Assembly: GCA_951406725.2 (NCBI GenBank)
Contig: OX597826.1
Coordinates: 66,154,001 to 66,218,000 of the forward strand
Source of the DNA: Octopus vulgaris
Taxonomy: Eukaryota
Direction of reading: 5' to 3'
Length of the DNA stretch: 64,000 nt
The position numbers were made by a program, and so were the translations under genes. Under the pieces are notes generated by a model. It searched no databases, was not told where the DNA came from, and saw only the letters and a program-made list of their open reading frames with translations. Positions 1 through 64,000 of this stretch are shown in pieces. Position 1 is the first letter of the stretch. The number at the start of each line of letters is the position of its first letter.

Positions 1-3000
1 ACACAACATATATATATATACTAGCAGGTAAGCCCAGTTTCACTCAGTCTGTTTGGATGATGTGGCTGTGATCGTTTTCGGTTAGGCATAATCTATAACA
101 GTGTTTCTCAACCTTAGCGTTTCGGGTCCCGTTTCAATTGGAGCCTCTAGCTGTATGAAAATTTCCTGACTCCTCACCGCCTTGTCAGAAAACAGCTTCA
201 GGAGTTGTGAAGAACGAATTTGTATGTAGTCTGTTTCTGTGAGCTATTCTATTGGACTCTGTCTAATCATTAAAACATTGATCTAATTATGAACATAGAA
301 AGAAATTATACATTAATCCCTATTTTTGTAAGAAGTTATATCCGTAAAAAATTTTATGTGCAGAGAGCAGAAATTGAAAGAAGATATATGAAATGGACGT
401 GTGTGTGTGTGTGCGTGTGCTTGCATGTGTGTATGTGAGAGAGAAAGAGGGCGAGAAAGTGAGATAGAGTGAGTGAGTGAAGGTGTGTGTTGTGATGATA
501 GATATCTTTTAAGGTACACACACATACATAGAAAATGTGAGTTCATCATATAAAATTTTTATGATAGTTAATTTATGGAAAATATGTTAAATTTTTGAAA
601 TGCAAATATGTGAATAAAAATTAAGTTCAGACCTCTACATGGTAGGTAGACCTGGTGGAAATAACAGCCAAATCTCCCTCAAAACACCCTACTGTCTTAA
701 TTCTGCCTATTATGTAGTTTGAATGAGAAACTGTAACTAAAGATTAAGATTGTTAACCCCACAAAGAGGTGAAAGAAGAGAGACAGCACAGTGAAAGTTT
801 TGGTTGATTGTCATCCTGTATTCCCCTTGATGCTAGCGAAATGGTATATGCTAGCTGTGTGAGCAACTGGTTGTTTTAATGGCGGAACAAACAGGGGAAT
901 TCCATTAGAAAAGTTTTAATCGATTTTCTCGGTAACTATAGGGGCTAGGAAAAAAATACAAACCACATTCCAATCTGGGCACCAGTCTCCACATGTGTGC
1001 TATTTTTCACACGAATCCACCTAACCATTTGGCTGTGAACCTCAAGACAAGAAAGAATACAATGATCGCCCATGTCCAATTTATATTATAGATAAATGGC
1101 ACACCTCTTTCAGTTTCAATCCACCAGACAAGGATTTGGTCACACTAGTGACGAAAGACACTTGCCCAAGATGCCATGAAGGGGGATTGAACCAGAAACC
1201 ATGTGAGAATAAAAAAACAGCTGAGGGAAAATACTCAGGGTATTTGTACAACATACAAGTATGACGGATTTTCACACGTAATATAGTGAATTAAGTTACC
1301 TCCAATAAGACCAGATCCACTCAACAAATTTTCGCTCAACTGAATAGAGTTATTTCCCTTGTTCTTAAAAATTTTTTTTTTTTTGTAAACCTCTACCTCC
1401 AATTCCTCTAGGGAGAATTTTGCAATATTTCCTTCAAAATTTGCAGTTGATTGAAGTTTTCCACCTCATTATATGTCATATATGCAAGACCCTGCCATAT
1501 TTTAGTATTTAGAATGCAGAATGGTTTCTCCTGAGGTATTTTCTTCTTAGTAATGTATTATTGTTAAATACATTCCATGATTCTGATCCAAGTGGATTTC
1601 AGTGGGTAATCAGCACGGATGCAACGTCATGTCATCTTAGACCCATATTTTTTCCCATTTATAATATGTATAAGAGATTTTGTTGGAGCAATTGCTTCAC
1701 AGTTGGAAGGCTTTCATATTCTTTAAAAAAAAAAAAAAAGAGCAATCCTGGGCAGTGGATTGGAGGGACTGTAAAAATGCTGGACAGGATGCCTTGTGGT
1801 GTTAGTTCTGGCACTTTGTGTTTCAAGTTCAAATCTCACCATTGCCTAATTGGGTGGCTAATTGCTTGCTTTAACCACCCAGCACCTTGGATGCATTTAA
1901 GCAGAGTCTACTGTTACAGGCAGTTGAGGTAGACTTCCAGTACAAGGATATTCCACTTTCTCCTACCTACTAGTCAAGGAGGCCCTACAGAAAGACATGG
2001 CCACTGCCTTCCCTCCTGACTAGAAGGTGAAAAAAAAATAAAAAGAGCTTAATGATCAATCCACGTCTGGAAAGGCAGGTGAGACAACCACAAAATTTTA
2101 ATTAAAATAAGTTAGCGTATTCAGAGGAGGTCGAGTCTGAACTTGGCAGTACGGTAACAACTGTGGATAAGTTTCAGTTTTGTTACATCTCTTCAGCTGT
2201 CCTGCCAAACAGAAATGATTTGTGAGAGATGTTTTTATGAATAATTACTGAATAGTGTGATAATTTAAAATAAGGAGAGAGGGAAAATTCCAAAAGCTAC
2301 ACACCACATGGAAAACATAGTAGGATATGTGTTAACAAGATAAGACTTATATTTGCATTTGTAGTACTTAAGTATGAGATTTATATTTGCATATGGATGA
2401 GGACAGCTGCGTATGAACTCAAATTGTGGAGGGAACTTGCAGAAGGGATAGACTCAGAAAGATGTGGAACAAAGTGGTGAGAAAGGATCTTTGACTGCTG
2501 GGGCCGCAATGAGGAAATGTCAAAGGACTGGGAGTTGTGGTAGTTTGCTGTACTTGAGAAGACTTGTCAAGCCAAATAAAATCAGTCATCTATACATACA
2601 GTTTTGTCCTTTTACTGGTGTCGGTGTCATGCAAAATGCACTTATGCCGGTGCTGCATAAATGCACCTGTGCTGGTAGCAGGTAAAAAAGCACCCAACTT
2701 ACTTTGTAAAGTGATTGGTGTTAGGAAGGGCATCCAGCTACAGAAATCATGCCACAACAGACAATTTGGAGTCTGGCCAGCTCCTATCAAATCATCCAAC
2801 CCATGCCAGCATGGAAAACGGACGTTAAACAATGATGATGATGAATTACATTTGTAATGGGGAGAAAGAATCATTATGACAAATGAGACTCACTAATCAA
2901 ACTCCTGATGGCAGAACATAACCTGTGTATTCATGGCAAGAAAGCATCGTGCATTCCAACAATGGCCACTGCAACTGGCTGTAAAAACTGTTGGTTAAAG

Positions 3001-3417
3001 ATTTAAAGAATCAACTACTAGATTATTTTTGTTTAGCCCAATGATCAAAGACATTCTTGCCATAGCCATCAGCATTTTTGCTCAGGTGTTTTATCTCACA
3101 CTATTCAATATGTCATTCCTTCCATTTTCTTTAATATTTTAAGTACCAACACCAGCACCATCTATTGGTGCCAGCACAACTCAGCTATGTGGATAAGTAA
3201 TGGCTTCCTAACTATGTAGTCTTGGTTTGGTCCCACTGTGCACCACTTTGGTCAAATGTCTTCTGCTACAGTGCTGGACTGACATAGGTCTTGTGAGTGA
3301 ATTTGGTAGATGGAAACTGAAAGATTGTCATATATGTGTGTGTGTGTGTGTATATATATATCATCACTATCATTTAACATCCATTTTCCAAGCTGGCATA
3401 TGTACCTTTGCCTAGAC

Positions 3418-3742
3418 CAGGCCTGGCCAACTTGAATCATGTTGTGGGCCACTTTAATCACAGAAAGTTTTTGGAGGGCCACTTGTATACTTGAAAACAT
3501 TTTGCTTTCTCATGCTATTATTACAATAATGAATGAATGATCATTGATTCAACATGAAATATTATTGTTGCAACAGCAATAGAATCTTTCTTTTTTTTCC
3601 TTTTCATTACAATCTTTAATTTTTGATAAAATTTTGAAAATGTTTGTTTAAATAAGCCCATTTTAGAAAAGTATCAAGCAGGCCGCAGGATAAAAGTCTA
3701 CAGGCTGCATGTGGCCCATGGGCCTCAGGTTGGCCAGCCCTG
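3418..3742. mobile_element. hAT-type MITE
   Basis: TIRs CAGGCCTGGCCAAC / GTTGGCCAGCCCTG; perfect 8-bp TSD GCCTAGAC at 3410-3417 and 3743-3750. Confidence 0.85.
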
Positions 3743-4219
3743 GCCTAGACAGTATGTGATGGTTGTAAATGAGCATCATCATCATGCAAACGAGGTGGTT
3801 CTTTTCCAGTCTAGCCATGGAGAAATATCACATTGCTTGGAAACAGGTGAAGGTTGGCAACAGGAAAGACATCCAGCCGTAGAAAAAGGAAGTCTGCAAG
3901 CATGCTCATGTAATTCCTGTTGAGTTTGTTGTCTCAATGCTATAAGAAAAATAAATAAAACACTCATGTCTACAGCATTCCCCCAAATCACAGGACAGAA
4001 ATAGCAGCCAATCTTCCTCACATTACAACAGATTGCTTTTAAGAAAATGAATACATATTGTTGGTCGATTATAACCGACTCAAAAAGGATGGTCGTGACT
4101 GGAACGTCCTTGATCATAGGGTTGCTCAATTAAGGTTATGGGAGGTTATTAGTCATACATAAATATATTGATTAACGTAAGAGAGAGAATGGGAGGGAGG
4201 AATGCTTATGAATACTTAC

Positions 4220-4310
4220 TTTCATATTCGTTTAATTTGAAGTAAGCATGAGCCCTGTTGGTGAAATATTCACTTTTGGTTTTATTGGCAGCAATTGCTT
4301 TTGTGAAGAG
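4220..4310 (-). CDS. SUGT1: SGT1 homolog, coding exon 3 (LFTKAIAANKTKSEYFTNRAHAYFKLNEYE), TPR motif
   Basis: TTTCAG acceptor, 91 nt, GTAAGT donor (phase 1). Clear TPR pattern KAI...YF.NRA.AY.KL..Y. A TPR starting right at the N-terminus favours SGT1 over PP5/STIP1. Further exons not found in the window. Confidence 0.8.
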
Positions 4311-4799
4311 CTGAAAATATATCAAAAGATAATTACTGTATATGTCAGTGTATAAAGACGTATTGTTAGTTAACAAAGCAAGAGATAGCTTACCTTCAAG
4401 CAAGTTAGCAACGTACCATACAGTTTCTCCTGAGGGGACAAATCTATGCAATGTAAACACCTGTGATGTCGCAACTCATTTCTACAGCTGAGTGAACTGG
4501 AGCAACATGAAATAAAGTATCTTGCTCAAGAACACAACACGTAACTTGGTCCAGGATTCGAACTCACAACCTCACGGTCGTAAGCTCGACGCTCTAACTG
4601 CTGAGCCATGCGCCTTCACTATACACTACACCCTACATTATTAAGCAAATCAACCTTCTCTGAATAAATATATATTCATTCAAAACCACTTGACTTCCAA
4701 CTGACTGTTGGCAGTACCTATCTGCGCACATTCTGCTAAGATAAATCGGATCTGTACCGACGCCAACAAATGGCAACAATTTTTGTGATTGGACAACAT

Positions 4800-5480
4800 T
4801 TTCACCATCACAAATTATTAGGCAAGTGTAATAAAAATGATAACTGTTATCAGAACAAACATTTATTTAATTCAACAGTAAAGGTTTAACAAAAAAAATA
4901 TTCATAAAGGACTTAATGGTAAACATAATAATACATTGGAATGAAAATAATCATGGGATTATTGTTCCTTATGTGCCGATTCATTGAATTTGTTAAGGTG
5001 ATGATATCCTCTTGTGTCTTGCTTTGAGCAGCAACTACAATAGCATTCCAGAGGGCAACTTTATTTGGAAACTACTGTCCATCTTAATAAAAGCACCTTT
5101 TCAGGACACTCCACAGGTTCTTGATCTGGTTTAACCCTTTTGTTACCAACCCGGCCAAAACCGGCTCTGGCTCTGTAGTACAAATGTTTTGTTTTCATAA
5201 GTTTTGCATCAAAATATACCACTAAACCTTAGTAGCAATTTATATTCCTAATACTAGCTGAATGATAACTAAGTTATTTTACTAAATTATTTGTTATATT
5301 TAAAATTAATTGAAAGAAACAGAGAGCATCTCAAAATAAATACAGTAACAAAGGGTTAAGTAAAGGGAACAAGGTGGCCACTCCATCAAATGACCTCCAG
5401 AGAAGCCTATTTGCTGCAGGTATTCCTCAGAATCCTTCGCTGCATGAGATGGGGTATTATCTTGCATGAAGACTAGCTTT
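4800..5480 (-). mobile_element. Tc1/mariner transposase remnant (C-terminal DDE region)
   Basis: Minus-strand translation gives LVFMQDNTPSH...MEWPPCSLY|LNQIKNLWSVLKR (Tc1 WPPxSPDLNPIENLW motif). It has stops and is split by a TTAA MITE. Confidence 0.8.
5135..5355. mobile_element. piggyBac-like MITE nested in the Tc1 remnant
   Basis: TTAA-CCCTTTTGTTAC ... GTAACAAAGGG-TTAA. An inverted copy lies at 51126-51342. Confidence 0.8.
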
Positions 5481-5736
5481 CACTTGTTCCAGAAAATCAA
5501 TGTTGTACTTGTATATTGATTGTATTTGACTGATATAATTTATTAGATGGTGAAAACTTCACAAATCATTAATCAGAGTCTCTCATTGCTAACCTTTGGG
5601 CAATAACTGGGGTTAATAATCGCTCAATGATCAGCAACAAGAAGCTATAATTATGTATGACGTTTCACCTTCCAATAAGATATACAGCAACAAGGGCAAT
5701 AATATGGTAAAGAGCAAGGAATGATTTTCATGTTAA

Positions 5737-6162
5737 CCCTTAAGCATTTAAACTGGCCATATTCAGCCAAATCATCCTACATGTTTTATGCTCAAGCTGG
5801 CCAGTTCTGGCCTCTCCTATCTATCCTATGATGTCATTCTAAAAATCAACAATCACATGATCAAAATCTCAAAGCAACAAAATGATCTTTTCTACTAGGT
5901 CCAAAATTTTGGGGGAAGGGGCCAGTCGATTAGATTGACTTAATTTATTGACCCACCCCAAAGGGATGAAAGGTAAAGTTAACCTTGGAGGAATTTGAAC
6001 TCAGAACATAAAGGCAGACAAAATACCATAAAGCATTTCGCCTGGTATGCTAATGATTCTGCCAGCTCGCTGCCTTAAGGCAACAAAATAATGCTTGATT
6101 GATTTAAAACGATATGAATTAACGAGTATTACATTTGACAGAATAATCTGAATGCTAAAGGG
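5737..6162. mobile_element. piggyBac-like MITE carrying a nested SINE (~5885-6078)
   Basis: TTAA-CCCTTAAGCATT ... AATGCTAAAGGG-TTAA. The internal SINE is flanked by a GCAACAAAAT direct repeat. Confidence 0.7.
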
Positions 6163-6229
6163 TTAAATAAGATGGAGAAAGAAACAAAAAATAAAAAAGA
6201 TGAAATAAAAGTCATAAAATGGAACTTAC

Positions 6230-6278
6230 ATCAATTGCACTTTGATAATTCTCGTTGACAAATTCATCATTGGCTTGC
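6230..6278 (-). CDS. SUGT1: SGT1 homolog, coding exon 2 (QANDEFVNENYQSAID)
   Basis: TTCTTTCAG acceptor, 49 nt, GTAAGT donor (phase 0). Peptide resembles the first TPR helix of SGT1 (A..F.....AID-L.TKAI). Confidence 0.8.
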
Positions 6279-6592
6279 CTGAAAGAATAATAACAGACAT
6301 CACATCATCATCATCATCATCGTCGTTTAACGTCCGTTCTCCATGCTAGCATGGGTTGGACGGTTCGACCGGGGTTCTGGGAAGCCAGAAGGCTGCACCA
6401 GGCTCCAGTCTAAATTTGGCAATGTTTCTACAGCTGGATGCCCTTCCTAACGCCAACCACTCCGTGAGTGTAGTGGGTGCTTTTTACGTGCCACCTGCAC
6501 AGGTGCCAGGCGGGGGCTGGCAACGGCCACGGTCAGATTGGTGTATTTTATGTGCCACCGGCACGGAAGCCAGTCGAGGCGGTGCTGGCATC

Positions 6593-7043
6593 GGCCACGA
6601 GTCGGATAGTGCTTTTTACGTACCACCAGACCAGGGATCCTGGCTGGTTCAATTCGATTTCGATTTCGCTTGCCCCAACATGTCTTCACAAGCAAAGGGG
6701 TTGGCAAGGGTGCCTGTCGTACGGTCGCATTGGAGTATTTTACGTGCCACGGCCACGAGTCGGATAGTGCTTTTTACGTACCATCAGACCAGGGATCCTG
6801 GCTGGTTCAATTCGATTTCGATTTCGCTTGCCCCAACATGTCTTCACAAGCAAAGGGGTTGGCATGGGTGCCTGTCGTACGGTCGCATTGGAGTATTTTA
6901 CGTGCCACGGCCACGAGTCGGATAGTGCTTTTTACGTACCACCAGGCCAGGGATCCTGGCTGGTTCAATTCGGTTTCGATTTCGATTTCGCTTGCCCCAA
7001 CATGTCTTCGCAAGCATGGGGGGTTGGCATGGGTGTCTGTCGT
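6593..7043. repeat. 158-bp tandem repeat (~2.9 units) in the LINE 3' UTR
   Basis: GGCCACGAGTCGGATAGTGC recurs at 6593, 6751 and 6909. Confidence 0.9.
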
Positions 7044-7126
7044 CGGATGAGGTTCTATATCGACATCGCTTGCCTCAACCGGTCTTTGTGTCCAAGGGAG
7101 GAAAGGCATTCATAAGTGGGCTGGGC

Positions 7127-10100
7127 TCACTTGTCCTGCCTGGTCTTCTCACGTACAGAATATTTCCAAAGGTCTCGGTCTCTGGTCATTTCCTCAGTGA
7201 GGCCTAAAGTTCGAAGGTCGTGCTTCACCACCTCATCCCAGGTTTTCCTGGGTCTACCTCTTCCACGGGTTCCCTCAACTGCTAGGGATTGGCACTTTCT
7301 CACACACCTATCTTCATCCATTCTCGCCACATGACCATACCAGCGCAATCGTCTCTCTTGCACACCACAACTGATGCTTCTTAGGTACAACATTTCTCTC
7401 AAGGTGCTAACGCTCTGTTGAGTATGTACACTGACATTACACATCCATCGGAGCATACTGGCTTCATTCCTCACGAGCTTACGCATGTCCTCAGCAGTCA
7501 CGGCCCATGTTTCGCTGCCATGTAGCATGGCTGTTCGTACACACGCATCATACAGTCTGCCTTTTACTCTGAGCGAGAGGCCTTTAGTCACCAGCAGAGG
7601 TAAGAGCTCCCTAAACTTTGCCCAGGCTATTCTTATTCTAGCAGTTACACTTTCAGCGCACCCACCCCCACTACTGACTTGGTCACCTAGATAACGGAAG
7701 CTATCAACTACTTCTAGTTTTTCCCCCTGGAAAGTGACGGAAGTTGTTTTCTGCAGATTTTCGGAGGTTAATGCTCCCGAGCATCTGCCACATACAAAAA
7801 CTATCTTCCCAGTTAGCCTACCTTTGACATTGCTGCACCTCTTATGTGTCCATAGCTTACACTGGGTACATCTTATAGAGTTTCTACCTACACCTTTTCT
7901 ACAGATCGAGCAGGGCCATCTTCCTGAAGATATTTGTGGATTGTCTACCTTTCTACTTATTAGTACTTTGGTTTTAGCTAGGTTGACTCTAAGGCCCCTT
8001 GATTCTAAACCCTCCTTCCACACCTGGAACTTCTCCTCCAGTTCTGATAGTGACTCAGCAATAAGAGCAAGGTTGTCAGCGTAGAGGAGCTCCCAGGGAC
8101 AGCCTGTCTTGAATTCCTCCGTAATTGCCTGGAGTACTATGATAAATAGGAGGGGGCTGAGTACTGAACCCTGGTGGACCCCAACCTCTACTTTGAATTC
8201 TTCTGTGTACATGTTGCCAACCCTAACCTTACTTACGGCATCTCTGTACATGGCTTGCACAGTCCTCACCAGCCATTCATCTATCCCTAGTTTCCTCATT
8301 GACCACCAGATAAGGGATCGGGGGACCCTATCAAAAGCTTTCTCCATGTCAACGAAAGCCAGGTACAGGGGCTTATCTTTGGCTAGGTATTTCTCCTGCA
8401 GCTGCCTTACCAGGAATATAGCATCAGTGGTACTTTTCCCTGGCACGAACCCAAACTGCATCTCATCTAAACTAACTCTCTCTCTAATTAGTTGGGCTAT
8501 GACCCTCTCCGTAACCTTCATTACTTGATCCAACAGCTTGATACCTCTGTAATTATTTGTATCTAGGGCATCACCTTTACCTTTGTAGCAGTTGACTAGT
8601 ATGCTGCTGCACCAGTCATTGGGTATGACTCCTTCGTGTATCACCTGGTTGACTATACGGGTGACTAGGTTATAGCCGACACTGCCAGATATTTTGAGCA
8701 TCTCTGCAGTAATTCCCGATGGGCCTGGGGCTTTCCCTGTCTTCATGCTCCTAATTGCCTTAGCTACCACGGAACTATCAACTCGGATAGCTGGTCCCTC
8801 TGTAGGGTCAACATTCGGCAGACTCTCTTTATCCCATTCATTTTCCTCATTCAGTAACCTTTCATAGTGGCGTCTCCAAGCTTCTCTCTTTGCATCCTCA
8901 TTTAGCGCAAGTGAACCATCCTCCATGCGAACACATTTCTCTCCTACCACATCACGATTCTCTCTCACACACTGTCTTGCAACACGAAATACCTCAAGTC
9001 TTTCATCCTCACGGCGCAGGACATTGGCAAATTTTCTCTTATCTGCTTCCCCTCTGGCTAGATAGACCTGTCTCCTAGCTTCCCTTCTGGCAGTCTGATA
9101 CCCTTCCCTGCTACCACCGTTCTTCCAGGCCTTCCAAGCCTGTTTCTTTTGTCTAATAGCCCTGTCAACAATATTGTTCCACCACCACGTTATTTTGGGT
9201 CTTAAGGGGACTTTGCACCAGCCACAGATCTGGTCAGCGGCTTTCAGCAGGTTGTCCCTCAGAAACGTCCAGTTGTCTTCTACCCCATGTGTAGCTATAC
9301 CCACTTCCACTTCGTCGAAGGCTTCAAGTAACATATCTCTAAATCTCTGTCCATTCGCAGGGGCTTTAAGCTTCCAGACCCTTCTTCTCCATGTTGGTCG
9401 TCTTCTAGTCGCCCTCTTAGTCCTGATCCTAAACTCACTAACTACCAGTCTATGTTGTGGGGTACATTCTTCGCCTGGGAAGGTTTTGGCATTTTTAAGC
9501 AGCCATCTTTCCCTTTTTCTGGCAAGGATGTAGTCGATTTGGCTAGTATGCCGGCCCGATCGGTAGGTGACCAGGTGGCTTGTTGGTTTCCTGAAGTTAG
9601 TGTTGCAGACCATAAGACTATTCGCATCGCAGAACTCCAGCAGCCTGGTTCCCTCCTCGTTGCGGGAACCATAACCGTAGCCTCCATGTACGCCATGGAA
9701 GCCCCCAGCATGTCGTCCAACATGCCCATTGAAATCACCAGCCACAAAGAGAAGGTCCCTGTCGTTCGTCGATGAGGTGGTCTGCAGTAGGGTGTCATAG
9801 AAACTGTCTTTCTGTCCATCGGGTAGCCCTGGCTGAGGGGCATAGGCCGATATAATGGTTGCTAATCTATTATGAAGCACTATTCTAATCTTAAGTATTC
9901 TGTCACTTACTCTGATTACCTCAACTACTCTATCTATCCATTTCTCAGCGATAAGTATACCCACACCACCAACCCCGTCAGTGTTCCCTGCCCAGAAAAT
10001 CTTGTACCTGTGTTCCTTGCCTGTGAGGACCCTAGCAGATCCTCCTCTCCACCTTATTTCTTGCATACAACATACATCAACACGTCTCCGTTCAAGCATC

Positions 10101-10240
10101 TCGACTATCTCGCCAGACCTACCTTTCAATGTGCCAACGTTGAGGGTGCCCACCCTGAGGGTGTGGGCCTCTGAGACCCTGGGATGAGGGGCCGCAGTGT
10201 TATGTACCTGAAAAGAAAGCTTGCATTTGCCAGATATCAT
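7127..10240 (-). CDS. RTE LINE ORF: AP endonuclease + reverse transcriptase + PHD finger (1037 aa)
   Basis: APE motifs (GTLNVGTL, MQEIRW, AGDFNGHVG, SQIDYIL, QHRLV); RT motifs (YRGIKLL, AFVDMEKAFDRV, GVHQGSVLSPLLF, LLYADN); C4HC3 PHD CSIC..CTQC..H..C..CGRC; RTE C-terminus RGRGRPRKTW. Confidence 0.95.
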   Translation of the reverse strand: MISGKCKLSFQVHNTAAPHPRVSEAHTLRVGTLNVGTLKGRSGEIVEMLERRRVDVCCMQEIRWRGGSARVLTGKEHRYKIFWAGNTDGVGGVGILIAEKWIDRVVEVIRVSDRILKIRIVLHNRLATIISAYAPQPGLPDGQKDSFYDTLLQTTSSTNDRDLLFVAGDFNGHVGRHAGGFHGVHGGYGYGSRNEEGTRLLEFCDANSLMVCNTNFRKPTSHLVTYRSGRHTSQIDYILARKRERWLLKNAKTFPGEECTPQHRLVVSEFRIRTKRATRRRPTWRRRVWKLKAPANGQRFRDMLLEAFDEVEVGIATHGVEDNWTFLRDNLLKAADQICGWCKVPLRPKITWWWNNIVDRAIRQKKQAWKAWKNGGSREGYQTARREARRQVYLARGEADKRKFANVLRREDERLEVFRVARQCVRENRDVVGEKCVRMEDGSLALNEDAKREAWRRHYERLLNEENEWDKESLPNVDPTEGPAIRVDSSVVAKAIRSMKTGKAPGPSGITAEMLKISGSVGYNLVTRIVNQVIHEGVIPNDWCSSILVNCYKGKGDALDTNNYRGIKLLDQVMKVTERVIAQLIRERVSLDEMQFGFVPGKSTTDAIFLVRQLQEKYLAKDKPLYLAFVDMEKAFDRVPRSLIWWSMRKLGIDEWLVRTVQAMYRDAVSKVRVGNMYTEEFKVEVGVHQGSVLSPLLFIIVLQAITEEFKTGCPWELLYADNLALIAESLSELEEKFQVWKEGLESRGLRVNLAKTKVLISRKVDNPQISSGRWPCSICRKGVGRNSIRCTQCKLWTHKRCSNVKGRLTGKIVFVCGRCSGALTSENLQKTTSVTFQGEKLEVVDSFRYLGDQVSSGGGCAESVTARIRIAWAKFRELLPLLVTKGLSLRVKGRLYDACVRTAMLHGSETWAVTAEDMRKLVRNEASMLRWMCNVSVHTQQSVSTLREMLYLRSISCGVQERRLRWYGHVARMDEDRCVRKCQSLAVEGTRGRGRPRKTWDEVVKHDLRTLGLTEEMTRDRDLWKYSVREKTRQDK

Positions 10241-10862
10241 ACTGAGACTCTAGACTACAACCTGCATAAATTTCAAAGTTTTTGCGCTATATGATCACAA
10301 TAAACCCTACATAGGGGTGAGGGGGGGTCAAGAAAGATAGAAAACAGAAACTTCCGGTTCTGGTGGAAGGGTGGGAGGGAGGGCGGGGTCACCTCCAAGA
10401 AACAACAGGTTTTAAGTTAATACGTAGGGAATTTTCTGCGACAGAAATTACTGAACATCTAGAAACTTCGGGGTTCGATTAAAACATAATATAAATAGGA
10501 GAGAGAGGGAGAATATTGTAGTGAATTCTGGGGATGGAATAACAACGGGATGACACTGAAATTAAAGGAGGAATTTAAAATGCATGACAGACAGGAAGCC
10601 ATGCATACAAGATGGCGAAATAAATAATAGAGAAACGGGATTTAGAGTTACGAATCAACGCTTAAAAAAATGAATATGAATGACAGGTTGTAAGTTAAAT
10701 TCGCTTAGCTGGTCATTTTTCGAGTCAGTGTTTTGTCAGCAAGATGTAGAATCGAGAAGAGGGACGAGATAACACTGCTTTATAAAGAGTTAGGGATTGG
10801 GGGGGGGGATTATCAGGTGGAAGCATGAGGAAAGAGAGAGGGGGAAGGAAGAGAGAGAGCTA

Positions 10863-11375
10863 AGGAACAGCAGGTTTAATTCGTAAGGAATTTTCTGCAA
10901 CAGAAATTACTGAACATCTAGAAACTTCGGGGTTCGAGAAGAATGTAATATAAATAAGAGAGAGAAAATATTTCGTAGGGAATTTAGGGTATCTTTGGGG
11001 AAAGGAATAACGACGAAGGAACAACAGGTTTTAAGTTAATACGTAGGGAATTTTCTGCGACAGAGATTACTGAACATCTAGAAACTTCGGGGTTCGAGAA
11101 GAATGTAATATAAATAAGAGAGAGAGAAAATATTTCGTAGGGAATTTAGGGTATCTTTGGGGAAAGGAATAACGACGAAGGAACAACAGGTTTTAAGTTA
11201 ATACGTAGGGAATTTTCTGCGACAGAGATTACTGAACATCTAGAAACTTCGGGGTTCGAGAAGAATGTAATATAAATAAGAGAGAGAGAAAATATTTCGT
11301 AGGGAATTTAGGGTATCTTTGGGGAAAGGAATAACGACGAAGGAACAACAGGTTTTAAGTTAATACGTAGGGAAT
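10863..11375. repeat. ~162-bp tandem repeat (~3 units) in the LINE 5' region
   Basis: ACAACAGGTTTTAAGTTAATACGTAGGGAA at 11021, 11183 and 11345; diverged units at ~10867 and ~10402. Confidence 0.9.
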
Positions 11376-11700
11376 ATATATATATATCTAGACACACATA
11401 CATATCTTTATCAACATCATTTAATGTCCCTTTTTCATACTGATACAGGTAGTTTATATCATCATCAACATTTAGTGTCTGCTTTCTATGCTGGCATGGG
11501 TTAGATGGTTTGATTGGAACTGGTAAGCTGGAGAGCTGCACCAAAATCCAGTCTGATTTGGCATGGTTTTCTATGGCTTGATGCCCTCCCTAACACCAAC
11601 CACTGCAAGAGTGTAATGAGTGTAAAGGGTACCAGTTACATGACACTGGTATCAGTGACAACTATGATTTCACATGGCTTAATGAGTCTTTTTAAGCAAG

Positions 11701-11731
<31 letters not shown>

Positions 11732-13254
11732 TACATACACACATATATATATCATCGTTGTCATTATCAAAGTTTAACATCCATCTTCCATGCATGCATG
11801 GGCAGGATGGCTGACAGGAGCTGGCCAGGTAGAGAACCCTAGGCTGTGTCTGTTTCTGCAGGGATTTTACGGCTGGATGCCCTTCCTAACACCAACCACT
11901 CTGCAGAATGCTTTTTATGTGGTACTAGCACAGGCGAAGTTAATTTGGCAAGATTTTTACAGCTGGACGCTCGTCCAGATACCAGCCACATTACAGTGTG
12001 GACCAGATGCTTTTAAGTGTGGCACCAGCACTGGTAGGGTAACCAAGTAACTCACAAGACTAAGAATTATGAGAGGGGCAAGGTATTTGTGTCAGAGGAT
12101 GAAAGTTAGAGTGAGTTTCCACCATTTTTCCAATCCTTCCAGGCCTGTCTCTTTGCTTTGATAGTGAGAAGCTAGCCAATCTGGCTTATATTCCCATCAA
12201 ACTGTTAAGTAATTGGTGGCTGGCTGGCTGGCTTTCTAAAGTTAGTGTTGCAGCACCCCATGTCATTTTTTAATTGGTTCCACTGACATGATAATATACA
12301 AACAGTAGACTATATCTAATTAAAGACTACATTTATAAAATGGCAAATCTGAAATGTAACTATTTGCCAACATCACGTTATAATTTAAAGAAAAATCATT
12401 CAGTCACTATGAACAATACAGTATAATTTCTGAAGACACTTGGATCTATATTTCAAGTACAAAAAAGTTTGATATTTTCTTTCTTCTTATATGTGTGTGT
12501 GTATGAGAATGTATGTGGCCTAATGGTTAAGGTATCGCATTTATGATTAATAAGGGTCCGCTTAATGATTAAGTTTAGTTTGGTGGCACATTGTGTTCTT
12601 GAGCAAAACACTTCATTTCATGTTGCTGCAGTCTACTCAGCTGTAGATGGGTAGCCCTGTAACAAACTAGCCTTCTGATTGGAGAAAATGTTAGCTTGCA
12701 GGCTCCCAACCAGTACAGTGGTGTCATTTGGAAACTAAAACAATGGTTGGTGTTGGGAAGGGCATCCAGCTGTAAAAAAACCTTCCAAAACAGACAGATT
12801 AGCATAGGGTAGTTTTCCTACCTGGCCAGCTTGTGAACCGTCCTACCCGTGCATGCAAGGAAGATGGACGTTAAATGTTGATGATGTAAAATAAGTTTTA
12901 TGTTCCCTTTTCCATGCTCGCATTGGTTGGACAGAATTCTTGTCACCACCCTTCACTTGCTTCTGAGTAAGATAAAATGTCCCACAGCTCAGCCGTTGTC
13001 ACAGAACATTGGAAACAAAAGACATGGTTTGTATGATGTTAACATTTATGTACAACTATTACATGGCAGGAGATAACACATCCACACGTGTGTGTGTGTA
13101 TTGTCCATTAGTTTGTTTAGCATTTATTTTCCCATCTTACCACGGATTGGATAGAAACATATTTTGAGAGAGGATTTTACAGCTAATTGCTGTTCTTGTT
13201 GACAGCCTTAACTGTTTTTCATTCAAGTAAGGAATTTTTTTCGTTTTATTCCAT

Positions 13255-13840
13255 ACATCATCATTTAAACTCTGTTGTCCATGCTGGCATGGGTTGGACA
13301 GTTTGACCAGGGCTGGTAAGCTGCACCAGACTCCAGTCTGATTTGGCATGGTTTTCTATGGCTGGATGTCCTTCCTAACGCCAACCACTCCATGAGTTTA
13401 ATGGGTGCTCTTACGTGCCACTGGCATGGGTACCATTTGCATGACACCATTATCTGCCACGACTGCAATTGTATTTGGCTTGATGGGTCTTCTTCTCAAG
13501 CACGACATAATGCCAAAGGTCTCGGTCATTGCCTCCATGAGGTCCAACTCTTGAAAGGAACTCGGCTACTTTGCCTCTGCGAGGCCCAACACTCAAAAAG
13601 TGCTCTTTACGTCCCACTAGCATGGTGTCAATTATGTGACACCAGCATCAGCCATGACTACGGTTTCACTTAGATTGACGGGTCTTCTCAAGGACAGCAT
13701 ATTGCCAAAGGTCTCAGTCACTAGTCATTGCCTCTGTGGGGCAGCTCAAAGTTCAAAGGTCATGCTTCACCACTTCATCCCATATCTTCCTGGGTCTACC
13801 TCTACCACAGGTTCCCTCCACAGACTGTGATTGGCACTTC
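13255..13840 (-). mobile_element. Older 5'-truncated copy of the same RTE family (3' UTR + ORF end)
   Basis: Homologous to 6305-6500 and 7130-7300. Other short 3'-end copies at ~2680-2845, 11460-11610, 11770-11930, 12740-12890, 39290-39460, 44683-44900, 49681-49917, 50451-50608, 51740-51905, 54890-55040 and 55255-55620. Confidence 0.8.
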
Positions 13841-14499
13841 TTTATATAACTGTCCTCGTTGTATATAGATATATATATACACACACACATATATATATAT
13901 GAATGATTATACGTGTGTATATACACAAAAGCACAAATATTATGGTAGAAGTCAATTTCTGTCCAAGTACTACAAGCACTTCTTGGTAAATTGTAAATTT
14001 CTTTAATGTTACCATAGAAGCTCCCAAACAGAGGGCAAGCAGCAATTGCAGGGTTACTGGCCAGTACCTAAATTAGATAAGTTTAGTTTAGACTACCTTT
14101 TCTTGGTCTTTCCTGATTGACAGGGAGGGCAATGCTGTCCCTAAAATGGGTTGGACTGCACAGTTACTGCAGGTACTGCTAAATCCATCACCTTAGTTTG
14201 GAAAAGAAATTTAGAAATTATTTCAAATGGTTTTCTACACCAAAATATTATTCTCTTGGACTTGTTCTGACAAGGACAGGTGTATCTATATTGTTGTCTA
14301 GTTCCAGAAAGCTGGTAACCCTCTACAGGAGTAGGATCAACGACTATCATACATATTCTGTCATATGTTTGTCATTTGACTGCGACCATTCTGGAGCACC
14401 GCCTTGAACTTTTTATGGTCGAATGAATCAAACCCATTACTTAAGCCTTGTCAAGCGTGATGGGGGGACAAACTGACAAACACACACATATATATATAT

Positions 14500-14650
14500 A
14501 TGACAGACTACTTTCAGTTTCTGTCTACCAAATCCACTAACAAAGCTTTACTTAGTCCGAGGCTATATATGACCCTTGCTCAAGGTACCACGTAGTGAGA
14601 CTGAACCCAGAACCATGTGGTTGGGAGGCAAGCTTCTTACCACACAGCCA
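14500..14650 (-). mobile_element. Second SINE family (AGTTTCCGTCTACCAAATCCACTCACAAGG...AAGACACTTGCCCAAGG)
   Basis: Recurs at ~1105-1205, 3185-3325, 32080-32185, 33300-33400, 38335-38420, 39462-39610, 40575-40700, 46610-46730 and 58250-58370. Confidence 0.75.
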
Positions 14651-14732
14651 CACACACAAATATAGACAATATACATACATAAATACACAGAACTGTCTCT
14701 CCTTCTCTCTCTCTCTCTATATATATATATAT

Positions 14733-14779
<47 letters not shown>

Positions 14780-15184
14780 TTTATATATATATACACACAC
14801 ATATATATATATATAGAGAGAGAGATACACAATCACATATAAACACACACACATAAATATATGTCGTTTAAAAATAAAACATAAGTTTATATAAACATAT
14901 ATGTAACATGCTTGTAGAAAACGCGCATGCATACATACACACCACATGTATGTATATATATATATACATACATACATATGTATCCACACACCGATTTGAA
15001 AAGGTTAAAGGGGTGCTTAGAGGCGAGGTGTATGTTAAGTTGTGAAAAGCACAAATAAAAGGAAATCGTAGCTGAAAGGTAAAAAACAAATGATAGTAAA
15101 GTGCACAGATACATATATATAAACATATACAGATAAAATATGTACGATATATGTATATATAAATATATATAAAGTGAGACATAC

Positions 15185-15210
15185 GAAAACAAGGAATCAC
15201 AATTGTCCAT
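15185..15210 (-). CDS. SUGT1: SGT1 homolog, coding exon 1 (MDNCDSLF-S)
   Basis: ATG at 15210, 26 nt, then a GTATGT donor (phase 2). Joins in frame (TC+G=Ser) to the exon at 6230-6278. Confidence 0.75.
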
Positions 15211-15270
15211 GTTGCTAGCAACGAAGCAGAGGAATTCTGGGAAATCTTCTGGAAACTTCCTCAGGACACC

Positions 15271-15300
15271 AAAAGTTATCTCCCTTCCGTACGATGGCGC
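15271..15300 (-). promoter_or_regulatory. Putative SUGT1 core promoter motifs (GGGAGATAACT; YY1-like ATGGCG)
   Basis: AGTTATCTCCC and GATGGCG lie 60-90 nt upstream of the ATG in a locally GC-richer patch. Confidence 0.4.
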
Positions 15301-15524
15301 TCAGCTGCTTTGATTTATTTATTTATTTATTTATTAGTATTTTTGTGGTCTTTGTTCTGCTTCTTTATCTCATTAATGGTTTATAAGAAAATGTTATTAG
15401 TTGGGCAATGTTTTTCAACCATAAAAAATTGCTTGATTTTTTAACCTTGTTTTCATACTTTTTCTAATCTTATTTTCGTACATTTATTTTTTTACTTTAT
15501 TTTTTAAAAACTTTATTATTAATA

Positions 15525-16650
15525 TTCCTTTCTATTGTAGGCACAAGGTCTGAAATTTTGGAAGTGGGGGTACAGTCAATTACATTGATCCCCAGTGCTC
15601 AACTGGTACTTGTTTCATCGACTATGGAAAGATAAAAAGCTAAGTTGACCTCGGCGGAATTTGAACTCAGAACGTAACACCGGGCGAAATACCTATTTCT
15701 TTACCACCCACAAGGGGCTAAACACAGAGGGGTCAAACAAGGACAGACACACGGATTAAGTCGATTACATCGACCCTAGTGCGTAACTGGTACTTATTTA
15801 ATCGACCCCGAAAGGATGAAAGGCAAAGTCGACCTCGGCGGAATTTGAACTCAGAACGTAGCGGCAGACGAAATACCTATTTCTTTACTACCCACAAGGG
15901 GCTGCACACAGAGAGGACAAACAAAGACAGACAAACGGATTAAGTCGGTTATATCGACCCCAGTGCGTAACTGGTACTTAATTTATCGACCCGGAAAGGA
16001 TGATAGGCAACGTCGACCTTGGCTGAATTTGAACTCAGAACGTAACGGCAGACGAAATACCGCTAAGCATTTTGCCCGGCATGCTAACGATTCTGCCGAT
16101 TATAAATCTTGGCACAAAGCCTGCAATTTCGAGGGAGGGGATAACTCAGTTACTTCGACCCTAGCACTCAACTGGTACTTATTTTGTCGGCCCCGAAAGA
16201 ATGAAAGACAAAGTCGACCTCGGCGGTATTTGATCTCAGAATGTAAAGATGGACGAAATGCCGCTAAGCGTTTTGATATACGAGAATTATCAAAACAATT
16301 TTTAAAAAGTAGCTGTTGCGGAAATTTAATATAGTACAATATGATGTAATATTATAATATATTTTGCAAGGATTTTTTTCAGCATCGAAAAACTGTGTTC
16401 TACAGCAGCTGATGTCGCTTGGTATTGCGGCGAGCTGGCAGAATCGTTAGCACGCCGGGCGAAATGCGTGGCCGTATTTCGTCTGCCGTTACGTTCTGAG
16501 TTCAAATTCCGCCGAAGTCGACTTTGCCTTTCATCCTTTCAGGGTCGATAAATTAAGTACCAGTTACGCACTGAGATCGATTTAATCCGTGTTTCTGTCC
16601 TTGTTTGTCCCCTCTGTGTTTAGCCCCTTGTGGGTAGTAAAGAAATAGGT
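15525..16650. mobile_element. Cluster of tRNA-derived octopus SINEs (four minus copies, one plus copy at 16428-16650)
   Basis: Unit GGCGGCGAGCTGGCAGAA..GTTCAAATTCC (A/B-box-like) plus GCCTTTCATCCTTTCGGGGTCGATAAATTAAGTACCAG (Meta-domain-like). Further copies at ~17195-17311, 23731-23960, 24279-24690, 27118-27350, 31527-31856, 39612-39780, 42356-42572, 50153-50717, 53226-53452, 56354-56560 and 57040-57240. Confidence 0.85.
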
Positions 16651-17317
16651 ATTGTCTCAGATCTGCCTTTTTTTTTTTTTTTTTTTTTGTTTGGTGTCAT
16701 AAAGTATAATTTATAGAGAATTCATTTAGAAATTAAGATCAATTACCATACAATGAAAATACCAGTTGGTAAACACGTCAGTACAGTGAGAAAAAAGAGA
16801 ACAGAAATAAATAACCCTCTAGTGTATTTTCTATCTGCCACATTTGACGGGTTTACTAGCGTCGGGAGATACAAAACAATTGTTATAATTTGCTATAATT
16901 AAGTGAAAAGAGATATATTTTACAAAAGAAAAACATCAAAGCAATGTGTGCGACACCAAGTACCTCACTTGATCGTACACTACAAGGTTCAACGGAACTT
17001 GCTGAAGCAAACCAACACGCTCGCGGTGTTACCATAGGTGATGGTGAGACTAAGGCGTTGAAACAGCCAAGTACCCTCGCAGGCATCACCGGATGGATAC
17101 CTCTGTAAGGCGAGCTGCCAACGATGACCGCTGTTAGCGGCCCAGCCCCTCCAACTATCTCAAATGCCAAAGGCTGGAAAACACTTTATATATATTTCTT
17201 TACTACCCACAAGGGGCTACACAGAGGGGACAAACAAGGACAGACAAACGGATTAAATCGATTACAACGACCCCAGTGCGTAACTGGTACTTAGCCAGGT
17301 GCCAATACTTCAGGATT

Positions 17318-17690
17318 TTGTTCCACTCGGCTACGGAAGCAGTTACCGTTCCATTTATCGCAGCATCCAGGATGTGGGAGGGTGCAAAAGAGCTACAGGA
17401 TGTGGCGTGTTCCAGATGAGGCACCTACCGCTAATCCAGAGACAGTGGGTTAAGACCATCTGCTCTCTTCCCATCATTTCTGAATAACCCTGCCGGCTCC
17501 AGCATCGAGGGGATATTAACCCGAGCCAGGGTCCGCTTAATGATTAAGTTTAGTTCGGTGTGACGAGCGAAACGACCAGCATTTAGGCGGCAAGACAAAC
17601 TGTGAAGACCTATGGGGGTCGAGAGGCCTACCACAGCGACATCTCAGTCCTCTACAGTCGTCAGTTCCCACTTTGAGTATGATGGACATG
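17318..17690 (-). mobile_element. CRE-clade non-LTR retrotransposon fragment (CCHC + restriction-like endonuclease)
   Basis: Frameshifted CRCGRPLD-GLHSLSCR..GRFARH..LN.IIKR.L..V.IP..LEP.GLFR.DGKR.DG..W..GRCLIW...FAPSH. Confidence 0.8.
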
Positions 17691-19051
17691 CACAGCTCAT
17701 CTACACTGAGTAAACCACTAATTTCTTGCAAGGGAGATCATTCAACTATCTAGCTACCGTTACAAGTAGGTTAGCAATTTTTTTGTTCTTTGATCTCACT
17801 TTCATCAACAATTAATTATACATTTTGATCAACCAGGCAACTCTTGCAATTTTCAACTGTGTTTGCACAAAGCATATCAGTATATTTTCGGCACGTAGAT
17901 TGAGATGCAGTGGCTTATTGATAGAATCAAAGTGATTTCTCAAAATTGAATTAGTGAGCTTAATAAGGTAATTAAAAAAGAACTCCTCAATCAACTTTAA
18001 AAAAGATCCAGCAACGCAACAGCAAAAGAAAATGCAGAAGATCGTTTTCCTCTGCTTTAATGAGATTCAAAACCGAATCCACATTTCTATTGCTTGTCAG
18101 ACGAATGTCTGGTCCTCTGTTTCTTCTCTCTGTACCGGGAGGTTAATGAGGATAATTTCACCTCAGAGACCTTCGGTGGTCGTAGAAAGTTCAATCCTCT
18201 GTTTTAGGGTTGACCAACTTCTTTGCCAAACCTTACATAAATAAATGAAAGGTTTGTTTCACTCTCTTTGCTATCCGCCGGTTAACCGAGAGCATTTTCG
18301 GGCTGAATTGAAAGGGACAACATAATTCTTACCCTTTCTTCCTCTCTCACACATACACACACCATGAGAATGCGAGCAACAACATTGTCAACGTCAAATT
18401 ACTGTGATTATTACTGCCAAGATTTGCATCACTGTTCCAACGGCCAAATAAAACCGATAAATAATTATTTTTACGGTGTTTCTTTCGTATGCTGTCTCAC
18501 GACTTCGACCAAACATTATAGCAGTGGTTCCCAGACTTTTTCAGGCTGCCGTCCCCTTGGCACCCAGACCAAACTCCTAACGCCCCTTCCTCGTTCACCA
18601 CCATAAACATTGACCATTTTCTACAGCAAATCCAAAGCAACTATATTTCACATATGAACTTAACCTAATAAATCCATTATTTTGGAGTTTTTTTTTACAT
18701 CCATCACCCCCTTTTGATCATCCCATTATCATCCCACATTTCTTCAATGTCCCCTGTAATTGAAAATCCAGAAAGTCCAAGCGATAAAATTATTCTTTGG
18801 AAAGTATATAAATGCGCACGCGGTAGGCCCAGGGCTATAGTAGAAAACACTTTCCTAAGGTACCGCGAAGTGAGACAGAACCAAAGACCACATGGTTTGA
18901 AAAGAGTTTCTTGGAAGGCACGTATTTAAATGAATACACATTTACCCCTCGTGTATGTATGTATGTATGTATGTATGTATGTATGTATGTATGTATGTAT
19001 GTATGTATGTATGTATGTATGTATGTATGTATGTATGTATGTATGTATGTA

Positions 19052-19357
19052 TGGTCGAGTGGTTAAGGTATTCGGCTCACGATTGTAAGGTCATCAGTTC
19101 GATTCCCGGCGACACGTTGTGTCCGGGAGCAAAATATTTTATATCATGCTGCTCCAGTCCACCCTGCTGGCAAAAATGAGCAGTACGTGTATGTTGAGGG
19201 GTCAGCCTTGTATCACGCTGAATCTCCCCGAGAACTATGTTACGGGTACACGTGTCTGTGGAGTGCTCAATCACTTGCTCTTTAATTTCACGAGCAGGCT
19301 TTTCCGTTGACCGAATCAACTGGAACACTCGTCGTCGTAACCGACGGAGTGCCAGAA
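19052..19357 (+). mobile_element. Third SINE family (tRNA-like head TGGTCGAGTGGTTAAGG..GTTCGATTCC) inserted in a (TATG)n microsatellite
   Basis: A/B boxes. Related sequence at ~4470-4620, 12515-12740, 26085-26360, 46000-46470, 46745-47050 and 48495-48720. Confidence 0.7.
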
Positions 19358-19543
19358 TGTATGTATGTATGTATCTATGTATGTATGTATGTATGTATGT
19401 ATGTATGTATGTATGTATGTATGTATGTATGCATGCATGTATGTATGTATGTATGTATGTATGTATGTATGTATGTATGTATGTATGTATGATGTATGTA
19501 TGTATGCATGCATGTATGTATGGCGGAGTGGGAATGATATTTG

Positions 19544-20312
19544 GGATCTTTTCCTTTTGAACGGCAGTTTGTAACATAATTTCTAGGTAACTAAAAAGTT
19601 TTAAACTTCCTATACTGGTAGAATGTGTTTATAAAACATCATTTTCACTTGGTTTTATTGGGAAAATTCTATAGTTTGTAAGATATTTCGTCTGAAAATC
19701 CGAGCATTTCGGCAATTTTAACCAATCGACTACCTCCAATGAACTAAAATCATTTACTGCGTCTAAAACTGAGACAACATCCTGTCACTAACCCTCAACC
19801 TAACCCTAACCCTAATTTTTTTTCTTAATTGTTAAATTAATTTAATTGTTACGCGTGTTAAAAAAACGAAAGCAATGGAAAATAATTTAAACAATTAACA
19901 TACAAAATAATTCTACGCTTTCCGTACGTATACGGAAAGCGTGTGTATAAAATTATAGAATTATTTTGTTTGTTAATTGTTTAAATTATTTTCCATTGCT
20001 TTCGTTTTTTTAACACGCGTAACAATTAAATTAATTTAACAATTAAGAAAAAAAAATTAGGGTTAGGATTAGGTTGAGGGTTAGTGACAGGATGTTGTTT
20101 CAGTTTTAGACGCAGTAAATGATTTTAGCTCAAAAGAGAGCATAGGATTGGTTAAAATTCGAAAAATTAAACTACGTTAAACAAACAAATTACAATTTTC
20201 TCAAGAAAGCCAAGAGAAAAAAATGTTTTATTTTGACACATTCTACCAGTATACGAAGTTTTAAAGTGTTTAGTTAACTAGAAATTGTCTGCCGTTCAAA
20301 AGGAAAAGATCC
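19544..20312. mobile_element. 769-bp foldback MITE, GG termini, 8-bp TSD (Merlin-like)
   Basis: GGATCTTTTCCTTTTGAACGGCAG / CTGCCGTTCAAAAGGAAAAGATCC; perfect TSD GATATTTG at 19536-19543 and 20313-20320; palindromic over nearly its whole length. Confidence 0.9.
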
Positions 20313-20569
20313 GATATTTGTTAAGAGAATTCCCTGTTCGAAGGCTAATTCTCATGAAGATCTTATGATCAAAGCGTCTCTGTCGCCAACAACCTGTTTT
20401 ACATTCATATGATATACCCAATGTGTCCATTCAATTTTAGGACAGCAGGGTGTGTTTCGAGAGAAATTTCAGAGAAATATCGTTCGAAGGTCGTTGACAG
20501 ATTTAAGGTCGTTCACACATTTTGAACATGATCAACTGTATGTGAATGCATGCAATCAAACCTAACAAT

Positions 20570-21320
20570 ACTCTTACAGATCCCCCAAATGAGAAACCTG
20601 ATAGATAAAAGCTATCTACAAAATAGTAAATGTCAGGAAAAAAACCCTTAAAAAACAATTCTCAAGGGCAAAATTCACATCAGAGAATGAAACAGAATTC
20701 TCCGTAAAAGAATGTGGAGATAGCAGATGTAGAATATGCAACAACAACGATGACTTCAAAATATATAGATGGGGACACCCACATAAAATTCAAGAGTGGG
20801 TTCTCGTTTAACGTAAATGCAAATATGACCTGCAAGACACAAAATCTCATCTACTGCATCACTTGCCCCAAATGTTAGGAGAATTATATTGGCGAAACGC
20901 GCAAGAATCCACAGGCAGCAAATGTTACAAGAGGAACTACGGAAACTTCCACTGAGCAAACATTTGGAAATATGTGGAGAAGGAAAATCCAAGATCTTCC
21001 TCGGATCTTTTCATTTTCAAGGCCTGATTGTCAGATTTTTCTAGTTAACTAAATAATTTGAAACTTCGTATACTGGTAGGGTGTCTCAAAAGAAAACACT
21101 AGTTTCAGCTTGTTTATTTGAGAAAAATGTATTTTATAACTTTAAACGTAGATTAAAATCTGCGAATTTTGACCAATCGTATTGTTTGTTTTCATTTGAA
21201 ATAATTAACTATTCTACCAGTATACGAAGTTTCAAATTGTTTGGTTAAGTAGGAAAAATCTGACAAATCAGGCCTTGAAAATGAAAAGATCCTCTTCCCC
21301 TTCTATAAATGCTCAAGAAA
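20570..21320 (+). mobile_element. Penelope-like GIY-YIG endonuclease remnant, split by a MITE
   Basis: ECGDSRCRIC...NMTCKTQNLIYCITCPKC*ENYIGET...LSKHLEICG..KIF|PFYK, with stops and frameshifts. Confidence 0.8.
21003..21292. mobile_element. MITE related to 19544-20312
   Basis: GGATCTTTTCATTTTCAAGGCCTGA TIRs; 8-bp TSD TCTTCCTC/TCTTCCCC. Removing it restores the KIFPFYK reading. Confidence 0.85.
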
Positions 21321-22246
21321 CGACCCAAACTTCCGAAAGACAATGGAACTATATTTCATAAAGAAGCTCTCACCAAAATTAAACGGTTGATTTGGAAATA
21401 TGTGGATAAGGAAAATTCAAGGAACGCAGATCATATTTATAGTTTTTTAAAAAGAAGTTCAGATCACCTTCCCACACTTAAACTTTTTTCAGGTTGTATT
21501 TAAAATCATACCTATACTTTAAAATCACTCTTTCAAAAACATAGCCATATGTTTTAAAAATAAAAAACTTGACCACATCCATACAACCATTCTCCACACC
21601 CTTACATTAGTGAATACAAAAGAATTTAAAAAAACAAGACCTTGAAATGTGATTATTATTCTTACTGGAGAAGATCAAAAACAACATCTGGTCTTCCTAT
21701 TAAAAACCTCGACCACTTGAATAAATAAAATTCCTTCCCTTCCCCACCCAAAAGGTTACTAAAAAGGAAAAAAAAAACAACATATTGAGTCAAGCAAGAT
21801 TGATCACACTGACACACAAAAACCACACCTCCTTTACCTCCCCACCCTCCCAAACGTTTTTCTTCTTTCTTTTCCTTTCCTTTGCAAACCCCAAAACATT
21901 CCTACTTTCTCTATTTTCATTATCTCTCACTCTCTACTCTTCTCTTACCCCTGCTCCTTCCCTTCTATTTTGTTCCTCTCTTTCCCCTTACCTCACTCTT
22001 CCCCATTTCTCCCCCTCTCTAAAACATTATCAGTTTCAATTTTATAAACATAAAAACGGCAAAGCAAACTTACTGTAAACCAATTTTTTGATAAATTCGA
22101 TAACGGAAGAAAGCGCTTACAAATGTATAAATACTTTATCATTCTCAATATGCAATATCTGTGCATCACTTCAAAACCTCTCTAAATATATATGCATACA
22201 CACACACACAAGCATATTTATAAACCTCTATATGAGTATATAACCA

Positions 22247-22388
<142 letters not shown>

Positions 22389-22389
22389 T

Positions 22390-23265
22390 GGCCTGCAAAA
22401 AACATAACATACAAAAAACACAAGAAGAAAACAGCTGTTCATGCAGGAATAAAGAATTGTGCCCGCTAAATGGAGCTTGCATGTCCAAGACCATCATATA
22501 TGAAGCTACCGTAAACTCTATAACCACTAAAGACACCGTTTCGACGAAGAAATACGTGGGCCTTACAGAGGGTAATTTCAAGGCCAGGTTCAATAACAAC
22601 ACTTTGAGCTTTAGGCACTGGAACAAAAGAAAAGCGACACAATTATCCAATCATATTTGGTCTTTAAGAGATAAAGGTGTCGATTATAACATACAATGGA
22701 AGATTTTGGCCAGATGTAAGCCCTATACTAACGGCAGCGGAAGGTGCGGTTTATGCGACATGGAGAGATGGCTTATCTGGAAAAGCAGCTTAGACCCTAC
22801 CACATGTCTAAATACAAGGACAGAGCTTTTCGGATCATGCCCACATGTGACTAAATTTCTGTTACGTTTTTGGTCCCCTAAGGAAAACGGATAGAACATG
22901 CTTTCTGTGTTATGTCCCAAGAAGAATTTATATATTTTTATATTTTTATATAATTTTATATATATATATTTTTATGTATTTTTATATAATTTTTATGACG
23001 AAAAATGCGAGCGATGTATAAGTACGCAGGCAAAGCAGAGTTATAACAGAGTAATTTCCCTTCATTTTTAACGGTATTTTTTCATAACGTTTTCAAATAG
23101 CCAGATAACCGAAGAGATGGTGTTGTGGATTTCCACTTCGGCATCTGAAACTCAGAGTTTTATCTTGACTACCGAGTAATGTAACATATTGTATAGATAA
23201 ATTTCCTCTATTTACATAATATTGAGGTCTCTTTCTTTCTTTTGTTATCTTACCGTTTTATCAAT
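22390..23265 (+). mobile_element. 5'-truncated Penelope-like element: intact GIY-YIG 3' ORF (to 22894) plus pseudo-LTR
   Basis: CSCRNKELCPLNGAC...IIYEATV...YVGLTEGNFKARF...CGLC..E...LNTRTE..CPH; flanked by TA/TG microsatellites. Confidence 0.9.
23103..23165 (+). ncRNA. Minimal type I hammerhead-like ribozyme in the PLE pseudo-LTR
   Basis: Stem I AGATAA/TTATCT, core CCGAAGA (U4->C variant), stem II GATG/CATC, GAAA, stem III ACT-cag-AGT, cleavage triplet GUU. Confidence 0.55.
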
Positions 23266-23399
23266 ATATATATATATATATATATATGCGTATATGTGTG
23301 TGTGTACATATATATGTGTATATATATATTGTAGTTAAGGGATCCCATGTTAATTCGTAGATTTGATCGAAAACGAGTGTTTGTGTGTGTGTGTGTATG

Positions 23400-23468
<69 letters not shown>

Positions 23469-23605
23469 TGTGAAAGTTTTCTGCTACACCTGCGTTAACG
23501 CAATAATTTGCATCCATACAATTCCTTTTAGTCTGCCATGCTGCTGGTTGTACAAGTTTCAAAAGTATAAAACTATCTTGATTTTGGCGCCCTTCTTTTT
23601 GCCAT

Positions 23606-23651
<46 letters not shown>

Positions 23652-25069
23652 AGCCAGTGAGGTAGCATCATTCTAAATTTACAAGTTGAGAAAGCGCATT
23701 GTGACTAGCGGTGCGTAACAACATCAGATAGGCGGCGAGCTGGCAGAAACGTTAGCACGCCGGGCGAAATGCGTAGCCGTATTTCGTCTGCCATTACGTT
23801 CTGAGTTCAAATTCCGCCGAGGTCGACTTTGCCTTTCATCCTTTCGGGGTCGATAAATTAAGTACCAGTAACGCACTGGGGTCGATATAATCGACTTAAT
23901 CCGTTTGTCTATTCTTGTTTGTCCCCTCTATGTTTAGCCCCTTGTGGGCAATAAAGAAATAACATCAGATAGTCTGGTCGGAAAAAGCAAAATGGGTGTC
24001 ATGCTAATTTTGATTCATACAATTTTTAATGTTATCAAATCAGGTTCAGCAGGAAATGTTACACATATAAATGCATAACGCTACAACGCGTATGTAATAT
24101 TTTGATTAAAGAGACCGGCGACTTGGCGTGTGAAAAGAAGAAAGCAAGAGGAAAAGTCGGACTTCTTAAGCATACAAGTGAGCTCTTTGTGGTTTTTTAA
24201 GACATTCCCCCGCGGCTACGTCACTGTCGTCATAGCAACTACTGACACACAATGTTAGGTAGAAACGGAAGAATAAAAGGCAGCGACCTGGCAAGACGTT
24301 AGCACGCCGGGCGAAATGCGTAGCCGTATTTCGGCCGTGTGAACGATCTAGGTTCAAATTCCGCCGAGGTCGACTTTGCCTTTCATCCTTTCGGGGTCGA
24401 TTAAATAAGTACCAGTTACGTACTGGGGTCGATGTAATCGACTTAATCCGTTTGTCTGTCCTTGTCTGTCCTCTCTGTGTTTAGCCCCTTGTGGGTAATA
24501 AAGAAATAGGTATTTCGCCTGCCGTTACGTTCTGAGTTCAAATTCCGCCGAGGTCGACTTTGCTTTTCATCCTTTCGGAGTCGATTAAATAAGTACCAGT
24601 TACGCACTGGGGTCGATATAATCGACTTAATTCCTTTGTCTGTTCATGTTTGTCCCCTCTGTGTTTAGCCCCTTTGTGGGTAGTAAAGAAATGAGAAACT
24701 GAAAGATAAAACGATAGAAAGAATATGAGAGATAGTGGGAGTGGGGGTGAAATGAAAAGTGTAAGAAAACAACGTATTGGAGATAATTAGAGAGATGGGG
24801 GACGAAACCCTTTGGAGAAACCCACATGTTGAAAACAATAAACACGGTTTCAAACGGTGAGTGCATATTGAATAGTTTAATTTAAAAAAGGAATTGCGAG
24901 AAAATAAGGAATAGGATCGTATGGAAAAATTGAGAAATAGGGCGATATGATACTAAATTATCAACTTTTTCTATGACTCCAGTTATTATTACATTAAATA
25001 TTTTCCTACTAGAGTTTATGTGTGCCACCTTAGTTTGCGGTCTTCTCAGCCATTTACAGTTTAATGTGC

Positions 25070-25673
25070 TGGTTAACTCTAACCCTAACCATAATCCTAA
25101 TCCTTTAACCCTGCCTCTGATTTTGAACCTAACACTAATCCTAGCTCTACGCCTAACTCTACCCCTAATCTTAAACCTAACACTGACGCTATCCCTACCC
25201 TAACCTTAATCCTAACCCTAATCCTAAATATTTATATATCACTTTAGCATGCGATCTTCCTGGCTATTTATACTTTAGTGTGCACTTTACCCCTAACTCT
25301 AATCCTAAACCTACCCCTAACCCAAACCCAAACCCTAATTCTAATCCTAAACCTACCCCTAACTCTAATCCCAGATACTTTTATACAAAAATTTATAGGA
25401 CGTCACTTAAACATGCGATCTTCCCGGTCCATTACATTTTAGCACGCAGTCTAAACATAACCAGTGGCGGACTGGCCTGGTTGCCAGTTTTCTCGATGGC
25501 AAGTGGGCCCTTGTGCCATTGGAATCCATATATGAGGGTCCATGTTAGTATGTAAGGGACCCATCCCCTCAAGTTTAAGAATTTTTTATTCACTCCTGGA
25601 AGAATGCGTTAATTATTTCAGCCTGGCTGTGTTTGTAGACAGCTGGAAAGAATACTTTTAACAACAACAACAA

Positions 25674-25716
<43 letters not shown>

Positions 25717-25940
25717 GATAGCATTGTAGTTGCGGGTGGGCCTCCTTGTAGTTACAACGAGCCCCCTTAGTCTCCTGGCAACTAATATTCTTAGACCCAC
25801 TCCGCCACTGATCATAACCCTAACTGTAACCCAAAACCTAGTCTAAAACCTAACAAGAACCTTAACTTTAAGCCCAATCCTAAACCTAAACCCTTAACTT
25901 TAAGCCCAACCCTAAACCTAAACCCTAACCCTAACCTTAA
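25070..25940. repeat. Degenerate telomere-like (TAACCC)n interstitial repeats
   Basis: Runs of CCCTAA/CCTAAC/CCTAAT at 25070-25370 and 25815-25940. Confidence 0.7.
25462..25810. mobile_element. hAT-type MITE inserted in the telomere-like repeat
   Basis: CAGTGGCGGA / TCCGCCACTG TIRs; 8-bp TSD AACATAAC/ATCATAAC. Confidence 0.8.
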
Positions 25941-26372
25941 CACATGCATTTTCCCTAAATACTTTTATACAAAAGTTTATGGATGCTACTTTAGCATGTG
26001 GCCGACCGGACCATCTACATTTTAGCATGCAGTCTTAGTGACTTTTATAGCTTAGCTTGCGGCCTACCTGGCCATTTACTGACGGCGCTTTGTGTCCCTG
26101 AGCAAGACACTTTATTTCACGTTGCTCTGGTCCACTCAGCTGGCAACAATGAGTTGTACCTATATTTCAAAGGGGCCTGCCTTGTCACATTCTGTGTCAC
26201 GCCGAATCTCTTTGAGAACTACGTCAAGGTACATGTGTCTGTGGAGTACTCAGCCACCTGTACTTTAATTTCATGAGCAGACTGTTCCATTGATCGGATC
26301 AACTGGAACCATTGATCGGATCAACTGGAACACTCGTCATAACCAATGGAGTGCCAATCAGTATGTGTGTGT

Positions 26373-26444
<72 letters not shown>

Positions 26445-28152
26445 GTACCCAAGAATCGGGACAGTGGTCTTCATGCTTCTGTCCACTGTTCTTGGAAACT
26501 GCAGTCGGTATTTATTAGTGTCACCTTTCAACTTTGCGACTATCATAGGTGACCCAGAATTCAATTTAGATAGCTTATCCAATCTCACTGTTATTGACCA
26601 AGTTCAACTTCAGGGAAGCAATAATCTCTACACATCTATAAATAGTAATTTCGAAACATCTATAAATAAAGGCGGTGTCCCAGCGTGGCCGCAGTCTAAA
26701 GACTGATAGAAGTAGAAGACTTATAGTAACTTTTGGAGAATTGTCACTATCTCTTTCTCATCCGCCATTAGCAGGCGACTAACTTCTTATCAATGACAAA
26801 CCTTGGACGAGCCTCATTACACACAAATTAGTAGCAGGCTTCTACAACTACAAGAGATCTGTCAAAATGAACAGTTGTATTTAATTTCAACTGTGTGACA
26901 ATTGAATAAAATCTGATAAGCATGAACTCTTTGTTGCTTCAACATTTTTCAATGCACCCGGAAATGAGTAATTATGCAATACTAAGCCTTTCTCAGTCTT
27001 TTCACAAACAGCCTTCTCAAATGATTACACAAGCAGCCTCACCCAAACTTCTTACCTATTACATTACACGCTTACAAATTACATACTACCTTTACAATTG
27101 GTGACTCCTGATTTATCTGTTTCTTTATTACCCACAAGGGGCCAAACACAGAGGGGACAAACAAGGACAGACAAACGGATTAAGTCGATTGCATCGACCC
27201 CAGTGCGTAACTGCTACTTAATTTATCGACTCCGAAAAGATGAAAGGCAAAGTCGATCTCGGTGGAATTTGAACTCAAGAACGTAACGACAGACGAAATA
27301 CGGGCTACGCATTTCGCCCGGCGTGCTAACGTTTCTGCCAGCTCGCCGCCATTGCCTCCTGACTTATCGGTCACAATTGCAGTCTCCGGCTTTCAACACG
27401 CTGCATTCTACTGTTACAATTGGTATTTCAGACCGATCCGAACAACGCAGCTCTATTATAATTGATAACGTTGACGTGCTCAACAAGCAAACAATGCATT
27501 CCAAACATGTTTGGCGATGCCAAATTTCTATCTCAAGCAAAACGAAACGAACTACGCAGCTCTTCAACAATTGGTGATTTATCCAACTCCACGATAAACG
27601 AACTATGCAGCCCCGTTTCAAACACAGGCTGTCTGACTTCGACGAATTTGTAGTCAACAGCGACCGTCCGCGAAGAGCAGCTGTGCTTATATCTCTGCAA
27701 ATCGTTCCTTGCGAAGAACAGTGCATGTACACAGTCGCCATGAAGTTCTGCAACCTAAAAACTGTTCCGCACACATGAGAACCACATTACAGTAACCATG
27801 GAAGCAATCATTTAAACGATAATTAAAAAGCACACAAACACGCGCGTCTCAAACTTTCATCCCACGTCCACAGGTTTAGAAACGGTATTGTTCGCTTGAA
27901 TTCCTCAGAGACATTTGGTATATAGTCCGTATAAGCTTTCAAAAACTTTTTTTTTCATTTCAGTACCAGTTTTCAGTTCTATGTATATTAAAAAACAGCT
28001 TGTCTTTCTTTCATTCATTTATTTATATATATTGTATTTCGTTTTGTTAACATTCATGTCTGCCCAGCAAATTTGAGAAGCACCGCGCTATGCCACCTCG
28101 ATCTGGTCACAGTGTATATATAGAAAATTTACCCGGTTCAGCGCTTTCAGTA

Positions 28153-28666
28153 CCGTAAATCCTCGAGTATATTCCGCATTTTTCTCTCAAAATTTAAAGG
28201 TCAAAATCCTTAGTGCGTACTATATTCGAGGTTAAAAATGAAAATTATTTTCTAAGTAATGTCCGAGTCTCTATTTGCTGTCCGGCAATGTTTATTCAGA
28301 CGCATTTTGTGATGTCGGGCGCGAAAATACATTAAGCTAAGCCTGAAAGCAATGAAGTCATAAAAGAATCATCCATAACTTGCAATAAGCAACATTTATT
28401 AAACTTTATTACTGTTATTACTGCTATTTTCTGGAAACAAAAATGCACAAAAAAGCTACACGTTTGCATTATGTTATATATACAATAATAATAAAGGACG
28501 TTACCGTATACAGTTTTACAAACCAAGGACATTATATAGACCTCCTTGACTCAAGTTAGAGAAAGGTTGCATATTATACACAAGGTTTAGGTTTTTCAGA
28601 GGTACAGCCTCCTAAAAGTCCCCTGCGTATTATACTCAAGGGCGAACTATACTCGAGGATTTACGG
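28153..28666. mobile_element. pogo/Tigger-like MITE
   Basis: TA-CCGTAAATCCTCGAGTATA ... TATACTCGAGGATTTACGG-TA. Confidence 0.88.
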
Positions 28667-28779
28667 TATGTCTTTTGTAGTTTGTAGTACTTGCTTTACC
28701 CACAGCAATTACTCACTATCGCAGAATCAGGCAAAAACTTAGCCTCTGCTCTTTCTTCAAGGCACTTACTACACAATAC

Positions 28780-29995
<1,216 letters not shown>

Positions 29996-30457
29996 TTTGC
30001 GCGCATTTTTTCTTTTTTCATATTCGTTTCCTACACTTGTTTTTTTTTACACCCGTTGCACTATTTTTCCCCCGATTTTCGTTTCCAGGTCAAGTAGTAA
30101 ACATTAACCATACATACTTCCTGTCAGAAACCTTCCTATAATACTATGGACTAAAAATAGCAAATTTTCCCCCTCGGCCCCTTTAAACGAAAGTTAACAT
30201 CTGCATCGAATTCAGAGCACTTGACTGTAGGCCATCAACGAATACGCAATCCGGAATTGCATCACATTTAGATCTACTCGAATCTGCACCCATTCCACGA
30301 ACGCACGCTAATCATAAGCAATTTCACTCTGTGTGTGTGTTTGTGTATGGTCATGTGTGGATTACAGAGGCTATCACATTTAGCAGTGTAATGTTGTTGT
30401 TTTTTAAATTGTTATCCATGTTGAGCTTTCATAGCTTTGTCAGTGTAGTTCTAATGT

Positions 30458-30875
30458 CTTCTTAATCCTTTTTGCCCCTTGTGGAGCATAAGGCCTCAAC
30501 AGTTGTTTTCCACTTTTTGCGATCATTGGCGTATTTCTTGGCCGCTTCCCATGTCAGGCCGGTGGTCCTGAGCTCGTCCAAAATGCTCCGCTTCCATGTC
30601 TGCTTCGGGCGTCCTCGCTTCCTTTTCCTCTGCCGGTTCCAGTCAAGTGCTTGTCGTGTCACATTTGAGGGTTCTTTCCGATCCATCTCCATTTCCTTCG
30701 TCTAATCTGAACATGTATGGGCTCCTGGTTGGCCTTTTCCCACAGGTCGGTGTTTGGCACTATTCTGAACCACTTCAGATGGAGGATCTGCCGGAGACAT
30801 TTGTTGATGAAGGTCTGGATCTTGTTGTTGTTGCTGCTGTTGGCTCTCCATGTTTCAGAGCCATACAAAAGCACA
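30458..30875 (-). mobile_element. 5'-truncated RTE LINE (second family)
   Basis: VLLYGSETW...FINKCLRQIL...RKWRWIG...RKRGRPKQTW; perfect 13-bp TSD GTAGTTCTAATGT at 30445-30457 and 30876-30888. Confidence 0.9.
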
Positions 30876-31239
30876 GTAGTTCTAATGTACGCGAAGCAAT
30901 TGTTCAACAGTATAATTTTGTGGCGACTGTTTGACTTGCAGTGTTTGCGAGGAAAGATTTACAGAAATATAAAGCATAGCAACTGGTAGGTCGCCCCATT
31001 GCTGTACATTCTCCATAATCAAACGATATGTCTCCCGTACTGGATTGTATTGTCCGATTATCGTGCAGGGACTGCCAATTGTAGCGGGTCTGCGTAGTTC
31101 GTTTCGTTCTGAGGGCACCATGGCGAGACATAGATAGGCTGGACTCAGAGGTGTAGCAGGTTCTAAAATTAGGAGCAGCGAAACAATTAAAAAAAAGGCG
31201 CTGTGACACATACCAAACGATTTTTAACCCATTTCCCTT

Positions 31240-31420
31240 ACATTATGCGAAATATTTCATTAGTTACAATATACGTAATTGTATTCTATATTCATTAATT
31301 TCCTCTTTCAGTAACAATGTCATTACGTATGAAACTTACAACTGCTGATATAGGTGTGACGTGAAAGAAAAGATGGAACTCCATGGGATCGTCCAGTGTC
31401 GAGTGGTTATGACGTCATGG
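31240..31420. promoter_or_regulatory. bZIP-site cluster (CRE, GTGACGTG, D-box-like) upstream of nocturnin
   Basis: TGACGTCA 31410-31417, GTGACGTG 31356-31363, TTACGTAT 31323-31330, ATACGTAAT 31271-31279. Confidence 0.4.
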
Positions 31421-32186
31421 TTTGTTTTGGTTCTTCAGATGTCAGCAGCCACCAACACATCACAAGGGATTGAGCAAACGGTTCAATAACACGGGAGGTT
31501 AGTCAAATAAAGTATGAGTCCAGAAAGTTCTGAGTTCAAATTCCGCCGAGGTCGACTTTGCCTTTCATCCTTTCGGGGTCGATTAAATAAGTACCAGTTA
31601 CGCACTGGGGTCGATGTAATCGACTTAATCCGTTTGCCTGTCCTTGCTTGTCCTCTCTGTGTTTAGCCCCTTGTGAGTAATAAAGAAACAGGTATCTCGT
31701 CTGTCTTTAAGTTCTGAGTTTAATTCCGCCGAGATCGACTTTGCATTTCATCCTTTCGCGGTCGATAAATTAAGTACCAGTTGCGTACTCAGGTCGATCT
31801 AATCGACTGGCCCCCTCCACTAAAATTTCGGGCATTGCGCCTAGAGTAGAAAAGAATATTTAACAGAAGTAACAGAATGATTCAAGGTCCGAGAGTTTCT
31901 TGCGTTGGCACTTATCAAACTGGTCGAAGGCCCGTGAGTTTATATATCCAGAACTATATAAATACATAGGCCTTCGACCTGTGGCTAGTTTGACAAGTGC
32001 CAACGCACGAAACTGTCGGACCTTGAGTCACCCCGTTACTTCTGCTAAATATTGATAAAAACATACATCTACTAATATTCTCAGTTCCACTGCGTGGCAC
32101 CTTGGGCAGGTGTCTTCTACTATAGCCTCGTGCCGACCAAAATCTTGTGAGTGGATCTGGTAGATGGAAACTGAAAGAAGCCCGTA

Positions 32187-32232
<46 letters not shown>

Positions 32233-32466
32233 GCGGAGTAGACGAAACAGGGACAACTGAAGAAGGGGAATATTCCTTGTGTTGTATGTCTTGTACTTTG
32301 TTTTTTCGTTGTTTGAAGATAAGTTCGTTTCCATGTTTTGTTTTTATGTTTTCGTTTCTCATTGTGTTCACCCCCTTTTTTTATGTCCTGTACCCACATA
32401 TACATGTACATATACATATAGATGTAGGTATGTACATATATGTATGTATATATGCGTATATTTATA

Positions 32467-32511
<45 letters not shown>

Positions 32512-32681
32512 AAATGAGAAAATGGAGAAACAAACCTAAATCAATCATCAACCATCAGATAATACCCAATCAATACTTTATTAAACCATTACATAACAGC
32601 AATGACATTATACATAATATATTGCAAATATAACTAGACATGGAAATAGAAATAGAAAACAAATAACAACAAATAGTGGTT

Positions 32682-32778
32682 CACTCACTACAGCTGTTTC
32701 AGACGTGTTTTTTTATAGATGAATTGAGTTATTACATGATGTGAACAAGAAAAACAAGACCTTTTCATCAGATGAATA
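32682..32778 (-). ncRNA. Hammerhead-like motif (CTGATGA ... GAAACAGCTGTA) with a decayed inverted copy at ~32826-32930
   Basis: Canonical core, palindromic stem III ACAGCTGT, GUA cleavage site, stem I TATTCAT/GTGAGTG. Stem II is degenerate. Confidence 0.5.
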
Positions 32779-33229
32779 TACGCAGAAATTAGATATTTAA
32801 AAAAACAAAACATTCCAACGAATCCTATTCATCTGATGGAAATGTTTTTCTTTTTTCACATGATGTAATAACTCTTTTCATCAATAAAAAACTTTTTATA
32901 AACACGTCTGAACAGTGAGTGAACCACTATCCATCTGTTATGTTATTTGCTTATTACTTACCTTACTCGGAAACCTACAATTAGCGTGGGTCTAGAGTCT
33001 ATTGAATGCAGTGTGGTGTGCCGCCTGGAGCGGCTCTTCCGTTTGCCGGCCCCAGACCCCACAAAAAACACATACTGCTTACAGCAGTCCCAAAAATGGT
33101 GCTCCTTTAAAAGTGCTGTCCGAGGCGGACCGCCCCTACTATTGTTTAAAGGGGCACCACTATAATAGAAAATATAACGAGATGAGTGTAAACCACACCG
33201 ATTGACTTTGTTTCCTCATAGCTTTCTGA

Positions 33230-33298
<69 letters not shown>

Positions 33299-33404
33299 TC
33301 GAGTTCAGTCCCACTGCATGTCACCTTGGGCAAATGTTTTCTACTATGGATTCGGGCCATGTGAGTGGATTTGGTAGACAGAAATTGAAAGAAGTCCGTC
33401 GCAA

Positions 33405-33435
<31 letters not shown>

Positions 33436-34449
33436 TGTATGTGTGTGTGAGAGAGAGAGAGAGAGTGTGTGAGTGTGTTAGTCCCCTCTCCGACATCGCT
33501 TGACAACCGATGCTGGTGTGTTTACGTCGCCATAACTTAGCGGTTCCGCAAAGAGATCGATAGAATAAGTACTAGGCTTACAAAATTCGATTTGTTCGAC
33601 TGAAGGCGGTGCTCCAGCATGGCCGTAGTCAAATGACTGAAACAAGAATACAAGAATACACACACACACACACATGTAGCTTTAAATTTTTCAGAAAGTT
33701 ATGAGGAAACAAAGCCGGTCGGTGCGGTGTACACTCATGTAGTTATATTTTTTAAATTATATTTTACTCAGTAAATGAGAATTAAAAAAGAAAAAAAACT
33801 ATTAAAAGAACTTTATTTGTTCCACACTACATCTGAAACAACACAATTACATTACCGATGTAATTATCATAGTATTAATTAAAAATATATATACATATAT
33901 AAAATAAAATAATAATGAAATTATTGTATACAGTGCTCAGGTGCACCACAACTTGTCATATATATACAGTAACAATATCATAAATCTCGGAATTGTAGGA
34001 AAAATAGATTGTGCAACATTTAACACTTTCACTGTACAAAAAACCTTCCTGGTTTGCAAGAAGCGAGATTGGGATGGACCTGATCGCCCAACCGTCACTT
34101 CCACAACATAAGGTTCGGCCCAAAACACAAAGGACAGTTTTAACTAACAATAAATCATATTAAAAATATTTTCTCGGAAAGCGCCGTGTTTTTTTTACAT
34201 ATACATCTATATATATATATATAGTATATATAGTATATATAACACCATAACACAACAGTAAATCGAAGAAACCTGAATACATCCATACGTACACAAGCCC
34301 GCTCTCTCAATCTCTCTCTCTCACACACACACACACACACGCGCGCATGCACATACATTAACAGTTATATTTATGTCGTGTATAAAACGCAATTTCACAT
34401 TAAACAGAGAGATTGCCTCATACTTTTTAGTAGAGTGAATATTTAACTA

Positions 34450-34717
34450 ACTTTTATAAGGAGAGGATTGACAGGCTTCGAAGAAGTTTTAGCCGAAACT
34501 ACGAAGTCAACCGTGTTAAAGTTTTTTTTTTTTTTATATACAATCTCATCCTCTCTCTTTCTTTCTCTTCTCTCTCTCTCTATATATATAACTATTGATT
34601 GATCTGAAGCGACTCTGATATAATCATTATAAAGCGGTCGAATTTTTTTCTTTTTACAAGAAGAAGAGAGAGAAACTAACAAAAACTGGTAATAATAATG
34701 AGTGGGAGGAGGATCAC

Positions 34718-34748
<31 letters not shown>

Positions 34749-35031
34749 GTGAACAAATAACGCACTTCCTCCTCCGTCGTCGTTGTTTCCGAAACTGAAG
34801 CTGTGGATAGAAGAATTGATTCAACCATACGAAAACTGCAGCAATTGCTAAGGACGCCAGAGCTGACCTCCACGTCACTACCATCACCACCACCACCACC
34901 ACAAGCACCACCACCGCCACCATCACCACAACTACCACCACCACCATCAGTGACGTTGTTAGTTCACCTCTACATCGCTGACACCACTTCTACGCCGACA
35001 CTGCTTCTAAAGCTTTGCCGACGACCTTGAG
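34450..35031 (+). other. Putative non-coding first exon of nocturnin
   Basis: Unique, GC-richer stretch ending in a GAG|GTTTGT donor. The nocturnin ATG exon starts with an acceptor at 40847, so an upstream exon is required. In-frame TAA at 35008 excludes an N-terminal extension from here. 5' boundary uncertain. Confidence 0.4.
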
Positions 35032-36049
35032 GTTTGTTTGTTTTTCCTTTTCGTCTTCCTCCTTGCTTTATTTGTCTATCCCTCTGATGTACACCGAAAG
35101 CCGTTTATTATAATCACGGATAACGCTATGAACCGATTATGGCTATCAAAATTAGTGGGATCCTCACTCTATTTCCATAATGTTATTAAGCAGTTAATAT
35201 CGAAAAGTCTTCGTTCCATACTGATCACAGTAAGCGGCTTCCACTCTCTCTATATAATATACATATCTATCTGTTAATGTTCTATCTATCTATTTATATA
35301 TCTATCTATCTATCTATGCTGTTCCCTCCGTTGTCGTTTAGTCCCAGGGCATCCCTAACTAAGCAAACCTACGATCATCAAAGACCTTACAAGAGTGACC
35401 AGGTCATCTTTCTTTAAGGGTATTGTCTTTTGTGAACAACTAGTATACCTCTACCTTTTCAAGAGAGGTTAGGTTGTAATTTGAGAAAGATTTGGCTGCT
35501 ATTTCTGCTTCATTCTGTCTTTGTCTCTCATGAATGCTGGCCGCTGTTCGCCAATATTTTATCTGGGGAGCTTATTTATCTGCATCGTAGATTAAAGAAG
35601 ATAGCAAATATGATATTTACTAGAAAGCCCGTCACTATACAAATAAATATTGAATCGCCGAAACCATAATTCTATATTATAAAGTACATATATATATATG
35701 TATGTATGTATGTATAAAAAACAGTGAAATGTTTTATATACTTTGTCGTTGAAAACAGTCATTCTTATATTCAATGAATTTCGTAATATATGATGAGACC
35801 ATAATATTTATTCGGATAGTTCCGTTGTTCCTGTCTTGGCTATTCGCGATCCATCGAGGGTGCCTGTACATCTCTCGACCGATTACAAAAAGTAGCCATA
35901 TCACACACCACCGTAATTGATATTCTAGTTTTCCTGCACTTATATATAGGATGATCACGACTGGATTGCCTTTGATCAGTATTGGCCAGCGCATAAACAG
36001 CTTTGCTATCCACATTATTGTTTGTCCCTTTCTTCCCCCCTCTGTCTCT

Positions 36050-36152
36050 ATATCTATCTGTCTAATTATCTATCTATCTATCTATCCATCTATCTGTCTA
36101 TCTATCCATCTATCTGTCTATCTATCCATCTGTCTGCCTATCTATCTATCTG

Positions 36153-36215
<63 letters not shown>

Positions 36216-36263
36216 GTCTATCGATTTGTCCATCTATCTATCTGTCTGTCTATCGATTTGTCC

Positions 36264-36314
<51 letters not shown>

Positions 36315-36340
36315 GATTTGTCCATCCATCTGTCTATCTT
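36050..36340. repeat. (TATC)n microsatellite
   Basis: Directly visible. Other large microsatellites at 18950-19050 and 19358-19520 (TATG), 22230-22390 (TA/TG), 26373-26438 (GA), 28995-29440 and 58087-58150. Confidence 0.95.
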
Positions 36341-36935
36341 TCGGCCGATTTCTCCATCTAACTTTTTATCTGTCTGTCTTTCGGTTCTGTTCCTCTTTCT
36401 CTCTCTCCGTTTCTATTTATCTCGCTCTCCATTGTCTGTCACAGTTTTACATGTCTCCTCTATTCTGTTGTTATGTCCATTTGTTTCTAATCTGGGTTTT
36501 GTTGTTTAGCCCGGGGTCAGTTCTTATAGAACAGTCCTGTGCTACATACATACATACATACACGTAGGTAGTCGGCCGGTCTATGAGGCAAGACATACGG
36601 ACCCATCTTCTCAGTTATACCACCATATCTCTGCCAAGCCGAGGACCATGTGCTGACTCTGACATGCCTTGAGGAATCGTATGGGACGCAGTGTGACTCT
36701 CTGGGACACCATACTACACTCTCTCTATTGTCAAGTTTATTTCTGTACGCTCGTTGAACCCCTGTTCTGACCACAATGGAAACCGGGCGTAGGGGACTCA
36801 GACTATGGCAATTCCTTTGTACTTATTGTTTGTGGTGGGCATCCTACTACAATGTTTGGCACCATTGAAACAATGTTGCGGCAATTTCTCTGTGTGTGTG
36901 TGGTTGTTTGTCCTGGTTAATTGGGAAAGATTGTG

Positions 36936-37349
36936 CGCAATCTTTCGTCTCTAGTAGACCTTTCCGTCGATTTCCGTAAAAAAATATTTTTTTTACATAT
37001 GGGCTTGCGGGAACTTTTGAAGTAATGAGAGCGAAAGAGACTAAGAGGAAGCGATTGTATGACGAGGGAAGTTCTTTTTAAGTTACCGTGCATGGAAAGC
37101 ATTGATGTATATGTGTGTGTGTGTGTGTTTGATGGGGTGTGTGAGACAGAAAGTATGTTGTGTAAGTGAAGTGTGTGTGAAGAGACAGAGTAATGTGTGA
37201 AAGAAAGAAAGAGATAACTGAAATTTTTTACTCGGTGTATGTGTATATGTATGTATATTACTTCAAAAGTTCCCGCAAGCCCATATGTAAAAAAAAAAAA
37301 AATTTTTACGGAAATCGACGGAAAGGTCTACTAGAGACGAAAGATCGCC
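36936..37349. mobile_element. MITE with ~90-bp TIRs and 8-bp TSD (GGCGATCTTT terminus)
   Basis: 36936-37026 is inverted at 37257-37349; TSD AGATTGTG at 36928-36935 and 37350-37357. Confidence 0.88.
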
Positions 37350-38845
37350 AGATTGTGTTTTTAATTCCGTAGTAAAATACTGAAATCATTCGTATTGTTT
37401 ACTATTTCATTTTCTGAAATGAAAAAGTTAATGCGTTTCGTATTACTGAGGTTTAGTTTTTTTTCTCTTTCACTTTCTCATTCCAAATGACCAAATACAG
37501 AAATATAATCGGAAAATTAAACATTTGCTTACGGAATGATGACATTTTCATCTTTGAAATTATTAAAGACAACATATTTAAAATTCTACGGAAACGTTCT
37601 ACTTTTTTTTTTTTTTTTTGTCCCAGAACGTTTTCTCAATAATTTCAATTCAAATGATGGACCAGGTACAGAAATATAAATGTAGAAATGTAAAAAAAAA
37701 TAATTGTGATTACATTTTCAGCATTAAAAAAATAATAAACAAACAAAAAAAACCAGAAAATGAAAACAGCTTTTCACTTCTTCCGAAAGTAAAAAGTACA
37801 AGACTTATTAATGCTTTCGTGTGCCGGTTTGCACATCACCTTTGTTATGTTGTTCGTGTATTCTGTTTTGTGGGTGTAGTATATGTTTTTGTGTGAGTGT
37901 GAAGCTCGTTTTCCGTGAAGCGACCGAGAGGTGGAAGATTGTTACGACAGCAAACTTTGCCCTCACATGTTCAAGAAGTCTAACATTTTTAGTACTTTTA
38001 TTGGGCGGAATTCTGGTATAAGCGCACCTTTAAAACCCCTCTTTTACTCTTTTGTTTCAGTCGTTTGACTGTGGCCATGCTGGAACACCGCCTTTAGTCT
38101 AGTAAATCGACCCCAGGACTTATTCTTTGTAAGCCTAGTACTTATTCTATCGGGTCTCTTTTTGCCGAACCGCTTAGTTACAGGGACGTAAACACACCAG
38201 CATCAGTTGTCAAGTGATGTTTTGGGGGGGGGGAGACAAACACAGACACACAAACATATACACATACATACATACATACATACAGACAGACAGACAGACA
38301 GATAGATTGATAGATAGATATAGATATTCATATATACGACGGGCTTCTTTCAGTTTCCGTCTACCAAATCCACTCACAAGGCTTTGGTCGGCCCGAAGCT
38401 ATAGTAGAAGACACTTGCCCCAATTTTTGGGGTGGGTGAGGTGGGGGTTAAATTTTCAAAACATTTTTGCGAGTTTGTATTCTACACGGAATTTATACGA
38501 TTATGTAAAAAAAAAAGTCTAAGTGTTTGATTTAAGGGTGATTTAGCTGTTGTTTTTAGAACATCCCATGACCACCTGGTATGGCCGGTTACGCGGTGTG
38601 CTTCGACCCAGAATCCACGACAGGCCGAGTGTATGCACGAATATTTTTAACTTTTTGAATTTGGATTCCGAAGGATTTCAAAAATTATTCTAAAATTATA
38701 AACAGAAACAAGCGACAGATTCGGACTGTCCGTATTTTAAACTCCAATTAAAATACTTCGGAAAAGAGTGGAAATTTTAGAATTTATGAGGGAGAGGAAT
38801 TAAAAATCAAAACTAAGAATGTATTATTATTATTATTATTATTAT

Positions 38846-39098
38846 TCAGTAGTTTTATTTTTATAGCGTGCTTTCACTTCACTACCGAGCGCAGCTCTGT
38901 GTGCCTTGGGTATGTGCTGTGGTTTGTTGTGATGCTCTGATGGTTATTGTATGGAACGTGTTCTGCGTAGGATGTGTGCAGTGCCCAGTAGTGCAATTTT
39001 CTGTATGTTATATGTGTTTGTAAGTCCTGGTGTTTTTGTTATGTATTTGTCTGAATCTTTTTTTATCATGCCTAATGCACCTACTATGATAGGAATTG

Positions 39099-39100
<2 letters not shown>
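38846..39100 (-). mobile_element. R4/Dong-clade non-LTR 3' end inserted in (TAA)n
   Basis: TIPIIVGALGMIKK...IQKIALLGTAHILRR motif; (TAT)n on both flanks, the known Dong target. Confidence 0.85.
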
Positions 39101-39153
<53 letters not shown>

Positions 39154-40856
39154 GGGTTGCTTAAACCAGAATTTTACCTTTTGCTGTGCTGGTGTTTTGT
39201 AAACGACCTCTGACTGGCTCCCGTGCTGATGACACATAAACAGCATTATCTGAACGTGAACGATGCCAGCGCTGCCTGAATGGCTCCTGTGTCGGTGGCA
39301 CGTAAAAAGCACCCACTACACTCCCAGAGTGGTTGGCGTTAGGAAGGGCATCCAGCTGTAGAAACATTGCCAGGTCAGATTGGAGCCTGGTGCAGCCCCT
39401 GGCTCTTCAGACCTCAGTCAAACCGTCCAACCCATGCCGGCATCGAAAACGGACGTATATGTGACGGGCTTCTTTCAGTTTCCATCTATCAAATCCACTC
39501 ACAAGACTCTGGTCGGTCCAAGGCTATAGTAGAAGACCCTTGTCCAAGGTGTCATGCAGTGGGACTGAACCCAGAACCATGTAGTTGGGAAGCAAACTTC
39601 TTACCACACCTATCTTTACGTTCTGAGTTCAAATTTCGCTGAGGTCGACTTTGCTTTTCATCCTTTTGGGGTCAATAAAATGAGTACCAGTTGAGTACTG
39701 GGGGTCGATGTAATCGACTATCACCCCCCTCCCACCACCACCACCACAAATTTCAGGCCTTGTGCCTATAGTAAAAAAGGATATTAAATGTTAAGCTATT
39801 TTCTTAATCAATTAAAATTTGCCAAGTGATAAATGTTCATACACATACACACATATATACACGCACACATGCGAACACACTCACTCTCTCTCTCACACAC
39901 ACACTGGGGCATATATACGTGGAATTTTTGTCAGTGAACAGGTCGCGGTCTCAAAGCGACGAAAATATTTTGGCAAATTAAATTAAATGTTGAAATGAAT
40001 CTAATGGTTTTTGTGTGTTTCTTAAATGGTTTATAAATACCTTCCACGCTGCAATTGTTTTCATTCCAGCACACGACCTCAGATCAGGTCACTTGCTATG
40101 CAAGTACATCTCCGTAAATATTTTCTTAATTCTGTATGAAAATGTTTGTTTTTTTTCTTCCAAAATGACCAGCAACTGTTTTCATGTCTGTCCAGTTGAA
40201 TGAATGTCATCTGCTCGTTTCAATTTAAACACTGTTCTTATTCTTTTATACTTTTCCTTTTATTAAACTATTTCCCTTGTGTATTGCAATAAATAAGTGA
40301 ATACGAGTAAGAAGATAAACAAAAACAAAAAAAAAAGCAAGTGTTACAATAAACATTCTCTTCCCTCTGCTCAGTACAATAAGCATTTTATTCACTACAA
40401 TCGTCCTGTTGTTTGACACTATGATAAAGTATATCGAATATATGCCTTAGTGTGTATGTGTGTGAGTGAGTGTGTTTGCACGCATGCGTGTACGTATGTG
40501 TGTACGTGTATGAACATTTATCTCTACAATAAATACAGTATTTCAGTTCTTTTGATTAAACAAAACTCAAAACTCTGTGGCTGTGTGCTAAGTAGCTTGC
40601 TTACCAACAACATGGATTCGGGTTCAGTCCCACTGCGTGGCACCTTGGGCAAAGCCTTTTTGTGGATTCACTTGACAGAAACTGAAAGAAGCCCATTGTA
40701 TGGTGTGTGTGTAAAACAGGTATAACATATGGGCTAAATGGGGCCAATTTATATGCTAAAGGGTTAATTGGCAAAATACAAAACAATCCGTAAATATAAC
40801 AGTATGTACAGACATTGATATTTGCTTATTCCTGTTACACTCTACAGGTCCTAATC

Positions 40857-41034
40857 ATGCCTGACAGCCATGATAAATGCCAAGAACTGTTGAAGAAGAT
40901 CCAAGATGAGTGTAAAAGCAAAGGTCTTCCTGATTTTATGAAAAGGGAGTTCACCATGTTGCCAGCAACTACTGAGCAAAACAGTTCAAATATTCCCAAG
41001 ATACGACTGCTGCAATGGAATGTTCTAGCACAAG
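40857..41034 (+). CDS. NOCT: Nocturnin, first coding exon (exon starts 40848)
   Basis: CTACAG acceptor at 40847, ATG 40857, MPDSHDKC...IRLLQWNVLAQ, G|GTAAAT donor (phase 1). Confidence 0.9.
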
Positions 41035-41224
41035 GTAAATAAAAATTCTCTATTAGCTTCTGTCTTATTTTGTTCTTTATTGAAATTACACTTGTGCGCC
41101 ATACTTTTTTTAAAACTTAAATTAACCCTGGATTAGCTTGTAGTTTTGAGATTTCAAAGTTATGATTGCATATTTTTAGAATGACATTGCAGTTAGAATG
41201 ACAAGAGTTAAGTATACTTAAAAT

Positions 41225-42020
41225 TAGATGGCCCGAACACATAAGCAATATGGAGCTATGGCAAAGAACAAATCAAGTTTCGATTAGGGAGCAAATATTT
41301 AAGAAAAAGTGCAAGTGGATTGGTAGCAAAATTAGAAAAGACACACCAAATGTAGTGAAAAGTGCTTTACAGTGGAAACTGGATGGACATAGAAAGAAAG
41401 GTAGGCCTAAGAACTCGTGGCAAAGATCAACACAAAAAAAAATTCAGAAGCTGGCTACCCACATGGTACTTGGTCTCAAGCATTTGTCTCATGAAGAAAG
41501 GCTGAAGACGCTCGACCTTTATTCTCTAGAAAAACGATGACGCCGTGGTGATCTCGTTCTTGCTCACAACATCATAAGCGGAAAGTGTAACCTCTCAAAA
41601 GAGCTGTTCTTCACTCCTGCTCCAGAGTGTCAGCTGCGGGGTCACTCCGAAAAGCTCTATCTGCAACGATTTCATCTCAATCGAAGGAGAGGGGCTTTCT
41701 CCGTCCGGGTTGCGGATCCGTGGAATAAGCTGCTGGATGAGATAGTGAAGATGCCGACGACCGCTTGGTTCAAAGTCCCTCTTGACCAGAAATGGCCTGA
41801 ACTCTTTGCATGAACATTCTCCCTGTACATAACTCCATGTCCCCCTACATGCCCTTGCTTTTTGCTTTTTGAGCCAAAAACTTAACTTAACTTAACTTAA
41901 CTAAAAGGAACTAGAGAAAGGGGGACATTCATGGCAGAGTATAAGTACAGAAGCGAAAAATTATGCGACATGGAATTCAACTATAAGTGACCTATACTCC
42001 GCGTTGGAGGGTAAAGGCAG
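41225..42020 (+). mobile_element. RTE 3' fragment interrupted by a CR1-clade LINE 3' end (~41440-41902)
   Basis: RTE: ELWQRTNQ..WIG..RKKGRPKNSW|KELEK. CR1: LSHEERLKTLDLYSLEKR*RRGDL..LRGHSEKL..FSVRVADPWNKL, with a (CTTAA)n tail. Confidence 0.85.
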
Positions 42021-42767
42021 GAAAAAAACAAAAAAAAGCTTCTGTCTCTCTTTTGTGTGTCTGTTTCATTAGGCTGTAAGGACATCATTGCCAGCTTCTT
42101 TACAATAGTTTGATAATTTTAGGGTGGATGTTATTGTTGTTTAGCCCCAGGTCAAAACCTGACCCAACACCTCTTTGATTGAAAGTGTTCCAGCTATGTT
42201 ATTATTGTCTTCTCCACCCACCCCCAAGACTACTGTATCCTGGTTTTTAGAATAGAAGCATTGTATTCCTGTGTATTGTAAGACATAACCAAAAGGGTCT
42301 CTCTCTCTCTCCTGTACTTTCCTTCTTGTTGCCACAACAGCTAATCTAAACAATATTCTTTTCTATTCTAGGCGCAAGGCCTGAAATTTTGGGGGGAGGG
42401 GGCCAGTCAATTAGATTGACCCTAGTACGCAACTGGTACTTAATTTATTGACCCTGAAAGGATGAAAGGCAAAGTTGACCTTGGCAGAATTTGAACTCAA
42501 AACGTAAAGACAGATAAAATGCCGCTAAGCATTTCACCCAGAGTGCTAACATTTCTGCCAGCCGGCCACCTTACTAATCTAAACAATATCGTTAGCCTGG
42601 TGTACTAACAGAGAGCTTATAAATTATTTTGCCTGGATTAATAATGACTCTGTTTTATGTATATAGATAGACAGACAGGCATATAGAATCAGACAGATAG
42701 CTAAGAAAGATTGAGTTGTTTATACTGTTACATAATTCTGTAATCACGTTATTTTTCTCTCTTTCAG

Positions 42768-43597
42768 CATTGTCAGTAGGAACAGACAATTTCATCTTGT
42801 GTCCTATGAGTGCACTATCTTGGGATACAAGAAAACTTCGCATCCTTGAAGGTATTCTAAACAACAATCCAGATGTTATCTGTTTAGAAGAAGTCGATCA
42901 CTACGACTATTTATCCTCACATTTGACATCTGTTGGGTATTCTGGTATTTTTCAGCCTAAACCAGATTCTCCTTGTCTGTATTTAAGCAACTCTATGGGA
43001 CCTGATGGTTGTGCCTTATTTTACCGAAAAGATTACTTAAAACTGTTGGATTTCCAGAAAATTGGTCTTAAAAGGAAAGATGGGCAGCTGATGAACCAAG
43101 TAGCCATTCACTGCTTGTTGAAGATTATTTCTGGTGCTGAAGAAGGCAAAGACAAATTCTCTGTAATTGTCACTCATCTGAAAGCAAAAGAAGGCTTTGA
43201 GAAACTACGTTATGAAGAGGGTAATTTCATCTTAGAGTATATCCATGAGAACGTCAAATCATGGCCAGTTATTGTCTGTGGAGACTTCAATGCAGATCCC
43301 ATGGAGGAAGTCTACAAATCTTTCTCAAAGAGTGATCTTAAACTGTTTAGTGCCTACACAAAATTGTCAGACGAAGGCAGTGAACCATCATACACAACGT
43401 GGAAAGTGCGTGATTCTCCAACAGGACCAGTAGAAATTTGTCGGACAATTGACTACATATGGTGCAGTCAGAAGTCTTTAGAAATTCTTTCATTGCTCGA
43501 TCTCCCCAAAGACGAAGATGTTGGACAAAACCGTCTGCCTTCACATTCCTACCCATCTGATCATCTTTCTTTAGTTTGTGACTTCCAATTGATCTAA
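42768..43597 (+). CDS. NOCT: Nocturnin (CCR4/EEP family NADP(H) 2'-phosphatase), last coding exon; total 335 aa
   Basis: TTTCAG acceptor; ALS..DNF..CP..AL.W..RK, PDVICLEEVDHY, KPDSPCLY, GPDGCALFY, VTHLKAK, CGDFNADP, EPSYTTWKVR, TIDYIW, RLPSHSYPSDHLSLVCDF. Confidence 0.95.
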
Positions 43598-44390
43598 CAT
43601 CTTCATTGATTCATCATTGCCTTCTTCTTCTTCTCTTCCTTAACATTTCTCCTTCTTCATTGCCTCCTCTTCTGCCTCATCTTCATCATTAATTTGTTTT
43701 CATTTGTTTTTCTATTCCTCATCTTCTTTCCTACTTTTTTCCCCCTTTCTCTTCCTTCTTCATTTCTCTCCTTTATTTTGCCTTCTTCATCTCCTTTTTG
43801 AATCTCACCGTCTCCCATTTCTCCAAATGTGATATACATATATTTTACAAGAAACAAATTCTAACAACACAAAATTACACAGAATTAATTTAAACAATTG
43901 AAATCACTGACACACAAAAAAAATATTAAAGTAACATAAAAAAATATGAAAAAATACTCACCTAAACTCTCCTGTACAGTTTAACACAAACAATTTTATC
44001 AAGTAAATATATACTGTACATTTCTAATCATATTATTCAGAAATTTATAAATTTTAACTTTTGACTCCTATTTTGCTTGTCTATTTTTATTATTTATCTT
44101 AAAATTACCCATCATTCTATTGCAGATGTTTATCTTTTTTTTGACAAGAATTTTGTGTGTTTGTAGTTGCTTGTTTGTTGTTGTTTAAACCCATGCCAGT
44201 TCTGATTCAGCAAACTGTTTATGTTGACACTCGTGGGGTGTGATACCTTGTAAAATTAGATTTGATTTGGTGGAGCCATTTGATATATATATATATAGAT
44301 TAATCAAATAGAAGCACATGTATGAACTGCTAATTTAACGGTAAATGCCACAATAATAGTTATAGATAAAATTTCTTGATATATATATAT

Positions 44391-44649
44391 ATTGGTGAAA
44401 ATGGTAAGATAACAAAAGAAAGAAAGAGACCTCAATATTATGTAAATAGAGGAATTTATCTGTAAAATAATATGTGACAATTATTCAGTAGCCAAGATAA
44501 AACACTGAGTTTCGGATGCCGAGGTGGAAATCCACAACACCATCTCTTCGGCAAGATAACCGAAGAGATGGTGGTGTGGATTTCCACCTCGGCATCCGAA
44601 ACTCAGAGTTTTACCTTGGCTACTGAATAATTGTCACATATTATTTTAC

Positions 44650-44654
<5 letters not shown>
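44391..44654. mobile_element. Inverted pair of Penelope pseudo-LTRs (same family as 23100-23265)
   Basis: 95-bp arms 44457-44551 / 44560-44654 with an 8-nt loop; (TA)n flanks. Confidence 0.85.
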
Positions 44655-44685
<31 letters not shown>

Positions 44686-45685
44686 TCATCATCATCATCA
44701 TCATCGTTTAACGTCCGCTTTCCGCGCTAGCACGGGTTGGACGGTTCGACTGGGTCTGGGAAGCCAGGGGCCGCTCCAGGCTCCAGTCTGAATCTGGCAG
44801 AGTTTCTACGGCTGGATGCCCTTCCTAACGCCAACCACTCCGTGAGTGGATTGGGTGCTTTTTACGTGCCACCTGCACAGGGGCCGGAGGGTCCGGCATC
44901 GTCACGATCGGTTCGATATATATATATATATTTTAAGCACGTGTATTAAATGTTAATTTAAGGGCTAATATGTAACTGTAAATACCTTGCAACTGCTGAG
45001 ATAATTATTAACTGGTAATTGAACGGTAAATGTATATTTTTATATACCTTGGTCCCTGTGTTATCACATTAGAATTAAAAGTCTTATCACATAAAATGAA
45101 ACAATAAAAAGGAAAGAATATTCACTTTTAACATGTAATACCGAACCAGTCTAAAAGATTGCTCCAGGCCTGCATTAGGCTCCATGTACCCTAAGTAATG
45201 CACATGTAAAATTTGAATGAAATTGGTTGGGTAGTTCTCAAGTTTTAGGGATTTACACATACAGACAGACACATAGACACAATCTCAGTTTTATATATAT
45301 ATATCAGGGTATCATGATATCAACCAGACTACCAGATGTTGTGTCAGCTGCTGTGATTGTAACTAGCTTAATGATAACAGAGTTCAGAATTAGATTAGCT
45401 TTAAATAGTATGATTTACTGTTAAAACAGTATTGCAACATCTTTGATGAATACTTGCAAGTCATCTTACTTACTTTAAAGACTACATTTACTTAGTTTAG
45501 ATGGCTTTTGATTAGAAAAGGCAACAAATAAACCACAGAGGTCAGCCAGGCTATGAGTCGGTAATGAGGTATAAATAATGTTGAAGACCTTTTAACGTAA
45601 TTGGCTTTCTCTCTCCATACCATAAAAGGAGATAACTCTAATTTTATTAGGTTTGTCTTCTTTGGTTACAATATATTAACTAGAG

Positions 45686-45903
45686 CAGTGGTTTTCAGCC
45701 CATGGACCCTCTCTGATTCAAATTTTACTCTGCTGGGCTCCCATAGTTAAAAAAAAGTCTCATTATATTTTTGTCATTAAATATTATTAGGAATTGTATT
45801 TAAAAATTGTTGAAACATTTTGTGTACTGCAAAAGCATAAACAATTTATTGTAGGTAAATTTTAACAGCAAAATCTTATGTGGACCCTTGTTGAGAACCA
45901 CTG
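45686..45903. mobile_element. Old hAT/Charlie-type MITE
   Basis: CAGTGGTTTTCA / TGAGAACCACTG; degenerate 8-bp TSD AACTAGAG/AATTAGTG. Related ends at ~49027 and 63953. Confidence 0.65.
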
Positions 45904-48121
45904 AATTAGTGTTACCTGTCACATGACAGTTACGGTTGAAGACCTGCTTTTAGCACTGTAGGTGTTATCAGGTATTGGTATATATATATACACATACATA
46001 CTGTGTTGTGTTGTGACCCCCTTCGGTCATGAATGACCATGGGATTGCACCTAGAAAGTTAGCCTTTGAGGCACAAGTCTGGGCAAAGTTGTTTAAAGAA
46101 GACCAGCAGTCGCCCATGCATACCGGCCTCCCCTCTCCACGCCACCGATGTTATCCAAGGGAAAGGCAAAGGCCGATACAGCTTGGCACCAGTGACGTCG
46201 CAGCTCATTTATTAACATGCAAGTGGCTGAGCACTCCACAGACATGTATACCCTTAACATAGTTCTCGGGGAGATTCAGTGTGACACAGAGGGTGACAAG
46301 GCTGGCCCTTTGAAATACAGGTACAACAGAAACAGGAAGAAAGAGTGAGAGAAAGTTGTGGTGAAAGAGTACAGCAGGGTTCACCACCAGCCCATGCCAG
46401 AGCCTCGTAGAGCTTTAGGTGTTTTCGCTCAATAAACAATCACAATGCTCGGTCTGGGAATCGAAACTGCAATCAGGATTTATTATTCTTTGTAAACCTA
46501 GTATTTATTCTATCAGTCTCGTTTACCAAACTGCTACGTTACGGTTATGTAAACAAACCAACATTGGTTGTCAAGTAATGGTGGGTGAGACAAAGACACA
46601 CACACACACATTCATACAACAGGCTTCTTTCAGTTTCCATCTACCAAATCAACTCACAAAGCTTAGGTCAGCCTGAAGTTATAGCAGAAGACACTTGCCC
46701 AAGGTACCACATGGTGGGACTGAACCCAGAAGAGATATATATATGTGGAGCACAATGGCTCAGTGGTTAGGGCAGCGGACTTGCGGTCATAGGATCGCGG
46801 TTTCGATTCTCAGACCAGGTGTTGTGGGTGTTTATTGAGCGAAAACACCTAAAGCTCCACGAGGCTCCAGCAAGGGGTGGTAGCGATCCCTGCTGTACTC
46901 TTTTGCCACAATTTTCTCTCACTCTTTCTTCTGTTGGCCTGCTCGCTTAGCCAGCGGGGTGGCGTCATTTGAAGACTAAAACAATGTAAAGCGCATTGTG
47001 ACCAGCGATGTGTGGCAACATCTGATAGCCTGGTCGGTCACATGATCACGGCGATATATATATATATATATATACAAAAAAGTAACAAATTTTCAAGGTT
47101 TTTTTTTTTCAAATTTTATATGTAAAATATATTTAAACAAAAAAACAAGAACAATAACAATTATACTTTTTCTTCTTCCATCCTTCTTCTCCAATTTCTT
47201 TCAGCAAGTAAAATAAAAGTTTGTTCTGTATATATAAATCTTTCAAGTTAATAGGATCATTGATATCAGCAGAAGTTAAAGTACCACAGACAACAACACA
47301 CCAAAATACAGTCACCTCAGTTGCAGTTCATTTCGGATATATATACCAAAATAATATATTTATATCCTTGAGGTTTAAAAGGGAGGTGGTGGTGGTGGGC
47401 CCTCATTTTTGGCAAGAAATTGGTGTGTGTATGTGTGAGGAGGGGTTGTGTCGTAAGGAATTTCATACAAGAAAAGTTACCCTTTTTTTTTCTTTGCTTT
47501 TCACTGGAAGAATAATTTAAATAAATTTTCGTTTCTTTGGTAAAAGTAGAGAGTTGTGAGAGTGTGTGTGTGGTTTCACACAGACTCTTGGGAGACCAAC
47601 AAAGATCTGAAGAAAGCCCAAATTTGAGTGAAGGGTAAATATTAAGTGTGAGCACATTTGTGTGTGTGTATGTTTGAGCTGCCTTAAGGTTACACATTCA
47701 AGATATCAGTAAAGATATGTGATGAAAGCTTGTTACTCGAGTGAGAGTGAAGTTTAACTGTCTCTCTAAGCTGTGCGATGCTCGCACTTCTTGGGACATC
47801 AATGAGCAAAGAGACACGAGGAAACCCTGACACTTGAGTGAGAGTGAAACCTATCTGTGTTGTTAGCTGTATGATACACACTCTCACTGGGAATGAAAGA
47901 CCTGAGAAAAGTCACATGCTTAAATAAGAGTGAAGCTTAACTATCTGCTTGCACTTACACTCAAAAGATAACAGAGATAACAATTAATATGAGGTAAGCA
48001 TGACATTTGAGTGGGAGTAAACGTCTGCATATATATATATGTTTAATAGTCACACTCTTGGGAAGTTGGTGAGTGTGAGGAGTGGTTTGTGTCCAGAGGT
48101 TTAACAATGATGGTGACAGTC

Positions 48122-48289
48122 TCATGATATATGCGAAGCAGGGGTTGTGGGCGATGGTGACATCTGGGGAAAGGACGAAGTTACACTGGGGTTCTGGTGG
48201 ATAAGTTCTCTGTGGCAGGAATAGCTGTGAGGGCTGATTTGAATTGGAATATGGTGTATCAGTGTTGGGTCCATCACTTGGAACACAAG
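48122..48289 (-). CDS. Chimeric gene, exon 5 (LVFQVMDPTLIHHIPIQISPHSYSCHREL...stop)
   Basis: TTTACAG acceptor. Aligns to VVF.I.D..HYHVPLLLSPYSYSTYRGS, but YRGS is replaced and ~26 aa are added. TGA at 48122. Confidence 0.85.
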   Translation of the reverse strand, partial: LVFQVMDPTLIHHIPIQISPHSYSCHRELIHQNPSVTSSFPQMSPSPTTPASHIS

Positions 48290-49213
48290 CTGTAAAGTAA
48301 AGAAAAACAATTGATTTATTAATTAATAAACAACAATTAATTATGGCAAAACATTTTCTTTAGCCTGATATAAAATCAACTAACAAGATCTATAGTTAAA
48401 GAAGGGTCTCAAGACAAATATAAATGTTGAGGGCTTATTATCAAACCCTAGGTCTGCCTGGATTGAGCTGAACTATAGTTAGAGTCTACGTTACTCCTTA
48501 GGGGCTCATAGGGCCAGTTTTCTGATTTCCCAGGTGTATGTATTCCTTCCTGGAAGGGGATGCCAGTCTGTCATAGGATTACTCATTCTTACCAGCTGAG
48601 TGGACTGGTGCGATGTGAAATGAAGTGTCTTGCTCAAGAACACAATGGATCACCCAGTCTAGGAATTGAAACAACAATCTTACGATCATGAGTCCCAAAC
48701 CCTAACCACTGGGCTATGTGCCCTATGAGCTGAACTATGATAAACAACAATCCAGCCATGTACATCCAATCTTTTATTCAGGTATAGTGTATGCCTATGA
48801 CTACAACAACCAGTATGTCCTCTGTTTAAGATAGTAGTGTGTGCCTTGAGAGAGATTTGGCTATTATTTCTAGCAGGTCTTGCTATCACTTACAAGTTTC
48901 TTGCATTGGCTGGTAATGTTGGGTGGTAGGCCTGACACATTACTCAATTTAACACCTCCACTAAGACTTGCATGACTAGCAGGAAGGATTGAAGGTAAAA
49001 TTAGAATTTGAACTTAAATGTTAGATCAGTGGTTCTTAACCGAAGTCCACTCAACCCTTAGGGATCCATATGGCCTTTGTGGATCCATATAAGATTTTGT
49101 TGTTAAGGTTTATGTGCAATAAATTAATTAAACTTCTACAATACAGAAAACAATTTTTATACAATTCTTAACAAAAATATTATCAGGAATTATAATTCTA
49201 AAAATATATTCTT

Positions 49214-49551
49214 CTGTCTGAGGAGAGTCATTCTCTTTTAGTGCCTTATTCTATAACACGCTCATTGGTTTGATTTCCACTCATTTATTTATTTATTCTT
49301 AAAATTTCTGTTGCATCTTGCATCTTTTCAATAGTCGTTGACTCTGTCCATTATCCAAGCTGCGTTCTTTTTGTTTGTTTGTGCGCATATGTGTGGGTGT
49401 GTGTGTGTGTATGTGTGAATCAATGACTACTGAAAAGGTTGCAAGACGCAATGGAAATTTTAGGAAAAATAAATAAGTAAATGAATGGAAATTGAACTCG
49501 TGAGTGTATTAAATAACAAGGCACTAAAAAAGAATGACTCTCCCCCAGACA
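49214..49551. mobile_element. Palindromic MITE (~130-bp arms)
   Basis: 49214-49345 is inverted at 49417-49551. Confidence 0.7.
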
Positions 49552-50735
49552 CAATAAAATATGCTTCAACACACAAATTCACATCAAGAATCTTGCAAAC
49601 CAAATCCCAAAACGATCTAAAAATATAATTATAAAAGATGATGGTAATATTACTACAATTCTAAAAATATAATTATAAATCATCATCATCATCATCATCA
49701 TTTAGTGTCCGTTTTCCATGCTAGCATGGGTTGGACGGTTCAACTGGGGTCTGTGAAGCCGGAAGGCTGCATCAGGCCCAGTCAGATCTGGCAGTGTTTC
49801 TACGGCTGGATGCCCTTCCTAACGCCAACCACTCCGTGAGTGTAGTGGGTGCTTTTTACGTGCCACCCGCACAGGTGCCAGACGGAGCTGGCAAACGGCC
49901 ACGAACGGATGGTGCTTAATATATAATATAATTCTAAAAAAATGGTGCTTGGTGACAGGAAGAGCATTCGACTGCAGAAAATCTGCATCAACAAATTCTG
50001 TCCAAGAAGTGGACGATAAAGCAGTGATGATGATGATGATTTCTGACACTACACCATTGTATTGTAATGTTTAATATACTCTGTTTCACTACTTATGGTT
50101 CATCATATGCATGCACACATGGACATCTATGCCCAAAGAATGGAGACCCTAAGGCAGCGAGCTGGCAGAAACGTTAGCACGCCGGGTGAAATGATTAGCG
50201 GTATTTCGTCTGCGTTACGTTGTGAGTTCGAATTCCGCCGAGGTTGACTTTGCCTTTCATCCTTTCGGGGTCGATAAATTAAGTACCGGTTACGCACTGG
50301 GGTCGATGTAATCGACTTAATACCTATGTCTGTCCTTGTTTGTCCCCTCAGTGTTTAGCTCCTTGTGAGTAATAAAGAAATAAGTATTTCATCTGTCTTT
50401 ATGTTCTGAGTTCAAATTCTGCCAAGGTCGACTTTGCCTTTCATCCTTTTCATCATCATCATCATCATCGTTTAGCGTCCGTTTTCCATGCTAGCATGGG
50501 TTGGACGGTTCTACTGGGGTCTGAGAAGCCAGAAGGCTTCATCAGGCCCAGTCAAATCTGGCAGTGTTTCTACGGCTGGATGCCCTTCCTAACGCCAACC
50601 ACTCCGTGGGTTGATAAATTAAGTAGCAGTTATGCACTGGGGTCATTGTAATCGACTTAATCCCTTTGTCCTTGTTTGTCCCCTCTATGTTTAGCCCCTT
50701 GTGGGCAATAAAGAAATAAGAATGGAGACCCTTAC

Positions 50736-50871
50736 CTCAATGTAGGGATAAAAAGCTGACTGGTCTGTGATTTTGAAATAAGACTCTGTATCAAACAGTA
50801 GCTTATACACTGTTGTCTTAACGATTTTTTGTCCAGCAAGGAATGCAACATGACCATCAATGCTACTGGCA
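50736..50871 (-). CDS. Chimeric gene, exon 4 (SASSIDGHV...YKLLFDTESYF...FYPYIE)
   Basis: TTACAG acceptor, 136 nt, GTAAGG donor (phase 0). HIUase YKL.FDT..YF....FYPY.E motif. Confidence 0.88.
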
Positions 50872-52389
50872 CTGTAATTAAAGAAATACAAACATGTCAA
50901 AAAACAACAAGAACAATCACTACCACACTGATCCTTCCTTCTAAAACATGATAAGCCATGTGGTTCCTCAACAAGAAATCTGTTCTGCTTTGGCCCTCTT
51001 CTTTCATACTTCAATCCAGCACTGGATTAACCTTTAAGCAAAATAATCATGTGCTTAGGGAATCAAGGAAAGGAGGGCACCACAGAAATGGTTAATGGTT
51101 TATGGCACAAAAGAAATCACTTTAACCCTTTTGTTACTGTATTTATTTTGAGCTGCTTTGTGTTTCTTTCAATTACTTTAAATATAACAAAGAATTCAGT
51201 AAAATAACTTAGTTGTCATTAAACTAGTGTTAGGAACATAAATTGTGACTAAGGTTTGGTGGAAGATTTTCATTCAAAACTTATAAAAACAAGACATTTG
51301 TACTCAGAGCCAGAGCCGGTTTCAGCCGGGTTGGTAACAAAAACTTGCTAAAATAATATTCCAAGTGGTTTATATGATTGGAAATATAATTTTGAAGTGT
51401 TCATGGTGTCATAGTGAGGATCCGATCAAAGACTTTACAATTAAAAGAAAATTAGAAAACTTGTTAAATATATATAAAGTGGAAGAATACAAAAACGTTA
51501 TATTCAATCTGTTAGTTTTCATTTTGAAAAATAAAAATATATTTTATGGTTTATTATTGTTTATATTCTGAATTACATATATATGGTGGGCACCAAAATC
51601 TTTTAACTGCTCAGGATCTCTGTGGATCTTGATCTGACCCACCTTGAAACACTCCTTTCCTAGTATAAAGCCACCTCTCTTGGGGACCATAGTATTGGAA
51701 GCTGCCTTGTGACCCCTCTAGTGCTTGTGGTATGAAAAACACACCTAATACACACCAAAATGGCTGGTGTTAGGAAGGGGATCCAGGCATAGAAACCATG
51801 CCATAGTAGAAAGTGTAACACACGCAGTTCTTGGACCCATCAGATTCTGTCAGTGTCCAACCCATGCCAGCATAGAACAAGGACGTTAAAAGATTATGAT
51901 GATGATGTAACTTATTGATTTTAAGTGATATTTAAGGAGAGTCTTGTTAGTGAGGGAACAGAGTAGAGATAGAGTTGACAGAAACAACTTGTGTTGTATA
52001 ACAGCCATGTGTTTTTTCTTTTATTCAGGCCCCAACTTCATCTTTTTACCTTCTTCACAGAATGAAGGGTAAAGTAGGAAAAAGTTGAAGTGAGGAAGCA
52101 TAGTCTAAACTATCCCCTTGTAGTTTAGACTATGAGCATCATAATCATCATCATATTATCTTAACCATTGCTATATTTTTTTGCCTATTCTTCATACTTG
52201 TGGATTAAGATGGTTGGCATCTCTTACTGACACAAGTACAATGTCTTCTTTGTGAAAGAGAACAATTTTTTTTTAACCACATCAATTCTGAGCAATTAGG
52301 GAAGAACATGAGGTGATGTTTAGTGTTTATCTATCAGTTTATTTGACTTAATTCAATTCAAAAGCACAGTCTAGACATGTATGGACTAG

Positions 52390-52550
52390 CAAAGACCAGT
52401 TCAGACTAAGCCAGACAAATATGAACCAGTCCAGACTAATCTAAACTGGTATGAATCAGTCCAAACTAAACTAAACCAGAATGGACCAGTCCAAACTAAA
52501 CTAGTTTTGAGTAGATCAAACCAGTATGAACCAGTCAAAACTCAAACTAA
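52390..52550. repeat. Degenerate ~30-bp minisatellite (ACCAGTCCAAACTAAA)
   Basis: About 5 units visible. Confidence 0.7.
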
Positions 52551-52653
52551 ACAAAACAATGAGTATTTTTTTTTTACTTAGAATGTTCAACTCTTTTTTT
52601 GTTTTGTTTTTTTTTTTCAGAAACTGCACTTTAGTGTTAAACAAGTTTCTTAC

Positions 52654-52775
52654 CTTTTCTGAAGCAGTTTCCAAGATCGCTTCTCAATCTGAATAAATAA
52701 TAAGACAGGTACACCAGTTGCAGGCAGACCTTTGGAAATATCAAATACATGGCTAGAAATTGGTGAAGTTATTTC
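52654..52775 (-). CDS. Chimeric gene, exon 3: transthyretin/HIU-hydrolase domain start (EITSPISSHVFDISKGLPATGVPV)
   Basis: TTTTGCAG acceptor (phase 0), 122 nt, GTAAGA donor (phase 2). Matches HIUase SP.STHVLD.S.G.PA.G. Confidence 0.85.
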
Positions 52776-55772
52776 CTGCAAAATAATGTTGTTATGTAAA
52801 GGAATTAATGAGAATTGTAATGGGAGAAAAAAAGAAAGGGAGATATATGAAGAACTGAGAGGGAAATGAACAAAAAGAGAGAGAGAGAGAAAAGGGGAGG
52901 AGGAAAGGATGGAGAGAGAGCAGAAAAACAAAGAGAGGGGTGAAAATTGAAGTCTAAAAGATAGAAAAAGAGAATTAAAAATGAAAGAAATGTCATTTAT
53001 ATTTCTTTTACATCCATTTTCCCCAATCTTTTTATCCAATCTGAATTGGTTACAACGGGTATTTTTATAACCATTCTTTGCTGGGATAATTGGATACGAC
53101 AACCTAAAACACATTCGACCATGAAATAGCAGTGGAGCCTGTTTAGGTTTGGTTTGCTATCAAGGTGAAACAGAGTTATCTACCTTGCTCAGGGATATAA
53201 CACAAGCTGTCGTACAGTTTCATATACCTATTTCTTTACTACCCACAAGGGACTAAACACAGAAGGGACAAACAAGGACAGACAAACGGATCAAGTCGAT
53301 TATATCGACCACAGTGCGTAACTGGTACTTAATTTATCGACCCCGAAAGGATGAAAGGCAAAGTCGACCTCGGCGGAATTTGAACTCAGAACGTAGTGGC
53401 AGACGACATACTGCTAAGTATTTCGCCCGGCGTGCTAACGTTTCTACCAGCTCCATCGTCATCGCATCAATATCATAATCATATCCACTTTTCCACGCTT
53501 GCGTGAGCTGGAAGGAATTTGGTGAGGCAGATGCCATTCCTGTTGCCAGCTTCCACTTGTTTCCAAGCAAGATTAAATTTCCCCATGGCCAGACATATTT
53601 TCACAGAAGACTAGACACGAAATAACAGTGACACGAAATAACAGTACAGTTATTGCGCAATGTCAAAACAAGGAAACACACACACACACACGCATACATA
53701 CGACAGGCTTCTTTCAGTTTCCATCTACCAATCCAGTCACAATATATCAACATCGTTTTCACGTCCACTCTTTCATGCTTGCATGGATCGGACAAAATAT
53801 TGTCAAGGTAGATTTCTATGACCAGATTCCCTTCTTGTTACCAATCCTCATCCGTTTCCAAGTAAGATAATATTTCCTCAAGTCCGCGGAGCACAATCAG
53901 CACGAGTGCCAGACATGATTTCATTAAAGGTTACAAAGGAATTACACTACTTGTATCGATATTATGAGAATAATTTCCTCTCTTCTATCCATTTGTTCAC
54001 CCCCTAAATTATCTCTAGGCCTGAATATTTGCAACAAAGTAGATTATATGAATGGCACCCAAGGACCAAGAAGTGGTGTTAAACCAGGGGTTACAGACAG
54101 GAGCGGGCATAACTGTTTACCAGGCTCCTTTGAATGTGTTAACATATAGAGTGCAGGCCCCTCAGACAGTGTCCGATTGACCGACTGCTCAGTCCAGCCC
54201 TGGTTTCAGATGAAATTTACCAGCCGAGAACAAGGAATGTTTCTTATCACAGGCTTCCACAGTTTTTGTCCAGTAAATTTCAACCATGGGGTCTTGCTTT
54301 ACCTATAGTTATTGTAGAAGACAATTACTTACAGTGCCATACAGTGAGATTGAACCTGAAACCATATAGTTCCAAGGCAAACTTCTCAACCACACCTACT
54401 GCCATTACCTCTATTTATCCCCCACTGTTTCCCACCACCCCTGTACCTCTCACTTAATCCCTGGCAATGTGCATCTCTCTTGCATTCTACCTCTGCACAT
54501 TTTGTATCATCTGTACTGCCACTTTTTACCCTCGCCTCCAACTGATATTTGACAGAGCACACCTCTGCCTGTGTTCACTACTCACAACATTCCTCTCTAT
54601 CCCCATTTCTAACCATCTGCCATTCTCCTTTCACACTCACACAAACCTACTTAACTACCCATTCACCCTGTCCAATCCTCTGAATCACTCCTCTTACATT
54701 CGCTCTTCCAGTAACTTCTTTTTCCCAACTAAGGCAACCATGTATCTCCCCTACACCAAGACACCTGATCCTGTCTTTCTATTGTACTTTAACTTCTCAT
54801 CACCTGGCATAAAACCACCTGTTTCAATACAACACCTCCCTCATTTGAAAGGCGGTGTCTTGCAAGTTCCTTAGTGACCTTACTGGTGCCAATGTCACGT
54901 AAAAAGCCTCTACAACTCTCTGTAAAGTGGTTGATTTTAGGAAGGGCATCCAGCCATAGAAACCATGCCGAAGCAGACACTGGAACTTGGCACAGTCCTC
55001 TGGCTCACCAGCTCCTGTCGAACTGTCCAACGTATGCAAGCATAAAAAAGTTATGTGCTGTGGAAGGATTCTGATCCCCCACCCCCAAATAACTAAAAGG
55101 TGGACTGACTCATTGTTATAAAACAAAGAACTGTGTGCAATTAGCAGTTGGTGTTGGTAGCAGTTCATAGTGAGCCTCTGATATAGAGTGTTGAGTCTTG
55201 TGTAATAGTAAGAGTAGTGTGGTGTCTAAATACTTTCTCCCCCCTGCTTCATAAAAAGCACCATTTGAGCGTGGTCATTGCCACTGCCATCAGAGTGGTC
55301 CTGTACTGGTGACACAAAAAAGGCACTATTTGAGCGTGGTTGATGCCAGTGCTGTCTAACTGGCCCCATGCCAGTAGCATGTAAAAAGCACCATTTGAGC
55401 GTGGTTGATGCCAGTGCCACCTGACTGGCCTTGTGCTGGTGGCACATGAAAAAGCATTTACTATACTCTTGGAGTGGTTGGTGTTAGGAAGGGCATCAAA
55501 CTGTAGAAACCTTACCAGATCACATTGGAGCTTGGTGCAGCCTCCTGGCTTGCCAGTCCTCAGTCAAAACGACCAACCCATGCCAGCATGGAATGCGGAC
55601 ATTAAACAATGATGATGATGATGAAAACAAGGATATAAAACTATGTTAAATGGTAATGATGACGACGATGATGATAGTAATGACAACCAGGCCTATCACA
55701 GATCTGCTGATATTAAAAGACCAAAGAAAAGCAAACCGGAAGAGAACCAGAAGCACAAAAATGTTAATATAC

Positions 55773-56214
55773 CATATCTCGTGTCCCTCGTTTCTTTTTC
55801 TTTGTGTGGCCATCATTACAGTTGATGATGTTGTTGTTGTTATTATTGATATTGTTATTATTATTATGAATGTTGTTGTTGTTGTGGTTAACCATGTTGC
55901 TGGTGTTGTGATTAAGTGGAGGGCTGAGTTCTTTTTTGCGTTTGGCTTTCAAGTTGTTAATGTCCCTCGTTGTTAGCTGTTTGCCAGTCACATTGCATAT
56001 ATACTCTCGGATGTTCTTGGTCTTCATTCCAATGTCTATTAGCCGGTATGTCTCCGTGAGGACGTTGGGCGACAGAGACTGCCTGCGGTTCTCAGGGTAC
56101 ATGTGACCCAGCATCTGATGCGAGTGGTTTAAATTGATGGATCGTATCACCATTCTCTGCTTCTCTCGGTCAACTGATGCAGCAATTAGAGCAGGACATC
56201 CAGTTTTATATGTT
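55773..56214 (-). CDS. Chimeric gene, exon 2 (KTYKTGCPA...NLNHSH zinc ligands, helical segment, poly-N, KKKKR)
   Basis: TTTCAG acceptor; AA+A=Lys restores RPNQKTYKTGCPA; 442 nt ending ATG|GTATAT (phase 0). The unspliced alternative stops at 55764. Confidence 0.8.
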
Positions 56215-58083
56215 CTGAAATTCAAAAGGGAAAACAGGTTATTGTTGTTGTGGTTGTTGTTGTTGTGGTGGTGGTGGTGGTGGTGGTGGTGGTGGTGCTG
56301 CTGCTGCTGATGATGATGATTATTATGATTATTATTATTATTATTATTATTAAGGCAGTGAGTTGGCAGAGTTGTTATCATGCTGGACGAAAAGCTCAGT
56401 GGTATTTCACCCATAGCCACATTCCGGGTTCAAATTCTGCTGAGGCTGATATTGCCTTTCATCCTACATGATAAATTAAGTACCAGTGAAACACTGGGGT
56501 CAATGTAATCAACTTGTCCCCTCCCCAAAAATTTCAGGCCTTGTGCCTTTAGCAGAAAGGATTATTAATATTATTATTATTATTATTCAGTAGTCTTTGT
56601 GATTATTGTAAATGAGTATTTCCAATATTCTCTGAAAACCGTCTGGCCATGGGGAAATATTACTTTATTTTGGAAGTAGGTCGGAGTTGACAAGAAGAAG
56701 GGGTATCTAACTATATAAAAATCAATAAACTCTGTTCGACCCATACAAGCAGAGAAAAGAAGGTGTTAAAACGATGACGATTCATATTACACTTGCATGG
56801 AGTGGAGTGTGATGCAGTGGTTGAGAGAGGAAATCTCTTTTATGGTTTATTGTCTGAACTACTTTCGTAACTTGAGAAGCTTTCACTACGATTGTAGCAG
56901 TTGAGAGAGTGAGTTGAATATGGTTCATATGCTGAGGTGGCGTTTTCTTAACAGTATAACACAAACTCCAGATTGGAGACATGCAGTAACAATTAAGGTC
57001 GGGTGGAAACTTCATATATGATAATTGGTTACAGATTTTGGCTCAAGTCCAGCAGTTTCGGGGAGGAGGCTAAGTTGGTTACATCGACTCTAGTACGCAA
57101 CTGGTATTTATTTTATCGACCTCGAAAGGATGAAAGGCAATGTCGACCTCGACGGAATTTTAACTCAGAATGTCCAGGCGGACGAAATGCTGCTAAGCAT
57201 TTTGTCCGACGTGTTGACGATTCCGCCAGCTCGCCGCCTTGTTTACATATGATAATAAAGATCCTTTTTTTTTTTTTTTAAACATTAAGCACAAACTGAA
57301 GACAAGTGTGGTAACAGACCAGGTTTAGTGAAACGAGAGTTCATATAATTAGTGGCCTTTCCTAACATAAAACCCAGGCTAAATAAACATTAGGCGAGGT
57401 AACTGATCTGGACGAAAATGAATGAAAGATTATCAAATATGCCGATCTTTCCAAACATTAACACTAGAATGAAGAGAATGGTGATAACGCAATGTGAAAC
57501 AAATCAAGCCAGAATCAACATACCTAGGATCAAACACATCTAGAACCATTCTGTCGCTCACATTATTTAGACATAGTGTGTACAGGACTACGTTATCGTA
57601 CTTGTCCTTTTTTTAAAAATAATTCCATTTTGCCAATGTTTGCATTTACTATTTGATAACACAGATAACAAATTAGTTTCTTTCAATTTACTGTTTCACT
57701 TCTATATGTATGGTAGCTATCTGTTTACATACCTGCGTATCTATGTACTAATCATAAATAATATCCACCAGCCTTTCCACACATACATATAGCAACATGT
57801 CAAAATGATAATAAATGTATCTGCCTGTCTACATAACTATAGATTACAGATACACACACAACAACAACAACACATAACTATCTACAACATTTGAAAGGCA
57901 TTCGTAGAAAATTTCATCAAAACAAATATCCATTTTTTCAGAAAATTATTAGAAAACAGTGTTGGGTGTGAAGAACACACGTCTGTAATCACATACACAC
58001 ACAGTATTGACAATAAAACCTTATATCGACACTCATTCATCGTTTTAAGGATAAAGTCAACAACGAGTGATTAACGACAGGTA

Positions 58084-58158
<75 letters not shown>

Positions 58159-58590
58159 CAGAGAGACAACAGACAGAAATAGATTGATCGAGAAGAAGAA
58201 AACACCACATGAGATATCTCCCACTAAAAAGAAAAAAAAATCGTGTGTGTTGCAACTACATGGTTCCAGGTTCGATCCCACTGCAGGGTATTTTAGGCAA
58301 GTGTATTCTGTCTGATATAGCCTTGGGTTCACCAACACCATCGAATGAAATTTGCTAAACGGAAACAGCGTCGGAACCCATCGGAGGAACCGATCTTGTT
58401 TTGTATGGAAGTGTGTGTGTGTGTTTATGTTTATGTTTACGCTAGTCTAAAACCGGTGTTGCTTATGTTGTGTCGCTTTATGTTCCGTAACTTAGCAATT
58501 CAACAATAGGGATTGATAGACGAAGTACGGAGGTCGATATGATAATTGAAACCAGTAAAAGAAAAGAATATAAAGAAATGGAGGAAATAC

Positions 58591-59195
58591 TTTTGGTTGG
58601 GTCGTATCCCAGGCACAGTCCGTCGTCTCGAGTAACCAAACTGTTTACAAACATATTTGACGTATTTGTATTTGAACTTCTCGTCTAAAGGTTCAACTTT
58701 GACACATCGGGATCGGTTAGCTTTGGCAATTGTTTGACAGTCATGGATGGTGAACACAGCATTTGTCAGCTTACAGACAGCTGCTATAGCAGAAGACAGG
58801 GCAGAAAAGTCTTCGAACTCGTCCCCAGCATTGAGTAAATCTCGACAGGCTTCGTTTGCCCCAATCTCAATCAGGGCTTTGCTCACAAGTAAATCCTCGC
58901 TGATTTTGTCCGAGCTCTGCTCGTGTTGATGTTGTGGTTGATGGTGGTATTGCTGTTGTTGATGATGATGTTGGTATTGTTGCTGATGCTGCTGCTGTTG
59001 TTGTTGTTGCTCTTGTTCGAGTGTGGTTGTAGTCAGGACAGTGGCCGCCAGAACGTCAGCGGCCGAGGTGGATGACAGTTGCTGTTGTGGTATGACCACC
59101 AGTTCGGTGACTGCTGTTGGAGTTGCAGTCGACTGTTCGGTGGTGAGAAGGCTTACACTCTCAGCCACTACATCTTGCTCACCTGTCGTTGCCAT
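58591..59195 (-). CDS. Chimeric zinc-finger/transthyretin-like gene, exon 1 (T/Q/H-rich N-terminus + first half of a ZSWIM3-N/FAR1-like domain)
   Basis: AAAGATGG start; GDEFEDF..L..AI...KYKYVKYVCKQFG...GIRPNQ; 605 nt; GTATTT donor, phase 2. Confidence 0.85.
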
Positions 59196-59348
59196 CTTTG
59201 CTTGGCCAGGGTCCAGGAAGAGCCCTGGTCAAGGTAATGCTTCCACTGAAGGTGCAAATAAGTGGCCTGGCTGTGAAACTGCTCCAATGATCAACCGGTG
59301 TGGAACAGGGATGAAGAGTTCCTCTTAAAGACATTAGAGAGAGAAAAC

Positions 59349-59400
59349 AAGAGTTATCCCACGTTTACTTCCGGTCCGTTTACAGCGCAACGTAACCGGG
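59349..59400 (-). promoter_or_regulatory. Putative promoter of the chimeric gene (GGGATAACT motif, ETS CCGGAAGT)
   Basis: AGTTATCCC at 59352-59360 and ACTTCCGG at 59367-59374, ~160-180 nt upstream of the ATG. Confidence 0.45.
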
Positions 59401-60719
59401 TCATTTCATCCTCGTTGTTTATTTTCTCCTTTTCTTCGTAAATTATTTTATTATTTGCTTGCAAGTTTTTGTAAATTACTTTTCTTTTTGCTTCTAAATT
59501 GATTTGTTTAAGAATTTTGTTTGTAAATTTTATTTAATCAGTGTGTGTGTGTGTATTATGTTTATAGATGTTGGTTCGAATCGCACGGACGGCCTTCAAT
59601 TTTTTTCTATCCAAAAGGACTTTTGACGCAATATATTTAGACTATTATTTATAGTTTTATGTGATTTGATAGCCACCATTCCCAATGATAATTAAAATAA
59701 ATTACTCATGTAATTAACTAATTAATTCTACTTAACTTGTTTGAAATTAATAAAATTAATTAATCGAAATCAGCATTAAAATTTTTTTTTTAATCAATAA
59801 ATCGAATTCATATCTGTAGGGAGAAAATACCTACGGTGTATAAGTGTATATGAATTTATATTTACGCAAAAGGCTTACCTAGGCTAATAACTTGAATAAC
59901 AAGATGTGTGTGTCGTACTTATTCATGTACTGGTGAAGACTGCTTGGCTGACGAAATCTAAAAAAGACTGAAACACGTCTAGAGTTGTCGCCTTTCTGCT
60001 CAAATCCCCATTTCGTTGCCCATATTCTATACTAGCTGAAATAACTGGAGTTACCTGAGTTAATGACTTACGGAATTAACAGTAACATCACAAAGCTCTT
60101 TATTTAACTTATCTTTTCGAGAAAAAAAAAACACTCGGCGAAAATTTGGACTAAAAACACTTTGTACACCTTTTTCTTTTCCTTTTAAGAATATATTTTT
60201 GTTTCATATATAAATTCCAAATATTTGTTTGTTCAATTCTGTAAAAATTTGTCCTCAAATTCAAATCTTTTGAATCCCTTTTCAGTTTCTGCTTAAACGT
60301 GATCCTTACCCTAACTCAAAATTGTAATCCTATGTGCTCACACGAAACCCTAACATTGAATGCTAACCTTCAGCGGAACGAGAATGAGTGTGATGTGAAA
60401 GATGTGTGTGTGTGTGGAGAGAGGGAGAGAGAGAGAGATGAGAAAAAGAATGAGTTTGGCTTAATCACAATTAAAGTTGTAGGATTAAGTTACCGAACGA
60501 TGGGAAGAAACCTTAATTCTGAACAGCCACAGCACGACAAGAAGGACAAGGAACCAGACAAGTTTTAAGTGGGTATGGAATGACGAGAAGGAGGTTGAAT
60601 TCCTACCCATTACTATATTCATCAATCTCATGAGTCAATCACAACCCAGGAATTGAACTCCCATCCACTTCTATATCCACCATTTAACCAACACTTATAT
60701 CCACTCACTTATCTGTATA

Positions 60720-63620
60720 GCAATTGGAAGTGAAAATTAAGACTCTTAAACCTAACTTTCCTACTGTTTTGTTGCAGGAGCAATACGCTACATGCACTTC
60801 GAATAATATGGACAGTTTTATGGTACAAAGTTTTTGTAGCGCTCCGGCGTTTTTTCACCGTTCTGCCTGATCTTGTGATTCTTTTGGAGGTTGGCGTGGA
60901 GCACTTCTCATGCGTCTGGCCATTATTTTGTGCTTCTGCATTGTTATCAGGAGGAGCATTTGTGATTTCTTTCCTTGAGTCAAGTTGAGTAACATGTTCC
61001 ATGGAGTTTGTAGGGTCTGTTGGATGGTTGTCTGGCAGGAATTTCCATCTAAGTGGTCTGTTTATACTATCTGTCTGTGCCTATGCTAGTATCTCTCAGT
61101 TCCCTTTTGTTTATCCGCAAATCTCCATGTGTTGTTTTCACAATGTAAGACCTCGGTTCTTTACATTGTCTTGCTTTTTCTCCAGGTATTCAACGTTTGT
61201 TGCTTTTTGTCCAAGGACCCGTACAGCTTGTCCTTTGTGCAACGGGGGTATTTCTATCTTTGCGTACTAATCATATGTAGTTTTCATTTCTTCAAGACGT
61301 TTTCTCTGTCTTTGAGTTACATGAGAATAGCTCCAGCATAATGGCACAAGTGTTGTGATCGGTCTGCTCAACAGGATCTCGACGGGTGGCGGCATCTTTG
61401 GGTTTAATGGTGTGGCTCTTAGATTCAAAAATGCATTGTTTATGTCTTCTTTGCTTTGTTCACATTTTTGGATTGTCTTTTTAATTGCCTGTACCTGTCT
61501 CTCTATGAATTCGTTTGATTGGGGTATCTTGATTATGTTGAATTCCCCATTTCTGTGTGAATTGCCGATATGGTTTTCCAGTATATTGAGGACCATTGTC
61601 GCTAAAAATGTCATCATGTCTGACGAAGAGAGAGACAGTCTTTTTGAATTCCTTTGCGACTGCTTTGCTTGTGGTCTGGCTGAGGTGAGTCACAATCGGA
61701 AATTTGGAGAAGTAGTCACAAATAAGCAGATAAGTTTCGCCGTTGATTTCAAATAGATCTGTTCCTAGTCTTTTCCATGGTGTTCTGGGAATGTCATGAG
61801 GTATCAGTGGCTCTCTGTTGTTGGTAGTTGCAAATTCTTGGCATATTTGACAGGATCTGCACATTTCTTCGATGTCTTTGTTGATGTTTGTCCACGAGCG
61901 TGAAGTTTGGTCTTATCTATCCCTTGATGAAAGGCATGGAGATGTACTAGAATGTCATGCTGTAGAGGTATCAACACTTGTGTCCCTTTGAAGATGATTC
62001 CATCTTCTACAGCCAATTCGTCTCAAAATGACCAGTATGTCTTTATACCATCTGGGACTTGTTTGATGTTGTCTGGCCACCCATAGGTGATCGTTTCCAT
62101 CAGTGTAGCCAAAGTAGAATCTCTGCTGGCGAACTCCTGCAGTTGGTAACCTTTGTTGATGGAAAAATCGGTAGATTTCTCCTGCAGTCAATTCAATCCC
62201 ATCCATTCTCCTCAAGCCCAGATCAATGCCTTCATTGTCTTCACGGCTTGGGAGGCGAGAGAGGGTGTCGGCCAATGTCATGTTATGCCCTGGGCGGTAT
62301 TTGATTTTGAAATCATATCCCTGAATTTTCTGGAGCATCCTTCGTAGTCGGGGTGGTGCTCGAAGAAGGGGCTTTTCTGCGATCACCTCCAGGGGTTTGT
62401 GGTCTGTGATGACGTCAAATAGTTGTTTGCAAAGGGATGTGTGGAAACGGGGTGATACCAAATACCACAGCCAGCATTTCATGATCGATGTTTGAGTAGT
62501 TTGACTACTGAGTTTTGTCAAGGGCTTCTGATGCAAATGCCACAGGTTTGCCATCTTCTACGATAGCTGCTCCGTGTCCTTTCAAAGAGCTGTCTACCTC
62601 GAGTCTTATTGGTTTTTATTTTTTTTTTAGTAAAAAAACCCGAGGTTTAATTTCTCTAGAATGGTTCATTTAAGTTTTCCAAAGCAGTGTATGTGATCTT
62701 TAGACATCTCAAATAGTATATTTTTCTTGAGGCGGTCCCTTAATGATTGTGCTTCCATGCTGAAGTTTGGAATGAATGTTGCTAGGTAATTCATTATTCC
62801 CAAGAATGTTTGCAGCTCTTCCTTGTTTTCTGGAACAGGCATGTTTTGAATGTCACAGACTTTTACTGGGTCTGGCCTGGTACCATCTTTGGAATAAATA
62901 TTTCCAAAGAAAGAGATTTCGGGTTGATGAATGTGGCATTTGTCCTAGCTTGAATACCAATCCAGATTCCTTTGCTTTTTCCATGAGTCTTTGTAAATTT
63001 CTGTCATGCTCTTCTTCATCTTGCCATGGACAGCGATGTCATCATTTATTGCAACAACCCCTGGGAGTTCTTCAATGATTTCATCCATTCTAGCTCGAAA
63101 GATATTGTGGAGATACATTTAGACCAAATGACAATTTAGTCCAACAATATCTTCCAAATGGGGTCCTGAAGCTTGTGAGTAGCTGACTTTCTTCATCCAG
63201 ATGAACAGATCGCTGAAAGTGCTAGAACCAGCAAACTGAGGGTTCAAGCTCTTCCACCGTTGGGATTTTGTGGGGGGGCATCTTTTCAATGCTTGATTAA
63301 GTTTTTGTGGGTCGATGCAGATGCGAAGTGATCTATCTTTGTTTTACGGAATATGCCATGCTTGAACACCAATCTGTATATTGTTTCACAGGCTTGATGA
63401 CACCCCTATTTCTTCCATCTTCTGGAGTTCAATCTTGGGCTTATGTTTCAGGTGAACTGAGCATTTCCGAGGTGGTTCAAAGAAGGGTTCCAAACATGCT
63501 TTTATGTATAATTATGCGGGTTCTTTGAAGCTGCCCAGGATGTCGAAAAGATTTCGGTACGTTTCTTTCAAGCCTTCGATTGTTCTGAAATCAGAGTTGA
63601 ATCCGTGACATGATCACAAT
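60720..63620 (-). mobile_element. Decayed Ty3/gypsy pol (RT, RNase H, integrase)
   Basis: Frameshifted motifs: TSFRTPFGRYC, VITDHKPL..APPRL.RML, YRPG..M.LADTLSR, H..HQGI.KT, C..CQ, PWKRLGTDLF, DYFSKFP, SDNGPQY, ERQVQ.IK, RATPL, TRSGR. LTRs not identified. Confidence 0.9.
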
Positions 63621-64000
63621 GTATTGCGATTAATTTCATTGTCTTACATGCTGGTAATCCGATTAATTTCGATTCGATATATTTATCTTGTTTTACCGCT
63701 GTCACCATATCGTGTCATACAAGCACTCCAATTATGCGATGCAGAGTGGTTGGTTGTCTACTTGACTGCTGCTCCCTTAACCACCGAGCTGACTCTCTTT
63801 TATCCGCGCCAGCGTATTTAACAATGTGAAACTAAGTTCATTTAGTTTCATATCATTACAAGTCCAATGCCAACTTGCTAAAGCGGTTATGAAAGGCTAT
63901 CAAAATCAAACACCCAGAAAAACTGATGAATGGGGGTCTTGTTTCATTAGGACAGTGGTTTTTCAACCAGGGTTCCGCCAGTACAGTCCAGGGGTTCCGC

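Follow-up and report, generated by a model that had tools for sequence, protein, structure and literature searches.

A spliced gene of coleoid cephalopods joins a Mutator-transposase-like DNA-binding region to a probably inactive HIUase/transthyretin domain

Introduction

Positions 48,122 to 59,195 of the Octopus vulgaris stretch analysed here (64,000 nucleotides of contig OX597826.1; hereafter the window) contain, on the minus strand, exons resembling the DNA-binding part of a Mutator transposase (MULE) followed by exons resembling HIUase, which shares its fold with vertebrate transthyretin (TTR). The locus raises the question whether these exons form one gene and, if so, what its product would do. 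A sequence-only reading had proposed one five-exon chimeric gene, whose product might tetramerise and act as a nuclear regulator that senses a urate/purine or hormone-like ligand.

Results

Gene structure and transcripts

The five minus-strand exons proposed there were reproduced from the window sequence at the same coordinates, with AG/GT ends, cumulative phases of 2,0,2,0 and a CDS of 1473 nt translated into 490 aa plus a stop. The features are as follows.

59196..59301, minus strand: 5' UTR; contig starts fall at 59273-59301, and the transcription start is not fixable from contigs
58591..59195, minus strand: exon 1, 605 nt, phase 2; joined to exon 2 in X1, X3 and X10 contigs
55773..56214, minus strand: exon 2, 442 nt, phase 0; completes the finger and encodes the helical bundle, the poly-N linker and the basic patch
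56118..56214, minus strand: second half of the zinc finger, with C208 (56198), H232 (56126) and H234 (56120)
55926..56117, minus strand: three-helix HTH/homeodomain-like bundle, aa 235-298, likewise of MULE origin
55788..55802, minus strand: KKKKR basic patch, candidate nuclear localisation signal
52654..52775, minus strand: exon 3, 122 nt, opening the HIUase/TTR domain; His12 (52751) and Ile16 kept, Leu14 changed to Phe
50736..50871, minus strand: exon 4, 136 nt; Asp50 kept, catalytic Arg52 changed to His (50852)
48122..48289, minus strand: coding part of exon 5; His103 and Pro105 kept, Leu107 changed to Gln, YRGS changed to HREL (48214-48203)
47110..48121, minus strand: 3' UTR; contig ends fall between 47110 and 47201

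Exon 1 encodes a poorly conserved Q/H-rich tail and then, from 58838, the first part of a ZSWIM3_N / WRKY-GCM1 finger, and it matched Pfam ZSWIM3_N above the cut-off (E 1e-6). Exons 3, 4 and 5 matched Transthyretin PF00576 in order, at positions 1-34, 41-82 and 84-108, respectively. Exon 4 is left out of both O. vulgaris gene models, which truncates the TTR half, so a short isoform may exist; the X10 and X3 contigs include this exon.

One public contig of 2337 nt (run X10, record 10) covers all five exons in spliced form, in the order exon 1, exon 2 (55896-56214), exons 3 and 4, and exon 5 with the UTR. Its 124 unplaced letters between exon 3 and 55896 correspond to base 52775 and the repeat-rich segment 55773-55895. 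The junction 55773->52775, which had been named as the check for the chimera, is therefore spliced in this contig, from a run that, like the others, is presumed to be RNA by guess or is of unrecorded kind. Offsets of 291, 217 and 359 letters in X13, X3 and X1 match the same splice by length, the pieces themselves being unlisted. The exon joints were absent among the 15 joints listed (527 more unlisted), a list dominated by repeats. Furthermore, the depth in bin 52617-53217 was as expected from exon 3 alone in all four runs (expected 3.65, 2.11, 0.68 and 1.73; observed 3.62, 2.09, 0.67 and 1.71), and a motif scan found neither AATAAA/ATTAAA nor a PTS2-like motif in intron 2. The locus is a single spliced chimeric gene.

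The N-terminal half

By sequence comparison, the N-half corresponds to the front approximately 180 aa of a Mutator transposase, that is, a predicted WRKY-GCM1 finger and a three-helix bundle. The WRKY-GCM1 / ZSWIM3_N profile PF21599 was matched over positions 2-102 of 102 with 49.3 bits against a cut-off of 27.8 (P0008). The four zinc ligands, C183 (58649) and the three in exon 2, were invariant across 27 aligned relatives, and a basic insert containing RRRT..GIRP lies between the finger cysteines. A MULE or RNase-H-like domain was present in 11 of the 19 N-half relatives scanned, and the similarity to transposases stops at aa 291-299, immediately ahead of that domain. In the window plus 30 kb upstream, 11 MULE queries matched exons 1-2 only, and Pfam scanning found no PF10551, PF21056 or RNase-H-like DDE domain in the fusion proteins. 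These results bear out both the Mutator source claimed for this half and the claim that no MULE DDE or SWIM part lies nearby.

The top fold match of the finger was yeast Aft2 (Z 6.5, rmsd 2.9, 76 residues), a Z score below the tool's distinctive level of 8; Foldseek likewise ranked Aft2 first (E 0.006) and WRKY domains, the other references for this four-stranded fold, next, with modest scores. In an initial structure model the finger was predicted at low confidence. The bundle behind it was predicted with 10-residue pLDDT means of 79-97 over aa 231-300 and matched many HTH DNA-binding domains at Z 5-7.7, the arrangement being a common one. As modelled, it constitutes a second, HTH-like module, which the sequence-only reading had overlooked. 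The linker at aa 306-377 is predicted to be disordered (pLDDT under 50). A whole-protein query gave no usable ESM Atlas match. A PDB sequence search with alignment A6 gave only nucleoplasmin and weak matches, which were traced to one alignment member.

The C-terminal half

PF00576 was matched with 87.9 bits over positions 1-108 of 109 (P0016). The model of this half superposed on HIUase 3iwv with a TM of 0.89 and an rmsd of 1.6, and its closest relative is HIUase (zebrafish 2h1x, E 3e-19). When the ten active-site residues listed in the review PMC13751858 were aligned, five were kept (H12, D50, H103, P105 and R117) and five were replaced (R52H, L107Q, Y116H, G118E and S119L). The YRGS normally at the free C-terminus is missing; HREL and a variable tail of about 26 further residues stand there instead. 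According to the same review, a change of Tyr116 alone abolishes about 99% of the activity (PMC13751858). Thus the half proposed as a non-catalytic transthyretin fold does have that fold in the model and, judging from its residues, is probably catalytically dead.

The domain is preceded by the basic patch (KKKKK in Sepia and KHKR in Argonauta) and has no signal peptide. At the positions that mark vertebrate transthyretin, residue 116 is His, Ile16 is kept and residue 14 is Phe. In transthyretin, which is secreted, Tyr116 and Ile16 are both reduced in size, and Ile16->Ala opens the T4 cavity (PMC13751858). With Ile16 retained and Phe in place of Leu14, a T4-size cavity is not expected here. The suggested hormone-like (thyroxine) ligand is weakened accordingly. 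The channel residues His52, Gln107, His116 and Glu118 were invariant across the three genera Octopus, Argonauta and Sepia.

The tetramer model scored 0.91, whereas the best of three controls scored 0.12; its contacts agreed by at least 94% and its pLDDT was at least 86. Calibration used two copies rather than four: of 30 solved pairs, 21 reached the mark, against none of 23 single chains, and among eukaryotic structures 17 of 29 pairs (7 of 16 from animals) and none of 30 single chains did so. Only one of seven eukaryotic pairs lacking an older solved relative reached it, and because solved TTR/HIUase tetramers exist, the pass may reflect memory of them. The proposed tetramerisation is reproduced at the level of a model, in which His116 contacts Phe14, Ile16 and Gln107 of another subunit.

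Conservation and purine pathway

O. bimaculoides (XP_014779890.1), Argonauta and Sepia pharaonis share the full fusion, and two Logan contigs, of 1860 and 2264 nt, each carry it as an unbroken ORF. Together with the X10 contig, these ORFs provide the in-frame spliced transcript by which host-transposase fusions are recognised. Identity to the Sepia-type protein was 103/115 in the finger, 56/64 in the helices and 95/111 in the TTR domain, as against 12/54 in the linker and 35/119 and 8/27 in the tails. Among the coding differences listed (147 rows unlisted), five of seven were silent and two fell in the variable tail. In an HIUase tree, which is weak (121 columns, 64 rows) and places the coleoids beside long branches, the coleoid stem was long (2.11) and the tips were short.

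Both domains occurred in 9 of the 309 proteins compared, namely eight coleoid proteins and one from Capitella; the fusion was not seen in Nautilus, gastropods or bivalves among these proteins, by word searches that were weak (5 matches from 74 candidates; 6 of 7999 scored). Among molluscs, the fusion has so far been observed only in coleoids. With searches this weak, its absence from the other molluscs gives no date for the gene.

Two genome searches matched only this locus as HIUase. The captured HIUase was therefore probably not a spare duplicate, contrary to the sequence-only reading. Xanthine dehydrogenase (searched with two domains), uricase and OHCU decarboxylase were not found in the O. 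vulgaris genome; the AIRC control, the sole working one and thin, was found. The uricase query P0271 is uninformative because it matched nothing and missed the HIUase locus as well. A divergent, multi-exon allantoicase-like gene is present, which rules out loss of the whole pathway. Taken together, these searches suggest that the octopus lost urate production and degradation, and they weaken the proposed urate/purine sensing.

HIUase fusions in other lineages

Four further transposon-type nuclear domains were found to precede HIUase. In insects the domain is a BED-like C2H2 finger, in copepods a Brinker HTH, in anemones and corals Crypton DUF3504, and in rust-group fungi (Pucciniomycotina) again a BED-like finger. 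Such transposon-type fusions made up 58 of the 120 long HIUase proteins listed, a count that leaves out cadherin-HIUase and a single HTH_psq-HIUase record (P0074), and in which the copepod tally was raised by the one copepod sequence included in profile A3. The insect finger is identified by an Atlas lead only (0.90, zf-C2H2_12 / zf-BED), and the zf-BED matches of the fungal fusions, seen in 5 of 8 proteins scanned, fell short of the cut-off with E 0.09-0.25. YRGS is kept in 22 of 28 copepod, 5 of 5 anthozoan and 9 of 9 fungal fusions.

A coleoid-type MULE domain also precedes HIUase in Capitella, in one gene model that had no transcript support here. The Capitella and coleoid halves are not mutual best matches: for the N-half the match scored 65 bits, less than that of a Hydra protein (102), and for the TTR half it ranked 148th of 162. 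The tree separates the two fusions, but an AU test did not reject a single origin (p 0.226). For the insect, copepod, coral and rust-fungus fusions, separate origins seem to apply.

Discussion

We found no description of this architecture, or of any other fusion of a DNA-binding domain with HIUase, in the literature outside subscription papers, in line with the claim that it is undescribed. The finger resembles those of Aft1/Aft2 (Rcs1p), Candida Rbf1p and plant FAR1 in its C..C..HxH ligands, its insert and its N-terminal helical extension, and Aft2 is itself a MULE-derived transcription factor (PMC1702500). Unlike in those proteins, a helical bundle and then a transthyretin fold follow the finger. 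A text search of PMC1702500 found no mention of transthyretin; the nearest architecture there is a fungal WRKY-GCM1-isochorismatase fusion, proposed to be a sensor. As in KRABINER and SETMAR (bioRxiv 10.1101/2020.05.07.082677), a transposase DNA-binding part is spliced to a host domain, with recurrent independent origins; the host domains treated there are mostly chromatin regulators (KRAB, SET, SCAN) of tetrapods, whereas the host part here, found in invertebrates and fungi, is C-terminal and has the fold of a purine-catabolic enzyme. Mutator, URAH and transthyretin are not mentioned in the main text of that preprint.

The octopus protein shares its fold and modelled tetramer with URAH and vertebrate transthyretin and, like transthyretin, replaced Tyr116 after leaving the pathway. 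It differs from URAH in having neither YRGS nor Arg52, and from transthyretin in keeping Ile16, having no signal peptide at the domain and being fused to DNA-binding modules. In allantoin synthases (Urad-Urah) of plants, diatoms and bacteria, HIUase also forms a C-terminal tetramer core bearing N-terminal domains; their partner is the next pathway enzyme and both halves are active (PMC13751858, whose passages on these fusions do not mention cephalopods).

We regard the locus, with reasonable though limited confidence, as a domesticated transposase fusion gene of coleoids encoding a nuclear, multivalent, sequence-specific DNA-binding regulator built on a homotetramer hub. The MULE front end would have been spliced through a phase-0 intron onto the HIUase catalytic exons, presumably replacing the short first exon of HIUase. 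The HIUase half would then have lost catalytic residues, diverged fast and frozen. It may now serve mainly as a hub holding four DNA-binding arms on disordered linkers, and the product would enter the nucleus and bind or bridge repeated sites, for example old MULE ends.

The invariance of the channel residues in three genera seems to exceed what a plain scaffold needs. A compatible addition to the hub is a one-component sensor, in which DNA binding would be switched by a small ligand bound in the altered channel; we consider this doubtful. His12, His52, His103, His116, Gln107 and Glu118 lie at or near the channel, the same substitutions in all three genera add two histidines per subunit, and the modelled His116 contacts reach across subunits. 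The E. coli homologue structure 2g2n is, by its title, zinc-bound; the same scaffold went from enzyme to ligand carrier in transthyretin (PMC13751858); and the role proposed for the isochorismatase fusions, as well as the YRGS kept in copepod, anthozoan and fungal fusions, also fits a sensor. On the other hand, the long disordered linker offers no clear allosteric path, the enzymes that make and degrade urate were not found in the genome, and the channel is not expected to offer a T4-size cavity. Better suited to such a pocket than urate or thyroxine would be a metal ion (Zn or Cu), protons or a small polar purine base.

Less probably, the protein controls transposons or acts as a chromatin adaptor, coating MULE ends, competing with transposase or recruiting partners through its TTR surface. 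Exactly the DNA-recognition part of MULE is kept and the catalytic part is missing, and KRAB-transposase fusions bind their cognate transposons, according to Cosby et al. (10.1101/2020.05.07.082677). However, few cognate elements are apparent in the O. vulgaris genome (at least 3 ZSWIM3_N matches above the cut-off among 18 candidates), and the approximately 90% identity between octopus and cuttlefish points to a stable host role more than to an arms race.

It is quite improbable that the C-half is still an enzyme, acting on HIU or another hydrolase substrate and either targeted to chromatin or tolerating the extension. The five kept residues, its status as the sole HIUase homologue found and the remaining allantoicase-like gene would agree with activity; the replacement of Arg52, Leu107, Tyr116, Gly118 and Ser119, the extended C-terminus and the failure to find uricase, the source of the substrate, in the genome argue against it.

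Two adjacent genes joined by rare read-through or gene prediction are largely refuted by the spliced contig and fitting offsets from four studies, the exon 3 depth, the intron 2 scan and the same fusion in four species, even though gene models often attach HIUase exons to unrelated genes upstream (e.g., cadherin), one O. vulgaris model adds retrotransposon pieces to this gene (P0007) and the contig comparison had no DNA-run control.

Beyond the octopus, the HIUase/transthyretin fold has very likely been captured repeatedly by transposon-derived nuclear domains, in at least five non-homologous events. A tentative extension, which we consider less likely than not, is that these proteins make up a class of eukaryotic one-component regulators, so far undescribed, whose DNA binding is gated by a purine-binding pocket of the tetramer. 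If so, the fusions that retain YRGS would act on chromatin by sensing or turning over metabolites of the urate pathway; the coleoid protein would represent the end state, in which the last HIUase gene outlived the urate pathway and its histidine-lined pocket was retuned to another ligand; and this would be a second route from enzyme to ligand binder besides transthyretin.

With this gene, a metabolic-enzyme fold joins the host domains known to have been captured by transposase DNA-binding domains; the capture repeats across animals and fungi, and the recurrence hints at an overlooked way to build gene regulators. It also points to an untapped group of possible transcription factors whose current annotation reads 'uncharacterized' or, wrongly, uraH, and offers, besides transthyretin, a second natural experiment in how HIUase changes its function. 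Cephalopod biology gains a candidate regulator that is highly conserved.

Gene structure and transcription

The fusion gene joins a transposase-type finger (N-half, exons 1 and 2) to a 5-hydroxyisourate hydrolase (HIUase)/transthyretin (TTR) domain (C-half, exons 3 to 5). The five minus-strand exons proposed in the sequence-only reading were reproduced with the same coordinates, AG/GT ends, phases (2,0,2,0) and 490-aa product. Named database proteins with an identical N-half come from Octopus vulgaris, and the window occupies C13:66154001-66218000 of the genome searched.

58591-59195, minus strand, exon 1
55773-56214, minus strand, exon 2
52654-52775, minus strand, exon 3
50736-50871, minus strand, exon 4
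48122-48289, minus strand, exon 5 (coding part)

ZSWIM3_N in exon 1 passed the Pfam cut-off, and the transthyretin/HIUase model was tiled in order by exons 3-5. Transcript evidence came from four public sequencing runs of four studies, all in the form of Logan contigs and presumed to be RNA. One contig (run X10, record 10; 2337 nt) aligned to all five exons, to exon 2 over most of its length and to exon 5 together with 1 kb of UTR, which bears out a single spliced transcription unit; the 124 letters separating its exon-3 piece from position 55896 were the exon bases left over. Single-record offsets in runs X13, X3 and X1 (291, 217 and 359 letters, respectively) were consistent with the same splice by length only. 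Furthermore, the depth immediately upstream of exon 3 equaled the prediction from exon 3 alone in all four runs, a type of contig evidence that is unable to prove the absence of transcripts there. A motif search of intron 2 found no AATAAA or ATTAAA and no PTS2-like motif.

Both O. vulgaris gene models (CAI9732080.1 and CAI9732081.1) omit exon 4 and end with a frameshift inside the TTR domain; exon 4 was present in contigs of X10 and X3. These models could reflect an annotation error or, alternatively, a genuine shorter isoform that lacks the tetramer hub. CAI9732080.1 also joins LTR-retrotransposon pol pieces (rve match) to exon 1 and is probably a prediction chimera. The surroundings of the gene were as follows.

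7127-10249, minus strand, open 1040-aa frame (sequence reading), presumably resembling LINE endonuclease and reverse transcriptase
22244-22894, plus strand, frame with a terminal GIY-YIG-like stretch (sequence reading), which we take to be of the Penelope type
42701-43597, plus strand, large exon with an Exo_endo_phos domain (Pfam scan), presumably nocturnin-like by its motifs
59367-59374, minus strand, CCGGAAGT, located some 70-100 bases upstream of where the contigs begin, assumed to be an ETS-type promoter motif
about 60700-63100, minus strand, broken LTR-retrotransposon pol pieces (sequence reading)

Contigs over the Exo_endo_phos exon span 42766 to about 44250. Its gene lies tail to tail with the fusion gene and is a useful synteny marker.

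Conservation among coleoids

Annotated proteins of O. bimaculoides (XP_014779890.1), Argonauta hians and Sepia pharaonis contain the whole fusion, and it is also encoded by unbroken ORFs on contigs 2264 and 1860 nt long. Sister protein records (P0013, P0014, P0017 and P0019) end at, or run into, the same two intron positions. Compared with the Sepia-type protein (P0016), identity was 103/115 in the finger, 56/64 in the following helices and 95/111 in the TTR domain; it was 12/54 in the linker and 35/119 and 8/27 in the tails. Octopods and cuttlefish diverged a few hundred million years ago. Since the fusion gene is common to both lineages, it is at least as old as their split.

Origin of the N-half

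Among 19 scanned relatives of the N-half, 11 carried MULE or RNase-H-like domains downstream. The similarity begins near aa 120, reaches aa 291-299 and ends just ahead of the catalytic domain; eleven MULE queries against the window and 30 kb upstream matched nothing beyond the N-half exons. An active transposase was rejected. Judged by these similarities, the N-half corresponds to the leading portion of a Mutator transposase. The region was modelled at good confidence with a 27-row alignment. The best structural match of residues 118-237 was yeast Aft2 (Z 6.5, rmsd 2.9, 76 residues; Foldseek E 0.006), followed by WRKY domains, and residues 237-304 were modelled as a three-helix bundle resembling HTH, homeodomain and Myb domains (Z 5-7.7); these scores are modest and agree with the Pfam assignment. 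Aft2 is described as a MULE-derived transcription factor in a passage of PMC1702500. Accordingly, the zinc-finger domain of Mutator origin claimed previously is retained, and a second, helical module absent from that account is added, which makes the predicted DNA-binding region bipartite.

In an unnamed protein, P0030, a ZSWIM3_N-like part terminates in ..RPNQK, just where exon 1 does; hence the finger-internal intron may derive from the transposon family itself. Two further ZSWIM3_N loci lie on another contig, C3, of the genome (148979327-148979641 and 128926219-128926416); the first has an open 186-aa frame with a complete finger and may be another domesticated gene.

Remodelled HIUase domain

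The nearest solved relatives of the C-half were HIUases (E 3e-19 to zebrafish; fold TM 0.89, rmsd 1.6). Passages of a review (PMC13751858), citing Cendron 2011, list ten active-site residues, state that changing Tyr116 abolishes about 99% of the activity, and state that thyroxine binding additionally requires Ile16 to Ala. In our alignment, the coleoid domain retains His12, Asp50, His103, Pro105 and Arg117, carries Arg52His, Leu107Gln, Tyr116His, Gly118Glu and Ser119Leu, and has an extended C-terminus. These five changes are identical in Octopus, Argonauta and Sepia, and Argonauta additionally has Asp50Asn and Pro105Ala. Position 16 still has Ile, and position 14 has Phe in place of Leu. In view of the replaced active-site residues and of positions 14 and 16, the domain is probably inactive, in line with the non-catalytic domain proposed earlier, and probably no thyroxine binder. 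Both an active HIUase, by the residue test, and a transthyretin, by Ile16 and Phe14, were thus rejected, and a working enzyme is highly improbable despite the five retained residues.

Modelled in four copies as a tetramer, the O. bimaculoides domain, identical to that of the window at 111/111 positions, scored 0.91 (best of three controls, 0.12), with contact agreement of at least 94% and pLDDT of at least 86. The mark used was attained by 21/30 solved pairs and 0/23 single chains; among eukaryotes it was attained by 17/29 pairs, and by only 1/7 among pairs without an older solved relative. Since solved relatives exist here, the pass indicates likeness, not proof, of a tetramer. In the model, His116 contacts Phe14, Ile16 and Gln107 across the channel, and the gain of histidines in the domain hints at a possible metal or proton site.

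HIUase copy number and the urate pathway

The sequence-only reading had supposed that a duplicate HIUase gene was captured. Genome searches did not support this: the Pfam family gave one match among eight candidates, the fusion locus, and both candidates of a canonical HIUase query were the fusion gene. Pathway genes were searched exon by exon with a single working control, AIRC, which was recovered as two exons (E 2e-10 and 9e-8). These searches left uricase and OHCU decarboxylase unmatched, and two xanthine dehydrogenase Pfam domains gave no candidates, with no match to xanthine dehydrogenase or aldehyde oxidase. The three urate-pathway enzymes are therefore likely absent from the genome, which weakens the earlier idea of a urate sensor for octopus. 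Total pathway loss is argued against by contig C14, where a divergent gene resembling allantoicase has three or more open exon-like pieces (about 41059300-41064200; loci L004, L015 and L016). Most simply, what was captured was the HIUase gene itself, and it has outlasted the pathway it served. The octopus may be without urate production; our literature search found no paper on missing urate synthesis in octopus.

Recurrence of fusions to HIUase

In a fusion search of 1.84 billion representatives, the top non-cephalopod match among the 150 listed of 1818 was Capitella teleta ELU04385.1 (ZSWIM3_N and TTR domain), whose TTR domain is without His12, Arg52 and YRGS, the canonical C-terminal motif. 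Long HIUase proteins gave 537 matches. Among the best 120 of these, our own profiles found an N-terminal module of one of four types in 58: an insect C2H2 finger (25), a Brinker DNA-binding domain (19), a fungal BED-like finger (9) and a DUF3504/QRICH1 region (5); none of the 120 matched two profiles.

Insect C2H2 finger-HIUase: cockroaches, stick insects, thrips, beetles and Hymenoptera (RefSeq and short-contig support)
Brinker-HIUase: Calanus and Neocalanus (transcriptomes)
DUF3504-HIUase: Nematostella, Actinia, Actinostola, Acropora and Montipora

BED and Brinker-type domains characteristically belong to hAT and pogo-like transposases. For the insect finger the nearest Atlas clusters were zf-C2H2_12 and zf-BED, as a lead only, and zf-BED matches of the fungal finger were all below threshold. 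DUF3504 is of Crypton transposon origin according to a passage of PMC3212892. In a weak HIUase tree, the coleoid, anthozoan, copepod and rust-fungal domains each formed one group, and the insect domains not quite. Among the proteins examined, YRGS terminated 22/28 Brinker, 5/5 Crypton, 9/9 fungal and 17/39 insect fusions, and 20/39 insect fusions had altered or extended tails. The Tribolium and Nematostella fusions are among those with YRGS retained. Taken together, the fusions appear to grade from an intact enzyme into a dead scaffold, the coleoid protein being the extreme case.

Many gene models also place HIUase exons downstream of cadherin or other genes, which indicates that the gene readily accepts upstream exons and that single fusion records may be artefacts. 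Cadherin-HIUase proteins (P0073, P0106, P0214, P0244, P0245 and others) occur in frogs, axolotl, coelacanth and some mammals, and a 1567-nt contig carries one of them; they are either genuine surface or secreted fusions or read-through models. Single records joined ZSWIM3_N to nucleoplasmin, another oligomeric scaffold (P0022, paddlefish), KRAB to ZSWIM3_N (P0032), and HTH_psq to HIUase (P0074).

Proposed mechanism

URAH and TTR have a short first exon and then a phase-0 intron. Their common exon structure is noted in PMC13751858. An upstream exon could thus splice in frame onto the HIUase domain, and the leading 180 residues of an upstream MULE would have been added in this way. Four DNA-binding arms would then be held out by the HIUase tetramer via flexible linkers, and the basic patch would serve nuclear import. 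By analogy, the predicted mode of action is like that of MULE-derived Aft2 and of the host-transposase fusion factors in passages of Cosby et al.

We consider a scaffolded DNA-binding regulator the probable function. A ligand-gated version is distinctly less likely, and a role in transposon control or as an adaptor is improbable. An artefact is scarcely credible for a gene spliced in one contig and found in octopods and cuttlefish.

The literature search found no paper on the coleoid gene or on fusions of DNA-binding domains to HIUase, and the passages of PMC10120013 searched held nothing on cephalopods; the list of 55 host domains of Cosby et al. may bear on novelty. The claim that no protein of this architecture has been described thus agrees with the literature found, and such proteins are already in public databases under automatic names. 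The interest of the coleoid fusion lies in its unusual partner, its strong conservation and its apparent convergence with other lineages, and its function is a predicted one.

Follow-up and report, generated by a model that had tools for sequence, protein, structure and literature searches.

The three exons of a HIUase-like domain in Octopus vulgaris raise the question of what a domain with an altered catalytic signature is kept for. The derivation of transthyretin from HIUase is a textbook case of an enzyme turned non-enzyme, and a sequence-only reading of the locus had proposed that selection here acts on the fold rather than on the enzyme, in an independent parallel to transthyretin. We analyzed a window of 64,000 nucleotides, the whole stretch of DNA under study (GCA_951406725.2, contig OX597826.1), together with related proteins and the remainder of the octopus genome.

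The three exons are the last of five in a fusion gene on the minus strand that starts at position 59195; the product is a 490-residue chimera of a Mutator-transposase DNA-binding region and the HIUase-like domain (Table 1). The sequence-only reading had overlooked this fusion context, as well as the change of Leu107 to Gln. The two upstream exons (59195-55773) encode a ZSWIM3_N/FAR1-type zinc finger and a helix-turn-helix (HTH); the start codon was adopted from the database model P0005, the ZSWIM3_N segment of exon 1 matches Pfam PF21599 (E 1.4e-6), and the exon ends in a GT donor. Exons 3, 4 and 5 all possess GT-AG ends and an open frame, which, together with the spliced contigs, bears out the earlier claim of intact splicing; the motif changes listed at that time (HVFD, DGH, HHIP, HREL and 26 extra residues) were likewise confirmed in these exons.

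Spliced contigs that bridge the exons derive from three studies. Exons 3-4-5 are spliced together in contigs of X3 (record 13), X8 and X11, with the X11 contig spanning exactly exon 4 and its loose ends matching exons 3 and 5, and the 58923-58591 portion of exon 1 is spliced to exon 2 in contigs of X1, X3, X8 and X10. X8 record 19 comprises exons 2-3-4-5 and X10 record 12 exons 1-2-3, both thus continuing from exon 2 into exon 3; the X10 contigs also provide the last junction, between exons 4 and 5, in addition to upstream junctions. Exon 5 is covered from 48289 to 47332 by X10 record 9 and from 48289 to 47534 by X3 record 13. The runs with contigs are presumed to be RNA, none being recorded as such, and the contigs carry no expression level; three large runs are continuous across the intron borders. 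The database entries P0004, P0005 and P0013, which end before the HIUase exons, appear to be truncated models or else unspliced.

Table 1 Features of the fusion gene, in positions of the window
Feature	Position	Strand	Content
Coding exon 1	58591..59195	−	ATG; Thr/Gln-rich low-complexity N-terminus; first two thirds of ZSWIM3_N (FAR1/Aft-type WRKY-GCM1), including the first zinc-ligand Cys
Exon 2	55773..56214	−	Remaining ZSWIM3_N (Cys...His-x-His); three-helix HTH-like region; Asn-rich linker; basic cluster KKKKR, nuclear-signal-like by inspection
Exon 3	52654..52775	−	HIUase-like strands A-C; HVFD; His12 and Ile16 kept; Leu14 to Phe
Exon 4	50736..50871	−	HIUase-like; Asp50 kept; Arg52 to His (DGH)
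Exon 5, coding	48122..48289	−	HHIP; His103 and Pro105 kept; Leu107 to Gln; YRGS to HREL (SCHREL)
Exon 5, coding end	up to 48122	−	26-residue, poorly conserved Ser/Pro tail, then TGA
Exon 5, 3′ untranslated part	47332..48121, at least	−	Contig coverage

For the front end, PF21599 scores 48 bits against a cut-off of 27.8, and the C, C and H-x-H ligands are intact in the alignment. The AlphaFold model possesses a mean pLDDT of 80, with the helices at residues 211–263 at about 95; the only structural match listed for residues 82–200 is the DNA-bound yeast Aft2, of middling strength (Z 7.4, rmsd 2.5, 74 aligned residues). Atlas placement falls among the FAR1/ZSWIM3_N/AFT clusters (0.93). Most of the proteins closest to the front end carry MULE/ZSWIM RNaseH transposase domains, which suggests that it is of transposon origin; in other animals, this front end occurs fused to BTB, nucleoplasmin or KRAB. 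Exon 2 is single-copy, the one match among 14 candidates in a genome search being its own locus. A domain search of three orthologues detected no MULE or ZSWIM RNaseH domain, and a search of the genome turned up no intact transposon from which the front end could derive; with a single copy and no DDE RNaseH domain in these orthologues, the gene does not have the features of an active MULE transposon. The fusion protein would be located in the nucleus and would bind DNA.

The HIUase fold is intact, with a Foldseek E of 7e-13, an rmsd of 1.6–1.7 Å to HIUases and a VIA Z of 18. The PF00576 (Transthyretin) profile scores 79–88 bits among orthologues, 85 bits in Octopus bimaculoides, and the best solved sequence matches of the domain are HIUases (E 1e-19 to 1e-15), with extant transthyretins at 3e-10 and weaker. 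A single-sequence fold was poor (pLDDT 42), and its fold search returned middling HTH matches only. The active site is altered. Out of ten active-site residues, as listed in PMC13751858, five are kept in octopus and cuttlefish (His12, Asp50, His103, Pro105 and Arg117) and five are changed (R52H, L107Q, Y116H, G118E and S119L). Arg52 is present in 66/66 bacterial rows, and loss of Tyr116 alone abolishes about 99% of the activity of the zebrafish HIUase (PMC13751858 section 7). Judged by its residues, the domain has likely ceased to be an enzyme, and the ‘uraH’/HIUase names given to these proteins probably misstate their function.

By prediction, the domain still forms a tetramer. The modeled tetramer scored 0.91 against 0.01 for the best control, with contact agreement of at least 94% and pLDDT of at least 87; this mark was attained by 21/30 solved pairs and 0/23 single chains in a benchmark, though the pass possibly stems from the memory of the model, since solved HIUase and transthyretin tetramers exist. 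Across the three cephalopod rows, His348, His387, His438, His446, Cys450 and His451 (P0012 numbering) do not vary; at four of these positions the 66 bacterial rows carry Arg, an aromatic residue, Thr and Tyr, with the Thr and Tyr columns fixed, and the aromatic column limited, by the search pattern.

The same fusion, bearing the same substitutions, is present in O. bimaculoides (P0012), Argonauta (P0003) and cuttlefish (P0002/P0009), all with the two-domain architecture. The HIUase domain is identical to that of O. bimaculoides at 112/112 residues and to that of cuttlefish at 96/112; between octopus and cuttlefish, ZSWIM3_N is identical at 102/115 residues and the HTH at 56/64, whereas the flanks retain 18–27% (N-terminus 18/98, linker 12/54, tail 7/26). 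This disparity between domain and flanks argues against decay of the HIUase domain, and the part of the earlier proposal that saw the domain kept by selection despite its changed signature is thereby upheld; the transthyretin parallel, discussed below, was not supported. His in place of Arg52 and CHREL in place of TYRGS are invariant among the cephalopod sequences retrieved, and in Argonauta Asp50 and Pro105 are changed as well, leaving 3/10 active-site residues. No Nautilus- or squid-labelled orthologue surfaced among the sequences retrieved, which is not evidence of absence.

By exon-by-exon searches, the locus is the only HIUase-like one found in this genome; the separate YRGS-containing urah paralog that had been proposed as a check did not turn up in these exon-wise searches of one genome. 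Two weak extra matches of one search and the fourth match of another read as chance on translation, and a Y[ST]TYRGS-stop pattern yielded 15 matches, all RGW-stop or RGR-stop, with none of the three that were translated in a HIUase context. Shorter homologues of the domain numbered 0/6 candidates, and two prokaryotic candidate loci were false matches. A PF00576 search of the genome at default stringency returned zero matches, missing even this locus, and was therefore not used as evidence of absence. Uricase, OHCU decarboxylase, allantoinase and XDH gave no match in exon-by-exon searches of the one genome (the XDH search with TIGR02965 used a stricter filter); the five exons of PNP, used as a control, were all recovered. 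This suggests that the octopus is without oxidative purine catabolism.

Taken together, the conserved, spliced chimera is probably a nuclear DNA-binding regulator with a likely inactive HIUase domain predicted to tetramerize. The DNA-binding front end of a MULE transposase would have been fused to the sole HIUase-like gene that the searches found in the genome; the oxidative purine pathway would have been lost, leaving the enzyme unneeded, and the single gene would then have been reused without duplication. The domain would now act as an oligomerization hub, which, as a tetramer, is predicted to present four DNA-binding arms, and it may in addition provide a pocket for a ligand or metal. The pocket residues His387, Gln442, Cys450 and His451 (P0012 numbering) are invariant; as a role in tetramerization alone does not explain this invariance, an added binding role is favored.

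Transposase capture is familiar from host-transposase fusion genes, such as the KRAB-transposase fusions and SETMAR. The octopus gene resembles these in that a transposase DNA-binding part is spliced to a host domain; here, however, the transposon part precedes its partner, which is a degenerate purine-catabolic enzyme where those fusions have a repressor or chromatin domain. Capture would thus broaden to metabolic pseudoenzyme partners. The MULE-derived WRKY-GCM1 transcription factors, namely yeast Aft1(Rcs1)/Aft2, plant FAR1/FHY3 and ZSWIM3 (PMC1702500 and PMC10027918), share with the octopus protein the insert-type C..C..HxH domain and its N-terminal helix, the transposase helical region behind it, single-copy status and conservation; relative to them, a metabolic-enzyme domain replaces the transposase catalytic and SWIM domains in the octopus protein. 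In the Urah-Urad fusions, the allantoin synthases of plants, diatoms and bacteria, the C-terminal HIUase domain is likewise a tetrameric core bearing an N-terminal domain (PMC13751858), but both domains are active in one pathway, whereas the octopus partner is a DNA-binding region. Urah itself (PF00576, TIGR02962) shares the fold (rmsd about 1.6 Å), the predicted tetramer and the five kept residues; the octopus domain differs in its five substitutions, its 26-residue tail and its fusion behind a DNA-binding region, and upstream and downstream pathway enzymes were not found in the octopus genome. A literature search, from which subscription journals and bioRxiv supplements fell outside, returned no description of the fusion or of a loss of uricolysis in cephalopods, and the supplements of PMC10027918 contain neither the two accessions nor the family names. 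In octopus and cuttlefish, the gene thus stands as an unstudied candidate regulator with high conservation.

The architecture appears to recur. The annelid Capitella possesses the same MULE-finger and HIUase arrangement (ELU04385.1), and other fusions of DNA-binding domains to HIUase occur in wasps, sawflies and copepods, indicating a recurring combination in annelids, Hymenoptera and copepods. In a HIUase tree of 46 rows, a selection from 145, the cephalopod fusions joined that of Capitella (65/52, under a long-branch warning); a quick tree of all 145 rows did not join them, nor did a tree of 27 DNA-binding domains, in which the join was not rejected (p-AU 0.258). Tentatively, the HIUase fold may have been recruited several times independently as the oligomerizing and ligand-sensing half of transcription factors, with the cephalopod sensor outliving the urate pathway. 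If so, this would be a second, undescribed evolutionary fate of the animal HIUase fold, and the cephalopod protein an enzyme-derived metabolite or metal sensor. The partners would be transposon-type DNA-binding domains: Capitella and the coleoid cephalopods would have taken a MULE finger, Hymenoptera a zinc finger and copepods a Brinker domain.

A related possibility, to which we give limited credence, is that the fusion is a one-component sensor in which a purine-like metabolite or a metal (Zn, Cu), bound in the rebuilt His/Cys-rich pocket, switches DNA binding; this would add to the nuclear-regulator explanation and does not exclude it. The six invariant pocket His/Cys residues, four of which differ from the bacterial residues, are consistent with such a role, as are the fold match to Aft2, an iron-responsive regulator, the complete active site retained in the copepod Brinker-HIUase fusions, and an E. 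coli HIUase structure whose title names bound Zn (PDB 2g2n). However, without XDH and uricase, should both be absent, urate and HIU would scarcely be produced; in the Capitella fusion His12 is missing and Arg52 is Gln, and in Argonauta Asp50 and Pro105 are changed.

That the domain is still enzymatic, as a weak HIUase or an other-substrate hydrolase tethered to the DNA-binding region, is improbable. The five retained residues and the intact fold would agree with it, as would the cuttlefish protein, which at 87.5 bits attains the NCBIfam cut-off for HIUases, set at 87.45; against it stand the five substitutions, among them the Arg52 that all bacterial rows keep, the extended C-terminus and the failure to find a substrate-supplying uricase in the genome.

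That the protein is a carrier like transthyretin, its hormone channel opened, as the sequence-only reading had envisaged, is very unlikely. The octopus domain resembles vertebrate transthyretin in being HIUase-derived, in the loss of the catalytic signature including YRGS, in the kept fold and in a chain that extends past YRGS. Transthyretin, however, was born by duplication, and its channel was opened via Y116T and I16A (PMC13751858 section 7); no second copy was found in exon-wise searches of the octopus genome, and all cephalopod rows carry His, another ring, at 116 and Ile at 16, with Leu14 changed to Phe in octopus. Residue 451 contacts residue 350 of another copy in the predicted tetramer, the octopus domain keeps 5/10 active-site residues compared to 1/10 in transthyretin, and its solved sequence matches place HIUases ahead of extant transthyretins. 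Moreover, the domain forms the C-terminus of a protein in which about 350 residues, including a transposase-type DNA-binding region and a basic cluster, precede it, and no signal peptide was evident at the N-terminus by inspection. The octopus locus would instead represent a different route from the same scaffold, with no duplicate found, apparent pathway loss and capture of a transposase DNA-binding region.

That the gene is a pseudogene in decay, or an artefact of gene modeling, might be suspected because database fusions with HIUase can be artefacts (cadherin or integrase joined to HIUase) and because two database models of the locus stop after exon 3; this is scarcely credible and already largely refuted by the spliced contigs from several studies, by a domain identity of 84–86% among octopods and cuttlefish compared to 68–69% between the active HIUases of oyster and pearl oyster, and by the purely silent differences within the domains. 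A second read comparison gave two silent cross-species changes, in exon 4, too few for dN/dS. Among the ten coding differences in the contigs, eight are silent, and the two missense changes both lie in the tail.

The three HIUase exons belong to a larger gene with two further exons upstream, whose product runs from a low-complexity N-terminus through a ZSWIM3_N domain and a helical region to an Asn-rich linker and KKKKR; the joined reading frame of five exons specifies 490 amino acids. In six-frame translation the motifs HVFD, DGH, HHIP and HREL fall on the minus strand at the places given by the sequence-only reading, whose claims of an open frame, intact splice sites and ~26 extra C-terminal residues are borne out, 26 residues following the changed YRGS site. 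The Pfam Transthyretin (PF00576) matches run in domain order.

Exons of the ZSWIM3_N–HIUase gene, in window positions
Feature	Position	Strand	Description
Exon 1	59195-58591	-	upstream coding exon
Exon 2	56214-55773	-	upstream coding exon
HIUase exon 3	52775-52654	-	GT-AG ends, continuous frame, PF00576 match
HIUase exon 4	50871-50736	-	GT-AG ends, continuous frame, PF00576 match
HIUase exon 5, coding	48289-48122	-	GT-AG ends, continuous frame, PF00576 match

Splicing evidence came from contigs of four sequencing runs from four studies, the runs being RNA by guess only, aligned to 46500-60500. Exons 1, 2 and 3 are linked in X10 record 12 and exons 3, 4 and 5 in X3 record 13; X8 record 19 reads 56069-55896, 124 unlisted letters, and exons 3, 4 and 5, the unlisted letters equalling the remaining exon 2 plus one ambiguous base. 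X1 contigs show exons 1-2 only. In a second alignment an X11 contig is exactly exon 4, with loose ends matching exons 3 and 5, and in three large runs the sequence carries on through the introns. The Octopus vulgaris database models P0004 and P0005 match exons 1-3 and stop early, the P0004 start falling in a neighbouring retroelement, wrongly included. Just upstream of the gene lies a decayed Gypsy-like LTR retroelement (~60800-64000, minus strand), recognised by eye from stretches resembling RT, RNase H and integrase. Another gene has an exon in the window at 4209-4475, minus strand, which matches TPR weakly (PF13431, E 5e-4).

The front end matches PF21599 at 48 bits and FAR1 weakly, falls in the FAR1/ZSWIM3_N/AFT clusters of the Atlas (0.93), and by alignment retains the zinc ligands C, C and H-x-H. 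The AlphaFold model, built on an alignment of 45 rows (mean pLDDT 80, pTM 0.53), comprises three separately folded parts. Residues 82-200 have Aft2 on DNA as their sole listed structure match (Z 7.4, rmsd 2.5, 74 aligned) and residues 209-264 match HTH (Z 7.5), both middling scores; the C-terminal domain matches HIUases (Z 18; rmsd 1.6-1.7 Å in Foldseek). In a relatives search with query P0011 over 1.84 billion representatives, 41 of the 150 matches listed were scanned with Pfam, and among them most relatives of the front end bear MULE or ZSWIM RNaseH transposase domains. According to PMC1702500, this insert-type WRKY-GCM1 family forms the N-terminal part of MULE transposases, which have turned into transcription factors many times. 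Exon 2 is single-copy in the genome; two other, distant ZSWIM3_N exons (L154, L155 on G000:C3) lie on a different contig.

The complete two-domain protein is recorded in O. bimaculoides (P0012), Argonauta hians (P0003) and Acanthosepion pharaonis (P0002), the last near-identical to an unnamed full-length protein, P0009. Octopods and decapods split ~270 million years ago. As the sequence-only reading held, the HIUase domain is under constraint: identity to the window protein is 112/112 in O. bimaculoides, 94/112 in Argonauta and 96/112 in P0009, compared with 68-69% between the active HIUases of oyster and pearl oyster. ZSWIM3_N (102/115) and the helical region (56/64) are likewise conserved in P0009, while the flanks diverge (N-terminus 18/98, linker 12/54, tail 7/26). 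Contigs differ from the window in 23 rows, 10 of them in coding exons (8 silent, 2 missense, both in the C-terminal tail).

Ten HIUase active-site residues are listed, in zebrafish numbering, in the available part of PMC13751858. Aligned to zebrafish HIUase, the octopus domain keeps His12, Asp50, His103, Pro105 and Arg117 and carries R52H, L107Q, Y116H, G118E and S119L. The G-H at the Arg52 position and QISPHSYSCHREL are invariant in every cephalopod row, which argues that the active site was rebuilt once and afterwards frozen. In Argonauta P0003, where the Asn-rich linker is longer, Asp50 and Pro105 are changed too, leaving the argonaut domain as far from Octopus as the cuttlefish domain.

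The fusion is probably a nuclear regulator derived by transposase capture, in which HIUase would supply the tetramer. A transposase DNA-binding region would have been captured in front of a HIUase gene; the HIUase domain, its enzyme role dispensable, would have been reused as a tetramer core, and the predicted tetramer would bear four DNA-binding arms via flexible linkers. BTB and nucleoplasmin are oligomerising domains, and in other animals they are the partners that oligomerise the same type of front end, as proposed here for HIUase. ZSWIM3_N is joined to nucleoplasmin (paddlefish), BTB (crayfish) and KRAB in P0016, P0150, P0025 and P0077, fusions whose sequences suggest repeated capture of the MULE domain. 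A tetramer of P0012 residues 338-462, predicted from four copies with the supplied alignment unused by the tool, scored 0.91 against 0.01 for the best control (contact agreement at least 94%, pLDDT at least 87); since the pass mark, reached by 21/30 solved pairs and 0/23 single chains, was reached by only 1/7 eukaryotic proteins without a solved relative, this score may be recall of solved HIUase/TTR tetramers. Ligand or metal sensing by the pocket, which is His/Cys-rich and invariant, is conceivable but rather unlikely.

Residual activity, a TTR-like carrier and decay rank as less likely. Residual activity of the HIUase domain is improbable.

The purine-breakdown pathway around HIUase seems to have been lost. 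Exon-by-exon searches of one assembly returned no uricase match with PF01014 and a single, stop-containing one with TIGR03383 (E 0.87), no OHCU decarboxylase candidate and no XDH/aldehyde oxidase domain; four exons matched in the allantoinase search, none reading as allantoinase, are presumably CAD dihydroorotase and dihydropyrimidinase. The same kind of search recovered 5/5 exons of purine nucleoside phosphorylase, the positive control. Because the searches were exon-wise and of one assembly, absence is only likely, and the octopus may have wholly lost oxidative purine catabolism. Two adjacent allantoicase-like exons (L024/L025, G000:C14:41060332-41061382) occur despite upstream enzymes not being found.

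A TTR-like carrier is very unlikely. By the available part of PMC13751858, TTR originated by duplication, and Y116T with I16A is enough to abolish catalysis and let thyroxine in. TTR has Thr at 116 and Ala at 16, whereas the cephalopod domain has His at 116, retains Ile16 and replaces Leu14 with Phe. The tetramer prediction brings residue 451, at the Tyr116 position, into contact with residue 350, at the Leu14 position, in a different copy. Cendron 2011 is reportedly the source for the double substitution. No signal peptide is evident in the octopus fusion protein, and exon-wise searches of the one assembly found no second HIUase locus; on these grounds the transthyretin parallel drawn by the sequence-only reading is not supported. 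A separate YRGS-type urah paralog was likewise absent from searches with TIGR02962 (8 candidates, among them the three exons of this gene plus a single chance match rich in repeats), oyster HIUase (2/2 matches in this gene) and a YRGS-stop pattern (15 matches, no HIUase). Decay, scarcely credible, is rejected on cross-species domain conservation and a rebuilt active site whose novel residues are invariant across cephalopods.

The gene is a probable host-transposase fusion, and no earlier description of it was found in full-text literature outside subscription journals. In their available parts, the review PMC13751858 contains no 'mollus', 'cephalopod' or 'octopus', and PMC10027918, on transposon-derived transcription factors including Octopus, mentions neither transthyretin nor the fusion accessions, supplements included; its survey lists one Octopus FHY3-type gene.

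Database protein sequences suggest similar fusions outside cephalopods. Capitella teleta (annelid) ELU04385.1 (P0014) joins ZSWIM3_N, the helical region and HIUase as in cephalopods, its HIUase domain being without His12, Arg52 and YRGS; a shared origin is neither shown nor rejected by the trees. Among the database matches listed, fusions of HIUase to cadherin or integrase probably reflect gene models that were joined wrongly. Athalia (sawfly), three Polistes species, Chelonus and Copidosoma carry an N-terminal finger, CxxC...H...H in sequence with weak Pfam matches, and a C-terminal HIUase; these form one group in a quick tree, with YRGS altered in several. Such sawfly and wasp fusions include P0040, P0087, P0095, P0148, P0060 and P0133 (the named ones Hymenoptera), which pair a zinc finger with a HIUase, a conserved arrangement in which YRGS, at times DGR, is progressively changed. 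HTH_psq with HIUase occurs in one Pinctada model only. In the JGI records P0067/P0178, a charged N-terminal region that matches no Pfam family with confidence is followed by a degenerate HIUase, which lacks His12 and reads DGE and YKSS. In calanoid copepods (P0032, P0165, P0167), a Brinker DNA-binding domain is joined to an intact HIUase, in a cluster of 28 members that includes transcriptome sequences.
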